A DNA stretch of 64,000 nt from Candidatus Hermodarchaeota archaeon. GTDB taxonomy: Archaea; Asgardarchaeota; Thorarchaeia; Thorarchaeales; Thorarchaeaceae. This document shows, piece after piece, positions 1 through 64,000 of this stretch. The stretch is from contig JBHLLF010000004.1 in the NCBI GenBank assembly GCA_048885865.1, positions 89,505-153,504 on the forward strand, in the 5' to 3' direction. A model generated the notes under the pieces. The model did no database searches. It was not told the DNA's origin and was given only the letters and a program-made list of their open reading frames with translations. Position numbers and translations under genes: made by a program. Position 1 is the first letter of the stretch. Each line of letters begins with the position of its first letter.

Positions 1-85
1 GGCCAAATATCAGTTCTAAAAAGGCTGGCAAAGAATAGCCGGAATTAATCTTAGAAACCGTTAGTTCAGCTAGGAGGCAAGCCTT

Positions 86-850
86 ATGGATGCATCAGAG
101 ATCAGGGAGTTCCTGGAGTTTGCAGTCGATGCGGCGGTGGAGGCTGGGAAGATCACAATGGATTACTTCCTTGAGTCTTTGGACATTGATATCAAGACTG
201 ATGACACCCCTGTTACTGAGGCCGATAGAGAGGCTGAGAAGTATATCCGAGAGCGCCTAGAGGCGGTTTATCCAACTCACTCGATTCTTGGGGAAGAGGG
301 AGGGGCGAAGGAAAGAGAGGCGGACTTTAGGTGGATTATAGATCCTATTGATGGGACCCAGTCATTCATTCGTGGAGTGCCCCTATACACTGTGCTTATC
401 GCCTTGGAGATGAAGGGAGAACCGCTTTTGGGGGTGATACACAATCCCCCGCTTCAGGAAACCGTGGCCGCAGGAATAGGATTTGGCTGCTTCTACAATG
501 GAAACCCTTGCCAAGTCAGTTCTACATCAAAACTGGAGAGAGCTTGGGTACAGGTCACAGACTATGCTGATCTCTTTAGACGGAGGCCTAGATTTGCTAC
601 ACATCTTCTTGAGAACACATATTCCTGCCGCACATGGGGAGATGCGTATGGCTACCTTCTTGTTGCAACAGGAAGAGTAGATGTGATGATTGACCCAATT
701 ATGAAGGTATGGGACATTGCACCTCTGAAACCCATTATTACTGAATCGAAGGGGGTCTTCACGGACCTTAATGGTAGTCCAAATGCAATGGGAGATTCTT
801 CTATTGCGTGTAATGAGATACTACATAGGCAAATAATGCAACTTATGTAA
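86..850 (+). CDS. hisN: Histidinol-phosphatase / inositol monophosphatase family protein
   Basis: IMPase motifs PVTEADREAE, ILGEE, WIIDPIDGT, WGDAYGYLLVATG and WDIAP; DTPVT and WGD pattern typical of the HisN subfamily. Confidence 0.8.
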   Translation: MDASEIREFLEFAVDAAVEAGKITMDYFLESLDIDIKTDDTPVTEADREAEKYIRERLEAVYPTHSILGEEGGAKEREADFRWIIDPIDGTQSFIRGVPLYTVLIALEMKGEPLLGVIHNPPLQETVAAGIGFGCFYNGNPCQVSSTSKLERAWVQVTDYADLFRRRPRFATHLLENTYSCRTWGDAYGYLLVATGRVDVMIDPIMKVWDIAPLKPIITESKGVFTDLNGSPNAMGDSSIACNEILHRQIMQLM

Positions 851-937
851 CTGCTTTTTACCTGAATACTTATCAGAAAACCTTTACAGTATTCATTTCG
901 TACTGCTGGGGGTGCGATGACTTGGGGATGATAAACG

Positions 938-2104
938 TTGATAACATGTGCCAAATGTGGGAAAGCAAACCTTCCAACCAGAAAATACTGTCTGCGCTGC
1001 GGAGCATCACTCATTTCGACTCCGACGCCAGAACCTGAAAAGCCCGCTCCTACACAGAAGGCGGCCGCTCCCGCAACTCCAGCCAGCGAAGTCAGCGCCA
1101 CAACAGATGACAAATGGGTCAGGCCAAGTGAAGTTTCAACGGATCGAGTGCGAACAAGTGCCCCAAAGATGAAATCAGAGCTGGAAAAGGCGCGGGAGGC
1201 ATTTGCCAGAGCTGAAGAGGTCGGGATAGAAGAGGGTGATGAGGGCATTGTCGAAACTAGAATGCTAAGAGCGAGTGAAGTAAGGGAGCTGTTAGAGTCT
1301 GCTGCAGAATACGAGGCCCAGGCTCCTCCAATGCCGACACCGCCAGACACAACTGAACCCGGAGCGCCCCCGCAGCCAGCACCGCCGACAATACCGACCC
1401 CAAAAGACCTTGAAGAGGGAATATTAGGCTCACAATCGTCGCTTGTTGAAAAACCAGCTCCCCCTGTAGCACCTGCACCGCCTCCGGAAACAACAGGTGT
1501 ACCTCCTGGGGGCCCACCAGCTCCTGCAGCTCCTACACCTCCTGCAGCTCCCACACCTCCACCTACATCTACACCTAAGCCGAAACCTCCTGCTCCGGCT
1601 GCGAAACCGCCGCCAACCGTCCCTGCTCCTGCTCCAGTAGCGGCACCGCCACCAAGCGTGCCCGTTGCTCAACAGGTAATCCCAGAGGTAGAAGTAATTG
1701 AGATGAAGATATCCGACCCTGAATATCTCAAGGACAAGAAAATTAGCGGCACACTGACAGACCTTAGACATCTCCACCTTGAACTAAAGCAGGCAAATGC
1801 GGATCTTGAAACTGTAGCCGCACATCTTGAGAATGATGTTCAGAATTGCAGAAATTCTTCTGAAGTCAAGAGGATTCATTATGAGAGTATTCAGGAGCAG
1901 TCTCGTCTAGCAAAGGAGGAGTGGAGTGCTGCGGAGAAAGAATATAGTGCTGCTCAAGACCGCCAGAAGAAAGAGATCTCGACCAGACAGAAGAGAATCG
2001 ACAAGATTCAGAAGAGCATCAACAAAGCAGAGTCTGTTGTAGAGAAACGTGTTCGAGACCTCGATAAAGAGAAGGAGAAACTAGCAGCACAGGAAAAGAC
2101 CTAA
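938..2104 (+). CDS. Zinc-ribbon / proline-rich / coiled-coil protein of unknown function
   Basis: N-terminal CAKC...CLRC zinc ribbon, long Pro/Ala-rich middle region, C-terminal ~120 aa charged heptad coiled coil. Confidence 0.85.
   Translation: MITCAKCGKANLPTRKYCLRCGASLISTPTPEPEKPAPTQKAAAPATPASEVSATTDDKWVRPSEVSTDRVRTSAPKMKSELEKAREAFARAEEVGIEEGDEGIVETRMLRASEVRELLESAAEYEAQAPPMPTPPDTTEPGAPPQPAPPTIPTPKDLEEGILGSQSSLVEKPAPPVAPAPPPETTGVPPGGPPAPAAPTPPAAPTPPPTSTPKPKPPAPAAKPPPTVPAPAPVAAPPPSVPVAQQVIPEVEVIEMKISDPEYLKDKKISGTLTDLRHLHLELKQANADLETVAAHLENDVQNCRNSSEVKRIHYESIQEQSRLAKEEWSAAEKEYSAAQDRQKKEISTRQKRIDKIQKSINKAESVVEKRVRDLDKEKEKLAAQEKT
1523..1576 (+). repeat. Three imperfect 18-bp in-frame tandem repeats (PAAPTP-PAAPTP-PPTSTP)
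   Basis: cctgcagctcctacacct / cctgcagctcccacacct / ccacctacatctacacct. Confidence 0.75.
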
Positions 2105-2156
2105 CACCTAAGTCCAAAATAACGTTTTATCAAACAAAGCGCATTATTTTGGTGAA

Positions 2157-2663
2157 TTGACAGACGAAAAATCAAGCCTAGTGAAATTGGCAGTCATTGG
2201 AGCAATCAATGCAGGCAAAAGTACATTGATTGCCAAATTGGTCACGGGTTCGTTCATCGATTCATCAATTGCACCGGACGTTGACGTGTCATCTTGGTTG
2301 ATTTCTGTTGATGAATTCACCTCAATTGAAGCTTCGATTTTTGAGTTCGATGAGCACGAGGAATTCGAGTTCTTTCAGGCGGCTGCTGTGACTGGAGCAA
2401 AGATAGCTATAGTCATCTTCGACTGCTCATCATTTGAGTCATTGCTATCCGTTGATAAGTGGGTAGGCATGACTTCAAATCTACCCAATGATAGAAAGCT
2501 CTTCGTGGGAACGAAACTCGATCTGTGCGATGATGTTGACTATGATGGAATCCATGAGATCACATCGCGTCATGGAATTGACTTCCTATTGGTGAGTTCA
2601 AAAGAGGGGACCAATATAGGCACACTGGCTCGACGATTGGGTGAGATGGCTCAACGATTATGA
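2157..2663 (+). CDS. Ras/Rab-superfamily small GTPase with degenerate G3
   Basis: G1 GAINAGKST, G4 GTKLD, G5 VSSKEG, AIVIFDCS strand; G3 DxxGQ replaced by EFDEH. Confidence 0.8.
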   Translation: MTDEKSSLVKLAVIGAINAGKSTLIAKLVTGSFIDSSIAPDVDVSSWLISVDEFTSIEASIFEFDEHEEFEFFQAAAVTGAKIAIVIFDCSSFESLLSVDKWVGMTSNLPNDRKLFVGTKLDLCDDVDYDGIHEITSRHGIDFLLVSSKEGTNIGTLARRLGEMAQRL

Positions 2664-2979
2664 ATTGATGTGGATTGTTCTAGCTGGATTTGGTTTCTGG
2701 ATATTTGACCTAGGTATGATGCTTGCTCACCATATAATCGATTGCAAAGGCTCATTGCCAAAGATACGCCAGGCATTGATTGAGGGACATAAAAGAACGA
2801 GTGTATTGCCGGAATCAAATCTTGAATACCTTGACCTCTTCACTGCCGCACGCTTGGCACAGCTCATGTTCTTCTATCAGGGACTGGCGTTGATATATCC
2901 TCAGTATGGAGATCAGTCCTTGAGAGAGATCAACCAATCTGTAAGACATCTCAAACGTATTCTCAAGAGGATCTCATGA
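2641..2979 (+). pseudogene. C-terminal remnant of an APH/type II homoserine kinase-like phosphotransferase
   Basis: GFGFWIFDLG and LDLFTAARL resemble the DCGFGxxxYDLA and C-terminal helices of APH-family kinases; the N-lobe and HxD/DF motifs are missing. Confidence 0.45.
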
Positions 2980-3074
2980 ATTCACATCATCCTAAAGGGC
3001 ATTCATCGAGCCTCTTCTTTAATAGCAAGTATCTCCCAATTGTCAAACAGAGCTGAATATCGGAGGTTTCGATT

Positions 3075-3611
3075 CTGGAACAAGTTATAATACCTGATTG
3101 GCTTCGAGCGATTGATATTCTAGTGGGTGCACTTTCGATTGCACTGTGTAGCTTTGTGCTCATAGGATTCGTACCTTCCAGCGTGGCAATACTCATTCTA
3201 CTGATAATAACACTGTTCATGGTAGGGCTTGCTAGATTTGCCAGAGCTGCTGCTGTAAAGGCCAAGGGGACATCACGGCGTGCGATAAATCTAGTTGCAG
3301 GGATTGTCGGGATTGGAGCTGCTTCGCTGCTCATATTCAACATTCAGCTACCTGAAGAAACCATTTTGATTCTACTTGCAACCGCATGGATGATAATGGG
3401 ACTGGCGAGGATTTCTATTGGATTGATTGAAAGGGACGTGCCTCTTTGGGCACGAATACTACAGATTGTGGTTGGTTTGACTACTATGGCCCTTACGAGT
3501 GTGGTTGTAATTTTCCCTGTAACTGATTTCTCAACTATTCTGCTATTCCTTCTAATAACCGTCATTGCGAATGGCTTTGCAAGAACCTCGAGGGGCTACG
3601 TCGGAGTCTAG
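3075..3611 (+). CDS. HdeD/DUF308-like membrane protein
   Basis: Six hydrophobic helices with repeated 'WxRxxxIxVG' units. ORF track starts at 3123, but an in-frame CTG at 3075 follows GGAGGT. Confidence 0.6.
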   Translation: MEQVIIPDWLRAIDILVGALSIALCSFVLIGFVPSSVAILILLIITLFMVGLARFARAAAVKAKGTSRRAINLVAGIVGIGAASLLIFNIQLPEETILILLATAWMIMGLARISIGLIERDVPLWARILQIVVGLTTMALTSVVVIFPVTDFSTILLFLLITVIANGFARTSRGYVGV

Positions 3612-3617
3612 CAGAAG

Positions 3618-4616
3618 CTAATCCACAAAAACGGATGGTTCTAGAATTGCATCTTCAATAGCCGCCTCTTCGATTCTGATGAAGGGATCTCGAAGCCAGC
3701 TTATTAATCCCCAAATGGAAGGGACAAGAGAGATTGTCATAAGGATTATCGAGAATGTGATGACCGTTGCGTAGTCGATTCCCATTGCTCCGAGTACAAT
3801 CAGAAGAATCCCCTCCCTCACACCAATTCCTTGAATTGAAATAGGTACTGTTACAAACATCGCAGTTATTGTTGCAGCCAAGGCTACAGAAATCCAAGGA
3901 AGCTGGATATTTAGAGCTCTTGCCAGAAGCACACTTTGCATTGCGTAGAGCAGCCAGGCCCCACCAGCCAGCATGAGCGCCAAGAGCAGTGAATTCCACC
4001 CTGCAAGACGGAGGGATTCGCTAATTCCAGCACTATGCGCTCCAGGAATCCCTTTCTTCTTCAATCTCCTTATTCGCACACCTATCAGCCAAGGGGAGAG
4101 CAAGAATTTCAAAACTCTGTAAGTGACATAGGAAGCTAACAGAAAAACAGCAACAAACCCAAGTACGGCCAATGCAAAGAGGTAATCGATTTCTAGTATT
4201 GCAAGTACGGCGATTGTGGTTATCAAATAAGGTACAAAGGACGCAATGATGGCATCTAGAAACACACTCATTATCGAACGCTCAGTCGTATTGCCTCTAC
4301 CCTTCAAATATGGTACTCTAACAAGGTCGCCGAGCGCTCCGGGCACTGCGAAGCTCATCATCTGGGCAATGCACAGGCCATCAACTGCTTCCAGAACATC
4401 TAGGCGCAAATCCAGTGCAGATGTAATTACATGCCACCGAGCTCCCTTCAGAATCATAACTGGCACTACCAATGCGGCGGCTAATAGGACTGAAGCTCCA
4501 TCAAGTGTTAGTGCCAACTGAGCAACCTGAGTAAAGTCGATACGAAGCAAAAGAAAGAGGAAGAGGATGATTCCAATGAAACGAATCAGATGACGTGCAA
4601 GATTTCTTCGTTTCAT
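3618..4616 (-). CDS. Lysylphosphatidylglycerol synthase TM / flippase-like (UPF0104) membrane protein
   Basis: KGARW, PGALGDLVRVPYL, VFLD and PISIQGIGVRE motifs. Confidence 0.85.
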   Translation of the reverse strand: MKRRNLARHLIRFIGIILFLFLLLRIDFTQVAQLALTLDGASVLLAAALVVPVMILKGARWHVITSALDLRLDVLEAVDGLCIAQMMSFAVPGALGDLVRVPYLKGRGNTTERSIMSVFLDAIIASFVPYLITTIAVLAILEIDYLFALAVLGFVAVFLLASYVTYRVLKFLLSPWLIGVRIRRLKKKGIPGAHSAGISESLRLAGWNSLLLALMLAGGAWLLYAMQSVLLARALNIQLPWISVALAATITAMFVTVPISIQGIGVREGILLIVLGAMGIDYATVITFSIILMTISLVPSIWGLISWLRDPFIRIEEAAIEDAILEPSVFVD

Positions 4617-4817
4617 TGAATCTTCACCTATTCGGGTCAGTCAGTCGAATCTTATCTCCGCAGTGTGCCAATGCAAACTTGGTAGAAATATTAGTGCTGT
4701 TGCATGCAAAGCAGAATTGTGAATAGACCCCTGATAATCTCATCGGGTGTGGACTGACAATTGATACCTCTTAACCCCTGCTTTTCATGATTTTATGTTG
4801 GATGCACTCTGGTGTAC

Positions 4818-5285
4818 TCATGGAGGAGTCCAGTCTAAAGGAATGATTCCAGCGAGAGTTTGTATCAGTTCCTTTGTCCTCTTATCGTCAAATCTGCAGC
4901 TCTCCCAGACCTTTTGCTCAAACACCAGATCATCTTTGTCCCTAATTGAAAATGTGAGCACCGCAGCATTCGGAAGAGCCCTCTCTGTGCAATTCTGCAA
5001 GTCCCATATCTTCTTCTTTGATAACTCTCCAATGAAGGCAGACAGGTCATCATTGGAAAAAGCTGTCTCTCTCTTCTTAGCTGCCTTAGTTTCATTCTTG
5101 ATATCGACTGGTGTTCCCTTCGGTATTTTCCAATGTGTAATCTTATCAGAGGTCACAGTGATTCTGAGTCGCGAATAATATGCAGTGTGCCCGGATTGGT
5201 ATTCGAATGAGAAGTTCGCTAATTCGGCTTTTCCTTTTAGCAGGTCCTTTAGGTAGTTCCTCAATTCCTTCTTGGTATATGTCAC
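4818..5285 (-). CDS. Hypothetical protein downstream of actin
   Basis: GTG start after GAGGT SD-like sequence, soluble 155 aa; no family recognised. Confidence 0.65.
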   Translation of the reverse strand: MTYTKKELRNYLKDLLKGKAELANFSFEYQSGHTAYYSRLRITVTSDKITHWKIPKGTPVDIKNETKAAKKRETAFSNDDLSAFIGELSKKKIWDLQNCTERALPNAAVLTFSIRDKDDLVFEQKVWESCRFDDKRTKELIQTLAGIIPLDWTPP

Positions 5286-5388
5286 ATACCTCTACCTCAA
5301 CCTCATTGGGTCTTTGATTCAAGTCAAAGAAGTCAGGTTCCATAATAAGCTCATTTGCGACAAAATGCAGTTCAAAGAAATAGAAGTT

Positions 5389-5417
5389 TGAAGGAGGGCT
5401 TTGCGGCCCTACCTTCA
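5389..5417 (-). terminator. GC-rich hairpin followed by U-rich tract after actin
   Basis: tgaaggagggc-N6-gccctaccttca stem (one bulge) just past the actin stop; the minus strand continues aacttctatttcttt. Confidence 0.6.
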
Positions 5418-5429
5418 GAGACTGTTGGT

Positions 5430-6569
5430 CTAGATGCACCTATGAATGACTTCGGGTCCTGCTTCCTCGAACTCCTTTCTGGAAACCCACATCTTCTGGA
5501 AGGTCTTCAGCGAGGCAAGGATGCTTCCACCAATCCAGACAGAGTACTGCCTCTCGGGCGGAGCAATAATTCGGACCTCGATGTTCTCTGGGACTAGCTC
5601 AGTGATCTCCTTGTGGAGCCGCTCCTTGAGTCCTGGGAACATGGTAGAACCACCGGACAACACAACGTTGGCATATAGGTCACGTCGCAGGTCGACGTCA
5701 CATGCCTTTATTGACTCAACAATGTGGTCGTCTAGTGGTTGGGTGTCAAGACCGATCGCGCTTGGATTGAAGAACAGCTCGGGTGCCTGGAACCTCTCTG
5801 CTCCAACAGTAATCACCTCACCGTCTGGTAGCATGTAAGGCTTGTCGACACCGGCCTTGTCGGCTACGGTTCGCTCTCTCTCAGGATCAAGGGCTACGTA
5901 ACATAGCTTCTCCTTGACATCCCTGACAATTTCCTTCTCTGCACCGCTGACAAAGGAGTAACCCCTCTGTCTGAGCAGTCTGCGCAGATACTCGGTGATG
6001 TCACGGCCTGCGAGGTCGATTCTTTTGATGGCGTGGGTGATAGCAAAGCCCTCGTAAATCGGGACAATGTGTGTCACACCATCTCCAGAGTCAATAACTA
6101 GCCCCGTCGTTCTTCCGGACGCGTATAGCGAAAGCACTGCCTGTGTGGCAACGTACACTGCTGGAACACCAAAATTGTCAAACATTACTGAGGCCATTCT
6201 CTCACGGTTCTCACGTGGGTTGAATGGTGCTTCAGTCAGTAGGACTGGGTTCTCACTAGGGTCTACTTTGAGGTCATTATAGAACGTGTAGCTCCATATC
6301 TTCTCAATAGCGTCCCAGTCATCAATCACACCGTGTGTGATAGGATAGACCAGTCGCAGAACACCACGCAGGTTGATGGCTTCCTCACCGATGTAGTAGT
6401 CTCTGGTATAGTGATCAACATCGGTCATGATTGATTCGTATCTTGGATATCCAATCAGTGTGGGCCAAACACTTCGTGGCTGATCTTCGCCGGCGTATCC
6501 GTTCTTGCTAAGGCCAGTGCCGTTGTCAATGACAATGGGCTTCGCGCCAAGGAACTCGTCTTCAGCCAT
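5430..6569 (-). CDS. Actin (Asgard conserved 'Lokiactin'-type)
   Basis: [80 protein letters not shown]; 379 aa, colinear with eukaryotic actin. Confidence 0.98.
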
Positions 6570-6670
6570 TTTTTTCGGTCCTCTTTTTCTGGTTAATGAG
6601 TAGATCTCAGAACCTAGATTCTAACTCAGAGTTCACGGAACTCTTCGCTGATGTACTGTTGCCTTTCGAC

Positions 6671-6755
6671 CATATTTAAGACTATTCTGTCTTAGTCTCT
6701 TTAATTCAAAGAATTATCTTATGTATATTCGATTGCTACGAGACCTACATAGGTC
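6671..6755. promoter_or_regulatory. Actin promoter region with TATA-like box and two palindromes (candidate operators)
   Basis: Minus-strand CTTAAATA at ~6673-6680 overlapped by TAAGAC-N6-GTCTTA (6677-6694); GACCTA-ca-TAGGTC at 6742-6755. Confidence 0.45.
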
Positions 6756-6914
6756 ATGTATTTCTGGCGCTTTTACTAGCTTTGAAATGCTTCTCTAAAG
6801 GCGGTATATACATCATTAGGCATATATTTGTTTTAATCAATAGTGCAGGAAATAACATTACATAGACGGAATATATATATAATATATGTCTTTGAAGTAA
6901 AGTGGCGCGAAACG

Positions 6915-7712
6915 ATGTTCTGGGAAACTGCAGACACGGTCATCAGACGGGAGATTCAGATTGACGCCAGAAGGATAATACTTGATCTGTTAGAAGGTGG
7001 TCCGAAGACAGGGATAGAACTGCGGGAAGCCATCAAGCGATTCAAACAGACCCAAGAGATGGACAAGGCTAGAGAGGAGAAGCGAAAGCTCACCAAGAAG
7101 CAGATACAAGCCATCAATGTAACCGACCCGCACCTGTATCACAATACGAAACACCTGGAGAATCTCCAAATAATCACTAGCAGGAAGAGCTCAAGAATAC
7201 GGCTCTTTGGACTGGTGCCATGGGCAATCCAACCTGTGAGAAGAGTTCTAGGGATAACTCGCCCAGTGGCTCTCATTACCTCGATGTCACGCCCCGAAGA
7301 TCAGAGACCATTCATCACTTGGCTGAATGACCAAAAAGATTTCGACGTGAGAGCACTCCATGTCATAGTCGAAGATCGAACCTTTGCAAGAGGCTCGTCA
7401 AGGGATCTGGCAAGATACCTGCCTGAAAAGGCCGAGCCTAGGTGGGAGATACAGTGGCACGACTTGCCCGTCGACTCTGCAGGCAACTATGACACAAATA
7501 TCCCCGGCGATGTTATGCTCACCCAGCGAGAGATTGAGAACATAATAACTGACAACATCACTCAGTATGATCTTGTTATTGATCTCTCGACAGGACCACC
7601 CCTGATTGTGCTTGCACTCTCACTCTTGGCCATGCATTACTCGCTAAGTGCCATATTCGTGAATCACAAGGATGGTAGCAATATCATAACTCGAGTGTTG
7701 CCAAGGGGCTGA
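6915..7712 (+). CDS. Winged-helix (PadR/ArsR-like) regulator with C-terminal CARF-like Rossmann domain
   Basis: N-terminal RRIILDLLEGGPKTGIEL...LYHNTKHLENLQII wHTH; C-terminal strand order VALITS / LHVIV / IQWHDL / LVIDLSTG / AIFV matches CARF. ATG at 6915 preferred over GTG at 6843. Confidence 0.65.
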   Translation: MFWETADTVIRREIQIDARRIILDLLEGGPKTGIELREAIKRFKQTQEMDKAREEKRKLTKKQIQAINVTDPHLYHNTKHLENLQIITSRKSSRIRLFGLVPWAIQPVRRVLGITRPVALITSMSRPEDQRPFITWLNDQKDFDVRALHVIVEDRTFARGSSRDLARYLPEKAEPRWEIQWHDLPVDSAGNYDTNIPGDVMLTQREIENIITDNITQYDLVIDLSTGPPLIVLALSLLAMHYSLSAIFVNHKDGSNIITRVLPRG

Positions 7713-7718
7713 GCCAAG

Positions 7719-8402
7719 TTGGAGCAGGGTAGAGAGCTTTCTTGGGAACCAATAGGTCTCGAGAGCACACTGAATGAGATGGTCAACATTGTCAGAGAAA
7801 TAGAGGAAACTACTCCATCTCACAGCAAGCGGACGCTCCGTAAGACAAGGAAATGGATTCAACAGCTCAGCGAGGTTTTAGATTCTCTGGACAAGATTCG
7901 GACTGAGCTGAAGCCTCGACTTGAGGATGCGCTGTGTCTTTCGATCAGGGATATGGAATTGCTCCAAGTAGCCATGTTTCAGCCAAGTACAAAGAATCTC
8001 TTCAGCGAGCTGCAAATTCAGCTATCGATGGACGAGAGAAGTCCACTTGACAAAGAGGACTACGATATTCTTGTGTCACTAAGCGAGATTGCGCAGTCAT
8101 TGGCGTTGGTGGGCGATGCGGCAATCTCGATGGCAGTATTGCATTACATCTGGCAACCAAAGGCCACAGATGTTGGAACGTTGACTCAACGTCGAGCTGA
8201 TATTGTGAGTAATGAGCATCTGGCAAAGGTCTGTGACTCTTGGGGGCTTTATGAAGAACGCATCCATTTCGACCCTGCGAGTTCCAGCAAGTCAGAGATG
8301 AACCATGACAAAGGCACCCTTGTTGAAGCAATCTACGGGATAATTTACATTGAGAATGGGTTCAGCAAAGTCAGAGAACTGATTCCACTACTAGTCGGGT
8401 GA
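7719..8402 (+). CDS. Ribonuclease III-domain protein without dsRBD (Mini-III-like active site)
   Basis: DMELLQVAMFQPS, SLALVGDAAI, RADIVSNEHLA, KGTLVEAIYGIIYIENG; the protein ends right after the catalytic domain. Confidence 0.85.
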   Translation: MEQGRELSWEPIGLESTLNEMVNIVREIEETTPSHSKRTLRKTRKWIQQLSEVLDSLDKIRTELKPRLEDALCLSIRDMELLQVAMFQPSTKNLFSELQIQLSMDERSPLDKEDYDILVSLSEIAQSLALVGDAAISMAVLHYIWQPKATDVGTLTQRRADIVSNEHLAKVCDSWGLYEERIHFDPASSSKSEMNHDKGTLVEAIYGIIYIENGFSKVRELIPLLVG

Positions 8403-8412
8403 TGACATGCAC

Positions 8413-9900
8413 TTATGCTTCGGTCATGTCATATTCGGCTCTTAGATCCTTTGCTCCTTCTGTTCCAGGAAACATCTGGAGAAACCGTTTCCGAATTGCC
8501 TTTGCATCCTCGGGATCCGAATATACGCGAACTGATGGGATAGTTTCCTTTTGCTTGTTGAGGATTTGCATGAGGGGTTGGCCCTCCTCAATTGAATCAA
8601 GCGTTACTGTATCAAGACTTGTGGTTTCTCCACCAACTAGGAGAGGAATTTTACCAAGAATATCCTCGCCTAGCTTTGGGTTCACTACATCAATGATGAC
8701 TTTACCAATATCTCCTGCGACATCGGCCTCCATGTCAATCAGTTTATCAATATCTGTCAGGGTCGCTAGCAATGCGTCTTTTGAAGCCTGTTCAAAGGAT
8801 GATAGTGACCGTGACAGTACTACCTTGAACATTCTCCGGTGTCTAATTCTTCTTGCATAATCTCTCACGAACTCAATCTCTGAATTCTTAAACCACAGAT
8901 ATAGATCAGCGTCTGTCATTCGGGTAAATAGTCCAAAACATTCGTTCCTTGATAGTCCTTCTTCTCGTACTCGGAAGTATGTTGCCTTCGATGTTATGGC
9001 TTCAGCAAGCTTAACAGCGTGATGGAGGTAAAGATCACTAAACATCCAGTTCCTACTCATGATTAAGGATTCCAAAGAATGCAGGGCCTTAAGCATGAAT
9101 GCCCTCACATATTTACCATCGGGCATTCTGACCACGCGATTTGTCAACATGACTCGCTCTGCAGGAAAGATACCTAGTTGGACTCCGCTGAAGTGGGCAT
9201 CTCGAATCAGATAGTCTGTCTTGTCTATATCCAGGGGATGATCAAGAAAATCAGACAGAAGCATCCAAACTGGATCCTTTGCTTTTCTACGAAAAACATC
9301 AACAACCGTACTTGGCTCAATGCCATTCTCCTTCAAGATATCAGATAGGCCACTGTGCTTAATGAGATACTCACCTAAGTCCAAGTGGTCGATACCAGCC
9401 CAACTCTGGAGAGCATACTCGATAGTATGCGATGTTGGAGGATGACCAACATCATGAAGAAGAGCCGCTGCTCTGAATACCTTCTGCTGGTAGTCATCAA
9501 GGAGATTGGATAGCGGATAGAAGCAAGGCTTATCCAGGTCGTCACAGTAGTTGACAACGCGTATGCACTTCTGCGCCAAGAAGTTGGTTCCAACACAGTG
9601 GAGAAACCTAGTGTGAGTTGCTCCGGGATAAACCAGATGTGCTGGGCCTAGCTGTTTGATAAAGCGAAGTCGCAGCATCTCAATGCTGGAGAGGATGTCT
9701 AGTTCCCAGGGGTCAAAAATGATTGCACCATGTACTGGATCTTGGATGGCTTTCTGACGTGTGTGCTTTTCCTCAACTGACCATAAACGCCTGCGTCGTT
9801 CTATCTTATTATGTATCTCATCCCAAGCATCACCTCTTGCAGACTTTGCCTCGGCAATAGCTCGCTCTCGAAAACCTGTCAACCGAATCAATTCAGCCAT
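8413..9900 (-). CDS. HD-superfamily phosphohydrolase (COG1078, SAMHD1/dNTP triphosphohydrolase-like)
   Basis: DPVHG, RLRFIKQLG, YPGATHTRFLH, ALLHDVGH, DIDKTDYLIRD, LYLHH. Confidence 0.9.
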   Translation of the reverse strand: MAELIRLTGFRERAIAEAKSARGDAWDEIHNKIERRRRLWSVEEKHTRQKAIQDPVHGAIIFDPWELDILSSIEMLRLRFIKQLGPAHLVYPGATHTRFLHCVGTNFLAQKCIRVVNYCDDLDKPCFYPLSNLLDDYQQKVFRAAALLHDVGHPPTSHTIEYALQSWAGIDHLDLGEYLIKHSGLSDILKENGIEPSTVVDVFRRKAKDPVWMLLSDFLDHPLDIDKTDYLIRDAHFSGVQLGIFPAERVMLTNRVVRMPDGKYVRAFMLKALHSLESLIMSRNWMFSDLYLHHAVKLAEAITSKATYFRVREEGLSRNECFGLFTRMTDADLYLWFKNSEIEFVRDYARRIRHRRMFKVVLSRSLSSFEQASKDALLATLTDIDKLIDMEADVAGDIGKVIIDVVNPKLGEDILGKIPLLVGGETTSLDTVTLDSIEEGQPLMQILNKQKETIPSVRVYSDPEDAKAIRKRFLQMFPGTEGAKDLRAEYDMTEA

Positions 9901-10009
9901 TTCGACATCAAGGCCTTTAACTGCTGAACTCTCTCCTTTGGTAATCTCCTTTCACCTGCATATTCCATATGCCTCCGTTATTTAAGCAATGGCCATGATA
10001 GAGAGAATT

Positions 10010-10618
10010 CTACTGAGGGGAGAGGTCTCGGGATCTCTTGACTCTCTCACGAGCGCCACTATAGTCCAGTGTATTCTCACGTTCCATTGCCTCACAATAC
10101 TCATCAGGTTTGCAGTAGTCCCAGCCCTGCAAGGTCTTGCACCAGGGAGCTGAATGCACCTTGTAGAAGGGTGGATCAATAAGGTTAGCAACTACGAGAA
10201 AGTCAGCAACAACTTTAATCGCGTTGTTCTTGAATGCTTCTTGAATACAAGGTGGAGCTCGTTCGACTATCCTAGGGTTTATCCGAAAAAGTCTGCTCCA
10301 GAGAAGACACTTTTTGGCGATATAGAGAAAATCGCACTTTGGACAAAGACTGGCACGAATTGAGAGCCTGCATAATTCATTTCTACTCTTTTTTGTCAGT
10401 CCTGATTCACGCAGTACATGAAACTTGATGTCTACAAACCACTCAGGCGTAAATGCACCAAATTCGTCTATGAATGATTGAAGCTCAGACTGGACTTCAT
10501 CTTCCGTAGAGGCCCAGTGTTCTTCGGTAAGGAGTGGCTTTCGCGTTTTTTCAACCATAGAATATTCATCCTCATATCCCGCAAAGGTCATCTTAAACGC
10601 ATCAGTTGGATTGAGCAA
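10010..10618 (-). CDS. DNA primase large subunit C-terminal Fe-S domain-like protein (short)
   Basis: PPCI...APWCKTL...YCKPDEYC...NTLDY resembles the PriL CTD pattern PPC...PxC...CxPDExC...NPLxY; only 202 aa. Confidence 0.6.
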   Translation of the reverse strand: MLNPTDAFKMTFAGYEDEYSMVEKTRKPLLTEEHWASTEDEVQSELQSFIDEFGAFTPEWFVDIKFHVLRESGLTKKSRNELCRLSIRASLCPKCDFLYIAKKCLLWSRLFRINPRIVERAPPCIQEAFKNNAIKVVADFLVVANLIDPPFYKVHSAPWCKTLQGWDYCKPDEYCEAMERENTLDYSGARERVKRSRDLSPQ

Positions 10619-10715
10619 TCCAGTTGGAAAGATTCAAAGCTTGTTGGAGCAACTCTTAAATCAGGGAATCGGCGTTCCTGCCTTACAGCGCCTCTTCTGA
10701 CGAGGTCACGGCCAG

Positions 10716-11729
10716 ATGACCAAACTTAGCCTACTATCCGAACACTCCCTAAGAGAGGGAGTCACATCACTCGAAGTTGTGGACCTAACCGGTAGTGGAA
10801 AAGCTAACGTTGTAGTATCAACCATGAACGGAGACCTCAGAGTTTTTGAGCTGACCAAAGGAAAGACGCCAAAGCTAAGGGAGATAGCTAACACAAGTGA
10901 CCTTCCGCCAGTTGCTGCTTTAGACGTTGGAGATGTCCTAGGCAATGGTGTTCCTGACTTTGTTGTAGCGGGACTCGACAATCATCTCCGACTACTTGTG
11001 TTTATGGACAACAAGTTACAGGTGAAGAGTTCGACTCCTGTGGGAGCCATTCCGACGTCCTTGGTGGTTGCCAATGTACTTAGTGACAAGAGCGCAGAAG
11101 TCATTGTATCCACAACTGACCAAGCCCTCAGGTGTTACGGATGGTTTGACGTAGTTCTGGATAAGTTGGCACACAAGGTCGTGGACAATCCAGTCCTTTC
11201 GATGCGACGATTGTCAATAGAGAACGTCCCCTACAGTAGGTTCGTTTTCGGAGATGAAAATGGCAACCTCTTCGTATATCAGTACGCTGACGATAGGCTT
11301 CACGAAGTATGGAGAATGAAGGTAGGGAAGGAAGTCTATCATATTGCCACTGGTAATATCGCTGGCGGAAGATATGACGAAATCGTAAGTGTTTCAGACA
11401 AACGTACAATAACGCTTCTAAGAGTCGAACAACAGGCGCTTGAAAAGGTGCTATCAATCAAGGCTCCCGATCCAGTAACTGCAGTGAGAATGGGTAGAAT
11501 TCTCCAAGACACACCAGCAGGACAGATTCTACTCAGTCTTCAGGACTCCACGATATTACTGCTAGGCTTCAATGGCATTGAATTGATAGAGCTAGCCTCT
11601 CTCAGGACTGCTTCGAAATCTGCAGAGTCCATGGTAGCTTTTGGAGACCTTACTGGCGATTCAAGAAATGAGATCGTTCAAGCGATAGGAAACAAGATAT
11701 TTATCGTTACGATTGATGAGACGGCATGA
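10716..11729 (+). CDS. FG-GAP/VCBS-repeat beta-propeller protein (BBS2/ITFG2-like), cytoplasmic
   Basis: About seven repeats such as DLTGSGKANVVVS, DVLGNGVPDFVVAG, NIAGGRYDEIVSVS, DLTGDSRNEIVQA; no signal peptide or TM helix. Confidence 0.75.
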   Translation: MTKLSLLSEHSLREGVTSLEVVDLTGSGKANVVVSTMNGDLRVFELTKGKTPKLREIANTSDLPPVAALDVGDVLGNGVPDFVVAGLDNHLRLLVFMDNKLQVKSSTPVGAIPTSLVVANVLSDKSAEVIVSTTDQALRCYGWFDVVLDKLAHKVVDNPVLSMRRLSIENVPYSRFVFGDENGNLFVYQYADDRLHEVWRMKVGKEVYHIATGNIAGGRYDEIVSVSDKRTITLLRVEQQALEKVLSIKAPDPVTAVRMGRILQDTPAGQILLSLQDSTILLLGFNGIELIELASLRTASKSAESMVAFGDLTGDSRNEIVQAIGNKIFIVTIDETA

Positions 11730-11732
11730 AAC

Positions 11733-12155
11733 TTACAGCTCGGGCATGAAGACTTCGTTTGGTTGAAGCACTTCAATCATCCTGACCGAAGCTTTGGATT
11801 TGATGCGAGGAACTACTTCCGTATCAAGCCAGGCCTTCACATTTGCCCGTGCCATCTCGATATTCTCTGCCTCTGCATTCATATCGAACCTGATGAATAA
11901 GTTGTAGGGCTCCCTCTCTGACACATCCTTTTTGATCATCGCCCAGAAGGCCTTAGAACCAGCAGGGATATCGATTCGACCAAGGATTTCCGACCAAGAT
12001 TTACCTTCCAATCTCTTTGACACTATGGCCAGATCCTTCAATTCTGGGAGTTCCTTAAGGGCATCAAGAATAAGCTGGCCTGAGGTCTTAGTATCCTTGA
12101 TTTCTTCGAACTCTGCTATCAAGTAATGATCGGCTCTGAACTTGGGCATGGGCAT
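11733..12155 (-). CDS. Hypothetical protein
   Basis: Likely start at MPMPKF (12155/12149), because the longer ORF (to 12335) overlaps the upstream gene. Confidence 0.6.
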   Translation of the reverse strand: MPMPKFRADHYLIAEFEEIKDTKTSGQLILDALKELPELKDLAIVSKRLEGKSWSEILGRIDIPAGSKAFWAMIKKDVSEREPYNLFIRFDMNAEAENIEMARANVKAWLDTEVVPRIKSKASVRMIEVLQPNEVFMPEL

Positions 12156-12198
12156 TTGCTCCATCCATGTGATGAGGCCGCCTGTCTGCGCTCTACTC

Positions 12199-12834
12199 TT
12201 AAATATGATGGTCCTCAGGGTCATCACTGGCAGCAAGAAGCTCTTGCTTGTAATGATAGAATCGATAGGCTGCAGTACAGAGACCCATGATTGTAACGAC
12301 CACAAGGCCCCATATGACGAAGCCAAATAATGCAAAAATCACCAGAGTGAGTAGGCGTTCTGACCTGGCACCCAGTCCCACATCAAGGTCCGTCACTCCT
12401 AGACTCTCTGCACGTGATCTGCTATAGCTGGTCAAGAGCCATCCGGTAATGCAGAGAAGCGCCCAGAATGCAATTGAAACTCCAAATAGAGAGAACGATT
12501 CGTAGGCCATCGCGATACCAAAAAGCAGAATGACTTCAGATACTTTGTCTATGAATGAGTCAGTGAGTGCACCCGCTTTTGATGCCAGATTACCCTCTCT
12601 TGCAACTACTCCATCCACGCCGTCCAGAAATCCTACGAGAAACACTAGCAGCCCGTAGATTGGCTCTGAATTCAAAATGGTCAAAGCAAGAAGGGCAAGA
12701 ATAGCTATTAGTACTGTGAAGTAGGTGATAGAGTCAGGTCGCACATTGCGCTTCACAAGTGGTTTTGCTGCTGCAGTGACTACACCTCTAAAAATGCCTC
12801 TGACTCTGAATTTGCTTGGTGAGATACTAATCAC
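12199..12834 (-). CDS. CDP-alcohol phosphatidyltransferase family (archaetidylinositol-phosphate/DIPP synthase-like)
   Basis: DGVDGVVAR...SKAGALTDSFIDK signature, SYSRSRAE, RSERL; GTG at 12834 after AGGAGG. Confidence 0.9.
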   Translation of the reverse strand: MISISPSKFRVRGIFRGVVTAAAKPLVKRNVRPDSITYFTVLIAILALLALTILNSEPIYGLLVFLVGFLDGVDGVVAREGNLASKAGALTDSFIDKVSEVILLFGIAMAYESFSLFGVSIAFWALLCITGWLLTSYSRSRAESLGVTDLDVGLGARSERLLTLVIFALFGFVIWGLVVVTIMGLCTAAYRFYHYKQELLAASDDPEDHHI

Positions 12835-13894
12835 CCTCCTTGGTAATGATTTTGCTTCCATACACAATGGCATCTTTGATCTGATCTCTTGCTTTGACTC
12901 GGGCTGATTCAATGAGTAGGCAGTTTTCGATAGTGACCTCTGGGGATAGCTTAGTATCATGCTCCATGCTTACACTCGGCCCAACTCTGCATCCCTCTTC
13001 AATGCTGCATTCAGGACCTATGAATGCTGGTCCCGTTATGCTCACACCCGATGCCAAAAGTGTTCCAGATGCGATTTCGACCTGATCACCTATCTCAATG
13101 GTGTCGCCAGGTGGTACAATGATACACCCCTCAATTGGCTCAATTTGTTCGGACAGAATCAGCTCCATTACATCAAGTAGATTCGTGATTGAGTCAATAT
13201 CCGCCCATTTGCCAGCCACTTTGGCTGCATATACATTCATTCGTTGGGATATCATTTGATTTATCGCAGCCACCACAGTCTTCTCTCCGGATGCATGAGC
13301 AGCACGGAAATGACTGATTGAGTCCGGATTAGCAGCCACAAGCATGGCGCTGTGATACATCGAATCGAAATCCATCAGAGGTGTGCCTATGCCAGCAACT
13401 AGACCATCATCACGAATATACGTGGGGGATTCATTGGATGATTCCGAGGTCACACTGATTGTTAACATGCGAGAGTTCCCACCACTCTCATGTTGCTCTA
13501 TGAGTTGCATGACAATGGACGGTGAAACGACATAATCGACTGGGCATATCAGGAATGATTCATCGTCATAGTGGTCGAGAACTGAAGACAAAGTATGAAG
13601 AGGGCCTTTCTCAATTGACGAGACCTCAACCATTTCTATGGACATGGAATAAGAGTCAGCAATTGCATGCAGGTGTTTCTTGAATAGGTCGTGTTTCCAA
13701 CCGACCCCCACGTGTATAGAATGTACGCCTGACTCAGCCAAGACACTAAGTAGCCGTGCTAGAATTGTCTTGCCTGCTAAAGGGATAAGTCCCTTAGGTA
13801 TTGACTCACTTAGGGCACCCATTCGTGACCCGCGGCCAGCAGCCAGAATTATGGCGTGTATGCCTATTCCTCCTTTTAGCCACCCAAATAACAT
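12827..13894 (-). CDS. Sugar-phosphate nucleotidyltransferase with left-handed beta-helix repeats
   Basis: AIILAAGRGSRM...PKGL, WADID, C-terminal hexapeptide repeats. Confidence 0.85.
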   Translation of the reverse strand: MLFGWLKGGIGIHAIILAAGRGSRMGALSESIPKGLIPLAGKTILARLLSVLAESGVHSIHVGVGWKHDLFKKHLHAIADSYSMSIEMVEVSSIEKGPLHTLSSVLDHYDDESFLICPVDYVVSPSIVMQLIEQHESGGNSRMLTISVTSESSNESPTYIRDDGLVAGIGTPLMDFDSMYHSAMLVAANPDSISHFRAAHASGEKTVVAAINQMISQRMNVYAAKVAGKWADIDSITNLLDVMELILSEQIEPIEGCIIVPPGDTIEIGDQVEIASGTLLASGVSITGPAFIGPECSIEEGCRVGPSVSMEHDTKLSPEVTIENCLLIESARVKARDQIKDAIVYGSKIITKEGD

Positions 13895-13937
13895 GGTTCA
13901 TATCAGTGTTTGTAAGGATAGGAGGTGGTAACTAATA

Positions 13938-14642
13938 TTGACATCTAGAATCCTTACTGTTAAGGATGAGGACAGCTGTGACCCTGTTATTCAGGAAGCG
14001 GTAAGAATCATTCAAGATGGCGGACTGGTAGTTTATCCGACAGATACAAGTTATGGCATTGCTTGTGACCCCATGCAAGAACAGGCACTTGAACGATTGA
14101 TCGCTGCAAAGAAGAGAGACAAAGGGGTTGGTGTGCCACTTCTTTTTTCAGACATTCGTCAATGTGAGAGTTATCATGACTTCGGGAATCTAGAGAAAGT
14201 CCTGGCGCGGCTCTTCTGGCCTGGCGCATTGACATTGATAGTGACAGTAAAGGAGACAATTCCAGCCTACATCACTGGTGGCAGAGCATCCGCAGCAATA
14301 AGAGTCCCTGATCATTTCATTCCACGAAGGATTGCCAAAGAATTAGGAGTGCCAATAGTTGGCACAAGTGCAAATCTGAGTGGTGGCGAATCTCCCTTTA
14401 AAATGTCCACAGCAAGAGAACAGTTGGGAGACGAGGTGGACCTCTATATTGATGGCGGACCATCCTCTGCAAATGCCAACTCATCAATTCTAGGAGTTGA
14501 AGAAACTGGAACTGACGGGCTATTGAATATTAAGATCTATCGTGAGGGGAGTCTGAGTGTGGAAAGGATAACAGATAGCCTTAGAATTGATTCAGATGCA
14601 CTGCGATTTTGGACAAATCGTATCATCTATCCTAAAATGTGA
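13938..14642 (+). CDS. tsaC: L-threonylcarbamoyladenylate synthase (YrdC/TsaC/Sua5, short form)
   Basis: VYPTDTSYG, KKR, FWPGALT, IRVP, GTSANLSG. Confidence 0.93.
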   Translation: MTSRILTVKDEDSCDPVIQEAVRIIQDGGLVVYPTDTSYGIACDPMQEQALERLIAAKKRDKGVGVPLLFSDIRQCESYHDFGNLEKVLARLFWPGALTLIVTVKETIPAYITGGRASAAIRVPDHFIPRRIAKELGVPIVGTSANLSGGESPFKMSTAREQLGDEVDLYIDGGPSSANANSSILGVEETGTDGLLNIKIYREGSLSVERITDSLRIDSDALRFWTNRIIYPKM

Positions 14643-14652
14643 GGCGAGCGGT

Positions 14653-15186
14653 CTGCACAATTACAATCTACTAGTGGGTTGTCCCAGGGATAGGGAAAGA
14701 GCCGCAAAATCCGAGGTGATGTACTTCATTGGTGACCTTCTTGAAGACACTGAGCTTCGAGTATATCGAACACCAATCTCGGGCTTGCTTGCAGCCTTAA
14801 CAACTCTAGACCCCTTTGATGTTGTTCACAGATTGAAAGAGTTCGCCATAGAGAACGCCTATCAATTTCGATTCGCAATACGTTTCACACCAATCGAAAA
14901 ATGCGTTTCAACATCAATAGAAGAAATAGTAAAAGCAACAGAAGAATTGAGCGATAAGATAGATGAGAATGACTCATTCAGAGTGACAGTACGGCGGCGT
15001 CATACAGAGTTGGAAAACATGGAGGTTGTGAATGCTGCTGCTGCTGTGATCTCCAGACGAGTTGACCTAAACCAGCCTGATAAGACTGTGTGGATCGAGA
15101 TTGTAGGTGAATGGACAGGAGTTTCTGTTCTAAACCAGAACGATGACATTCTCTCGATTATGACCATGCGGGATGACATGTATTAG
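14653..15186 (+). CDS. THUMP domain RNA-binding protein (Tan1-like)
   Basis: NLLV, SFRVTVRRR, VDLNQPDKTVWIEIVG. Likely CTG start at 14653; the ORF track start 14587 overlaps tsaC. Confidence 0.85.
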   Translation: MHNYNLLVGCPRDRERAAKSEVMYFIGDLLEDTELRVYRTPISGLLAALTTLDPFDVVHRLKEFAIENAYQFRFAIRFTPIEKCVSTSIEEIVKATEELSDKIDENDSFRVTVRRRHTELENMEVVNAAAAVISRRVDLNQPDKTVWIEIVGEWTGVSVLNQNDDILSIMTMRDDMY

Positions 15187-15193
15187 TCCTGAG

Positions 15194-15787
15194 CTACGCT
15201 TCAAGAGAAACCATTGATACCCTGCTTATCACACAGCCTGAAAGGGCCTGGTATCTTGCCTCGAGTGAGTCTGATGATGAAAGTGCAGTGAGTTCGGCGT
15301 CATTAATCCCAAAATGCATCATTATGAGCTGTATCCGTTCCTCTGTGGGAACAAAAGGTTGCTGAACAAATGACCCTATCTTATCGACGATGTAGTCAGC
15401 ATGACTCTTCAGATTATTCTCATCTATACCCATGACGACTGCAGCAACAGATGTTGTTTCATCATTGACACCTAGCTTTTCTAGTGCAACTCCGATTTGA
15501 TGTTGGCCTGATGCATAGAGTAGTATCTCAACGGCGAGGTTTCTTGAAATCGCATAATTCCCCCTCCAAGCATTCAACGCATTTTGTGCAGCTGAAAGAA
15601 GGTGCACCTCTCCTGCTACAAGAGTTGAGTCAAGCAATTGTACTGCTATGATTCCTTCAATTTGCTCAGAGGCTAGAGAGATTATTTCCTCCTTTTTCAA
15701 GAGTTTGACATTGGTAATTTCCCCAACGGCTACATGAAAGACTTCATCATCGTAAGTCAGGGTTTCCAGACGCATTTTCATCCACAC
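15194..15787 (-). CDS. cgi121: KEOPS complex subunit Cgi121
   Basis: QLLD...HLLSA...SRNLAVEILLYASGQHQIGVALEKLG. Confidence 0.9.
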   Translation of the reverse strand: MWMKMRLETLTYDDEVFHVAVGEITNVKLLKKEEIISLASEQIEGIIAVQLLDSTLVAGEVHLLSAAQNALNAWRGNYAISRNLAVEILLYASGQHQIGVALEKLGVNDETTSVAAVVMGIDENNLKSHADYIVDKIGSFVQQPFVPTEERIQLIMMHFGINDAELTALSSSDSLEARYQALSGCVISRVSMVSLEA

Positions 15788-15796
15788 TTCTTCAGT

Positions 15797-16396
15797 CTAG
15801 AGTCTCTTGATGAAATAGTCTGCGACGGTTGGCTCGAATCCCACCTCAAAGACGAGCTTATTGCGAATTTGCTTGAGGTCCATTGAAGGATCTTCCTTCT
15901 TGAACACTTTTACCAATGCGATGATTGATTCCCGCAATTCCCACGGATATACTGTCCACCTCTCGGTCTGCACCATATAGAAATCTGGTTTGACTCGCGA
16001 CCAAGGCTTCCAGTGCAGCACTGCTGTCTTTACTTCACCCGCTCCCAAGCCCTGAACATGTTCGATTGCATGATAGAGACTATCCCCTGTGTCGGCGACC
16101 TCATCCACCAGCAATATGCTCTTGCCTTCCATTGATCCTGTGATTGGTTGGGTAATTTTGGGCTCGCGTCCTTTCTGACCTACATCACTGTAGTATTCTA
16201 TGCGGATATTCTGAAGACTATCTGCATAGAGTACATCGGAAAGCACTCTGGCTGGTATCCAACCACCTCTTGCTATTCCTACCACTACGTCAGGCTTGAA
16301 ACCGCTCTCAACCACACGCTCTGAAAGTCGAAGCGTAAGATTGTACACGTCTTCCCAAGTTAGAATTAGATACTCCATTCTACTCCATGACCCCAC
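15797..16396 (-). CDS. Type I (purine) phosphoribosyltransferase
   Basis: GIARGG, ILLVDEVADTGDSL, WTVYPWE. Confidence 0.9.
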   Translation of the reverse strand: MGSWSRMEYLILTWEDVYNLTLRLSERVVESGFKPDVVVGIARGGWIPARVLSDVLYADSLQNIRIEYYSDVGQKGREPKITQPITGSMEGKSILLVDEVADTGDSLYHAIEHVQGLGAGEVKTAVLHWKPWSRVKPDFYMVQTERWTVYPWELRESIIALVKVFKKEDPSMDLKQIRNKLVFEVGFEPTVADYFIKRL

Positions 16397-16505
16397 ATGG
16401 GCTTTGCAGCTCAGTGTACTTCCTCCATAATAACAGTACTGCTGAGAGACCCTTCAGCACAATGTAGATTTAGGACGGGTTGTTTTCCACTCAATGTGAA
16501 TAGAA

Positions 16506-17771
16506 ATGAAGCCCGACATTGTCCTCTCCCATATCGCTCAACTTGCTACTCTCAAAGGACATAGCACAGCGCCAAAGAGAGGAGAGAGCTTGAAGGATTT
16601 GTCTATAATTGAGGATGGAGCTGTTGCCATTCAAGATGGGAAGATCATAGCGGTTGGAACGACTAGAGAAATCATGTCAAGCCTCAGCGGTGAGCCAAAA
16701 CTTCCGCCAATCGAGTTTCCCAGTATGCTGGCAATTCCGGGTTTTGTAGACAGTCATACGCATCTAGCATTTGGAGGTTCAAGAGAGAATGACTTTGCTA
16801 TGAAGCTTGCAGGCAAGACCTACATGGAGATATTGGAGGGTGGTGGGGGCATACTAAACACCCTGAAAGCGACACGTGCAGCGACTCAAGATGAACTAAT
16901 CTCCAATGCGTTCTCATATGCTGAGAGCATGATCGCATCTGGGACTACAGCAATCGAGGCCAAGAGTGGTTATGGCCTTGATGTAGAGAATGAATTGAAG
17001 CTGCTTCGTGTTCCAGAGGCATTAAGGGACAAATTGCCCTCAGAGTTTGTATCAACGTTCATGGGAGCACACGCGATTCCTCCTGAGTATAAGGGCAGCA
17101 CAGACGATTATGTCAGTCTTGTAATCAACGAAATGATTCCATCTGTTGCGAAACAAAATCTGGCAGAGTTCTGTGATGTCTTCTGTGAAGAAGGTGTATT
17201 CAGTGTTGAGCAGTCGAGAGAGATTCTTCAAGCAGCAAAAGGCAAGGGCATGAAGCTGAAGGTTCACGCGGACGAGATTGTTCAACTTGGAGGGGCGGGC
17301 CTTGCAGCAGAAGTGGGGGCAATCTCTGCAGACCATCTTTTGATGTCTTCCAATGATGATTTGGAAGCCATGCGAAAAGCTGGAACCATTGCAACCTTAC
17401 TACCCGGAACTGCATTTAGTCTTGACACTGAATATGCTGATGCTCGCAAGATGATAGAAATGGGGCTTCCTGTGGCACTTGCCACTGACTTCAATCCAAA
17501 TTGCGCAAACGAGTCCATGTTCTTCACGATATCTTTGGCCTGTTACAAGATGAAGATGCATCCCCGAGAAGCGATCTCTGCGGCGACGATAAATGGGGCT
17601 CATGCTCTTGGAAAAAGTGAAACATTGGGAAGCATAGAACAGGGCAAGCGTGCAGACATCCTCATATTGGACTGCCCAAATCCAGAGTATCTATCGTGGA
17701 GGTTCGGAGTCAATCTGATACATACAGTTGTTGCCAATGGCCAGGTTGTGCATACTAAGCTTGGGCCTTAG
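16506..17771 (+). CDS. hutI: Imidazolonepropionase
   Basis: PGFVDSHTH, GGGIL, EAKSGYG, DVFCE, HADE, SADHL, ALATDFNP. Confidence 0.96.
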   Translation: MKPDIVLSHIAQLATLKGHSTAPKRGESLKDLSIIEDGAVAIQDGKIIAVGTTREIMSSLSGEPKLPPIEFPSMLAIPGFVDSHTHLAFGGSRENDFAMKLAGKTYMEILEGGGGILNTLKATRAATQDELISNAFSYAESMIASGTTAIEAKSGYGLDVENELKLLRVPEALRDKLPSEFVSTFMGAHAIPPEYKGSTDDYVSLVINEMIPSVAKQNLAEFCDVFCEEGVFSVEQSREILQAAKGKGMKLKVHADEIVQLGGAGLAAEVGAISADHLLMSSNDDLEAMRKAGTIATLLPGTAFSLDTEYADARKMIEMGLPVALATDFNPNCANESMFFTISLACYKMKMHPREAISAATINGAHALGKSETLGSIEQGKRADILILDCPNPEYLSWRFGVNLIHTVVANGQVVHTKLGP

Positions 17772-18235
17772 GACAGGCATTCTTCAGGACGAGTTCCTGA
17801 TTCCTGAAACTCTTTGAAGTGTTCGAGCCACCTTGGGCTCTTTGGGGCACCTTTCACCCACTCCACGAATTGCGTGAGTTTCTCTACAGTTTCTGGATTT
17901 GCGATGTGCTCAAATTCACAAGCATCATCATCCGCAATCTCTTCATCTATGCCAATCATGCAGAAGAACCACTTGATGGTCTTGTGAGCACGATCGAGGT
18001 GCTCTGCGATCTCCTCCCCCTTGGGTGTCAGACTGACACTGCGATAACGCTCATAATTTACGAGCCCAATCTTCTTGAGCTTCTGAAGAACGTATGTCAC
18101 GCTAGGTGCCTTCACACCTCTCATCTCGGCTATATCAGTGACATTTGCAGAACCATATTTCTGTTGCAACTCGTATATTGACTCAAGGTACTGCTCCATG
18201 GCTTTTGTCATGCCTTTCAAGACCCGTTCACACAC
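17768..18235 (-). CDS. DtxR/MntR family metal-dependent transcriptional regulator
   Basis: EQYLESIY, VKAPSVT, LTPKG, DACEFEH. Confidence 0.92.
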   Translation of the reverse strand: MCERVLKGMTKAMEQYLESIYELQQKYGSANVTDIAEMRGVKAPSVTYVLQKLKKIGLVNYERYRSVSLTPKGEEIAEHLDRAHKTIKWFFCMIGIDEEIADDDACEFEHIANPETVEKLTQFVEWVKGAPKSPRWLEHFKEFQESGTRPEECLS

Positions 18236-18294
18236 CCTAGATACAAAGCAAAATACTATTTGGAAGACAGATAAAGCTTGACGAGTGCCCGGCT

Positions 18295-19827
18295 TTAGCC
18301 TTCTAATAGAGTTCCTGTGAGTCTCTCAACACTCGCGACAATGGTTCCCGAGTCTATCTTCTCTCGAATCTTTTCAATATCAGGATGCAGCGGCCGGTCG
18401 TCATCTAGTTGTGGAACGATTTCTCTGATTGCTCCAAACGCCAGTTTGAGAGGCTCAGACGGTTGCAGGGGTAATAATAGACTAAGTCCCTGTGCCGCAC
18501 ACATGTATTCTATAGCAATGACGTTCTTCACATTGTCAAGTATATCTGCAGCCTTCCGAGCTGAGATGGTTCCCATGCTCACATGATCCTCTTGGTCAGC
18601 GCTGGTTGGAATGGAATCGATGCTTGCTGGATGGGCTAGAACCTTGTTTTCTGATACAAGAGCGGCAGCTGTATATTGAGCAATCATCAAGCCAGTTTCA
18701 AGCCCGCCTTCAGTTGTCAAGAATGGAGGTAAACCACTCAGATTGGGATTGACAAGTCGATTCACTCTTCGTTCTGATATGTTAGCAATCTCTGATAGTG
18801 CAATACCCACGAAATCCATAGCTAGAGCAATGGGCTGACCGTGGAAGTTCCCCCCAGAAATTACCTCATTATCATCAGGAAACACTAGAGGGTTATCACT
18901 TGCTGAATTGATCTCGATTTCGAGTGTGGTCTGCGCATACCTAAGAGCATCAAGTGACGCACCAAGTACTTGGGGAATGCAACGCAATGAATAGGCATCA
19001 TGCACGATACCACAATCTGCATGAGATTGATTTAGCTCGCTGTCTCTGAGTATCTCAAGCATTGCACGAGCAACATCAGTCTGACCCTCGTGGCGTCTTA
19101 CATTATGAATGCGTTCATCAAACGCAGTACGTGTTCCTCTTAGTGCTTCAAGACTCATTGAGGCGGCGATACATGCATCCTTGAGGAGAGTCAAAGCGTC
19201 ATAGACGACTATTGAGCCAACTGCACACATCGGTTGAGTCCCATTAATCAGAGCTACCCCTTCCTTTGCCTGTAGCACTAGAGGTTTAATTCCTGCTCGA
19301 TTAAGACCATCTGCTCCATCAATTTGCTCACCCTTGTAGTATGCTTTACCCTCACCAATCATGACTAAAGCCATGTGCGCAAGCGGAGCAAGATCTCCGC
19401 TAGAGCCGACTGAACCTTGCTGCGGAACTACAGGAGTCACTCCAGTATTAAGCATGTCAATGAGCATCTCAATGACATCCAATCGCACTCCCGAGTATCC
19501 CTTTGCAAGAGCATTAGCTCGCAAGAGCATCATTCCTCTCACTACTTCAATGGAGAAGGGAGGACCAACTCCAGCGCAGTGACTTCGAATAAGGTTGACT
19601 TGCAGCTTCGCCAAATCCTTGGAGTCTATGCAGACATCTGACAGGTCTCCGAAGCCTGTGTTCACACCATATACAATCCGACCTTCCTTCACGGCCTTCT
19701 CGATAACATCTCTGCTACTCAGAATACCGTCAAGCGCAGCTTCGGCTAGCTCCACAGGCTCATCATTGCGAGCCACCTTCACAACATCCTCGATGGATAG
19801 ACTAATGCCATCAATGACCACAGTCAT
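18295..19827 (-). CDS. hutH: Histidine ammonia-lyase
   Basis: YGVNTGFG, GSVGSSGDLAPL (MIO), INGTQ, DAYSLRC, SGGNFHG, QEDHVSMG; start ATG 19827 after GAGGTGA. Confidence 0.96.
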   Translation of the reverse strand: MTVVIDGISLSIEDVVKVARNDEPVELAEAALDGILSSRDVIEKAVKEGRIVYGVNTGFGDLSDVCIDSKDLAKLQVNLIRSHCAGVGPPFSIEVVRGMMLLRANALAKGYSGVRLDVIEMLIDMLNTGVTPVVPQQGSVGSSGDLAPLAHMALVMIGEGKAYYKGEQIDGADGLNRAGIKPLVLQAKEGVALINGTQPMCAVGSIVVYDALTLLKDACIAASMSLEALRGTRTAFDERIHNVRRHEGQTDVARAMLEILRDSELNQSHADCGIVHDAYSLRCIPQVLGASLDALRYAQTTLEIEINSASDNPLVFPDDNEVISGGNFHGQPIALAMDFVGIALSEIANISERRVNRLVNPNLSGLPPFLTTEGGLETGLMIAQYTAAALVSENKVLAHPASIDSIPTSADQEDHVSMGTISARKAADILDNVKNVIAIEYMCAAQGLSLLLPLQPSEPLKLAFGAIREIVPQLDDDRPLHPDIEKIREKIDSGTIVASVERLTGTLLEG

Positions 19828-19972
19828 GGATTCACCTCGTGACTCCGTGCCCTTTCCTAAGGCATGTGGTCCTGCTTTAGTAATTACCGGAGAATGCTTC
19901 AAAGCGTCAATGTATCGACTGACGCAACATAATATCGAATTTGATCTGAATTTGACTGACACATACCAGGAT

Positions 19973-20671
19973 TCACTGACTGTACTCGCGGGTTCGCCAG
20001 AGGAAAGACCGTTCATAATCTGATCTATATGAGGCAGTCTTCATCAACCTCTCACTTGTAAATCGAGTTGCAGAGGTCAGATAGCCCTTAGCACCAGAAT
20101 CATGCACATTCGACTCATAGATCACATCTCGAATGTAGTTGAGATGGAATCTGTCTTGGAAAGACTCGGTGATTTCCCTCACACTCATCCTTCTTGGTCC
20201 GGTCATTCCAGGTTGCTTGACAGAGAAGCTCAACATGAAGTATGAGCCTCTGGGCCTCAGAACTCTAGCAACCTGTTCGACGTATAGCTGTCGCTCCTCA
20301 TCAGTCAGAGTATGAAAAAGTCCCGAGTCAAGCACTACATCAAACTCAGCTTCGCGGAAGTAATAGTCCAGTTCCAACACGTCACCCACTAGAAATTCGA
20401 CGTCCACATCCCTCTCGAAGGCCTTCACTTGTGCTATCTCTATTGCTCTAGGAGTGAAGTCTATGCCCACAACATCAGAGCCATTGGTAGCCAGAAATAT
20501 CGCATTCTCGCCGGTCCCGCAACCTACATCCAAGATTCTTCCTGATAACTCTCGGCTATCATGAAGGTCAACAATAGCCCGTTGTGGGCGACCTATATCC
20601 CAAGGGGGAGTTTTTTCGTAAGCACCGGTCCATCCGCTCAATCTCAAACACAGGTCTTGCAGCCCGAACAA
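19973..20671 (-). CDS. Class I SAM-dependent methyltransferase
   Basis: PPWDIGRPQ, ILDVGCGTG, VLDSGLFH; the true start may be slightly downstream. Confidence 0.9.
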   Translation of the reverse strand: MFGLQDLCLRLSGWTGAYEKTPPWDIGRPQRAIVDLHDSRELSGRILDVGCGTGENAIFLATNGSDVVGIDFTPRAIEIAQVKAFERDVDVEFLVGDVLELDYYFREAEFDVVLDSGLFHTLTDEERQLYVEQVARVLRPRGSYFMLSFSVKQPGMTGPRRMSVREITESFQDRFHLNYIRDVIYESNVHDSGAKGYLTSATRFTSERLMKTASYRSDYERSFLWRTREYSQ

Positions 20672-20707
20672 TAGTTAATATTCTTTGGTTAGGGGATGCA
20701 ACAATGA

Positions 20708-22759
20708 TTATCGAAGCATTTTCTTCACAATACTCTCTACAAGTCCTTCTTCTGGCACGTAGGGCAGAGTAATCTGACCTTTGTTGCTCATCAACTTGTT
20801 CCATTCAATCACAGTTTCAATCGAATGGTCATTTCTAGCCCATGCCCGTCTAGCGACTCCTCCCATCACATCCCAATCAAGGCCAAGGCGGATAATGTTG
20901 TCTACTCTCTCACTTCCATCAAGCACAAGGCCAAAGCCGCCATTGATGGCTTTCCCGGTACCTACGCCGCCTCCATTTGATAGAACACAGAGAGTCATTC
21001 CTCTTGCTGCGTTCCCAGCCCAGATTTGATGAGCCATGTCACTTGTTACATTGCTTCCATCATGAATGTTCGCAGTTTCTCTGAAAGGAGAGTCTGTACC
21101 ACCTGTATCATGATGGTCCCTCCCCATCATGACAGGGCCAATCTCACCCTCGCGGACCTCCTTATTGAACTCCAACGCAATTCTGACTCGTCCAGCCGCA
21201 TCAGCATAGAGAATTCTTGCCTGAGAGCCAACAACCAAATCGTTCTTCTCAGCATCTCGAATCCAGACGAAATTATCTCGATCCTGACCTCTTCTTGCTG
21301 GGTCTATACAAGACATAGCAGTCTGGTCGGTCTTAATCAAGTCTTCATGCTTGCCGCTCAGACATACCCAACGAAATGGGCCATACCCATAGTCGAAACA
21401 GATCGGTCCCATGATGTCTTCCACATAAGAGGGGAATATGAAACCGTCATCAGGATTCTTACCGTTCTTTGCGATGGCTGTCACCCCAGCGTCGAACACT
21501 GCTTTCATGAAGCTATTGCCATAGTCCCAGAAGAATGAGCCTCGTTTCGTAATCTTCTGAATGAGTTCAAACTGCAGTTTCAGTGATTTGTCAACGAGAA
21601 CCTTGAATTCTGCTCGATCTGTTCTCAGTAGCTCTCGACCCTGTTCAAAGGTCAGTCCTTGGGGAGTGTATCCACCATTATAGACATCATGACAGGATGT
21701 CTGGTCCGAAGAGAGATCAATTGGTATCTCATTATCTGCAACATACTTCCATAGATCGACAACATTTCCATAGTAGCCAATCGAGATAGGCTCGTTCTGT
21801 TCCTTGTATTCTTCAACCCATTCGAAAATCTCTGCCAAATCAGCAGAATACTTGCTCAGCCAACCCTGTTCGTGGCGGGTTTCAATGCGACTTTTATCCA
21901 CTTCTGCAATAAGACCTATGCCACCTGCAATCTCGATTGCTTTCGCCTGGGCACCGCTCATCCCACCAAGCCCTGAGGTCAAAAACGTCCGACCTCGAAG
22001 GTCTCTGTCTTCAGGTAGTTCCAAATATAGCCTTCCGGCATTGAGTAATGTAATGTAGGTCCCATGGACTATACCTTGCGGACCAATATACATCCAGCCT
22101 CCAGCTGTCATCTGCCCGTAATTTGCGACCCCCATCGCTGCAGCTCTGTGGAACCCATCGAGGGTGTCATACATGCCAACCATGAGCCCGTTTGTCGTGA
22201 TTGCACGCGGAGCAAGCTTGTGAGAAGGGAATAGACCGACCGGATGGCCGGAACTTACAACAAGAGTCTGTTCATCTGTCATTGTTTCCAGATACTGCTT
22301 GATGAGCCTGTACTGCATCCAGTTCTGGCAGACCTGTCCGCTCTCTCCATAAGTCACGAGTTCGTAGGGATATAGCGCTACATCGAAGTCCAAGTTATTG
22401 TCAATCATGACTTGTAGTGCTCTGGCTTCTAGGATTCCCTTGTACTCTTCTACTGGCAGCGCTTTGATGGGCCCTGGAGGACGATAACGGTACCCATAGA
22501 TCCGCCCTCTGGTCATCAACTCATTCAAGAATTCTGGAGCGAGTGTTTCGTGAAGATTTGCTGGAATGTATCTAAGAGCGTTCTTAAGCGCTATCACAGT
22601 ATCAGATTCGGATAGAGTGTATCCTCTATTCGGGGCTCTCCTGTATCGTACATCAAACTCTGGATATGGGGGTAGCTCTTGAGGGAGCTTAATGGTCATC
22701 GCCTTGGACACATCAAATGTCACAATATCACATCCCGCAGTGAGGTTCTCAATATGCAC
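20708..22759 (-). CDS. hutU: Urocanate hydratase (long ~670 aa form)
   Basis: YGQMTAGGWMYIGPQGIVHGT, GLGGMSGAQ, DQTSCH, GPFRWV, GRDHHD; likely start MTIKL at 22699. Confidence 0.96.
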   Translation of the reverse strand: MHIENLTAGCDIVTFDVSKAMTIKLPQELPPYPEFDVRYRRAPNRGYTLSESDTVIALKNALRYIPANLHETLAPEFLNELMTRGRIYGYRYRPPGPIKALPVEEYKGILEARALQVMIDNNLDFDVALYPYELVTYGESGQVCQNWMQYRLIKQYLETMTDEQTLVVSSGHPVGLFPSHKLAPRAITTNGLMVGMYDTLDGFHRAAAMGVANYGQMTAGGWMYIGPQGIVHGTYITLLNAGRLYLELPEDRDLRGRTFLTSGLGGMSGAQAKAIEIAGGIGLIAEVDKSRIETRHEQGWLSKYSADLAEIFEWVEEYKEQNEPISIGYYGNVVDLWKYVADNEIPIDLSSDQTSCHDVYNGGYTPQGLTFEQGRELLRTDRAEFKVLVDKSLKLQFELIQKITKRGSFFWDYGNSFMKAVFDAGVTAIAKNGKNPDDGFIFPSYVEDIMGPICFDYGYGPFRWVCLSGKHEDLIKTDQTAMSCIDPARRGQDRDNFVWIRDAEKNDLVVGSQARILYADAAGRVRIALEFNKEVREGEIGPVMMGRDHHDTGGTDSPFRETANIHDGSNVTSDMAHQIWAGNAARGMTLCVLSNGGGVGTGKAINGGFGLVLDGSERVDNIIRLGLDWDVMGGVARRAWARNDHSIETVIEWNKLMSNKGQITLPYVPEEGLVESIVKKMLR

Positions 22760-22821
22760 TTCCTCATAAACAAGTCGTCTATTGGTATATCAGTTGAATG
22801 TGCCAGAGAAAGAGAGTATGA

Positions 22822-22868
22822 CCCCACATGAAGCCATTTGCCTGCATGCACAGGCGTATCCTGTGGGG
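22822..22868 (-). terminator. Two-part stem-loop after the small wHTH gene
   Basis: ccccaca...gcctg-N6-caggc...tgtgggg, followed on the minus strand by a pyrimidine-rich tract. Confidence 0.45.
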
Positions 22869-22869
22869 C

Positions 22870-23124
22870 TTATACCGGGACTCTGCCGTGCCTAAGAAAG
22901 ACCGCTCTGGCCCGCTCATTGTCAGCAATATATAGGGGCTGACGCATGTCACTCAGATTGGGAATTCTGCGACATAGCTGTCCCTTTCGCAAATGGCGTA
23001 GGGCAAAGGAAACCGTCCTAAGTGGAAGGTTGGCCTTCTTGCTTATCACTTTAGGCGAGTGGGGGCCTCTCTTTGTAAGAAAATCGAGTACTATCAGCGC
23101 ACTCATAGGCAACTCCATAGTCAT
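22870..23124 (-). CDS. Small winged-helix DNA-binding protein
   Basis: LPMSALIVL...LPLRTVSFALRHL...PNLSDMRQPLY, typical archaeal small wHTH. Confidence 0.8.
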   Translation of the reverse strand: MTMELPMSALIVLDFLTKRGPHSPKVISKKANLPLRTVSFALRHLRKGQLCRRIPNLSDMRQPLYIADNERARAVFLRHGRVPV

Positions 23125-23143
23125 TTTTTAACCACCTTTCACT

Positions 23144-23647
23144 TTATGATGTATACTTGAATGGGGAGATGACAGAACTCTCAGCACTCCATGGAACACA
23201 TTCAGAAGGAGGAGAAAGTAATTCGAAGAATTCCTGACGGGGGGATTCCTGAAGGTCTCTAGACGCTGTCCAGAGACATTCTTGTCCGATTAACTCAAGA
23301 GTGAATCCTTCATCCTGGAGAAGTGTCATATAACGAAGATGCTCAATAACTTGATCTGCAAGCACCTTTGTGTCTGCTTCTTTCAAATCATCCTTTTCGC
23401 GAATACCTGTTGACACCTTTGTGCTTCGCGCAGGAAGTGACAGTTCAACCTCGATTGAAACCAGATTAGCAGGATCTTGACGCTGAATCACGAGGATACG
23501 AACCCATTCAGACTGACAGAGTATAGCCACTGATTCACCATGCTCGTTGAATCTCAGCTCCTTTATTGGAGTCGCAAGGATTTGCTCGTATCTCTTGTTC
23601 AATTCTGAGGGGTCTGTCATCTCTTTTCCCGTTACAAGATAACTCAT
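23144..23647 (-). CDS. Hypothetical protein
   Basis: Fills the gap co-oriented with its neighbours; no family recognised. Confidence 0.6.
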   Translation of the reverse strand: MSYLVTGKEMTDPSELNKRYEQILATPIKELRFNEHGESVAILCQSEWVRILVIQRQDPANLVSIEVELSLPARSTKVSTGIREKDDLKEADTKVLADQVIEHLRYMTLLQDEGFTLELIGQECLWTASRDLQESPRQEFFELLSPPSECVPWSAESSVISPFKYTS

Positions 23648-23747
23648 GGAAAGAATATCTATGCTCGGGAGATGTGGGATTCCTGTTTGTGCGTGCCAGC
23701 ATATGAAAAAAGCAAGAATCCGAATTCGCTGGTTCGGAAATAGGCAA

Positions 23748-24314
23748 TTAGACTATATCCTTGATGATGGTGTTGTCTTGAATTGTCCCCCACGCACAGA
23801 ATCTCAGTCTTTGCCATCTGGAGAACACATCATCGGCTCCTAGGAGATCTGCAAAATGCATTGAAAGAACTAGTCCATGAGAGATGAGGAGCCCCTCTCT
23901 GAAACTGCCCTCGTTTGTTATTCGCTCTAGTCCTGATTGAAAGCGGTTCAAGGCCTGCTCTCCCGATTCCCAGCCAGGTACTTTAATCGATTCTTTCAGA
24001 GTCCGCTCCACGGAATGCAGGTATTCCGTGTTGGAGAGAAGTTCCTTTCCTCTGTCAAGCTCCCTAAGCTCAGAATATTCCAGAATCTCAATTCCGAGTC
24101 TATCAGCAAAAGGGCGTGCTGTCTGTAATGCTTTGCCTTCAGTAGACGAAAAGATGCAATCGACAGAATCAAAGATGCCCGCTGAGGCAAGCGACTCAGC
24201 CTGGTGAAGGCCTTCCTTGGTGAGCAGCCAATCAGAGGCTTGAACTTTATGGTCAACCGCTGTTTCAGCATGCCTCATTAGATGTAGGATTTGAGTCATG
24301 ATAGGTGTCATCAA
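23748..24314 (-). CDS. Histidine phosphatase (phosphoglycerate mutase) family protein
   Basis: LMRHAE, SST..KA.QTA, LRE, LISHG. Confidence 0.88.
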   Translation of the reverse strand: MMTPIMTQILHLMRHAETAVDHKVQASDWLLTKEGLHQAESLASAGIFDSVDCIFSSTEGKALQTARPFADRLGIEILEYSELRELDRGKELLSNTEYLHSVERTLKESIKVPGWESGEQALNRFQSGLERITNEGSFREGLLISHGLVLSMHFADLLGADDVFSRWQRLRFCAWGTIQDNTIIKDIV

Positions 24315-24411
24315 GGCATCGGCAAAGCCGCCAAATGATTGTATCGTTCACCTTTGGATTTATCATTTGGATTGATTGAAGAAAGGCTTTGACTGATACG
24401 GAGGTGATAGG

Positions 24412-24783
24412 ATGGCCGGAATCATATTCTTTCGAACCAAAGATCTTGATACAATAATTCAGTTCTATACAGAAAGACTGGGGATGATTGTCTGGCTTGA
24501 GCAGAAAGGGTGCACGATTCTGAATCATGGCAATCTTCTGCTCGGATTCTGCCAAAAGGACGTGTGTGAATCCGAAGGTGTGATCACTTTCTTTGTAGAA
24601 GATAAAGAAGAAATAGACACAATATACAATGATCTTCAGGACATTGCTACAACATTACCGGTGGAAAATCATCTGTATAAGATATACCAATTCTATGCCT
24701 TGGATCCAGAGGGTAGGACCTTAGAGTTTCAATCGTTCCTGCATGAGCTAGAACCGATTAATGTTGAGCAATTCCTGCATTAA
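24412..24783 (+). CDS. VOC/glyoxalase family protein
   Basis: FYTERLG...FYALDPEGRTLEFQ. Confidence 0.88.
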   Translation: MAGIIFFRTKDLDTIIQFYTERLGMIVWLEQKGCTILNHGNLLLGFCQKDVCESEGVITFFVEDKEEIDTIYNDLQDIATTLPVENHLYKIYQFYALDPEGRTLEFQSFLHELEPINVEQFLH

Positions 24784-24797
24784 TTATCGGAAAATGT

Positions 24798-25391
24798 CTA
24801 GAGAGCAACAAAGGCACTTGTGGCACTATCCCAGCCAAGATTCTTTGCCTTCTTGAAGGCCTCACTGGATTCCTTATGCTTCCCAAGAAGCCAAAGAACA
24901 AGCCGTAGTTTATTCCAAAGGTCGGGATTATTTGGGTCGCCCTTGATTTCTTTTCTCACACCTTTCTCAATTTCCTTGTAGGTCTTGATCTCCATCTTGC
25001 GCTCGCTCTTAGCAGCTTCGAGAACTCCATGGATATGATCTGGCGAACGCACAAACTGGTAGGATAGAAACTCCGCAGGAGCGCCCTTTATTGCGCTATT
25101 GAGTGCGGACTGGGGAGTGTCAGCAGCTCGCCATAGTTCACCATCAACCAATTGTTTCTCACAGCCTCCTTGCATGAACTCAAGAAGTAACTCCAAATGC
25201 GTAGTGACTGGATGGTCCTCTCCCAACAAGTGTTGAGCTTGAGACCACTCAAAATAGACTACTTCGCGACCGATATTGTCAAGAACTCTGGGAGAGCAAC
25301 CTATCTTCTTCAAATCAGCGACTAGATTCTTGACTGTATACTTCTTCCTCTTCGTGAGTTTGGCAGACTTTTTCTTGGACAAGCTCCTCAC
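24798..25391 (-). CDS. Hypothetical protein with C-terminal TPR-like repeat
   Basis: DPNNPDLWNKLRLVLWLLGKHKESSEAFKKAKNLG. Confidence 0.65.
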   Translation of the reverse strand: MRSLSKKKSAKLTKRKKYTVKNLVADLKKIGCSPRVLDNIGREVVYFEWSQAQHLLGEDHPVTTHLELLLEFMQGGCEKQLVDGELWRAADTPQSALNSAIKGAPAEFLSYQFVRSPDHIHGVLEAAKSERKMEIKTYKEIEKGVRKEIKGDPNNPDLWNKLRLVLWLLGKHKESSEAFKKAKNLGWDSATSAFVAL

Positions 25392-25456
25392 CTACTGAAG
25401 CACTCTATCAATTACTTCTAGGATTAGATAAATGAAATCCATATGGACTATAAACA

Positions 25457-26230
25457 CTAGAACGGCAACTGAAACAGCATCCATAATGGAAGTGGAACAA
25501 AAAACTTAACGTAGATACCACCCATTAGCACGAAAAGTGATACAAGTAGGACCGCCCAGTCCCTTCTTCTGAATCTCAATAGCTCCATATATGTTCGGTT
25601 CCCACTTGCTCCGAATCCCCTCGATTCCATACTCTCAGCCACAGACAATGCTCTTCTTATTGAAACAATAATCAGGGGAACAATGATTGGTACTATATTG
25701 CGAATGCGCTTCAGAATGTTGCCTTTGTCCAATTCCACCCCACGAGCCTTCTGCGCATCCATGATTGCATAGGCTTCCTGTCCGAGGGTAGGAACATACC
25801 GCATCGCCATACTCATAGCAAATGCGAACTCGAATCGAACCCGCATCTGAATAAGGGATTGAGCAAGTTGGTCGGGATGCACTGTCAAAAAGAAGATTGA
25901 GAAGGAAGTCATCAACGCAAGAAGTCTGATGGCTAATGCTATTGAATGCGAGAATGGATTTTCAACAGTTGAAAGTAGTGTGTTAAAGATGACAATGAAG
26001 AGCAAGAGATAGGACATTCCCTTCATGCTGCGTGCCCATCTTCGGAGGGATTTAGCTGCAGCGAGAACGGGAATCATTGTCATTAGAATGATTATCAGTG
26101 GAACAATGTTCAGAAAGAGGAGAGAGATGACAGCAAGAGTGAAAGCTAACATCATTTTTGACCGTGGATCTAGATCATGGACAAGAGAAGCTTGGCGAGT
26201 ATACTGAAACACTTCAAGAAATGACATCAT
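25457..26230 (-). CDS. ecfT: ECF transporter transmembrane T component
   Basis: LDPRSK, MRYVP, AQKARG and MESRGF motifs. Confidence 0.93.
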   Translation of the reverse strand: MMSFLEVFQYTRQASLVHDLDPRSKMMLAFTLAVISLLFLNIVPLIIILMTMIPVLAAAKSLRRWARSMKGMSYLLLFIVIFNTLLSTVENPFSHSIALAIRLLALMTSFSIFFLTVHPDQLAQSLIQMRVRFEFAFAMSMAMRYVPTLGQEAYAIMDAQKARGVELDKGNILKRIRNIVPIIVPLIIVSIRRALSVAESMESRGFGASGNRTYMELLRFRRRDWAVLLVSLFVLMGGIYVKFFVPLPLWMLFQLPF

Positions 26231-27054
26231 GTCGTACCTCCTAGTATCTCAGAAACCGTGTCCTCCAATTCTGATAGCAGCGATAGACGTTCAGGCACCT
26301 GTGGAAAAACTCTATGAAGCGCTCGTGCTGCGACTGTTAGTTGTGGTGGTGTCAGAGAACAGCGCTCCAGAACATCATCGTTACTCAAGACAGCACCGGT
26401 CGAACCGTCCGCGACAATTCTTCCCTCAGCCATTGCTATGGTTCTTGGAAAGTTTTCAATAACGAACTCAACATCATGAGTCACAACAATAACAGTGCGA
26501 CCTCGTTCATTGAGGTCCATCAACATACGAGCAAGTCGTTCTTTCTGGTGTGCATCCTGTCCAATGGTTGGTTCGTCTAGTGCAAGAACTCCTGGCTCCG
26601 TCGCTAATACTGTTGCTAATGCCACACGCTTTCTCTCGCCTCCGGAAAGAGCAAAGGGAGATCTCTCTGCAAAACCCTCCAGTCCAAGATCTCGAAGTGT
26701 CTTGACACACTGTTCCTCGGCCTCCTCTGGAGTAAAGCCCAGGTTCTTCAGTCCAAATTCAATCTCTTTCTTCACACTATCAAGGAACAGCTGGTGGTCC
26801 GGGTTCTGCCAGACAAGTCCAACAGTCCTAGAGAGTTCTGCGATTGAGAGAAACTTTGCATCGACACCATCCACGATTACCCTCCCTTCCTGAGGTCGTA
26901 GAAGCCCATTCATATGCTTGATTAGAGTCGTTTTTCCTGCTCCATTAGTTCCCATAATTGCAACTCTTTCGCCCTTCTCAATCTGTAAAGAGACTCCTCG
27001 GAGAGCTGTATAGATGCCATCATAGGAGTAATGCACATCCTCCACAATTATCAA
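26227..27054 (-). CDS. ecfA2: ECF transporter ATPase (A')
   Basis: GTNGAGKT, QNPDHQ, LSGGERKR, LDEPT. Confidence 0.9.
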   Translation of the reverse strand: MIIVEDVHYSYDGIYTALRGVSLQIEKGERVAIMGTNGAGKTTLIKHMNGLLRPQEGRVIVDGVDAKFLSIAELSRTVGLVWQNPDHQLFLDSVKKEIEFGLKNLGFTPEEAEEQCVKTLRDLGLEGFAERSPFALSGGERKRVALATVLATEPGVLALDEPTIGQDAHQKERLARMLMDLNERGRTVIVVTHDVEFVIENFPRTIAMAEGRIVADGSTGAVLSNDDVLERCSLTPPQLTVAARALHRVFPQVPERLSLLSELEDTVSEILGGTT

Positions 27055-27899
27055 TGATGGCGCACCTCCCCGACTAACGCTGCAAGCTCTTCACCAGTGA
27101 GAGGAACTCGGCCTAATTCTATGCCCTTAGCCTGAAGTCGCCTGTACACCTGAGTTGCTTTTGGAATCCCTATTCCAATCTCCATTGAGATGTCCATAGG
27201 CAGAATATCTCGCGGTGGTCCATCAGCCACAATTTGCCCCTTATCCATCAGGATTACTCTAGATGCATCCTTAGCCACCAGGTCAAGTCTATGCTCCACG
27301 AGAAGGACTGTCATTCCATTTCGTTTGTTAAGCTCTGCAATGATATCTAGTATCAGTTCAGCACTCTTTGGATCCAGATTTGAAGTTGGCTCATCAGCCA
27401 CTAACACTTTGGGCTTGAGAGCCAATGTTGCAGCCATAGCGAGTCGCTGCTGTTCGCCTCCGCTCATCTCATGTGGATGTTTCTCTCGTAGATGTTCAAG
27501 ATTCAGAAGGTCAATAATCTCCTCGACACGCGTTCTGACCTCCTGTGGAGACACACCAAGATTCTCGGGTCCAAATGCAATCTCCTTCTCCACATTCAGT
27601 GTGACTAGCTGGTTGGCTGGATTTTGAAAAACCAAGCCTACTGTTGAGGCCAGTTGAGCAACAGTTGCTTCGCGTGTGTTTTGCCCGTCCACGTACACAT
27701 TACCTGCAATATATCCTCGATGAAAATGCGGCACCAGCCCGTTGATAGCTCGACACAGAGTAGTTTTGCCACATCCAGATGGCCCCGTTATAACAACATA
27801 TTCCCCTTCATTGACTGATGCATTCACCTTACGCAGAGCAAGGAAATCAGCTCCCAGATATTTAAAGCTGAAATCCGCGAACTCGACCAAGGCCATCAA
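27051..27899 (-). CDS. ecfA1: ECF transporter ATPase (A)
   Basis: GPSGCGKT, QNPANQ, MSGGEQQR, DEPT, VEH. Confidence 0.9.
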   Translation of the reverse strand: MMALVEFADFSFKYLGADFLALRKVNASVNEGEYVVITGPSGCGKTTLCRAINGLVPHFHRGYIAGNVYVDGQNTREATVAQLASTVGLVFQNPANQLVTLNVEKEIAFGPENLGVSPQEVRTRVEEIIDLLNLEHLREKHPHEMSGGEQQRLAMAATLALKPKVLVADEPTSNLDPKSAELILDIIAELNKRNGMTVLLVEHRLDLVAKDASRVILMDKGQIVADGPPRDILPMDISMEIGIGIPKATQVYRRLQAKGIELGRVPLTGEELAALVGEVRHH

Positions 27900-27909
27900 C
27901 CAACGCCTC

Positions 27910-28944
27910 CTAGCTAGCCTTCACTCCTACGCTTTTCTCTATTGCCAATCGGAGAAGCTCAAGTGCCTTTACCAGCCCCTTACTTCGATTCTTTGTACCA
28001 TTTGCCCCTGCTGCATTGACGTGGCCTCCACCCTCACCCCCGATGATTGACCCGATAGGCTCCATTACATCTGTCCCCAAGTTGACACCGGTCTCTGAGG
28101 AGAATTGTCGACTACTTCGAGAGCTGAATCTAACGACTCCCTTGGAGGTCTTTCCTGCAACAATGGCAACATCCGCACCAATTTCAATCAAAGCTCTACA
28201 TGCGCTTGCCTCATAGGCTCCTATCTTGGAAACGGCAACTATCCAACCACCCATATCATGAATCTGCAGTCGTCCAGCAGCTTTCAGTCTAGCGATTCTC
28301 TCAGATCGGTCTGGCTTGATTACCAAGGCTCTTACGCACAAGTCATAGTCAGCCCCAGCATCCATGAGCTTCATAGCCAATTGAAAAGACTCACGTCCTG
28401 AGTGGAAGAAACGACGAGTATCAAAAATCATGCCAGCAAGAAGGAGATTGGCTACACTGGGCGAGAGTGGGATTCCTAGGTCATCATATAGGCCAATGAC
28501 AAGCTCACATGTGGATGAGGCATTACTATCCACAATCTGGTGCATCGCTATTGATGACAGCTCCGGATTCTCTTCATGGTGGTCAATAGCAAGGGTTCTC
28601 GAGGGGTCAGTAAGAAGGGTTCTCACACGAGGACCCAGCTGAAATTCACTATTTGTATCCAAGAGAATAACAAGATCATGAGGGCCCTCTGAATAATCAA
28701 AAAAAGGAACATCAAGTGAGAAACGACTCAACACCTGATTGGACAAGCGGCTAACGTCATCACACACAAGTGTCACGTTACCATCCGGGCGAATTGCGAG
28801 GTAGAGGTTTCTTACTGCAACCATGGAACAAACAGCATCAGGATCTGCATTCTGATGACCCAGTATTAGGGGGTTCGATGACTCAGCAAGAAGAGATCTG
28901 AATCTCAATTGGTCTTCAGCTCCTTCAGGCGCTTTTCCAACCAC
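27910..28944 (-). CDS. DHH family phosphoesterase (NrnA-like)
   Basis: HQNADPDA, LLD, IDHH, SSTCE, DT, GGGH; possible TTG start at 28908. Confidence 0.92.
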   Translation of the reverse strand: MVGKAPEGAEDQLRFRSLLAESSNPLILGHQNADPDAVCSMVAVRNLYLAIRPDGNVTLVCDDVSRLSNQVLSRFSLDVPFFDYSEGPHDLVILLDTNSEFQLGPRVRTLLTDPSRTLAIDHHEENPELSSIAMHQIVDSNASSTCELVIGLYDDLGIPLSPSVANLLLAGMIFDTRRFFHSGRESFQLAMKLMDAGADYDLCVRALVIKPDRSERIARLKAAGRLQIHDMGGWIVAVSKIGAYEASACRALIEIGADVAIVAGKTSKGVVRFSSRSSRQFSSETGVNLGTDVMEPIGSIIGGEGGGHVNAAGANGTKNRSKGLVKALELLRLAIEKSVGVKAS

Positions 28945-29216
28945 TCAGTACCATATCGCGTTGCATCATCCAGAATCTCGTCTAGTTGATTTCCAGTGTC
29001 GTAGCTCTGCTCCAAATCTATCTGAATATCAACATCAAGCTCTTCATCAAAGTCTAGAATGCAACTAACAGAGAGTTCTGCCACGCTCTTCTTGGGAATC
29101 TTGCCAAGAATGAATTTGATTAGCTCGTCCTCACACTCCTCAGCGAGACTCTCTATCTGCTGATCATCAAGATTGGGCAATCCAATCTCAGTTGGTGTGG
29201 GACACATGTGATTCAC
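28905..29216 (-). CDS. DUF3194 family protein
   Basis: IGLPNL...E.LAE..E pattern; acidic ~100 aa; canonical position between pfdB and DHH. Confidence 0.75.
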   Translation of the reverse strand: MNHMCPTPTEIGLPNLDDQQIESLAEECEDELIKFILGKIPKKSVAELSVSCILDFDEELDVDIQIDLEQSYDTGNQLDEILDDATRYGTEWLEKRLKELKTN

Positions 29217-29575
29217 TGAACCTTTAGGTTTCGCTTGGATATATCAAGCTGAATCTGCGCGTTTAGCTCTTCAATTTCCTTTCTGTCCTTTTCAGCGGCT
29301 TTCGTCTTAAGCTCAAGCCATTCCCGGAGATTAGCCACTCTATTAGTGAGCTCGTTCTGAAGCTGTGCCTTGTCAACTTTGAACATGATTTGACCTACAG
29401 TCTTGTATGTGACTGTTTCATCAGGATACTTCTTCATCTCTTCAATAGTGGCTTCTGCCTCTCTCAATTCGGCCTGCCGTGTCTGAATTGCAGCCATCAG
29501 CTGTTCGAGCTGTTGCTGTTTTATTACTAGCTTTCTTACCTCGTTTTCGACTTCTGGTGGAATTGGCTGTGCCAT
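29213..29575 (-). CDS. pfdB: Prefoldin beta subunit
   Basis: Coiled coil - YKTVGQIMFK hairpin - coiled coil; IPPEV N-terminus. Confidence 0.92.
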   Translation of the reverse strand: MAQPIPPEVENEVRKLVIKQQQLEQLMAAIQTRQAELREAEATIEEMKKYPDETVTYKTVGQIMFKVDKAQLQNELTNRVANLREWLELKTKAAEKDRKEIEELNAQIQLDISKRNLKVQ

Positions 29576-29633
29576 CTTTATCTTCTCCCTCTTAATGTGA
29601 GGTTTACTTCGCCTGCGCCTTCTGGCAAGCGAC

Positions 29634-29897
29634 TTAAGGATTTTGGCCTAGGACAGCATCTATCGTGTCAAGACTCGCTGAAACCCATGCAATATACGAA
29701 TTCAGTGCAGCCCTCAAAGAGGTCAAGTCACCAGATGAAATTTGAATGACTAGGACTGAGCCGCGTACAATCACTTCAACACGAGCTCTATCTGATGGAG
29801 CAGAGTGAGTTTCGGGACTTATTGCAGAACGAATTGTTTCAGCGAGCTCTTCTGATTCCATTGGGATTTCGATAACTGCCTGTCCATGCTCTATCAA
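29634..29897 (-). CDS. pcc1: KEOPS complex subunit Pcc1
   Basis: ISPE...DLTSLRAALNSYIAW; TTG at 29897 overlaps the Brix stop. Confidence 0.88.
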   Translation of the reverse strand: MIEHGQAVIEIPMESEELAETIRSAISPETHSAPSDRARVEVIVRGSVLVIQISSGDLTSLRAALNSYIAWVSASLDTIDAVLGQNP

Positions 29898-30457
29898 GAG
29901 ATTCCCCTCCAGACTTTTGAGATTCGAATGCGTGGACCTATCTCCAGTCCATTCTGCGCATGATAAAATGTCCAAAGGAGCTTGCCTCCACTAAGGTCGG
30001 AAACTCGTATCTCGACCATGCCAGAGGCCTCTTCATCTAGAACTACAGGCTGTTGTTCGCTCTTCACGTCAATCTCAAGCATTGATGCAATAACTGATGC
30101 AAGCTCTCGGGCATTCTTTGAACAATTCTCTTCAACGGTCACTCCAAGAATGGCATGTATTCTAGGCCCCTTATTGTCAGAAACCTCTCTTCTAAGAGCT
30201 GCACTCTCAACTTTGATTTCCAGCGCATCATCATCGTGTGGGTATAGAAACCGGATAGTCCTTGGATTGCCCTTCCAGATTGTAACGATGAGGGCGAGTC
30301 TAGCACCTGACTGTACTACTCTTGACCGTAACTCATCAAGACTCATCCCTCCTCGGTTGAACCTTTCAGTGCCGGGGAGTACAGACCAGAGATCACGTAC
30401 AAAAGAGCGAACTCGATTTGATGTTTTTCGAGATGTAGTGATCAATGCTTGGGGCAA
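29894..30457 (-). CDS. Brix/Imp4 domain ribosome biogenesis protein
   Basis: ITTSRKTSNRVRSF, NRGGMSL, KGNP, GPRIRI. Confidence 0.9.
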   Translation of the reverse strand: MPQALITTSRKTSNRVRSFVRDLWSVLPGTERFNRGGMSLDELRSRVVQSGARLALIVTIWKGNPRTIRFLYPHDDDALEIKVESAALRREVSDNKGPRIHAILGVTVEENCSKNARELASVIASMLEIDVKSEQQPVVLDEEASGMVEIRVSDLSGGKLLWTFYHAQNGLEIGPRIRISKVWRGIS

Positions 30458-30481
30458 TGCGTTTCACTGCCCTGTGAATTG

Positions 30482-30889
30482 CTATTCACTAGCCTCAGGT
30501 TCCTCGACAGGAACATCTGAGTCCTCATCAACGGAGACCGCTACGACCGCTTCCTCCTCAATATTCGGAAGGAACTCGGAAGGATTGACAATCTCGTCTT
30601 CATCTCTTAACGCAAGAAAGTCACCCGAAACTCTCTGTGCTATGGCACGCTTAGCAGCCTTGCCTGCATCGGTAAATGGAACATATGCTCCACCAGCAAA
30701 ACTCAGACCACACTTCTTGCAGCTCCACAGACCAACAGCTTCTCTGGTCAGTGCTCTTGTAGCACAGGACGGGCATCGCTGTGGGTCAGCACGACGTCTT
30801 TCGATATCAAGGACTCTGCGTCGTAGTTTTGCGCCGTACCTAGCACCAAACCTTCCAGTGCTGCCAACTTTCTTTGTCTTTTTTCCCAA
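30482..30889 (-). CDS. rpl37ae: 50S ribosomal protein L37Ae (eL43) with acidic C-terminal extension
   Basis: KKVGSTGRFGARYG, CPSC...WSCKKC, AGGAY. Confidence 0.96.
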   Translation of the reverse strand: MGKKTKKVGSTGRFGARYGAKLRRRVLDIERRRADPQRCPSCATRALTREAVGLWSCKKCGLSFAGGAYVPFTDAGKAAKRAIAQRVSGDFLALRDEDEIVNPSEFLPNIEEEAVVAVSVDEDSDVPVEEPEASE

Positions 30890-30926
30890 ACCGGTATTCT
30901 CCTGGTGTGGTCATTAGGAGCGCCGG

Positions 30927-30948
30927 ACTTGGCGCTCCGAGTCTATCA
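30927..30948 (-). promoter_or_regulatory. Perfect 8-bp GC stem-loop in the rpl37ae leader
   Basis: ggagcgcc-ggactt-ggcgctcc about 40-60 nt upstream of the start. Confidence 0.4.
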
Positions 30949-31033
30949 GTCGCCCACCGACTTCACTTATTAGCATATCTATCGGTGAAGAGAATAGAAG
31001 GTGTCCCAGACTAGCTGAAACACGCATTTGCCC

Positions 31034-31870
31034 CTATTCTTCGGTCTTCATTGATTCAGTTATAAGTTCTCGAATCTCTTTTGCTCTGTCAAGAGCCATG
31101 CCCATTGAATGGTCAATCATCTCAAGAGACATAGGACCTACGCCTCCACCCTTCTGCATAGCTGTGAAATTATCGTTTTTGTCAACCGCCATGGTTAGAC
31201 GGCAATCCATGACCATTTCTTCTTTGATGATAGGATCAATGACTACGTGCTCTCCAATCTTGGCGACAGTGTGTTCTATAGCCATATTCTGGAGGGGTAG
31301 AGCGAGCATCTTGCCAGTGGTTACCTCCTCACCATCTTCCAGCTTGACTTCTGGAAATCTGGTTCCTAGGAGCGCAGCATTAACTGCTATTGATGACGCA
31401 TCAATCAGATTGCCATCATATTCGAGTGTATAGACGTCTGCAAAGACCATATACACAAGTTTACCTGGCTCAATGCAAAGGGCCTTGGCATCCATTGTTT
31501 CTGACTCGCGGACTCCTCTGTCAACAACTCTTGCTAGTTCGATGGCGGGTTCCTTAGGAGGACCCAGCTCGAATAGAGGAGAAGCCATGGGTGCCAGTTC
31601 GGCTGTTACCATCGTCACACCTTCATCGGGTGTGTCTGGATAAGGTGCTCCGGTAAGTACCTTCACACCAGCAACGACAGATGTTCCGCCAATCCGTACA
31701 ATTGCTGATCCTTCTGCTTTTGCAGCCACGGGATTGGGTTCGATGGTAATTTCTCGATATTCGTCAAAGGCTCGACTGTCAACCCTTTCACCCTTGTTCA
31801 GCAGGTCTGCAACATAGCCCCTGTCAATATGGCTGATAATCTCTGAACTAAAATCAGTCATTCTACTCAT
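31034..31870 (-). CDS. rrp42: Exosome complex component Rrp42
   Basis: RVDSRAFDEYR, AEGSA.V.IG.T, PDEG, IELARVVDRGVRES, YDGNLIDA. Confidence 0.96.
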   Translation of the reverse strand: MSRMTDFSSEIISHIDRGYVADLLNKGERVDSRAFDEYREITIEPNPVAAKAEGSAIVRIGGTSVVAGVKVLTGAPYPDTPDEGVTMVTAELAPMASPLFELGPPKEPAIELARVVDRGVRESETMDAKALCIEPGKLVYMVFADVYTLEYDGNLIDASSIAVNAALLGTRFPEVKLEDGEEVTTGKMLALPLQNMAIEHTVAKIGEHVVIDPIIKEEMVMDCRLTMAVDKNDNFTAMQKGGGVGPMSLEMIDHSMGMALDRAKEIRELITESMKTEE

Positions 31871-32675
31871 CCTCCATTATCTCGGCTTCGCCAAGGTCAG
31901 TTTCAAGATCGTCGTCGTAGTCGTCCATCTCTTCATCATCGCCCTCGGGAGCCTTTTTCGAGTACGACCGCTTCAGAGCGTCTTTCTGCAGCTCATGTAG
32001 ATATTTGCAGGCGTTTATTCCCATCTGCATTGCCTCAACTAGTTCCTCACGTGTGAAGGACCCATCCTGTTGCAGTAGAGTCAATTCATGTGTACCAGGA
32101 AGAATAGCCAATGGAACATCACCCTGCCCGTATTTGTCCTCTTCATCACCAAGATCTACAATAAGTGTGCCTTCAGCTTTGCCCACGGCAACAGAAGGAA
32201 CTAGAGACCTCATCGGAATTCCTGCATCAGCTAATGCAAGTGAGGCTGCGTTAATGGCTGCGCATCTTGTGCCACCATCGGCTTGGATGACTTGTATGAA
32301 TACATCAATGACAGCCTTCGGATATTGCTCCAAGAACAGCACTGGTTGCAGTGCGTTAGCAATGACCATCGAGATCTCGCGTTCTCGCCGAGATGGCGCA
32401 GGTCTCTTTCTGTCCGGAACTGAGAATGTAGCCATTCTGTAGACAACTCTGAGATATGCACGGTCATTCAACGTTAAATGTCGAGGATGTAGCTCTCTTG
32501 GACCATAGACTGCGGCTATGATATAGGTCTTGCCTTGCCTAATAGAGGCTGAACCATCAGCAGTCTTGAGCACTCCAACCTCCATTTGGATTGGCCTTAG
32601 CTCGTCTAATCTTCTGCCATCAACTCGTAAGCCCTCAGCATTAAGCAAGGAGTCAGGTTTCACTTCAGGACTCAT
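31863..32675 (-). CDS. rrp41: Exosome complex exonuclease Rrp41
   Basis: RVDGRRLDELRP, ADGSA, VYGPRE, QADGGTRCA, EEDKYG; acidic tail. Confidence 0.97.
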   Translation of the reverse strand: MSPEVKPDSLLNAEGLRVDGRRLDELRPIQMEVGVLKTADGSASIRQGKTYIIAAVYGPRELHPRHLTLNDRAYLRVVYRMATFSVPDRKRPAPSRREREISMVIANALQPVLFLEQYPKAVIDVFIQVIQADGGTRCAAINAASLALADAGIPMRSLVPSVAVGKAEGTLIVDLGDEEDKYGQGDVPLAILPGTHELTLLQQDGSFTREELVEAMQMGINACKYLHELQKDALKRSYSKKAPEGDDEEMDDYDDDLETDLGEAEIMEDE

Positions 32676-33616
32676 TATTCACTCACTTCCTCCGTAGTTT
32701 CAGTTTCAGTCTCTTTGGACTCGGTTTCTTCTTCTTTAGCATCTTCAGGTGAGTCTTCAATTGCCTCATCAGCAACATCAGTTTCAAGAGGCTCTTCAGT
32801 CACCACAGGCTCCTCACCTTCAGCCGTGTCCTCTTCTTTGATATCTTCAACAGGTTCGGCAGAGTCTTCAGATTCCTCAGAATCCTCCATCTCCATCGAT
32901 TCCTCAGACATTTCCTCTCTAGGCTCATCACCATGAATCTTAGTCATTTCTTCCTCAAGCATCTCCTTCACACGATCGGTGAGTTTTGATGTGTGAGCCT
33001 GGACCTCAATCATCTTGAACGCCTTTATTGCTAGACGCAAGAGATCGGTATTGGATGTACGAATCCAAATCCGACCATTCTGACCAACCATGGTTTGGAT
33101 TTTGAGGATGTCCTGAATCATGTTGATCATTGATCCCCGTCTCCCAATCACGCGTGGAATCTTTGCCGGACGGATTTCAAGAATCATCCCGGAGTCTAGG
33201 CGTCTAAGCCCTCTTCCTTTCATTCCGAGGAATGGTCCTGTCACCCTGTCGAATGCAATTACTTCAGCAGCAATGACATCACCTATGTCCATGTATCTGC
33301 TGATATCGTCATCATATGGTCGTCGTAGAGCATTGTTTGCATGAAGAGATGCTAAGTATGGCCCTCCGATGTCCACCTTCCAATTATTCCCCGTCACCAT
33401 TGTGATGGTTCCGAGGACCAGATCGCCCTCGCGAGGGATGTAAACCCCCTCAAGCGCAACCACTTTCACGGTATTGCCGCGCAGTTCAGCGAGGCCTACC
33501 AATGCGGAGTATATTTTGTCTCCGTCGTCATAGGTCCCAAAGGAGGCACGGTATCTGCCTTCAGCCAATAATTGTCCTGGGACCACTACTTCTCGTTTTT
33601 GAAAGTATACAGCCAA
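32675..33616 (-). CDS. rrp4: Exosome RNA-binding protein Rrp4 with long acidic tail
   Basis: VVPGQ, YIPREGDLV (S1), KIPRVIGRRGSMI and GQNGRIW (KH). Confidence 0.96.
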   Translation of the reverse strand: MAVYFQKREVVVPGQLLAEGRYRASFGTYDDGDKIYSALVGLAELRGNTVKVVALEGVYIPREGDLVLGTITMVTGNNWKVDIGGPYLASLHANNALRRPYDDDISRYMDIGDVIAAEVIAFDRVTGPFLGMKGRGLRRLDSGMILEIRPAKIPRVIGRRGSMINMIQDILKIQTMVGQNGRIWIRTSNTDLLRLAIKAFKMIEVQAHTSKLTDRVKEMLEEEMTKIHGDEPREEMSEESMEMEDSEESEDSAEPVEDIKEEDTAEGEEPVVTEEPLETDVADEAIEDSPEDAKEEETESKETETETTEEVSE

Positions 33617-33660
33617 TGTATTCCCTCATTTCTAATTTTTATCATCAATATTCTCAACCG

Positions 33661-34386
33661 CTATCGAACGGTTTCTATCTTTACTTGTCCTTTGCAGAGC
33701 TTGTTCAGATCATCATAGAGCTCTTGTCGTTTTGATGCAGGAATTTCAACCAAGCCAGACCACTCCCCGTTCTGTGCCCACGCCTCGGATTTGATTAGTC
33801 CAGCCTTTGCAACTACGTTGTAGCCCTTCCCTGAGAAGGCTGCTGGAAGAGTTATCTGAAGCTTGACGCTCTCAAATGAGATGGGGATTATCACCAGGAG
33901 AGCCTTCACGATTCCAGGGATTTGTTCGTCCGCCTTGATGAAGGGGTCAACATGGACTTTTGCCTCCTCCATCGCCTGTCTAATTCTGTCAGGCGGATGA
34001 GGATGTCCTGTCTGTGGATTCATTGCCCGCTTGGAAATGCTCTCAATTATTGCTTCAGTCTTTTCCTTTACCAGCTGATTACGCTGCTCATGGGTAAGTC
34101 GGAACTCTCCATCTTTGAGTATAATCGGCGCTATCTTAAATACATCAGACGAGCCAAACTCCTCTTCCGCAAGATCTTCAGATGCACGCTCTCCTCTCTT
34201 GGCATCTTCGTAAAGGTCATAGCTCTTCAAGATCTCTTCAATCGGGATGTTTTCACCTCGTCTATATTCAAAGGCCAGATCCGGATCGACAAATAGCTCA
34301 AATCGCAGGTGACCCTTTTGAATTCCAATCACGACTGCATCAAGTTCAAGCCACTTCTCGCCAGATTTCTTCCCTGAACCCATCAA
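33661..34386 (-). CDS. Ribosome maturation factor SBDS
   Basis: RFELFVDP, DAKRGERA, NPQTGHPHPPDRI, IPISFE. Confidence 0.96.
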   Translation of the reverse strand: MMGSGKKSGEKWLELDAVVIGIQKGHLRFELFVDPDLAFEYRRGENIPIEEILKSYDLYEDAKRGERASEDLAEEEFGSSDVFKIAPIILKDGEFRLTHEQRNQLVKEKTEAIIESISKRAMNPQTGHPHPPDRIRQAMEEAKVHVDPFIKADEQIPGIVKALLVIIPISFESVKLQITLPAAFSGKGYNVVAKAGLIKSEAWAQNGEWSGLVEIPASKRQELYDDLNKLCKGQVKIETVR

Positions 34387-34400
34387 GCCCTAGCCCACTC

Positions 34401-35156
34401 CTATTCTTTATCCACTTTACTGGAGGGATCCAAAATGGCCTGTGTTTCAGATCTGCTGAGCTTCTCGAATTTCCGGGTGCTCACAGGAATCTTGGCGATT
34501 TCTACATTGTCAGCAGAAAGATCTGCTTCCGTGGCTTGGCGAAGCGCTTCAAGTGCAAGTTGAATGGCTTGATTAAGAGTCTGTTTCTTGCTCAGGTCAT
34601 ACTTGCCTTCCAGGTACTCGCCAGCTCTTGCGCTTCCTCGACCAATTACTACTGCCAAATATCCCCAATAAGTGCCCACTGGATCAGTCACATAGAGGCG
34701 TGGCGTATCATCATGATCTGCTGAGCCAATAATCATAGCAACACCGTAAGGTCTTGCTCCACCTCCCTGAGTAAACTGGGCTTTCACATCACAGATATGC
34801 TCAGCTAGAACTTCTCCAGGAATTGGCTCCTCGTAGGTCAGCCAATATGACTGCGCCTTGATTCTTGCCTCCTGAATCAGTTTTCGCGCATCTGCCATGA
34901 GTCCAGACGTCGCTACACCGATGTGCTCATCGATCTTTGAAATCTTCTCTATGCTTTCTGGCTCTTGAAGATCCTTGATGTTCTTCTCTGCGAGCAGTAC
35001 AATTCCTTCATTCACAAGGATTCCAATCGATGTAGCTCCTTGTTCGACGGCTTTCTTAGCATATTCTGCCGCGAAAATTCGTCCTTCAGGGCTGAAGATG
35101 CTGGTTGACATATCATACCCCGCACCAGATATCCCAAACACGGTGTTTTCCTCCAA
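34401..35156 (-). CDS. psmA: Proteasome alpha subunit
   Basis: GYD..TSIFSPEGR..EYA, EKISKIDEHIG, SGLMADAR, TQGGGARPYGV, TDPVG. Confidence 0.96.
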   Translation of the reverse strand: MEENTVFGISGAGYDMSTSIFSPEGRIFAAEYAKKAVEQGATSIGILVNEGIVLLAEKNIKDLQEPESIEKISKIDEHIGVATSGLMADARKLIQEARIKAQSYWLTYEEPIPGEVLAEHICDVKAQFTQGGGARPYGVAMIIGSADHDDTPRLYVTDPVGTYWGYLAVVIGRGSARAGEYLEGKYDLSKKQTLNQAIQLALEALRQATEADLSADNVEIAKIPVSTRKFEKLSRSETQAILDPSSKVDKE

Positions 35157-35342
35157 GTAGTCAACCTGTCTCTATCCGGAAGTCAGAGCCTCACAGTGGG
35201 CAACGCCTGACAATTCTGAATAGTTACTGTCAAACTCCTTTGTTTTACCAGCCCTCGGCATTTCTGCATCCCAGGCTCAATTGGCCTTCGTTGACCTAGA
35301 CTCATAAAGCTTCTGGTGTGAATGTAGAAACTTTGCACGCAA

Positions 35343-35741
35343 TCACTCTTGCAGCATGTATAGATACACAACAATCGCCAATGAAAGCAATAGCGTGACT
35401 ATGGCCACACCAGATTCAAACATCAGGAAGGTCATCACAAAGACTACGATGATGAGGAGAATTAGCTCCGTCCATCCTGCTCGAATCTGAGTCATATAGA
35501 GGCGAATATTGACAACCGTGATTGTGAGAAAGAGAAACATCCCTGACATGACCAGTATCTCGATTATGAGAGCAAGAAAGGGATTCATGTTATTCAGCGC
35601 GCCAACGGGACTTGTATTAATGACATCTGGAGCAGACCATGCCCAAAGCATCAATCCAAGGCTCAAGAGAACCACTGTAAGAATAACTGTGATGATAGTG
35701 GACCGTACAATTTCGCTTCTTTCAGGAATCTCGTCGCTCAA
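35343..35741 (-). CDS. Hypothetical 4-TM membrane protein
   Basis: Four hydrophobic segments, RAGW loop. Confidence 0.7.
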   Translation of the reverse strand: MSDEIPERSEIVRSTIITVILTVVLLSLGLMLWAWSAPDVINTSPVGALNNMNPFLALIIEILVMSGMFLFLTITVVNIRLYMTQIRAGWTELILLIIVVFVMTFLMFESGVAIVTLLLSLAIVVYLYMLQE

Positions 35742-35896
35742 TATCTCTCACACCGGGCCTTGGAGTCCGAGATGTTTCCGTGTCACACTTAAAGATACCG
35801 ACCGATTCAAGGTTGTTCCCCTTTTGAGAACATGAATGAATGCAAGCGCTTGATGTGAAATGAATTTAAGAAAGGCTCCTGCCTGACAATGCGTGG

Positions 35897-37357
35897 GTGC
35901 ATGGCGTGGGCAGAATCACATCGTACTTCGGTCTACCTGATGATAAACCAGATGTGATTAGACTCACCAGTATTGCGTTATCACTGAGCACTTTCATGGA
36001 AGCCACAATTACAATCTCAACGACGTTCTATCTCATTTTTGTAGCAGAGGCTCTAGGACAAGGAGATTTCATAGCTGGCATGACCCTTGTTGCTGTTCTG
36101 GTGATAATACAAATGGCTGTTCAGACCATTTTCGACTATCCAACAGGAGTCATTGGCGACTGGATAGGCCAACGTTACATTCTAGCCACATCATACTTCA
36201 CATACGCAGCTGCATTCTACGTTGTGTCGCTAGTGACAAGCACGACTCCAATCACATTGCTTGTCCTCGTCTACATTCTAATGGGCTTCGCTGGTTCGCA
36301 ACAGAGCGGAGCGCTCGGCAGTTGGTTTGATAACAACTGGAGAGTCGCGATGCCTGAAGATGAAGGCCGCAAGCAGTATGGGGTGCTTCAAGGCAAGTGG
36401 GGAATGATATCTTGGCTTACAAATGTCCTCATTCTCATTCCAGGAGGCATTCTGGCTACACTGTTTGCTCGTGCATGGGTATTTCAAGTGCAATCAGTGC
36501 TTTGTATCGTCATAGCCCTTGCATCATGGAGATTAGTACGGAATCTTCCTGAAGCTGATCAGAACAGGCAGACAAAGCCGGACTTGGGCGAATATATCTC
36601 GCTATTGAAGGAAGGTGTAACATATCTGTTTAGCAGTCAGTACGTGAAGTATCTCTTACTTGGTTCAATGCTTGTCAACAGCGTTATTGCAGTATGGGGC
36701 AACCTCATTCTCTTCCCGATGTACTATACATACTTAGTATCCGACGTGGCTGTGGCTAGCTTCCGCACGATTGTCATGGTTCCTCTTGTGGTATATAGCG
36801 AGAGAAGTGGAAACTGGGCAAAGAAATACGAACCGGAGAGGTGGATACCTCGTTTCAGATTCATTCAGACGTGCGGAGCTGTGTTCTTCTGGATGTTTGC
36901 AGTATTGATGATTGTGTTTCAGCCGCCTCCTGCGAACTCACCAATGATAGACTACATCCTACCGGGTACGGACATTCTATTGCTGAGAGTCCCTGTAGCA
37001 TCACTAGTGCCAGTGTTCCTAATGATTGCCATGTTCTTTGTCTGTGGCGCTTTCCTCCAACTAGGAGGGGTTCTGACTGCACGTGTCTTCGTTGATGCGA
37101 TTCCAAACAGAGTGAGGAACGGCGTTTACTCTCTGTTCCCAACTGTGGTGTTGATTTTCGCAATACCTCAGATTGCGTTCTTTGGATGGTTGATTCCATT
37201 GATGGGGATTTCAGCCACTCTTTTCCTATGTGGATGCATATCGACAATAGGCGTGTTGATGATTCGTAAGGGTCTAAGCTGTCCGAAACCATGGATTCAA
37301 GACCCTGATTATCATCCAGAGCAGGAGCCTGACCAACAGGCCGAGGAGGAGCTTTAG
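35897..37357 (+). CDS. MFS transporter
   Basis: DYPTGVIGDWIGQR motif A, SGALGSW, IPNRVRNGVYS; ~12 TM helices. Confidence 0.88.
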   Translation: MHGVGRITSYFGLPDDKPDVIRLTSIALSLSTFMEATITISTTFYLIFVAEALGQGDFIAGMTLVAVLVIIQMAVQTIFDYPTGVIGDWIGQRYILATSYFTYAAAFYVVSLVTSTTPITLLVLVYILMGFAGSQQSGALGSWFDNNWRVAMPEDEGRKQYGVLQGKWGMISWLTNVLILIPGGILATLFARAWVFQVQSVLCIVIALASWRLVRNLPEADQNRQTKPDLGEYISLLKEGVTYLFSSQYVKYLLLGSMLVNSVIAVWGNLILFPMYYTYLVSDVAVASFRTIVMVPLVVYSERSGNWAKKYEPERWIPRFRFIQTCGAVFFWMFAVLMIVFQPPPANSPMIDYILPGTDILLLRVPVASLVPVFLMIAMFFVCGAFLQLGGVLTARVFVDAIPNRVRNGVYSLFPTVVLIFAIPQIAFFGWLIPLMGISATLFLCGCISTIGVLMIRKGLSCPKPWIQDPDYHPEQEPDQQAEEEL

Positions 37358-37677
37358 AACTCGACAGAGGTGCCAAGTCGCATGTTATAGACTTGGAACT
37401 CTAGTTCAGTCAGTTCATCCTGAAGCCTGCGATACTTCTTATCGAATTCGTCTTGACCGATGGTTCCGGCCTTCTTCTCCATCACAAGTCTCTTTAGCTC
37501 GCTTTGACGCTCTCTTATCTTCTCCTTAATCTCTTCCCAGTGACTACGGTGGGTGGAAACCGATTTGCCCCAGCTCTCACTCGACTTAGAATCCTGCTCG
37601 AGCTTGTCAACTACTTCATCAAGAGAGCTCTTAATTTTCTCAGCATCTTTGCTGTCCTCTTTCAGGCTCAACACCAC
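37354..37677 (-). CDS. Small coiled-coil protein with SHOCT-like motif
   Basis: Helical and charged, with KAGTIGQDEFDKKYRRL; start near 37671-37677 after GAGGTG. Confidence 0.6.
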   Translation of the reverse strand: MVLSLKEDSKDAEKIKSSLDEVVDKLEQDSKSSESWGKSVSTHRSHWEEIKEKIRERQSELKRLVMEKKAGTIGQDEFDKKYRRLQDELTELEFQVYNMRLGTSVEF

Positions 37678-37729
37678 CTTCACCTCGATTTTGATTCGAT
37701 ATATGCGTTGAGATGAGGCTGTAAACGGT

Positions 37730-38653
37730 TCATCCAAGCAAGAAGGGTAGTATCGGCACCACCGGGAGAAGGAGAAGGGTCCCTATTGTAACCGCCGTTG
37801 CTGCTGATTCTGTGTCCAGCTTTAGACCACCAGCGAAGACTACAGTAAACACTGCAGGTGGCATGAGCGCCTCAATGATAACGACCTTCGTCGCCAAATC
37901 TGAGAGGGAAAGAAGGAGAAGCAGAATACCAATCATGATTGGAACAATCAATTGCCGGACTGCTGCCACTTCCAGACCGCCTATTACATCAACCTTGGAG
38001 AATCGTGTGCCAATGCCAAGTCCAACAGTGACTAACGAGAGGTAGGTTGTGATGATTCCGTTGAATGAGAGGAGGGAAACGACTTCTGACGGCAATGTAA
38101 CTCCGACAAGCAATAGCAGAATCACGAGCAGGACAGCGATGAATGGAGGGAACTTTAGCCATTGTTCTGCCATGCTCCTCCAATTGGTACCAGTATCACT
38201 ATATCTCGAACCAATCATCGATCCGAAGCTGACTAGGAGAAGCATCTGTGTCAGCGAGAACATGATAACAAATGGCACAGCCTGTTCCCCAATGAATAGA
38301 ATTGCCAATGGGAGAGGGATGAACAGAGCATTTTGAAATGTGGAGCAGAGCAGCAGAACCCCTTTTCTCCTGTTCTCAATTGTGCTGTTTCTGAGCCGAA
38401 TATACATGATTAGCGTGCCAGAGAGATGCACAATCAATGCAGCCAAGAGGACCAGAGGAATTTCAACCAAGGTTTCTAGAGAAGAGGTGAGTAGGGAGTA
38501 AATGACAAGAATGGGTACCAGTAGGTTCACAAGAAGCGCTATCAGGTATTTGTTTACCTCTTGCCCCCGACCTGAAATCTTGGCGATGGCATAGCCTATG
38601 ACAATCGAACCATAGAAAGAGCCCAAGTTCACTAGAAGGTCGATAACCTGCAA
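37730..38653 (-). CDS. AEC (auxin efflux/malate permease) family transporter
   Basis: LVP.LV, FQNALFIPLPL, PPFIA, RQLIVP, MPPA. Confidence 0.88.
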   Translation of the reverse strand: MQVIDLLVNLGSFYGSIVIGYAIAKISGRGQEVNKYLIALLVNLLVPILVIYSLLTSSLETLVEIPLVLLAALIVHLSGTLIMYIRLRNSTIENRRKGVLLLCSTFQNALFIPLPLAILFIGEQAVPFVIMFSLTQMLLLVSFGSMIGSRYSDTGTNWRSMAEQWLKFPPFIAVLLVILLLLVGVTLPSEVVSLLSFNGIITTYLSLVTVGLGIGTRFSKVDVIGGLEVAAVRQLIVPIMIGILLLLLSLSDLATKVVIIEALMPPAVFTVVFAGGLKLDTESAATAVTIGTLLLLPVVPILPFLLG

Positions 38654-38683
38654 CTATTTTCACCCATCAGATGATTCCTGTTT

Positions 38684-40459
38684 CTAGAGTCCCAACCTCT
38701 CTAGGGTTTCCGTAGTAGGTGCTCCTGATTCTCGGTCCCATCCTCTATATTCATAGTAGTCGCTTAGTTGAATCTCCATGTCAGGCACAAAATCATCTGT
38801 GGCATAATCCGGCAATGGCTTCAATAGCGGTGCTGGAAGTCGGTCATCCTGGGGCTTGAGTCCACACTTGAGATTGAACAGGCGTTTCATTGTGACTGCC
38901 CGAGTACCTATCAACAGGACATCCTCAGTAGTTATTGTCAGCCCCGTCGCCTTGCTCACAAGTTCAAGAATTGTTTCAAATGGGACCTGCGCGAAGTGAC
39001 ACATCATTATAGAGTCAAAGAAGGCTCTGAAGTCTTGTGCACGTGCGGCTGTACTTCCTTTACCCTCGTTGTCCAATCGATCACCGGAATTGATACCAAT
39101 CTCGCGCACTTCCACACCCATGTCGACGCTGTACATGTCACCCTCTAGGTGAGTTGCACCGCGTGAGGCTGTTGCATATACTGTGGCCATTCCTCCAAAT
39201 GCTCTCGGGTCATGGTTTGGTACCTCTTGGCCCTTAACATGAATGACCAATTCAGATGCATCGTGGTTCTTCGCGAACCGTACTGAGCCCTCAGCCAACT
39301 CATCTCCAACGCCTGACCGTGCTGCAATCGCATGAACAAGCTTGATTGCCTTATCCGGATCCCCCCATTTCAGACCAAGATCCAGTTTGCCAAGGTCACA
39401 GAGATGTGTTGCGAATGCAATTGTACTACCGCAACTAATGGTGTCCAGTCCGTACTGGTTGCATAGATTGTTGATGACTGACACCTTCTTGAGGTCAGAA
39501 ACCATCAGATTGGACCCAAATGCCGCAATTGTCTGGAACTCAGGTCCTGCTACCTTTTCGAGACCGTGCTGTGGCAAGGTAATCACTCGCCCGCAAGCAA
39601 TAGGACACGAATAGCAGGCTTTTCTGCCAGTCAGGAACTCTTTCATCGCTGTAGAAGTCAATGAATCGTATTCAAACTCAGTTTCCTGGAAATACTTGAT
39701 GGGCATGTCATTGAACATCATCCCGACTTCAACGTACATAGATGTGCCTGAATCACGAAGATGATGCATAACTTCGCCTAGAATCTTTGATGATTCTCTG
39801 GCGAGACTCGTGAATCCCTCAGGATCAGCCACTTGCACTCTCTTCGAGCCTGCAATTGTGATTGCTTTCAATTTCTTCGAACCCATCACTGCCCCCAATC
39901 CACATCTAGCTGCAGCTCTCTCATCCGTCAAGATGGCAGCGAATTTGACGAGATTCTCTCCTGCAGGGCCTATACAGGCTACACGAACGCGTCCGAGTTT
40001 CTTCTTCAGAGCCTTCTGAACTTCATCCGTCTTCATGCCCCATAATTCTTCGGCGGGGGCAATCTCAGCTTCACCTTCATTGATGTGAACAACAACCGGT
40101 TCGTCAGATTTCCCCTTGATGAGGATTCCATCAAAGCCAGAGAACTTCAGATTCGCACCGAAATGTCCACCAACATGTGCTTCACCCCAGATGCCAGTCA
40201 AAGGGGATTTCCCACAGACTACAAGCCGGCCGGTGCTTGGAGCCAGGGTGCCTGTCAGAGGACCAGTCATAAACAATAGCATATTCTCTGAACCTAAAGG
40301 GTCAACAGAAGGGTCCATGATATCATGCAGGAGCTTGCTTGCATAGCCACTGCCACCGATGAATTTTGAGGCAATCTGCTCATCGATGGGAAGACGGGAT
40401 GTCGTCTTTTCTGTAAGGTCAACTACAAGTATTTGACCCATATACCCATGCATGTCCAT
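38684..40459 (-). CDS. aor: Tungsten-containing aldehyde:ferredoxin oxidoreductase family protein
   Basis: GYMGQIL.VDL, KSPLTG, CIGPAGE, GLGAVMGSKKLKA, CYSCPIAC, GPEF, GLDTIS, RGATH. Confidence 0.93.
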   Translation of the reverse strand: MDMHGYMGQILVVDLTEKTTSRLPIDEQIASKFIGGSGYASKLLHDIMDPSVDPLGSENMLLFMTGPLTGTLAPSTGRLVVCGKSPLTGIWGEAHVGGHFGANLKFSGFDGILIKGKSDEPVVVHINEGEAEIAPAEELWGMKTDEVQKALKKKLGRVRVACIGPAGENLVKFAAILTDERAAARCGLGAVMGSKKLKAITIAGSKRVQVADPEGFTSLARESSKILGEVMHHLRDSGTSMYVEVGMMFNDMPIKYFQETEFEYDSLTSTAMKEFLTGRKACYSCPIACGRVITLPQHGLEKVAGPEFQTIAAFGSNLMVSDLKKVSVINNLCNQYGLDTISCGSTIAFATHLCDLGKLDLGLKWGDPDKAIKLVHAIAARSGVGDELAEGSVRFAKNHDASELVIHVKGQEVPNHDPRAFGGMATVYATASRGATHLEGDMYSVDMGVEVREIGINSGDRLDNEGKGSTAARAQDFRAFFDSIMMCHFAQVPFETILELVSKATGLTITTEDVLLIGTRAVTMKRLFNLKCGLKPQDDRLPAPLLKPLPDYATDDFVPDMEIQLSDYYEYRGWDRESGAPTTETLERLGL

Positions 40460-40464
40460 CTCTC

Positions 40465-41103
40465 CTAGAAATCCCTCATGATTTCCCAAAGGTCCTCCTC
40501 GTCTTCGACAACATCCTCTGGAAGAGGAATGGGCTCACCAGCCCTCAGTGCCAGCAGATAGATCCGGCAGGTTCTCTCGAGAAGGATAGCATTGTCAAGG
40601 GCCTTTCTGATATTGTTCCCGCAAGTTACTGCACCATGATTAGCTATGAGCACCGCACTTCTCCGATCCATGGCTTCGACGACGTTCTTAGCCAAGTCCT
40701 TTGTACCTGGCATTGCATAGGATGTGACGCGAATCTCACCACCTAGCTTTGGAACTACCTCATCCAGTATTGGAGGAAGAGGCCTTTGGAGAACAGCTAG
40801 GGCTGTGGCATAGACGCTGTGAGAATGGACGACTGCATTTGCATCATCTCGCTGTTTATATATCTCAAGATGCGTGGGGGTTTCGATACTAGCATTACGA
40901 TCAGCTTCAATGACATCACCCTCCATATTTGCCACAACTATATCATCCATCGTCATCTTGGCGTAGGGAACTGAGCTTGGCGTTATTACAACATGCTCAT
41001 CATTCACTCGGATGCTTGCATTGCCAGCTGAGATGATGACTAGGCCCTCTCTGATCATCTCACCACAAGCCGCTAGAAGTTCCTTTTTTTCCTTCTCATA
41101 CAT
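40465..41103 (-). CDS. Class II aldolase (L-fuculose-phosphate aldolase-like)
   Basis: GNASIR, ITPS, SIETPTH, HSHS, NHG. Confidence 0.92.
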   Translation of the reverse strand: MYEKEKKELLAACGEMIREGLVIISAGNASIRVNDEHVVITPSSVPYAKMTMDDIVVANMEGDVIEADRNASIETPTHLEIYKQRDDANAVVHSHSVYATALAVLQRPLPPILDEVVPKLGGEIRVTSYAMPGTKDLAKNVVEAMDRRSAVLIANHGAVTCGNNIRKALDNAILLERTCRIYLLALRAGEPIPLPEDVVEDEEDLWEIMRDF

Positions 41104-42608
41104 TATTCGTCACTTCCTAGAGACCATATCTCTTTCCAGCGGGAGTAGTAGAAATTATACTCAGACGCCCGCTCATCAGGTATCAGTGTTGGTTGCCAAG
41201 ATACCATTGCTTCTGAGGCCTTCCTGAGGTCAGGATACCAGCCTGCTCCAACTGCAGCACAGATGGCGGCTCCGACGAGGCTGCCCTCGAACTCTATAGG
41301 ACTCATCACTGGCTTGCCTATGGCATTACTAAGAATCTGTCGCCAGACTTGCGACCTTGAGATACCACCAATTGCCTTGACAACTGGCGGATTCTTATAT
41401 TCCTGCAACTGCTCAATGTTTCCCCTTACTGCAAACGCGATGTTCTCAAGAACTGCATGAATCAGACTAGCAGAATCGAGAGGTTTGACTTGGGGCAATG
41501 CTGGCTGCGGAAAATGAAGTCGAGCCATGGGTATGTCAGCCATTCTAGTTGAGTCCATGATTCTGGGCCCTAAACCAGCAAAAACCTCGTTGCTTCCTGG
41601 GGGAATGTTCTTGAGCATCTCTGGCAAACTTTCAAAGGTCTTCTCTCTGCATCTATCAGGATTTTCGGAGAGCTCGCACAAAAGAGCAATGACCCATTCG
41701 ATATATGCCCCAGTGAGCATTGCATTACTCTCTAATGTCCACATGCCTGGAACCATATGACAAGAAGACCATAGTGTCTGTTCAGAGGAGCAGACATGGC
41801 TGTCCAATGTGAGCATCACAGGAGTTGTACTGCCTGCAATTACTGTAATCTCTCCAGGACTAGCTTGCGCGGCAAGGAGAGCACAATGTGTGTCAGAACC
41901 ACCTTGGATGACAGGCAGACCCTCAGGAAGCCCTGAATCCTTGGCTGCATTGGGCGTGATACTTCCAACAGCCTCACCAGCTTTTCTTAGGCTGGGAAGA
42001 ATGCCTTTGTCAATACCCAACGCTGAGAGTATCTCTTCACTCCAATTCTGAGCCTTAATGTCGTAGCATCCAGTAGCACTGGCTGAGGCTGGCTCTGTGA
42101 CATACTCACTGCTGAGCCTAAAAGTAATCCAGTCGTTGATTGGAAGAACGTGCGCCACAGCCTCACGAATCTCAGGCTCCTCCTCCTCAAACCAAGCCAT
42201 TCTCGCAGGAGTAAACATCATGGGAGGCCAGCAACCTGTGACCTCCAAAAACTTCTTTCCTAGAGCTTCTTCGACTACATACTGGGACATGGCGCCCCGT
42301 GCATCTATGTTTGGACCACTGTAAAGCTCCTTTCCATCAGCATCTAAGAATACTATTCCATGACGCTGACTCGTGGTGGCCACGCTTTCAATCTTTGAAG
42401 AAGGCAGTCCAGAAGCCTTCACTGCCTCCTTGGTCACTGTGCATATCAAATCCCAAAAGTGAGAGGGGTCGAACTCTTTTGCTATCTCAAGAAACTCAGG
42501 GGTTTCATATCCCCACGTCCTCCTTCCAAGACCTAAGACCTCTCCTCGTTTTCCAACAATCATACAACGAACGCCAGTCGTACCAGCATCTATCGCAGCA
42601 ACAGGCAC
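41103..42608 (-). CDS. FGGY family carbohydrate kinase (LsrK/xylulokinase-like)
   Basis: IDAGTTGVR, TTSQRHGIVFLD, NIDARG, GGSDT, GGISRS. Confidence 0.9.
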   Translation of the reverse strand: MPVAAIDAGTTGVRCMIVGKRGEVLGLGRRTWGYETPEFLEIAKEFDPSHFWDLICTVTKEAVKASGLPSSKIESVATTSQRHGIVFLDADGKELYSGPNIDARGAMSQYVVEEALGKKFLEVTGCWPPMMFTPARMAWFEEEEPEIREAVAHVLPINDWITFRLSSEYVTEPASASATGCYDIKAQNWSEEILSALGIDKGILPSLRKAGEAVGSITPNAAKDSGLPEGLPVIQGGSDTHCALLAAQASPGEITVIAGSTTPVMLTLDSHVCSSEQTLWSSCHMVPGMWTLESNAMLTGAYIEWVIALLCELSENPDRCREKTFESLPEMLKNIPPGSNEVFAGLGPRIMDSTRMADIPMARLHFPQPALPQVKPLDSASLIHAVLENIAFAVRGNIEQLQEYKNPPVVKAIGGISRSQVWRQILSNAIGKPVMSPIEFEGSLVGAAICAAVGAGWYPDLRKASEAMVSWQPTLIPDERASEYNFYYSRWKEIWSLGSDE

Positions 42609-42609
42609 T

Positions 42610-43626
42610 CTAGGTCACCCCCTTCTTCAGGACTTCAGGATTAAGCACGTTCTCTGGACGATCACCCTTGAGGATTGCTCTAATGTCCCTTGCAATCATC
42701 ATGGACTGTCGCTCAATCGTGTCAACAGTATTGCCTCCAATATGCGGAGTCACAATAACATTTTCCAATTCCAGAAACTCATTATCACAGTCCACTGGTT
42801 CCATTGAGAATACATCGAGACCAGCACCTGCAATTGATCCTGACTCCAATGCTTGACGAAGTGCATACTCATCTGTGATTGATGCACGCGCAGTGTTTAT
42901 GAAGATCGCACTCTTCTTCATCATTCCAAACTGCTCGCCTCCAAGCATTCCCTTGGTTTCATCTGTCGGCGGGCAGTGGACTGTCACTATGTCTGATTCC
43001 CTCAGAAGCTCCTCCAACGACACTTGCTTTGCATCCACTTCATTCAGTCTTTCTTGAGGCACATAGGGATCAAAGACTATAATCTCGACACCAAAGGCTT
43101 GCAGCCGCTTTGCAACTTCGTGTCCGATTTTTCCTAGACCAATGATTCCAACAGTCCTTCCATGCAGTTCGAAACCTGTTGTGGTCATGTACATGCGAGC
43201 AAAGTCAGAATAGTCATCAACCATGAAGTCATTCTTCAGTAGACGGTCCGCTGTCACGATTCGACGTGCTTGACTTAACATCAGAGTGATGGTCAGCTCG
43301 GCTACCGCAATTGTGTTTCTGCCTGGTGCTCCAATCACTGGTATGTTCTTGGCTGTAGCTGCAGAGATCGAAACATTGTTGGGATTGTCTCTGGCGGAAG
43401 CAATGATACTCAGATTTGTACCATCAATAACCTCCTCCTTCACCTCGTCACCCTCAACAATGACAATATCGTAGCCACCATCTTTGATGACGGGAAGGAG
43501 CTTGTCCCCAAGGTAAAGCTTGCCGGTTTCAAGCCAACTCTCATGTTGAACCTCTAGTCCTGCATCCTCAAGCAGTTTCAACCCCGACTCTGAGAAGGGC
43601 GCGGTGATTAGCACCTTCATGGTCAT
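42610..43626 (-). CDS. D-isomer-specific 2-hydroxyacid dehydrogenase
   Basis: PGRNTIAVAE, GIIGLGKIG, INTARA, LDVFSMEP, TPHIGG. Confidence 0.92.
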   Translation of the reverse strand: MTMKVLITAPFSESGLKLLEDAGLEVQHESWLETGKLYLGDKLLPVIKDGGYDIVIVEGDEVKEEVIDGTNLSIIASARDNPNNVSISAATAKNIPVIGAPGRNTIAVAELTITLMLSQARRIVTADRLLKNDFMVDDYSDFARMYMTTTGFELHGRTVGIIGLGKIGHEVAKRLQAFGVEIIVFDPYVPQERLNEVDAKQVSLEELLRESDIVTVHCPPTDETKGMLGGEQFGMMKKSAIFINTARASITDEYALRQALESGSIAGAGLDVFSMEPVDCDNEFLELENVIVTPHIGGNTVDTIERQSMMIARDIRAILKGDRPENVLNPEVLKKGVT

Positions 43627-43662
43627 GGTCCCCTAGATATCCAGCAGAGAGAGCGGTCTTAG

Positions 43663-43995
43663 CTACAGCATCAGCTTCTGTAGCTTGAGAAGGTCTGGAA
43701 CCTCTCCCTTGGTCTTGAGCTTCCCAGCTTGATAGGCAGCCATAGGACTCTCACTCTTGTCCATAATCTTGAGAAAGACTATCGAGTCCATAGTCACAGT
43801 CATCTCAGCTTCTACGGTTCCCTCGGCAAGCTCCACTAGCTCGGCATCGCCTATCTTCATGTACATCTGAGCATCAATGTCAGGGAAGATGAACTGGAGA
43901 GTCTTATGGAAATCCCTGAAACGCCGCTTAATCTTGGGATCTTCAAACCGCGTTCCCAGTTCTTTCAATTGCGCCAAAATCTCATCCTTAGTCAT
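43663..43995 (-). CDS. SCP2 sterol/lipid-binding domain protein
   Basis: SPMAAYQAGKLKTKG...LLKLQKL typical SCP2 C-terminus. Confidence 0.88.
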   Translation of the reverse strand: MTKDEILAQLKELGTRFEDPKIKRRFRDFHKTLQFIFPDIDAQMYMKIGDAELVELAEGTVEAEMTVTMDSIVFLKIMDKSESPMAAYQAGKLKTKGEVPDLLKLQKLML

Positions 43996-44144
43996 TCAAG
44001 CACCACCCAGAATCGCGTGCATTATGCGATATATCTTGTGCGTATATGGACTGGATTTGGACGAAAAGTGAGTTTGCCGCACAAACTGCTTTGACCGACA
44101 AAAAGATTCCATATATTATATGCATTCTATGCGCGTGTTTATCC

Positions 44145-44903
44145 ATGTCAATTACAAAATCTGAACATGCGATAAAGATAGAGAACCTGACCAAGAAGTT
44201 TGAGAAGGTCACAGCAGTTGATGACCTTAGTCTTGAAATTGGTTGGGGTGAACTCTTTGGTCTGCTTGGGCCTAATGGTGCAGGTAAGACCACTGTAATC
44301 AATATCCTGAGTACTCTACTAGAACCTACTGAAGGGGTCGCAGCGGTAGCAGATCATGATGTCGTATTTGATGCTGATGAAGTACGAAAGATAATCGGAG
44401 TCTGCCCTCAGGAACCAGCATTCTATGAACACCTCACTGGAAGAGAGAATATCGAGCTCTTTGGAGTCCTCCATGATGTACCAAGAGATGTACTGAAGGA
44501 ACGAGTCGAGAACATGCTCGAAAAAATCGGGATGGTAGAGGATGCAGACCGACATGCTGGTCAATACAGCGGTGGAATGATACGCCGGGTCAGCACAGTG
44601 ATGGCTCTCATTAGTGACCCAAGAGTTGCTCTACTTGACGAGCCTACAGTAGCCATGGATCCTGTTTCGAGGCGTGCAGTGTGGGACTTCATCCGCGAGC
44701 TGAAAAGAAACGGGAAAGCTATCATCCTGACGACTCACTACATGGAAGAAGCTGAAGAGCTCTGTGACAGGGTTGGAATCATTGACCAAGGAAAGCTCAT
44801 CGCCTTGGGCACTCCAAATGAACTGATGGAACAGCACAATGCTAAGGATCTCGAAGAGGTCTTCATCAAACTCACTGGAAAGCAACTTAGGGAGGCGGTC
44901 TAA
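44145..44903 (+). CDS. ABC-2 type exporter ATP-binding protein
   Basis: GPNGAGKT, YSGGM, LDEPT, TTHYMEEAE; ATG at 44145. Confidence 0.93.
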   Translation: MSITKSEHAIKIENLTKKFEKVTAVDDLSLEIGWGELFGLLGPNGAGKTTVINILSTLLEPTEGVAAVADHDVVFDADEVRKIIGVCPQEPAFYEHLTGRENIELFGVLHDVPRDVLKERVENMLEKIGMVEDADRHAGQYSGGMIRRVSTVMALISDPRVALLDEPTVAMDPVSRRAVWDFIRELKRNGKAIILTTHYMEEAEELCDRVGIIDQGKLIALGTPNELMEQHNAKDLEEVFIKLTGKQLREAV

Positions 44904-46064
44904 ATGGGTTTCCGACGTGTGACAGCCCTCACTAAGAAGAACGTCAAGATGTTCGTAAGACAGCCGGCGGTTCTATTCCTGCTCCTGTTATTCCCCCTAA
45001 TTGTTACTGCAACCTTTGGAATGGCCTTTGGTGGCATGGGTGAAGGGGGAGTGACCAACTTCGATGTGGGATTGCTGAATCTAGACGCTGCCACAACAGA
45101 ACCTCAATGGGCTGACAGCTTCGAAGGGAATCTTTCAGAACTTGAGGGCATCACAGTGATTCATTACGAAGCCAACGAAACTGGTCAAGCAGAGCTACTT
45201 CAAGGAAATCTTGATGCATTCATTATCATTCCTGGAGGCTTTGGTGACAGCTGCACGTCATACTGGGACTCACCATTCGACGGAAGCTCTTGGACCAATA
45301 CAACTGTCGAGCTCTACGTGGACAGTGGTTCTATGATTGCAAGCAGTGCAATTCCGCCTCTTGTGCAACAGGTTGTCTTGACGACTATGTTTGGAAGCGA
45401 AGCAACCACTCTGGACCTGCCTGTGGGAATAGGGAGGCCATCCATGGTAGACGCAAGCACCTTCTCGCAGTGGGACTTCATGGCTCCTGGGATATTTGCC
45501 TTTGCTAGCATCTTCATGATAATGATAGTTGCACAGTCATTGACGGGAGAACGAGATGGTGGACTGCTGAAGAGGATGGGTACGACTCCACTAAAGTCAC
45601 ATGAGTTCATGTTGAGTTATGTGATTTCGTACATGATTATTGCAGTCGTCCAAGTTCTTCTTGTGTTCACCACGTCATATGCAATAGGCTATCGACCTGC
45701 CACTGATGTCAGTGGATTGGCATTTGCTTTTGCGATGTTGCTCGCCTTCTCTCTTGTAAACGTCGGCTTTGGCCTGATTGCAGCCACTATCTCCAAGTCA
45801 GCCGAAATAGCCTCTGGTATATCGTTCGTATTCATCATGCCACAGATGTTTCTGGGCACTTTCATGCCTCTTGCTGGAGCGACTGAAGTCATTGCACAGT
45901 TCATGCCAAGCAATTATGTGACTGAGGCCTTGACGACCCTGTTCCTACGTGGAGCTTCTGTAACGACTGTTTCTATCTGGACGGATCTGGCTCTGGTGTC
46001 AATCATTGGCGTCGTGCTCCTTCTTATCGGTATAGCCCTCTTTCGTCGATTTGGAACAAGGTAG
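44904..46064 (+). CDS. ABC-2 type exporter permease
   Basis: One N-terminal TM helix, extracellular domain, ERDGGLLKRMGTTP, then 5 TM helices. Confidence 0.92.
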   Translation: MGFRRVTALTKKNVKMFVRQPAVLFLLLLFPLIVTATFGMAFGGMGEGGVTNFDVGLLNLDAATTEPQWADSFEGNLSELEGITVIHYEANETGQAELLQGNLDAFIIIPGGFGDSCTSYWDSPFDGSSWTNTTVELYVDSGSMIASSAIPPLVQQVVLTTMFGSEATTLDLPVGIGRPSMVDASTFSQWDFMAPGIFAFASIFMIMIVAQSLTGERDGGLLKRMGTTPLKSHEFMLSYVISYMIIAVVQVLLVFTTSYAIGYRPATDVSGLAFAFAMLLAFSLVNVGFGLIAATISKSAEIASGISFVFIMPQMFLGTFMPLAGATEVIAQFMPSNYVTEALTTLFLRGASVTTVSIWTDLALVSIIGVVLLLIGIALFRRFGTR

Positions 46065-46187
46065 ACATCTGGTTAGAGAAGGGATTAGAGTCCCTTCTCA
46101 TTCCTTTTTTCATATTTCCCGCAATCAAAGAGTAGTCTTTATCAGGAAGAAGTCGGAAGTGCGTTCTTTGTGGAGAGGATGTGAGAA

Positions 46188-47264
46188 ATGGCTTCTGAAG
46201 ACCAATCAATAAAAACTGAACCGGCCCCACCTGAAAGGAAATCTAGAGCGGCATACATCCTTTGGATTGGAGGAATCGCATTCGCATTTGGATTCACTTT
46301 TCTAATCTGGTTCTTTGGTCCCCTTCTTGATCGATTTGTATTGGGTCCAGACCAAGGTCCTGCATGGTACTACTGGCAGCTCCCCTCCCCTGATGCAATT
46401 GCCCAGTTCATAGTATGGACCTTCTATCTCGCCCATCAGTTTGTTGTCTGGTTTACGATTTATTGGGCGCAGAAGAACCTGATAGAACAGAAGACAAGGC
46501 CCACAACATCATTGACCAGGTACAACTGGGCCATGGTTGTTATCAGTGTCTTCTTTGTAACACTGCATCTTATTCAAACCCATATTTGGTTCGATGGACT
46601 AGCCCAGGACGTTCCCATTTGGACCAGTCAGGGCTCAGTCATTATAATGTTAGTTCTCATCCTTGTAATTGAGAATCCCAGACGAGGCATATTTCTTGGA
46701 AAGCGGGCTGGGAAGCCATTTACTGCACGCGTGTCAGGTCTTGTGCGGCGCATACACATGTACCCAATTGCATGGGCGCTTGTTTACACATTCTGGTTCC
46801 ATCCAATGTTCTATGACCCACAGCTAGTAACAGGCTTCTTCTACATGTTCCTTCTGTTCACACAGATGACGGTGGCGTACACGTCTGTGCATATTGATAA
46901 GAGGTGGGTTATCACTGTTGAGGGCTTTGTTGGCGTCCATGCTTTGGTAGTCGCGATATTCAACACATTGGACCACGGAAGCACAGACATGTGGGCAATG
47001 TTCCTGTCTGGATTCGTGTTCATGTGGGTCTTCACGTACATGTACGCTCTGAATGTTAGAAGAGAAGTGAAAGCTCTTGTCACACTGCTTTACTTCGTAT
47101 TCCTAGCTTGGATCTACATCCCCGTACCATTTGGATATGGAAGAGATATTTCGTATCTGTTGCGATTTGAGATGCTGTGGATACCTATCATCTTGTATCT
47201 CCTAGCTGCGGTTGTGGCAGGAATTGGCTATGTCTACCTGAAGGCTACCAAAAAGACGGAATAA
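46188..47264 (+). CDS. Polytopic membrane protein with intramembrane histidines
   Basis: About 10 TM helices; LAHQ, LHLIQTH, WFHP, GVHA. Confidence 0.75.
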   Translation: MASEDQSIKTEPAPPERKSRAAYILWIGGIAFAFGFTFLIWFFGPLLDRFVLGPDQGPAWYYWQLPSPDAIAQFIVWTFYLAHQFVVWFTIYWAQKNLIEQKTRPTTSLTRYNWAMVVISVFFVTLHLIQTHIWFDGLAQDVPIWTSQGSVIIMLVLILVIENPRRGIFLGKRAGKPFTARVSGLVRRIHMYPIAWALVYTFWFHPMFYDPQLVTGFFYMFLLFTQMTVAYTSVHIDKRWVITVEGFVGVHALVVAIFNTLDHGSTDMWAMFLSGFVFMWVFTYMYALNVRREVKALVTLLYFVFLAWIYIPVPFGYGRDISYLLRFEMLWIPIILYLLAAVVAGIGYVYLKATKKTE

Positions 47265-47282
47265 GGAACCTCCCGCTGCCAT

Positions 47283-48443
47283 ATGATTCGTCCATTCCAT
47301 TCAATAACACAAGAATCTACTGCCTGCTATGCGGGTGGTAGAGTGGAAAGGCCGAAGTTGAGATTGAAGCGTGGGAATGCAAAGCTCGTTGGAATGGTAT
47401 TAATCATGATCCTAATAGGTTCATTCTTGATAGTCTTTAGTCCTCGTCCACACTACTCTGTTCCACGTGAACAAACACCGCGCGCTCATCCTGTTTCTTT
47501 CAACGTTTCATTAGATGACTCTGAGCGATATTATCCAATTGAACCACTCACCTACCCTAACATGATTAGTCAAATTGGAATTACTGACATGGAAACAAAT
47601 GGGACTTCGGTTGGACTTTCCATTCAGAATAGGAACAATGTGACCATTTTCGCAATATCTAGTGTTAGTCTGATTTCCAATAGCTCTCTGGTCGTTCAAG
47701 CTTCAGGAGACTCTAGAATCGTTGTGACGAGAGAAACTGGAAATGCTAATGGTAGTTTCGTGATATTGATATGGGAAATAGTGCCCCCGCCAACTATCGA
47801 TCCTGTGGTCATTGGCGTCTATATTAACACCTTTCCCCTCCTAGCATTTGCAGCGTATGTTTTTTGGAAAATAGTCACAATGAAGACAGCTCGCAAAAGT
47901 ATTCGACCCGCCTGGGTAGTTGTCTTGGTGCTAATTGGTCTTGCACTAATAACTCCATACATTTTCGGATCTCTTGGGGGTTTCTTCACTCCCACAGCTG
48001 TGACGGAGCAGATCTATTCTGATACGAGAACTCTAGAATTGAATGATTCAAACCCCAACAGGCTTTTGCCCTTTGGCAATGAAATCTCAAATAACACAAA
48101 ATCATTCAGAATACATTCGTTTGAGGATGATAACAAGAGGTATCATTTTGAACTGCTTGGTGCCTCTGGCGAGGTTGTTCTCTCTGCAACTCATGAAAAT
48201 TCGTCTATAGCTTGGGAGATTATTGGGGGATCTGTAATTCAAGACCATAGTTTGAGTCTTGATAGGGTGGATAGCGATGTTGAAGTTAGACTCTCTATTG
48301 AAGCTAATGCCACGATTGTAAGAGTCCCAGTCGATCCATTACGAGACTCAATTCTAGCAATCATCGGGTTCATTGCACTAATCCTGGCAGTGGTAACAAG
48401 CCTAGCGGTTCAAACGGTGGAAAAAGTCGGACAGAACTGGTGA
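47283..48443 (+). CDS. Hypothetical membrane protein with two extracellular beta-rich domains (paralog A)
   Basis: TM-domain-TM-TM-domain-TM layout, many N-x-S/T sites; the real start is probably near 47344-47358. Confidence 0.65.
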   Translation: MIRPFHSITQESTACYAGGRVERPKLRLKRGNAKLVGMVLIMILIGSFLIVFSPRPHYSVPREQTPRAHPVSFNVSLDDSERYYPIEPLTYPNMISQIGITDMETNGTSVGLSIQNRNNVTIFAISSVSLISNSSLVVQASGDSRIVVTRETGNANGSFVILIWEIVPPPTIDPVVIGVYINTFPLLAFAAYVFWKIVTMKTARKSIRPAWVVVLVLIGLALITPYIFGSLGGFFTPTAVTEQIYSDTRTLELNDSNPNRLLPFGNEISNNTKSFRIHSFEDDNKRYHFELLGASGEVVLSATHENSSIAWEIIGGSVIQDHSLSLDRVDSDVEVRLSIEANATIVRVPVDPLRDSILAIIGFIALILAVVTSLAVQTVEKVGQNW

Positions 48444-48563
48444 AATGGCATTCCTACATTTAGTTGGCTAAATCAAGAATGATTCATCCATACAATTCAT
48501 TCACTCCATTCAATACACATTGAACATCATATTGAATTGACTTGGTCGTGATTTGAGGGCGGA

Positions 48564-49679
48564 TTGGTCTTGAGTCAATGGGTAGTAAGAACCAAGGTAA
48601 TCGGATTCTCAATGATGATCCTAATTGGAGGAACCATGACAGTAGCACTCCTGGGGTATCCATACTACTCCTATTCATTTTCTGAGCAGATAGAATCGTA
48701 TCCCTTCTCCTTCACTGTCACCAGTGAAGTGCCACAATGGAACAGAACGGCGGACAGATACTTCATTTCACGAATAGGTATTACTGACTTGGAATCAAAC
48801 AGTACTCCAGTGAATCTGATGCTTCTGGAATCGGATGGACAGGTTGCACTATTCCTCGCCAACGTTACAAAAATCAGCGATATCGTTGTAACCAGTTACA
48901 TTTCTAGAGAGTCTTCAGTCATTGTCGAGCGAATAGATGGTGATGCTGAGGTCAACATCACAATTTTGGAGTACCTTGAGATTCCTCCTCCTCCAGTAGA
49001 TATTATATCGCCCATGCCAGCCATTATCTTTTGGTTCTTTTTTGCGTCCGCTGGTTTTCTGATGCTAGTCTTCATGAAAGTTCATAGGAATAAAGCCAGG
49101 CAGACTACAAGTAGATGGCAGAATTTTCGTCGCAGTATTCATCCCGCATGGATTGGCTTCCTTGTTCTGCTTTCTATTATTCTCATGGCCGCATATATCA
49201 CTGGATCGTTGGACGGGTCCTTTGCCCCCGTGGAAAGAGATGAAAGCTTCGACAGTGGATCTCAGTTGTTCACCCTTGATTCGATGACTCCCACTTACAA
49301 TCTGGAGATTGGAGAAGGAATAGAAGAAACCTCATACAGATTCATAATCAGTGCTCATTACTACCCCGAAAAGAGGTATCAAATGACGTTTCAGGACTCC
49401 CTTGGAGGTGTTCTTTTAGAGGCAACTCACATAAACAGTACAGCTGGTTATAGAATTGAGGGAAATACTACTACAGGTGCCAATTACACACTGATGCTTG
49501 AGAGAAGTGGCAGCAATGTCGAGATAGGATTCAGCTATGATTTGATTAGGACTATCATAAGGCCGGATATAGACCCCACAATGAGCACATATGGGGTGAT
49601 TGCAGGAGTAGGAATCCTCCTGATGTCAATCATCCTTGGACTTATCATAGAAGTGAATGATGAACCGACGCAGAACTAG
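48564..49679 (+). CDS. Hypothetical membrane protein (paralog B of 47283-48443)
   Basis: Shares ISxIGITDxExN, PPPxxD, RxSIxPAW, GSLxGxFxP, KRY and ATHxNS with the upstream gene. Confidence 0.7.
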   Translation: MVLSQWVVRTKVIGFSMMILIGGTMTVALLGYPYYSYSFSEQIESYPFSFTVTSEVPQWNRTADRYFISRIGITDLESNSTPVNLMLLESDGQVALFLANVTKISDIVVTSYISRESSVIVERIDGDAEVNITILEYLEIPPPPVDIISPMPAIIFWFFFASAGFLMLVFMKVHRNKARQTTSRWQNFRRSIHPAWIGFLVLLSIILMAAYITGSLDGSFAPVERDESFDSGSQLFTLDSMTPTYNLEIGEGIEETSYRFIISAHYYPEKRYQMTFQDSLGGVLLEATHINSTAGYRIEGNTTTGANYTLMLERSGSNVEIGFSYDLIRTIIRPDIDPTMSTYGVIAGVGILLMSIILGLIIEVNDEPTQN

Positions 49680-49723
49680 CCAAATCTGGTCATGACAGAA
49701 GGAATCTCAAGTATACCAAAAGA

Positions 49724-49755
49724 AACCGAGGCGGCATTATTGCCGCCACTTGGTT
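49724..49755 (-). terminator. Stem-loop terminator of catalase (possibly bidirectional)
   Basis: ggcggca-ttat-tgccgcc stem between convergent genes, then ttctttt on the minus strand. Confidence 0.65.
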
Positions 49756-49766
49756 GATTCTATATT

Positions 49767-51206
49767 CTATAGACCTATTCTTTCTTTGACACCTTTTCCA
49801 TAGTCGGGATCAGCCTTTGTGAAATGCTCAACCATGCGCTTTTGGATTTCCTTTGGAACAGTACTTAGCGGTTCAGCAATGTTGTCCATCAACCTTCCCT
49901 GCTCTTCAGCAGACATGAGACGAAACAGGTTTCCTGGCTGTACATAGTCATCATCGACCCCTCTAGGCTGGTCATATCTATCAGCATCGCCAGAGATTTT
50001 CAGAGGTGGCTCACGATAGGCAGGGTCAGCCTTGGGCCCTCCGAAGCTGTCAGGTTCGTAGTTATACCCCGGACCTCCGTCCATATACCTCATGTATCCA
50101 TCTCGCTGATTAGAGGCAACTTCAGCATTCTTTGCTTGATTCACAGGTAGTTGCTGGTGATTTACCCCCAGTCTGTATCTATGAGCATCAGCATATGAGA
50201 AGATTCTAGCTTGAAGCATTTTATCTGGCGAAAAGGATATACCAGGCACAATATTCGAAGGGGCAAAGGCTGCTTGCTCGATGTCTGTGAAGTAATTCGC
50301 TGGATTCTTGTTGAGTTCCATAACTCCTACGTCAATTAGAGGATAGTCCTCATGAGGCCACACCTTTGTAAGGTCGAAGGGATTCCAGCGGTAGTCAACA
50401 GCCTCCTCTTCTGGCATGATCTGCACTTTGAAGTTCCACTTGGGATAATCTCCTTGTTCAATCCTGTCAAAAAGTTCTCTTGTAGCCCAATCAGGATCTT
50501 CTGCAGTCAGTCTAGCTGCTTCCTCTGCATAGAAGTTCTCTATGCCTTGAGCAGTCTTGAAATGGAACTTCACCCAGAATCTTTCATCCTTAGCGTTGAT
50601 GAAGCTATAAGTATGACTTCCATAGCCGTTGACATGGGCATATCCCTTTGGTGTTCCTCGATCTGAGAATAGGATTGTTACTTGATGCAATGATTCTGGC
50701 ACTAATGACCAAAAGTCCCATTGCATCTCATTAGACCTCAGATTCGTTTGCGGGACTCGTTTTTGCGTATGAATGAAGTCAGGGAACTTCAGTGGATCGC
50801 GAATGAAGAAAACAGGAGTATTATTCCCCACAAGATCCCAGTTGCCCTCCTCAGTATAGAACTTGACCGCAAATCCACGAACGTCACGAACAGTATCTGC
50901 TGAACCTTTTTCTCCTGCCACTGTTGAGAAACGGACCACAAGGTCAGTCTTCTTGCCAACTTTCGAGAACATCTTTGCCTTGGTGTATTTGGTGATGTCA
51001 TGTGTGACAGTAAAAGTGCCAAAAGCACCTGCACCTTTGGCATGTACCACTCGCTCTGGTATACGTTCTCGATTGAAGTGCGCTAGCTTCTCAAGAAGAT
51101 GAAAGTCCTGCAATAATACTGGTCCTCTCTCTCCTGCGGTGAGAGTATTTTGATTATCTGCAACAGGAATTCCTGATGCAGTTGTCATTCTCTTTTCCTT
51201 TGGCAT
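49767..51206 (-). CDS. katA: Monofunctional small-subunit heme catalase
   Basis: [40 protein letters not shown]. Confidence 0.97.
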
Positions 51207-51247
51207 ATGATTACACGTCCCTTTGGCATTCCATCATATCATGTAAA

Positions 51248-51279
51248 TAGTAATAGTTACTAACTAGTAATGGTTATAT
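51248..51279. promoter_or_regulatory. Per/Fur-box-like overlapping palindromes between katA and perR/fur
   Basis: TAGTAA-tag-TTACTA (51248-51262), TTACTA-ac-TAGTAA (51257-51270), and a second TAGTAAtggTTAtat copy. Confidence 0.65.
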
Positions 51280-51344
51280 TTAACCGTTTTGTCGTATAGC
51301 TAGCAATTAAAAGAAGAGTTCGGAAGTTACAGAGTGAAACAAGT

Positions 51345-51767
51345 ATGACACTGACCGAAGACCAACTCATCTCGATTTTGAGGGATAGTGGGCATAAGGT
51401 CACACCACAGCGACTTGCAATCTGCAATTACATTCTCTCGAGTAGAGACCACCCAACTGCTGAACAAATTCATTCTGAGGTATTGAAGAAACACCCTGCA
51501 ATCAGCTTGAATACGATTTATCAAACAATGGACATGCTCAAGAGGTTGAATCTTATACAAGAATTGACCCTGAATAGCAATGCTTCTAGATTCGATCCAA
51601 ACACATCAATTCATATCAATGTCATTTGTCAGAAATGCAGCAAGATTCGAGATTTCGAATCAGAGAATATCACGAAACTGTGGTCACAAATAGTGAGTGA
51701 AATTGATTCAAGCCCAGTCGGACAGCGTCTTGATGTCTATGTAATCTGCGACGACTGCAAGAAATGA
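51345..51767 (+). CDS. Fur family regulator (PerR-like)
   Basis: KVTPQRLAI, HPTAEQI, SLNTIY, RFD, two CxxC motifs; divergent from catalase. Confidence 0.92.
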   Translation: MTLTEDQLISILRDSGHKVTPQRLAICNYILSSRDHPTAEQIHSEVLKKHPAISLNTIYQTMDMLKRLNLIQELTLNSNASRFDPNTSIHINVICQKCSKIRDFESENITKLWSQIVSEIDSSPVGQRLDVYVICDDCKK

Positions 51768-51844
51768 CTAATGGTACATGACAGAAAGGTTATATCGCCT
51801 GTCCGTTGAAGCCCCCAGTACAACTGCAGCTTGGGGACTTAAGG

Positions 51845-54800
51845 ATGGCCACAACATCATCAAAGAAGTCGACACCTGCTAGCAAGCCAACTGACGTCTT
51901 AGTAATTGGCGCAGGAATGGCTGGTATCAATGCAGCTCTTTCTTTAGCCGAAGGAGGACATCATGCGCATGTCATTGAGAAATCGGTGAACATTGGTGGC
52001 AACTATGTGGCAGTGTACAAGATATTCCCAATGTTAGAATGCAGTGCATGCGTAATGACCCCACTGACCTCATATGTAGGCAAACACCCCAACATCTCCG
52101 TTCATGCTCTGTCAACAGTTGAGAAAGTCACAGGCTCGCAAGGCAATTTCACAGTCACGGTGAGAAAGAAGGCACGCTATGTCAATGAGGAAACCTGCAC
52201 AGGATGTCAGAAGTGCATTGCAAACTGTCCTGTCGAGGTGCCATCAGAGTACGACCACGGTCTTTCTTTGCGAAAGGCCATCTACATGAATTTCCCCCAG
52301 CAGGTCCCTCTCGTCGCAACGATTGATAGGGAGAATTGTATTGGTTGTGGAACTTGCGCAGCGGTTTGTCCGCAGGACTGCATCAGCTACGATGATGAGG
52401 ACAGGGTATTCGATATTAATGTGGGTTCGATTGTTGTTGCCACAGGATTTCAAGAATACAAGCCAGAAGACTATAGTGAGTATGGCTATGGCGTCTTTCC
52501 GAACGTAGTCACAAGTATGGAATATGATCGGATGACCCATCCGACAGGGCCTACTGACGCACATATGATTCGGCCCTCTGACGGAAAAGAGCCTGAGAAG
52601 ATTCTGTTCATCAACTGCGTGGGAAGCAGGGATGTCCGTGAGAACATCGGAGGATACAGTAAGCACTGCAACAAGGTCTGTTGTTCATTTGGCCTTAAAC
52701 TAGCTCAAGTCACACGGATGCATTATCCAGAGGACCACTGTGAGATAATTTACACCTACATGGACATGCGGACTGCTGGAAAGGCTCTAGAGGAGTTCCT
52801 ATGGGACTCAGAACGAAACCATGCCATCAACTTCGTCCGAGGTCGAGTAGCGGAGGTTTCTGAAGACCCAGACACTCACGACCTCTATGTCAAAATGGAA
52901 GACACTGAGAAAGGGGAAATCATCGAGATTGACAAGATCTCAATGGTCGTACTTAATGCAAGCTTTAGGCCAAATAATGGACAAGAGGAACTCGCAAAGA
53001 TTCTGAAGATTGACATAGACGAGAATGGGTGGGTGAAGACTGCCCATGCGAACTCAGGCGGATTAGAAACCACCAGAAAAGGGATCTTTGTTGCTGGCTG
53101 TGCAACGGGACCGAAGGATGGTACTGATAGTGTGAATGAAGGTAAAGGCGCGGGCATGGCATCTCACTCTCTTCTGCCAATACCAACACCTGCAATACCT
53201 GAAGAGATTCCTCCAGCTGAACTTGGTGATGAACCCCGTGTAGGTGTATTCATCTGTCATTGTGGCGGTATCATTGGTAATGTCATAGATTCACCCGGAC
53301 TGGCTGAATGGGCAAAGGAAATCCCAAATGTAGCGTATGCGACCGATTATCTATTCATGTGTTCAGACCCGGGACAGGAGTTGATTGTTGAAGCCATAAA
53401 AGAACACAAGCTGAACCGGATTGTGGTCGGATCGTGTTCTCCGCTTCAACACCAGGAAACATTCAGAAGAGCCTTAATTGCCGCCGGTCTTTCACCCTAT
53501 TACTTTGTTGGACCTGTTGGCCTTAGAGAACAGCTTTCTCTTGTGAATGCCAATGCACCTCTTGACGAGCGTCAGGAAAAAGCTCAGGACATGATTCGTA
53601 GTGCAGTGGCTCAGGCAGTGAATTCTGAAGTGGTTCCTGTCAAGGAGGTCGAGGTTACCCGAGTCAGCATGGTAGTCGGAGGCGGAGTATCCGGAATGAC
53701 TGCTGCACTGGACCTTGCTCGAAAAGGCTTTGATGTCATACTAGTGGAGAAACAAGACAAACTTGGCGGTCGGTTAAACGACCTCCACCATCTCTTCCCT
53801 AAAATGGAATCAGCGAAAGAGATTGTTGACAGTTTGGTTGCAGAGGTAGAGAATGAGAAACGGATCAAGATCATACTCAACTCCAAAGTTGTGAACCGTG
53901 ATGGCTCATATGGCAATTATGACATCGAGGTCGAGCATGTAGAATCAGGTGAGAAGAATAACTACCAAATTGGATCGATGGTGGTGGCAATTGGCACCGA
54001 AACCTATACTCCGAGGGATGGGGAGTATGGTTATGGCGAGGTGCCAGCTGTCATATCTACACTTGACCTTGAAAGAAAACTCAGAAATGGCGAACTCAAG
54101 AAAGCTCCAAAGAATCCTGTCTTCATTCACTGTGTGGGCTCCAGACAGAATCCAGGTGAAGGTTTCAGACATTGCTCAAGAGTCTGCTGCTCAGCAATCG
54201 TCACCATGCAGCATGAGTTGAAGGAGATGTTCCCTGAGATAAAGATCTTTTCAGCTTACAAGGAACATATTCGTCCATACGCAAATGGAATGGAAGAGAT
54301 GTGGCGCGAAAACAGGCAGATGGGCGTATCCTATCTTCGTTGGGTCAGAGACAGACCAGTTACTGTTGAGAATGACCCAGGAAGTGGCGATGCTATTGTC
54401 ACAATCTATGACACGCTGGCGCAGGAAACCTTCAAGATAAGGTCAGACATGGTCGTCCTCGCTCTAGGCCTTCATGCTCCAGATGATGTTAATGAGCTGG
54501 CAAAGGCACTTGGGATAAATCGTGGAGCTGATGGATTCCTCGCTGAGATGCACATGAAATACCGTCCAGTAGAAACCACCGTGCCGGGAGTGTTTCTAGG
54601 TGTCACCTACGCTAAGAATGTTGCAGACTCGATAAACCAGGCCAGAGGGGCCGCAGGTGAAGCCGCAGTCCCGTTGAACCTAGGTACTGTGGGAATCGAG
54701 CTTGAAACTGCAGACGTGGACCAAGACCTATGTGTGGGGTGTGACCTCTGTCACTATTCTGACATCTGCCCCTATGACGCGGTTTCAATGATTGAGATTG

Positions 54801-54949
54801 AGCCAGGAGTCAAGAAGAGCGTCACTGATGAGATGCGTTGTGAAGGTTGTGGTGCCTGTACTGCAATCTGTCCTACTGGAGCTCGCGACCTACGATGGTG
54901 GCGTGAAGGCAGCTTCATGGAACAGATTGAAGAAATGCTCAAGGAGTGA
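51845..54949 (+). CDS. hdrA: Heterodisulfide reductase subunit A-like protein with two tandem HdrA modules
   Basis: Two GxGxxG FAD sites, CVGSR/CxxxCC twice, VFICHCG and MCS...CSP domain, ferredoxin inserts; ATG at 51845. Confidence 0.92.
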   Translation: MATTSSKKSTPASKPTDVLVIGAGMAGINAALSLAEGGHHAHVIEKSVNIGGNYVAVYKIFPMLECSACVMTPLTSYVGKHPNISVHALSTVEKVTGSQGNFTVTVRKKARYVNEETCTGCQKCIANCPVEVPSEYDHGLSLRKAIYMNFPQQVPLVATIDRENCIGCGTCAAVCPQDCISYDDEDRVFDINVGSIVVATGFQEYKPEDYSEYGYGVFPNVVTSMEYDRMTHPTGPTDAHMIRPSDGKEPEKILFINCVGSRDVRENIGGYSKHCNKVCCSFGLKLAQVTRMHYPEDHCEIIYTYMDMRTAGKALEEFLWDSERNHAINFVRGRVAEVSEDPDTHDLYVKMEDTEKGEIIEIDKISMVVLNASFRPNNGQEELAKILKIDIDENGWVKTAHANSGGLETTRKGIFVAGCATGPKDGTDSVNEGKGAGMASHSLLPIPTPAIPEEIPPAELGDEPRVGVFICHCGGIIGNVIDSPGLAEWAKEIPNVAYATDYLFMCSDPGQELIVEAIKEHKLNRIVVGSCSPLQHQETFRRALIAAGLSPYYFVGPVGLREQLSLVNANAPLDERQEKAQDMIRSAVAQAVNSEVVPVKEVEVTRVSMVVGGGVSGMTAALDLARKGFDVILVEKQDKLGGRLNDLHHLFPKMESAKEIVDSLVAEVENEKRIKIILNSKVVNRDGSYGNYDIEVEHVESGEKNNYQIGSMVVAIGTETYTPRDGEYGYGEVPAVISTLDLERKLRNGELKKAPKNPVFIHCVGSRQNPGEGFRHCSRVCCSAIVTMQHELKEMFPEIKIFSAYKEHIRPYANGMEEMWRENRQMGVSYLRWVRDRPVTVENDPGSGDAIVTIYDTLAQETFKIRSDMVVLALGLHAPDDVNELAKALGINRGADGFLAEMHMKYRPVETTVPGVFLGVTYAKNVADSINQARGAAGEAAVPLNLGTVGIELETADVDQDLCVGCDLCHYSDICPYDAVSMIEIEPGVKKSVTDEMRCEGCGACTAICPTGARDLRWWREGSFMEQIEEMLKE

Positions 54950-55521
54950 GCGCATTGGTGAGTATAGACGGTCTTCGTGCAGGATGGACCGTGTTGAATG
55001 ACCTTCTGGGAGAGCTCCGAGCAAAGGGTGTGTTCATCCCAGACCTCACCTATGCAGACCTGCGCAACTCAAAGATGGTGATAGAGTATCTCTCAAGTTT
55101 TGAAGGCGACCTCAGAAGCTCAGACAATGCAGATGAGAAACTCAGGATCGAGATGGAAACAAAGATCATGAGCCTTCGTGAAACCATGATGGTGTGGGCT
55201 GAGGAGAGGGATGGCATCGGATACAGGCAAGTATGGGAAGAGAAATTTCAGCGGGCTTTGGATGAGAAAGCCGAGTATATTGAAGAGGAGAAGACTCCTA
55301 TCTCTGATATACCCAGGGAGAAGGATATAGGCTTCTTCAGAATCAGACTTCCAGATGAGATTCCAGTGGAAATCATATCAGAATTGGCTGAAGACTGTGG
55401 AGTTCTCATATCGCTAGACGGCGATAGACATCTGCAGGTTAGTGGAAAGAAAGACTGTGTCAGGGATGCGATGAAACGACTTGGTGAGATATTCTACGGA
55501 GATAGTAAACTGAAGAAATAG
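54946..55521 (+). CDS. DUF2096-like protein, translationally coupled to hdrA
   Basis: WTVLNDLLGELR..G..IP.....LRNSK, PREK..FFRIRLP, ELAEDCGV; GTGA overlap. Confidence 0.7.
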   Translation: MSALVSIDGLRAGWTVLNDLLGELRAKGVFIPDLTYADLRNSKMVIEYLSSFEGDLRSSDNADEKLRIEMETKIMSLRETMMVWAEERDGIGYRQVWEEKFQRALDEKAEYIEEEKTPISDIPREKDIGFFRIRLPDEIPVEIISELAEDCGVLISLDGDRHLQVSGKKDCVRDAMKRLGEIFYGDSKLKK

Positions 55522-55573
55522 CATCGCCTCAAATGTCACTCTTTATCTGTTCGCTCAACCCAGAATAATTTGT

Positions 55574-56479
55574 ATGGCCATTGAAAACTTGGACAGAATG
55601 GAGCGTGCGAATCTCTCACTCATTGGATTATCGGTTGGAGATGCTTTTGGAGAGAGTTTCTTTGACTCTCGCCATCAATTAGTGAATCGGATAGCTGAAC
55701 GCAAGAGTCCTCCAGGTAGATGGCCCTTTACTGATGACACGATGATGGCCCTATCGATAGTTTCTGTTCTAAAGGAATACAAGGAGATTAATCAAGACGC
55801 CCTAGCGGCAAGCTTTGCGAGAAACTACGATCCAATTCGGGGCTATGGCCTCGCAATGCATCACGCACTGCCGAGGATGGCTGCTGGAGAGAGATGGTCC
55901 ACCGTGGCATCCGACCTGTTTGGAGGAGAGGGCTCTTTCGGGAATGGAGCGTCAATGCGAGTACCACCAGTGGGCGGATATTTCGCTGATGACATTCTTG
56001 AGGTAAGAAGGAATGCAGCCTTGTCCGCAGAAGTCACGCATAAACATCCTGAAGCTGCAGCAGGTGCGATAGCAGTTGGACTAGCTGCTGCTTGGGCTGC
56101 CAGAATGAGAAATACCGAAGTCCCAACACCTAGCGAATTCATTGAAAAAGTAGTGAAGGGAGTACCTGATAGTATGACCAGGAGAGGAATTCTGAAAGCA
56201 CAGGAAGTTCCTCCTCTTGCTACACCTTCTGATGCTGCCGCCATTCTGGGGTGCGGGCAACAAATTACGACTCAGGACACTGTCCCATTTGTCATTTGGT
56301 GCGCTGCACATTATTTGGAAGACTATGAGAATGCCCTCTGGAACACTGTAAGTGCGTTTGGGGATATGGATACGACATGTGCAATGGTTGGTGGTATTGT
56401 GGTTCTGTATACTGGAATAGAAGGCATACCTAAACAATGGCTGGCTCAGCGAGAAACCCTTCCAGATCTGCCAATCTAG
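55574..56479 (+). CDS. ADP-ribosylglycohydrolase family protein (DraG/ARH-like)
   Basis: GDAFG, TDDT, RGYG, SFGNGASMR, VTH.HP, GDMDT. Confidence 0.93.
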   Translation: MAIENLDRMERANLSLIGLSVGDAFGESFFDSRHQLVNRIAERKSPPGRWPFTDDTMMALSIVSVLKEYKEINQDALAASFARNYDPIRGYGLAMHHALPRMAAGERWSTVASDLFGGEGSFGNGASMRVPPVGGYFADDILEVRRNAALSAEVTHKHPEAAAGAIAVGLAAAWAARMRNTEVPTPSEFIEKVVKGVPDSMTRRGILKAQEVPPLATPSDAAAILGCGQQITTQDTVPFVIWCAAHYLEDYENALWNTVSAFGDMDTTCAMVGGIVVLYTGIEGIPKQWLAQRETLPDLPI

Positions 56480-57360
56480 ATGCCAAGAATGTCACTAATC
56501 GGGTCCAAAGAGATTCTATTCAGCTCAAGGCCCAGCTGTTCCTGATCAAGACCCATCGCTAGTCCGAGAATCTGAGTGACAAACATGGCTGGGAGTTCGA
56601 GGGACTCGCCATTATCATCCTTCATCCCAATCAACTGCACATCAAACTGTGTATGGCACGCTGGACAGTTGGTCACGAGAACATTGGCTCGGCCTTCTTT
56701 CGCCGAAATCATCTTGTCCTTCAGAACATCTGTAGCTACTTCTTCACTTGCAATCAAAAGAGGGGACCCACAGCAGTTGAGCTTTGCACCCCATGGAACG
56801 CTTTGCGCACCAGTGAGTTCAAGGAGTTCGTCTACCTTTCTAGGGAGTTCTGGATCATCAAAGCCTGCTACGTTTGATGGACGAATGAGATGACACCCGG
56901 GGTGAAATGCGATTCTGAGCCCAGTGAGGGGTTTCACAATCCTTGACTTAATGTCATCTTTCATATCATAAAGGACCTCGACAAAATGGCGTATCTTGGT
57001 CTTTCCTGTGTATTCAAGTCCCAATGTCTTCAGGGCGCCATTGACTTTCTTTCGATAGGTTTCGTCATCGTGTAGTACATGATCTGTATCCTTGAGAGAA
57101 CCAAAACAACCGTTGCAGGGAGTGACAATATCATGACCTCTGCTCTCTGCTAGAGCAATGTTCCTGCCCGACATAGAGAGCCAACTATTCTCGTCAATCG
57201 ACTTCAGGACAACCGTACCGCAACAGGATGCGCCTTCGAAGTCGATGAGCTTCACACCGAGTTCCTTGGCCACTGCACGCATCGATGCCTCATAGTTGTT
57301 GAAGCGGTTGGGGATTGCACACCCTAGGAATACTTCGTAGGTCTGGGCCATCTCACTCAC
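56476..57360 (-). CDS. hdrB: Heterodisulfide reductase subunit B
   Basis: Two CCG domains: GC, SCCG, TPCNGC, GCH, CCG, CPAC. Confidence 0.94.
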   Translation of the reverse strand: MSEMAQTYEVFLGCAIPNRFNNYEASMRAVAKELGVKLIDFEGASCCGTVVLKSIDENSWLSMSGRNIALAESRGHDIVTPCNGCFGSLKDTDHVLHDDETYRKKVNGALKTLGLEYTGKTKIRHFVEVLYDMKDDIKSRIVKPLTGLRIAFHPGCHLIRPSNVAGFDDPELPRKVDELLELTGAQSVPWGAKLNCCGSPLLIASEEVATDVLKDKMISAKEGRANVLVTNCPACHTQFDVQLIGMKDDNGESLELPAMFVTQILGLAMGLDQEQLGLELNRISLDPISDILGI

Positions 57361-57871
57361 CCTCCTCCAACTTCATTAGACCCATTTTGTCCAAGACTTT
57401 ACGTGTGTCCTCGACATTCAGCTCTGGCACGTCATCGAGCTCTAGGTCCTCACGTTCCCATTCAGTAGGTTCGTACAGTTTGCCAGTGTCATAGAGTGAC
57501 TTTCTTGCAGCGACATAACCGGGTGGTGCTATTTTCTTCTTGAATGCCATGTTCTTTAGGCCAAAGATGATGTCAGTGATATCTATGCCTTGAGGGCATC
57601 GCTCCTGACAGGTATAGCAAGTCGTGCACAACCATACCATGTCGGTTTCTAGAACTTCTTTTAATCCGAAGAGAAGCATCCGCATCAACTCGTGCACCTG
57701 TATGTTCACCTTGTCACTCACTGGACAGCCAGCACTGCACTTGGCACACTGGAAGCAGGCGGTAAGGTCCTTTCCACCAAGCAGTCCGGAAACCTCCTTT
57801 GTGAACTCTGCATCTAGAGCCTTGAACTTCTTACCCTCAAAAGACTTGAACTGGCCCCACGACTCTGTCAT
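57353..57871 (-). CDS. hdrC: Heterodisulfide reductase subunit C
   Basis: CFQCAKCSAGCP and WLCTTCYTCQERCP. Confidence 0.94.
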   Translation of the reverse strand: MTESWGQFKSFEGKKFKALDAEFTKEVSGLLGGKDLTACFQCAKCSAGCPVSDKVNIQVHELMRMLLFGLKEVLETDMVWLCTTCYTCQERCPQGIDITDIIFGLKNMAFKKKIAPPGYVAARKSLYDTGKLYEPTEWEREDLELDDVPELNVEDTRKVLDKMGLMKLEEGE

Positions 57872-57874
57872 ATC

Positions 57875-60800
57875 TTATCGCCTCCTCGGTCTTAGCGGGC
57901 TTGGGCCCAGTTTATCCGCGACCTCAGTCAGCTTCTTGACAGTTTCCGCCCAGATTGGGCCTTCGCTGGCACTTATTTGGGTGAACTGGAGCCGCTCAGG
58001 CTCGAGACCTGCTTTCTCAATAATCTTCCTTGCGATGGCGAACCTTCGCTCAAAGGACACGTTCCCATCTACATAGTGACAGTCTCCGAAGTGGCAGCCC
58101 GAAACCCACACCATGTCAGCACCCAATCTGAAAGCCTGCAGCATGTGAGTCACGCTGACTCTCCCTGTACACATCACACGGATGTCACGGACCGTGGTCG
58201 GCTGTTGGAACCTGGATACACCTGCGCTGTCAGCACCTGCATACGAACACCAATTACAGAGAATCGTCAATATCCTCGACTCAGTGGCGGGCATGTCCTC
58301 CAAAGCTGAACGAACCTGAGCCAGTATTTGGTCGTCAGTGAAATGCTTCATGGTGATGGCTCCAGCGGGGCATCCAGCAGCGCATTTACCGCATCCTGCA
58401 CAGAGAACCGGATTGGAAACCGCGTAGTCAGAGCCGCCGTCACCGGGCACGACCTCGATGGCATTGTAAGCACAGTTTATCTCACACGTACCACAACCAA
58501 CGCAGACCTCAGGATCTACAACTGACACTATGGCCTCAGCCTTCCGTATGCCGCTGGCCAGAGGGATTAGTGCTCTTGATGCAGCACCTCGACCCTGAGC
58601 TACGGATTCAGCAATTGTCTTTGGAGCGGTAGCAGTCCCAGCGACATAAACACCGTCTGTCTGGAAATCTACTGGCCTGAGCTTTGGATGTGCCTCCATG
58701 AAGAACCCAGACATATTGAGTGGGACCTTGAATAGCTCCGAGATTTCCTTGTTCTTCTCCCGTGGAATCATAGCAGTTGAGAGAACGACATGGTCAACAT
58801 CAAATGTTACCTCGGCACCGAAGACTTGGTCCATGACCTCTACACGCAGCGCCTTGTCCTTGCCTTTCTTCACGCTGGGTGGACTAGCCTGATCAAACCT
58901 GAGAAATACAACCCCCTTCTCTCGAGCCTCTCTGTATTTGTCCTCATCCTCATAGGACACCCTGATGTCACGATAGATATGGAAGACCCTGGAGTTGGGA
59001 TACTTGTCAAGCAGTTCCAGTGTGTGCTCTAGGGCGATTGTACAGCATATTCCGGAACACCAAGTCCGACCACCTTCGAGGGACTCCTCCTCGCGAGAAC
59101 CGGCACAATGAATTACCGCAAAGGTCTGACCGTCCTCGATTCCTTTACCGTCTGCGACCTTGTGATTGAACTCGACCTCTGTGATAACATTCTCAAGCTT
59201 CTTCAGGCCGTAAAGACCCTTTTCAGTGAGTTCAGTGGCACCCGTGGCAACAATGACAACTCCGACCTTGACCTCTTGCTTCTCCTTTCCTGTCTTTATC
59301 GTGATATCAAAATCACCAATTGAGCCTTTAGCATCAATCACCTCGGAGTTCATCATCAACCGGATGTTCGGATTGCCTGTGACTGCCGCCTCGAACTCCT
59401 TCACTATCTCTGCGCTTGGTCTGTGATCAAAATTGACTGTTCGAAGCTCATTCAGAAAGCCTCCGACCTTGTCCTCCTTCTCGACAAGAACCACCTTGAA
59501 TCCCTTCTGAGCGATAAGGTCGGCTGCAGCCATTCCGGATACTCCGGCACCAATGACCAGTACAGTTGGTTCAATCTGGGTGACTGCCTCTTCCTGAGCC
59601 TCCAGAAGTCTTGCTCGTGCCACGGACATTCGTACAAGGTCGTTTGCCTTTGATGTTGCCTCATCCTTTGCAGCCTGATGCACCCATGAACAGTGTTCTC
59701 TGATGTTTGCGAGCTCAAACAGATACTTGTTGAGGCCGGCTTCTTCGATTGTGGCACGGAACAGAGGTTCATGCGTTCGGGGCGTGCAAGAGGCGACGAC
59801 CAAGCGGTTTAGGTTATGCTCCTTGATAGCTTCCTTGATTACATCTTGAGCGTCTGATGAACATGAGTAGAGAAGGTTCTCTGAATAGACTACACCGGGG
59901 AGAGTACTTGCGTACTCTGTGACTTCTGCAACATCAACAGTTCCAGCGATGTTGATTCCACACGAGCAAATAATCACGCCAATCCGCGGCTCTGCAGCTA
60001 TGAGTTCCAAGTCTGCTTCAGTAAGGGCTTCGCTCTCTGATGCTTCGGGCAAGACAATATCCATTGCAGCCATTGCCGCTGCTGCGCTCCCCTGAGCTAC
60101 AGAGTCAGGGATGTCCTTGGGAAAATTGCATGCTCCACACATGTGCACACCAGGAACGCCTGTCTGAACCGAATCGACTCCATCTCCCTTACCTTTGATG
60201 AACCCATACTGATCTAGTTCAATCCCCAGCTTCTCCATTAATTCTGAATTCTTGTTTGGCACCATAGCAGGACAAAGGACCACAAGGTCGTAACTGTCCT
60301 TCAAGATCTCGTGTCCCTTTGCATCACTATGTCGGACGATTAGGTTCTGGGTTTCAGGCACTTCAGTGATGTAGCTAGGCAGGCCCTTGACATAGTTGAT
60401 CCCGTACTCTGTTTCTCCTCTAACCACAAACTCTTCGAAACCCTTTCCAAAAGCTCTCATGTCATTGTAGAGGATGTCAATATGGACCTCAGGAGTATGC
60501 TCTTTGGTGATGATCGCTTCTTTGGTAGCATACGTACAACATATTCTCGAGCAATATGCGCAGTGGTTTACATCTCGGCTACCCACGCATTGAATAAACG
60601 CAATATGATGAGGCTCCTTTCCGTCGGAGGGACGCATAACAATCCCTTTTGTGGGACCACTGGCTGAGACCATTCGTTCATACTCAAGTGCGGTCACAAC
60701 ATTTGGAAATCGACCATACCCATACTCCGCGACTGAGGATGCATCAAGTAGGTCATACCCCGTGGCAACAATTATCGACCCTGCGTTGATATTCACAATC

Positions 60801-61333
60801 TCATCAGGAATCTCAAAATCAATAGCCTCTGCCTTGCAGGTCTTAACACAGGTCATGCACTCAATACAGTTCTCCATATCAATAGTAGCAATATTAGGCA
60901 CGGCCTGAGGAAACGGAATGTAGGCCGCCTTTCTCATCTTCAGACCCATGTCATACTCGTTTCTCACTTCGATAGGACAGACACGCTCGCAGTCACCGCA
61001 CCCAGTGCACTTGTCCAAGTCCACCCTTCTTGTGTGCTTCATAACCTTGACCATGAAATTACCAGGCTCTCCAGAAACATCAGTGACTTCTGAATAAGCT
61101 AATAGCTCAATATTGCGATGACGAGAGCAATCAACCATCCATGGACCTTGAATGCACATTGAACAGTCAAGTGTGGGGAATGTCTTGTCCAGTTGGGACA
61201 TATGACCCCCAATTGAGGGATTCTTCTCGACCATGTAGACTTGGACGCCCATTTCAGCGAGATCAAGTGCAGCGCGCATTCCTGCAATACCCGCGCCGAT
61301 GATGACAACTGGCTTTGTAGCAGACTCGGCCAT
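57875..61333 (-). CDS. hdrA: Tandem HdrA-HdrA fused to C-terminal MvhD (hydrogenase Fe-S delta) domain
   Basis: KTFPTLDCSMC, two FAD sites, ASCTPRTH; C-terminal CNWCSYAGAD, RVMCTGRV, GCHFGDCHY, ISASEG (MvhD). Confidence 0.94.
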   Translation of the reverse strand: MAESATKPVVIIGAGIAGMRAALDLAEMGVQVYMVEKNPSIGGHMSQLDKTFPTLDCSMCIQGPWMVDCSRHRNIELLAYSEVTDVSGEPGNFMVKVMKHTRRVDLDKCTGCGDCERVCPIEVRNEYDMGLKMRKAAYIPFPQAVPNIATIDMENCIECMTCVKTCKAEAIDFEIPDEIVNINAGSIIVATGYDLLDASSVAEYGYGRFPNVVTALEYERMVSASGPTKGIVMRPSDGKEPHHIAFIQCVGSRDVNHCAYCSRICCTYATKEAIITKEHTPEVHIDILYNDMRAFGKGFEEFVVRGETEYGINYVKGLPSYITEVPETQNLIVRHSDAKGHEILKDSYDLVVLCPAMVPNKNSELMEKLGIELDQYGFIKGKGDGVDSVQTGVPGVHMCGACNFPKDIPDSVAQGSAAAAMAAMDIVLPEASESEALTEADLELIAAEPRIGVIICSCGINIAGTVDVAEVTEYASTLPGVVYSENLLYSCSSDAQDVIKEAIKEHNLNRLVVASCTPRTHEPLFRATIEEAGLNKYLFELANIREHCSWVHQAAKDEATSKANDLVRMSVARARLLEAQEEAVTQIEPTVLVIGAGVSGMAAADLIAQKGFKVVLVEKEDKVGGFLNELRTVNFDHRPSAEIVKEFEAAVTGNPNIRLMMNSEVIDAKGSIGDFDITIKTGKEKQEVKVGVVIVATGATELTEKGLYGLKKLENVITEVEFNHKVADGKGIEDGQTFAVIHCAGSREEESLEGGRTWCSGICCTIALEHTLELLDKYPNSRVFHIYRDIRVSYEDEDKYREAREKGVVFLRFDQASPPSVKKGKDKALRVEVMDQVFGAEVTFDVDHVVLSTAMIPREKNKEISELFKVPLNMSGFFMEAHPKLRPVDFQTDGVYVAGTATAPKTIAESVAQGRGAASRALIPLASGIRKAEAIVSVVDPEVCVGCGTCEINCAYNAIEVVPGDGGSDYAVSNPVLCAGCGKCAAGCPAGAITMKHFTDDQILAQVRSALEDMPATESRILTILCNWCSYAGADSAGVSRFQQPTTVRDIRVMCTGRVSVTHMLQAFRLGADMVWVSGCHFGDCHYVDGNVSFERRFAIARKIIEKAGLEPERLQFTQISASEGPIWAETVKKLTEVADKLGPSPLRPRRR

Positions 61334-61433
61334 TCGTTAGTCCACTCCGACGTAACAATGCGCATCGGTTCAATGGCATGATAAAATGTTTGTTATCGGA
61401 CGATGAAATCAGACCCATAGGTTTTGGGCCAGG

Positions 61434-61658
61434 CTATTCGAGTAGTCCTATGATTTGTGGACTCTTTGGAATGAGGGCTCTCTGAATCCTGATAGCACGC
61501 ACTGGGCATTGAAACTCACAAGAGGTGCAATCAATGCATCTTTTCGGATTTACAAGCTCAGCCTTCCTTTTACTCTGGCTGAACCCCCAGACTCCTCTTG
61601 GACACACCTTCAAGCAGTCTTGGCAACCGGAACAGGCCTCATAGTCATAGATTATCAT
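61434..61658 (-). CDS. 2x[4Fe-4S] ferredoxin (HgcB-like position, no C-terminal vicinal Cys)
   Basis: CSGCQDCLKVCP and CIDCTSCEFQCP; ATG at 61658 after GAGGTGA. Confidence 0.88.
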   Translation of the reverse strand: MIIYDYEACSGCQDCLKVCPRGVWGFSQSKRKAELVNPKRCIDCTSCEFQCPVRAIRIQRALIPKSPQIIGLLE

Positions 61659-61668
61659 GTCGTTCACC

Positions 61669-62664
61669 TCAAATGATGCCCCAAGGATAGTAGAATCCCA
61701 GGAAAAAGATAACAATCAACGACCCAATACCCGCGATTATATCACGAATCATCTGGTCCTCTCCCAACTGAGGAGTAGAGCCTCCCCAATTGAATCCCAC
61801 AAACAACGACAGTCCGATTATCGCGAGACCACTTGTATCTAGCCATGCCCATTCGGTGAGTACAGTCAGGTATGTGTCTGAGAGAAACGCGACTATTAAC
61901 CAAATGATCTTCCATACGAATAGCGCGATTACTCCAGTTATCGCACCCCTCACATAGCCCGAGGAAGTTGGCATCTTCGGATCGACCATGGCCATAAACG
62001 TGCCCAGAATCCATGCTCCAAAAATGAACAGTAAAAGGTTCGGGATCCAATAGCTCGACCAAGACAGGAAAATTCCACCCATAAAACCCAGTATCCAGAA
62101 AATGGGCGTCATCATCAGAAACATTGTAGTTTCAAAGATGAGATGAGCAAGATTGCACTCCATTCGCTTGTGGAAACCGAACTTGACAATGCTCTGTTCC
62201 AGCGACTTTTTGTTTTCATTTTCAATGAATTCAGCAACATCTGCAATTTCCACGGGTCCAAAGACAGCATGCCACCCGTTATCGGATAAAACAGCCTTTG
62301 AAACTGAGCTTGCCGCTAGTTGAGGGAGGATGAGATTTCTATGAGAAACAATACTCTCTAGTTTTGTTGATCTGATTGCAGCTAGTACCGAGTCAGTGTT
62401 CACATGACTGCCTCTGCTTCCACACCACACATTAATCCCATGACCATCAACAACGAGGAGATGACATCTCAAGTTCTGCTTCTCAATCTCCTCAGTCACT
62501 CTGAACACAGTCATATAATAGTCAGTCGTGACAAGCACTGGTGCATCTTGGTCCGCTCCATTGAATGAGAGCAAACCTTGGGCAGACTTGAGAGACAATG
62601 CAGGCCACATTAATTGTGAGCCCAGCAGACATGCGTAGTACTTCCAACCTTTCCTCATATTCAT
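61669..62664 (-). CDS. HgcA-like corrinoid-binding membrane protein (divergent cap helix)
   Basis: APVLVTTDY, LLVVDGHGINVWCGS, SHRNLILPQLAA, FGPV corrinoid domain, then multiple TM helices ending FNWGGSTP (cf. HgcA NFTGST). Confidence 0.85.
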   Translation of the reverse strand: MNMRKGWKYYACLLGSQLMWPALSLKSAQGLLSFNGADQDAPVLVTTDYYMTVFRVTEEIEKQNLRCHLLVVDGHGINVWCGSRGSHVNTDSVLAAIRSTKLESIVSHRNLILPQLAASSVSKAVLSDNGWHAVFGPVEIADVAEFIENENKKSLEQSIVKFGFHKRMECNLAHLIFETTMFLMMTPIFWILGFMGGIFLSWSSYWIPNLLLFIFGAWILGTFMAMVDPKMPTSSGYVRGAITGVIALFVWKIIWLIVAFLSDTYLTVLTEWAWLDTSGLAIIGLSLFVGFNWGGSTPQLGEDQMIRDIIAGIGSLIVIFFLGFYYPWGII

Positions 62665-63311
62665 GCCTCCGCCACAAAGAGCTCATAGAGGCCGCCCATT
62701 AGATTCACTCGATATTTGGGAGTTAAACCAACAGATTTCATAGCAGCAGGAATGTTGTGATGAGGATGTGATTCAACATCACTCAATCGCGAAACCAATC
62801 TGAAGCTTAATCTCCGAATCAGTCCAAAGAAAGCCCCTATTAGCCTACTTTCTGGAATGCCCTCTCCCCCAACAACCACTTGGCCCCCAGGAACAGCAAC
62901 CCTCGCTGCTTCTTTTAGGAAGACCTTCAGCTGGCTTGTTTTCAATTCGCTAACCATTAGTGTGCTCACCACTGCATCAAAGGCTTTGTCATCAAACTCA
63001 AGCGAAGTGGCATCTCCATATCTGAAATCAATGCGTCTTGCCAGGTTATGTTTTTTGAGGCGCTCTTCAGCAACCTCAAGCATCTCCTTGTTGGTGTCTA
63101 CTCCGATTCCCCGAATACCTCGCCTTCCAGCTTCTATGAGTAATTTCCCTGTGCCGCAGCCCACATCTAGCAGAGTGCCTTTTCTTGGCAGGAGATGCTC
63201 AATGATATAATTGCGGAGAGCTAAATCTTGCCTGAACGTGAGGAAGGATATCCATCTATCATACTGAGACACGGCTTTGTCCTCTGATAGCTTCATCAGT
63301 ATGGTGGCCAT
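62661..63311 (-). CDS. Class I SAM methyltransferase, corrinoid-protein-associated (CpaM-like)
   Basis: LMKLSE...YDR, LLDVGCGTG, FDAVVSTLMVSEL, PGG; ATGA overlap with the HgcA-like gene. Confidence 0.8.
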   Translation of the reverse strand: MATILMKLSEDKAVSQYDRWISFLTFRQDLALRNYIIEHLLPRKGTLLDVGCGTGKLLIEAGRRGIRGIGVDTNKEMLEVAEERLKKHNLARRIDFRYGDATSLEFDDKAFDAVVSTLMVSELKTSQLKVFLKEAARVAVPGGQVVVGGEGIPESRLIGAFFGLIRRLSFRLVSRLSDVESHPHHNIPAAMKSVGLTPKYRVNLMGGLYELFVAEA

Positions 63312-63377
63312 GATGGATACTCCACATATGCCTAGGAAGACTAGACTATATCAGGATGTTGCAATTCTAGACAATCT

Positions 63378-63746
63378 TCAACCCTTGACAATCATCGGTG
63401 CGACGAATGTCCACAGTCCTACCCCAAGCAATAGAAGGTAGTCCAGATCTCCCAGACTAATGTCCAATATTCTCATGCTTGATAGACTGACATATAGCAT
63501 CGATGTCACAAATGAAATGACGAGTTGGGGTCGAAGGTCAACCTTCTGATCCCGAATCTCGAAGTGCCAAAACAGTATAATTGCTGCTATTAGAACCATC
63601 ACGACACTAATGACTTGATAAGCGACATCCAATGTGGCAAATGGGGCCAGCAGCCCCTCCATGGTAGTCATAAGCGCAATTATGTAAATCGGCGTCAGTT
63701 TGCCGAGCCTGTGGATATAGCTATCTTCTGCATTGATATTTGTCAA
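63378..63746 (-). CDS. Hypothetical small membrane protein
   Basis: Four hydrophobic segments, TTG start after AGGAGG. Confidence 0.65.
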   Translation of the reverse strand: MTNINAEDSYIHRLGKLTPIYIIALMTTMEGLLAPFATLDVAYQVISVVMVLIAAIILFWHFEIRDQKVDLRPQLVISFVTSMLYVSLSSMRILDISLGDLDYLLLLGVGLWTFVAPMIVKG

Positions 63747-64000
63747 TCCTAATTCCTCCTGGCCAGACCTGCCTTGGTCTGAACAAGTCTATTCCCTCTG
63801 CAGGCAAAAAGAAATTGCACCTGGTTAGCAATTAGGCTATCGAAAAAGGCCAAAATCGGCTGCTGTGTTTGATCTCGGGAGCATCATATGCATCGATTGG
63901 CGCCAAACCATTTTTGGGTTTCCGACTTAACTATTTCAAATAGGTGACCTCATATATTACAGGGATAACGTCCGATTCGGGAGACGCAGATGAAGTGCAG

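Follow-up and report, generated by a model that had tools for sequence, protein, structure and literature searches.

The locus examined here raises the question of what a methyltransferase, an HgcA-like membrane corrinoid protein and a ferredoxin encoded side by side in Thorarchaeota (Thor) might do together, and whether they could methylate mercury. To our knowledge, HgcAB is the sole known route to methylmercury. All three ORFs, hereafter the trio, lie on the minus strand of the window, i.e., the whole stretch of 64,000 nucleotides that was analyzed:

62661-63311, minus strand: class I SAM-dependent methyltransferase, CpaM-like, 216 aa (Pfam, NCBIfam)
61669-62664, minus strand: HgcA-like membrane corrinoid protein, 331 aa (Pfam, NCBIfam, AF2, Foldseek)
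62215-62589, minus strand: corrinoid-binding (CFeSP C-terminal-like) domain of that protein, residues about 26-150 (alignment to CFeSP 4djd_C)
62410-62439, minus strand: cap-helix motif G76-INVWCGSRG-85 (Cys81 codon at 62422-62424)
61690-62175, minus strand: five-helix transmembrane domain, residues 164-325 (AF2 model)
61434-61658, minus strand: 2x[4Fe-4S] ferredoxin, HgcB-like, 74 aa from ATG (Pfam Fer4, NCBIfam)

The methyltransferase stop and the HgcA-like start share an ATGA overlap, and the HgcA-like stop is separated from the ferredoxin ATG by 10 nt (ggtgaacgac, with an SD-like GGTGA), an arrangement already noted in a preliminary description of the locus and confirmed here, which points to translational coupling of the trio. 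A further in-frame ATG 6 nt downstream of the HgcA-like start (62658) would give a protein of 329 aa, and the database copy begins there. Because each ORF has dozens of orthologues (50-95% identity) and the gene order is repeated in every related contig examined, these are not chance ORFs. A 122-aa membrane ORF upstream (63378-63746) was considered as a fourth member and rejected, as it has no Pfam match, is limited to three close relatives, being absent from more distant trio loci.

The HgcA-like protein matches Pfam CdhD at residues 26-142, and its AF2 model (pLDDT 90.4) contains helices at residues 164-193, 198-230, 236-261, 265-296 and 302-325, giving the combination of a corrinoid domain with conserved Cys and a five-helix membrane domain that characterizes HgcA. 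Foldseek returned the HgcA model 9a0b_A as top match (328 columns), followed by the CFeSP large subunit (rmsd 1.4-1.7 over about 125 columns). A sequence search of the PDB recovered CFeSP chains alone and found no experimental HgcA structure. The corrinoid domain aligns with residues 318-440 of CFeSP 4djd_C, where the LT of CFeSP is replaced by WC81. The HgcA architecture proposed in the preliminary description is thus supported by Pfam, NCBIfam, AF2 and Foldseek, but its statement that the TM bundle ends in GGSTP was imprecise: G294-GSTP-298 lies in the TM4-TM5 loop, 33 residues before the C-terminus, with G295, T297 and P298 common to all HgcA-like classes.

Core residues of the corrinoid pocket that are invariant in all HgcA-like classes are P42, G76, I77, N78, W80, C81, L113, P114, Q115, L116, A118, G136 and P137. 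The cap helix (H75-GINVWCGSRG-85) retains Cys81 but, as originally described, does not have the AAGK of the canonical WCAAGK, and the pattern GIN[VA]WCGS[RK]GG is present in 37/37 full-length members of the Thor clade. At the positions of GSRG, canonical HgcA has A, A, G and K at frequencies of 0.94, 0.99, 0.98 and 1.00, and the fused relatives have WC[GAS][AS]xGG. Eleven polar or charged residues of the membrane domain are invariant specifically in the Thor clade (N171, H174, E178, T179, D228, R239, K252, D276, Q304, R307 and D308). The best family match is NCBIfam HgcAB_like NF043039, at 175.6 bits against a cut-off of 285 (462 and 425 bits for the true members P0044 and P0052). The protein also falls below the cut-off of the HgcA model NF040863 (142.9 vs. 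275 bits), and against CdhE/AcsC NF003195, for which a full-length match requires at least 306, it reaches 84 bits with model positions 325-448 alone matching.

Similar results were obtained for the two partners. The ferredoxin matches Pfam Fer4 families and carries two CX2CX2CX3CP motifs, CSGCQDCLKVCP and CIDCTSCEFQCP, of the kind expected for HgcB clusters; its best NCBIfam matches are HgcB NF040864, where 57.3 bits fall short of the cut-off of 99, and, with 55.5 bits, the C-terminal part of the HgcAB_like model. No cysteine occurs beyond the two cluster motifs, here or in the Thor orthologues, so that this separate gene encodes neither a CMECGAC-type motif nor a C-terminal CC, in agreement with the initial reading. 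The orthologues are 74-78 aa long and in other contigs begin 10-12 nt after the HgcA-like gene. The methyltransferase has Pfam Methyltransf_25/11 matches, and by a wide margin its best NCBIfam match is CpaM NF043040 (143.5 bits over positions 4-215 of 216), under the cut-off of 180 bits and compared with 281 for a true CpaM. In the family alignment the SAM motif LDVGCGTG and D72 are invariant, as expected for class I SAM binding. Its orthologues (50-94% identity) were found only in Thor/Asgard MAGs and are followed, after a gap, by CpaM-type proteins at 30-36%. A full-text literature search for 'CpaM' together with 'corrinoid' found no paper.

The preliminary description had suggested HMM and phylogenetic placement, allowing that the protein might nest within canonical HgcA. 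In trees rooted on CdhE, the canonical HgcA clade (support 100/99) excludes the Thor protein, and forcing both into one clade was rejected by the AU test (-17.9 lnL, p-AU 0.007). Instead, the Thor proteins form a tight Thorarchaeota-only clade within the non-canonical HgcA-like radiation, on a long stem (1.19 changes per site), and a three-gene form from Hodarchaeales is its sister in both trees (98/89 in the more careful one). The methyltransferase and the HgcA-like protein diverge alike, each with a tight Thor clade that is separated by a gap from the next proteins at about 30% identity. The sub-cut-off scores of all three proteins, together with the long stem, suggest that the function may have diverged from that of the fused family. 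MTase-fused lineages branch near the base of the rooted tree, and the MTase association may be ancestral to all HgcA-like proteins; however, monophyly of all non-canonical forms was not rejected (p-AU 0.42), a limit that applies equally to the ancestral relation to HgcAB which the preliminary description proposed as one option.

A synteny survey, likewise suggested at the outset, covered 80 loci (61 non-canonical HgcA-like and 19 canonical HgcA), counting a CpaM-like MTase as associated if fused or on the same strand within 600 bp. This association is near-obligatory in the non-canonical loci (57/61) and was found in 0/19 canonical hgcA loci; two more canonical loci likewise had no MTase, giving 0/21. 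Three separate genes occur in the Thor clade and Hodarchaeales, other arrangements being an MTase-A fusion with a ferredoxin, an MTase with an A-Fd fusion and, in four bacterial genomes, a single MTase-A-Fd polypeptide. Since such MTase-A, A-Fd and MTase-A-Fd fusions exist in other genomes, the methyltransferase, corrinoid protein and ferredoxin make up one functional unit. The trio has the CpaM-type methyltransferase partner expected for NF043039, joined by the ATGA overlap, but the A/Fd split is kept in all Thor orthologues seen, unlike the single polypeptide of that family. The recurrence of the gene order in related contigs also removes the doubt, raised in the preliminary description, that the genes might not be conserved together. 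The trio was present in 6 of the 41 Thor genomes sampled and absent from the other 35.

The trio is therefore a Thorarchaeota-specific, unfused, divergent subfamily of an already catalogued kind, that of the NCBIfam HgcAB-like fusion protein NF043039 and CpaM NF043040. Gilmour 2018 is reportedly also a source for the 'fused HgcAB'. The term 'candidate new corrinoid methylation system' used in the preliminary description was too strong, as the kind is both catalogued (NF043039, NF043040) and widespread, and 'fused HgcAB' had already been described (Podar 2015, PMC4646819; Lin 2023, PMC10083202).

What could this unit do? We favor, with moderate confidence, a three-component system of unfused CpaM and HgcAB-like parts in which methyl groups flow from SAM to Co(I) and on to an acceptor. 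From the likeness to HgcAB, we infer that the membrane protein binds a cobamide, and each chemical step proposed below is an analogy. The 74-aa ferredoxin would pass a low-potential electron to this cobamide, giving Co(I); the CpaM-like methyltransferase would then transfer the SAM methyl group to give CH3-Co(III), with Cys81 of the cap helix as the putative lower axial ligand of cobalt. The methyl group would finally pass to an acceptor, probably not Hg(II), that may reach the cofactor at the membrane domain with its clade-specific invariant residues. Purified HgcAB, using SAM, makes Cys-thiolate-ligated CH3-cob(III)alamin and does so without a separate methyltransferase (PMC11588087), so that CpaM as a necessary loader is something we infer; its target might alternatively be the acceptor, or it might serve in reactivation alone. 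A complex prediction for the methyltransferase with the corrinoid domain (residues 20-160), run without controls, scored 0.00 and speaks neither for nor against contact between the two. The scheme of the preliminary description (SAM methyltransferase, corrinoid carrier, ferredoxin reductant) is thus supported by the fusions but not proven.

The last-named role would make the trio a reactivation module, with SAM and an electron serving only to rescue oxidized Co(II) by reductive methylation, as in the cobalamin-dependent methionine synthase (MetH), and with a different methyl donor and acceptor in the normal cycle, whose partners would be encoded elsewhere. Reductive methylation in MetH uses SAM and an electron, exactly the two ingredients that the two accessory parts of the trio would supply; SAM is moreover an expensive stoichiometric donor, and a Wood-Ljungdahl CdhD/CdhE pair in the genome indicates that methyl-corrinoid metabolism is present. 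However, no candidate donor or acceptor methyltransferase is conserved beside the trio, its flanks varying outside Thor, the triple fusions suggest a self-contained enzyme, and the stoichiometric donor in HgcAB is SAM (PMC11588087). We regard this role as unlikely.

The genes immediately downstream, on the same strand, suggest another partner:

56476-61333, minus strand: double-HdrA/MvhD fusion of 1152 aa, HdrC of 172 aa and HdrB of 294 aa (Pfam FlpD, Pyr_redox_2, Fer4, CCG)
61380-61397, minus strand: GATAACAAACATTTTATC, a promoter-like (BRE/TATA-like) motif 47-64 nt upstream of hdrA

In Thorarchaeota, the trio might work with this HdrA-MvhD/HdrC/HdrB complex in one of two ways. Electron bifurcation could provide, via the 74-aa ferredoxin, the low-potential electron that formation of Co(I) requires; alternatively, the methyl group could go to a thiol, with HdrBC taking care of its disulfide chemistry. 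Downstream sequence is available for 12 Thor trio loci (the window, L015-L018, the P0019 contig, G022, G028, G034, G037, L054 and L055), and every one of them continues with hdrA-mvhD-hdrC-hdrB on the same strand, although HgcA-like identity among them goes as low as 56%. Yet about all 41 Thor genomes carry the Hdr cluster (with HdrA at 72-100% identity), compared with six that have the trio, and the same genes flank the site with the trio present or absent. A core AAAC(A/G)TTTTATC and a GGAGTG SD are kept before hdrA in the trio genomes and in five trio-less genomes, which marks hdrA as a transcription unit of its own. Furthermore, the gap between trio and hdrA is 84-340 nt vs. 0-12 nt inside the trio, in one genome (G024) the trio and the sole hdrA orthologue lie on different contigs, and neither the Hodarchaeales sister form nor a single one of 59 further non-canonical loci has Hdr genes next to it. 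A six-gene operon of trio and hdrA was downgraded on account of the universal Hdr and rare trio, the unchanged flanks and the promoter-like motif. Judging from this gene context, the position of the trio upstream of hdrA-mvhD-hdrCB is probably positional, and we consider a working partnership improbable. It is equally doubtful that a membrane corrinoid methyl-transfer step is wired to bifurcating HdrA-MvhD/HdrBC and so tied to heterodisulfide or low-potential electron metabolism; if it were, the trio would be an Asgard functional analogue of the coupling of methyl transfer and Hdr in methanogens and not a stand-alone modification enzyme.

The trio is probably not a mercury methylase. A functional one, i.e., an HgcAB that has diverged and acquired a methyltransferase, would be in line with the retained HgcA architecture and Co-ligating Cys and with SAM as the donor of HgcAB (PMC11588087). 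However, the cap helix NVWCGSRG, which lacks the Lys, is not among the six accepted HgcA motifs (PMC10087281), and the ferredoxin lacks all three cysteines that HgcB of ND132 needs, namely the C-terminal pair and one extra Cys (C73, C94 and C95; PMC11588087). The failure to reach the cut-offs of the HgcA and HgcB models and the position of the Thor clade outside canonical HgcA (p-AU 0.007) point the same way, and carriers of the fused relatives, when tested, did not methylate Hg (PMC4646819, PMC10087281). Taken together, mercury methylation by the trio appears very improbable. More improbable still is a corrinoid enzyme of the reductive dehalogenase type with halomethanes or comparable electrophiles as its substrates at the membrane, and with SAM methylation secondary: a Co(I) corrinoid and a ferredoxin would be enough chemistry, and heterologous HgcAB is reported to dechlorinate CCl4 in a 2026 preprint (10.64898/2026.04.26.720869), but that work concerns canonical HgcAB, is without independent confirmation, and leaves the near-obligatory fused or adjacent SAM methyltransferase of the non-canonical family unexplained.

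In the split form seen at this locus, each part can be expressed, or omitted, separately, so that cobamide loading from SAM by CpaM becomes directly testable. An MTase with nearly all non-canonical HgcA-like proteins and with no canonical HgcA also provides a frame for the recent finding that HgcAB uses SAM. In public records the Thor-clade HgcA-like protein is a 'hypothetical protein' and the methyltransferase bears generic labels only, which leaves an annotation gap. HMM surveys of hgcA at low stringency could include these genes among the possible mercury methylators, a count that the present evidence argues against.

Compared with known systems, the CFeSP large subunit (CdhE/AcsC) shares the C-terminal corrinoid-binding domain with the Thor protein (rmsd 1.4-1.7 over about 125 residues; sequence E 1e-9). 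The latter differs in lacking the N-terminal [4Fe-4S] and TIM-barrel domains, in having Cys for the cap-helix Thr of CFeSP and in its added membrane domain; the true CdhD/CdhE of the same genome (Wood-Ljungdahl) are on contig C101. With HgcA/HgcB of Pseudodesulfovibrio mercurii ND132 it shares the corrinoid domain and five TM helices, the cap-helix Cys, the order of an A gene followed by a 2x[4Fe-4S] ferredoxin gene and, likely, SAM as methyl source. It differs in the cap helix (WCGSRG vs. WCAAGK in HgcA), in a ferredoxin with neither the C-terminal CC nor the third Cys, and in the dedicated SAM methyltransferase, absent at the 21 canonical loci examined.

A second system in the same genome (contig C85, locus L003), of a type widespread in Thorarchaeota, consists of an MTase-HgcA-like fusion and an HgcB-like ferredoxin, and thus has the same three parts (CpaM-like domain 123-126 bits, HgcAB_like 212 bits). 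In contrast to the trio, its MTase is fused to the corrinoid protein, its cap helix reads NVWCAARG, its ferredoxin of 109 aa has the HgcB-like C-terminal end ...SSSCCS, and it occupies a separate deep branch of the HgcA-like tree. The Hodarchaeales form (P0043 in locus L019; P0124) also has an unfused MTase, corrinoid protein and 72-aa ferredoxin with scores under the NCBIfam cut-offs, but is only 28% identical, has the cap helix WCSAAGG, and has MFS and EamA transporters instead of Hdr genes as neighbors. The HgcAB-like fusion with CpaM, finally, has the same three functional parts, the same order of MTase and corrinoid protein, a non-canonical cap helix that likewise has no Lys (fusion P0118 shows the WCGS variant as well) and a place on the same side of the tree. 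There A and Fd form one polypeptide, whereas in the Thor trio they are separate genes, on a long stem restricted to Thorarchaeota. No curated model covers this variant, in which the unfused arrangement, the GSRG cap (triplet G82-S83-R84) and the clade's own set of polar TM residues are new.

Genes for a CpaM-like methyltransferase, an HgcA-like corrinoid membrane protein and a small ferredoxin occupy the final 2.6 kb of the window, where contig C4 of a 3.58-Mb Thorarchaeota MAG also ends:

62661-63311, minus strand, methyltransferase, 216 aa
61669-62664, minus strand, HgcA-like protein, 331 aa
61434-61658, minus strand, ferredoxin, 74 aa

The strongest result of our analysis is that this trio is one unit. 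The first two genes overlap by ATGA, with a further ATG 6 nt on, and a 10-nt gap containing GGTGA separates the HgcA-like gene from the ferredoxin gene. In 80 HgcA-like loci from species-representative genomes, neighbouring genes were scored against an HMM built on the methyltransferase alignment. A methyltransferase was found in 57 of 61 non-canonical loci (outside canonical HgcA), 21 times as a fusion and 36 times as a same-strand gene no more than 600 bp away, but in 0 of 19 canonical hgcA loci. These counts draw on related genomes, which are not independent of one another, and on an HMM that derives from the CpaM-like family itself; even so, the contrast extends over many phyla. Two further canonical loci were likewise without a methyltransferase. 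The remaining non-canonical loci comprised three weak or partial matches (two truncated by contig ends) and one short contig with no match. The preliminary description had treated the genes as a single system, and their co-conservation is borne out by recurrence of the same parts as genes or fusions: as three genes in Thorarchaeota and Hodarchaeales; as a methyltransferase-HgcA-like fusion with a separate ferredoxin in Hodarchaeales, bacteria and the window's own genome (contig C85); as a methyltransferase beside an HgcA-like-ferredoxin fusion; and as single 588-589-aa polypeptides in four bacterial proteins (L085, L100, L123, L126) from Desulfobacterales, Calditrichaceae, Caldithrix abyssi and a Spirochaetes MAG.

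Several neighbouring or related loci were also recorded. The second system in the same genome (L003:162-2213, contig C85) encodes a 571-aa fusion with cap helix GINVWCAARG and, 6 nt later, a 109-aa ferredoxin whose tail (...SSSCCS) carries an HgcB-like Cys pair; this type, with ferredoxin tails (C/S)CCG, also occurs in Thorarchaeota (L061, L064, L065, L067, L108) and an unclassified archaeal MAG (L082). At the Hodarchaeales locus L020:176-5739, a methyltransferase-HgcA-like fusion is divergent from AOR, SCP2, class II aldolase, FGGY kinase (two pieces) and 2-hydroxyacid dehydrogenase genes, the set described for 37730-43995 of the window, about 20 kb from the trio. The methyltransferase gene is preceded, 66 nt upstream and in the same orientation, by a hydrophobic 122-aa ORF without a Pfam match (63378-63746), which is kept (75-93%) in three close relatives only; the contig of protein P0019 has a 122-aa gene at the equivalent position.

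In Pfam searches, residues 26-142 of the HgcA-like protein matched CdhD (PF03599) and the methyltransferase matched class I methyltransferase families. The best NCBIfam matches were NF043040 (corrinoid protein-associated methyltransferase CpaM; 143.5 bits, cut-off 180) for the methyltransferase, NF043039 (HgcAB-like fusion protein; 175.6, cut-off 285) for the HgcA-like protein, followed by HgcA (142.9, cut-off 275) and CdhE (84), and HgcB (57.3, cut-off 99) and the C-terminal part of the HgcAB-like fusion model (55.5) for the ferredoxin. By sequence score the trio proteins are relatives of these curated families and not members, because they fall under the cut-offs while true CpaM reaches 281 bits and true HgcAB-like fusions 425-462. 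An AlphaFold2 model of the HgcA-like protein (pLDDT 90.4, from a 52-sequence alignment) predicted a Rossmann-like domain, a short cap helix (79-84) and five TM helices. Foldseek returned the published HgcA model 9a0b_A first, matched over the full length, and then CFeSP large subunits (rmsd 1.4-1.7 over ~125 residues); in a PDB sequence search WC81 aligned with LT of the CFeSP cap helix.

Orthologues of the HgcA-like protein formed about 40 clusters (55-100% identity, 304-331 aa), and those with a named source all came from Thorarchaeota or other Asgard MAGs, annotated 'hypothetical protein'. An identity gap follows, then a Hodarchaeales protein at 28% and three large classes: HgcAB-like fusions, ~540-aa methyltransferase-HgcA-like fusions and canonical HgcA. 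With 50% clustering the Thorarchaeota clade was one representative (510 bits; next match 156). The methyltransferase shows the same pattern, with a Thorarchaeota/Asgard clade at 50-94% followed by CpaM-type proteins at 30-36%. The distribution is narrow: orthologues (at least 61% identity) occurred in 6 of 41 species genomes of the class, five in the window's genus (its own genome included) and one in another.

Two trees, one quick and one careful, were built from the region shared with the query and rooted on Thorarchaeota CdhE. Canonical HgcA formed a single clade (99 SH-aLRT quick; 100/99 careful), as did the Thorarchaeota proteins (100/100), whose stem is 1.19 changes per site long. Their sister is a group of Hodarchaeales-type unfused proteins (94; 98/89), and this pair is nested in the non-canonical fusion assemblage (80; 89/79). 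The nesting within canonical HgcA considered in the preliminary description was not recovered: the canonical clade is separate, and a constraint joining it with the Thorarchaeota clade was rejected (p-AU 0.007). Monophyly of the non-canonical forms was not rejected (p-AU 0.42); a clade or a grade are both possible and the trees therefore give no ancestral state.

As first described, the cap helix reads GINVWCGSRG and includes Cys81, and the ferredoxin is a separate gene lacking a C-terminal CC. Every Cys of the ferredoxin lies within two CX2CX2CX3CP motifs. The GGSTP motif is indeed present (294-298), in the TM4-TM5 loop and not at the bundle end as had been stated. Canonical HgcA has WCAAGK and the fusions WC[GAS][AS]xGG (in one, WCGSVGG); the Thorarchaeota clade always has WCGS[RK]GG. 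Residues common to all HgcA-like classes are kept (G76, I77, N78, W80, C81, H108, P114, Q115, G136, P137, F162, R167, G295, T297, P298). The clade's own invariant residues, all unlike canonical HgcA and different or unconserved in both fusion classes, lie in the cap helix (G82-S83-R84), the corrinoid domain (Y50, H68, N35) and, as polar or charged residues, the TM helices (N171, H174, E178, T179, D228, R239, K252, D276, Q304, R307, D308). This combination fits a conserved cofactor pocket with an altered acceptor site.

By analogy, the best-supported mechanism is one in which the cobamide, once reduced to Co(I) by the ferredoxin, would be methylated from SAM by the CpaM-like enzyme; an acceptor at the membrane domain would then receive the methyl group from the Cys-ligated CH3-Co(III). 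A precedent comes from purified HgcAB, which uses SAM to form methylcob(III)alamin ligated by a Cys thiolate (PMC11588087). As HgcAB does so with no separate methyltransferase, the CpaM step is the least secure; SAM and an electron may instead serve reactivation only, as in MetH. Mercury is an unlikely substrate, since the cap helix lies outside the accepted HgcA motifs (PMC10087281), the ferredoxin, unlike HgcB, lacks all three cysteines that HgcB needs, and tested organisms with fused HgcAB relatives form no methylmercury (PMC4646819, PMC10087281).

A functional link between the trio and the Hdr cluster directly downstream is improbable. Adjacency speaks for it: in 12 of 12 Thorarchaeota trio loci with downstream sequence, a double-HdrA/MvhD fusion (1152-1153 aa), HdrC and HdrB follow on the same strand. 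However, nearly all 41 genomes have the HdrA orthologue (72-100% identity) while only 6 have the trio, and upstream flanking genes are alike at sites with and without it. The ferredoxin-hdrA gap is 84-340 nt, against 0-12 nt within the trio, and in genome G024 the trio lies at a contig end and the sole hdrA orthologue on another contig. No Hdr cluster was found beside the other 59 non-canonical loci or the Hodarchaeales sister; L066 has a weak HdrB-like match alone, on the opposite strand. Ahead of the hdrA ATG, at a distance of 47-64 nt, stands a motif, AAAC(A/G)TTTTATC, accompanied by a GGAGTG SD; both are kept across Thorarchaeota genera in trio-bearing and five trio-less genomes:

61380-61397, hdrA promoter-like motif, within palindrome GATAA-N8-TTATC
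L015, L034-L037, L045-L049, L054, L055, hdrA promoter-like motif in other loci

Motif and SD look like hdrA's own promoter. The six genes probably do not form one unit; the adjacency probably goes back to a single insertion on the upstream side of a core locus, inherited since. Further along, an ADP-ribosylglycohydrolase gene (55574-56479) lies between DUF2096 and hdrB, a position where it is absent in Thorarchaeota loci L015 and L017. A full-length catalase (49767-51767; 479 aa, 655 bits) is divergent from a Fur-family regulator in this genome, which also has Wood-Ljungdahl and Hdr genes.

The label 'candidate new' given to the system in the preliminary description does not hold, as this kind of system is already known from fused HgcAB (Podar 2015; PMC4646819), including Asgard fused forms (Lin 2023; PMC10083202), and from the catalogued NCBIfam pair CpaM + HgcAB-like. 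We found no description of the Thorarchaeota three-gene form in the searchable literature, and by sequence it falls outside every curated model. The trio mainly serves biochemistry, as a naturally split version of the system, and hgcA surveys, as a warning.
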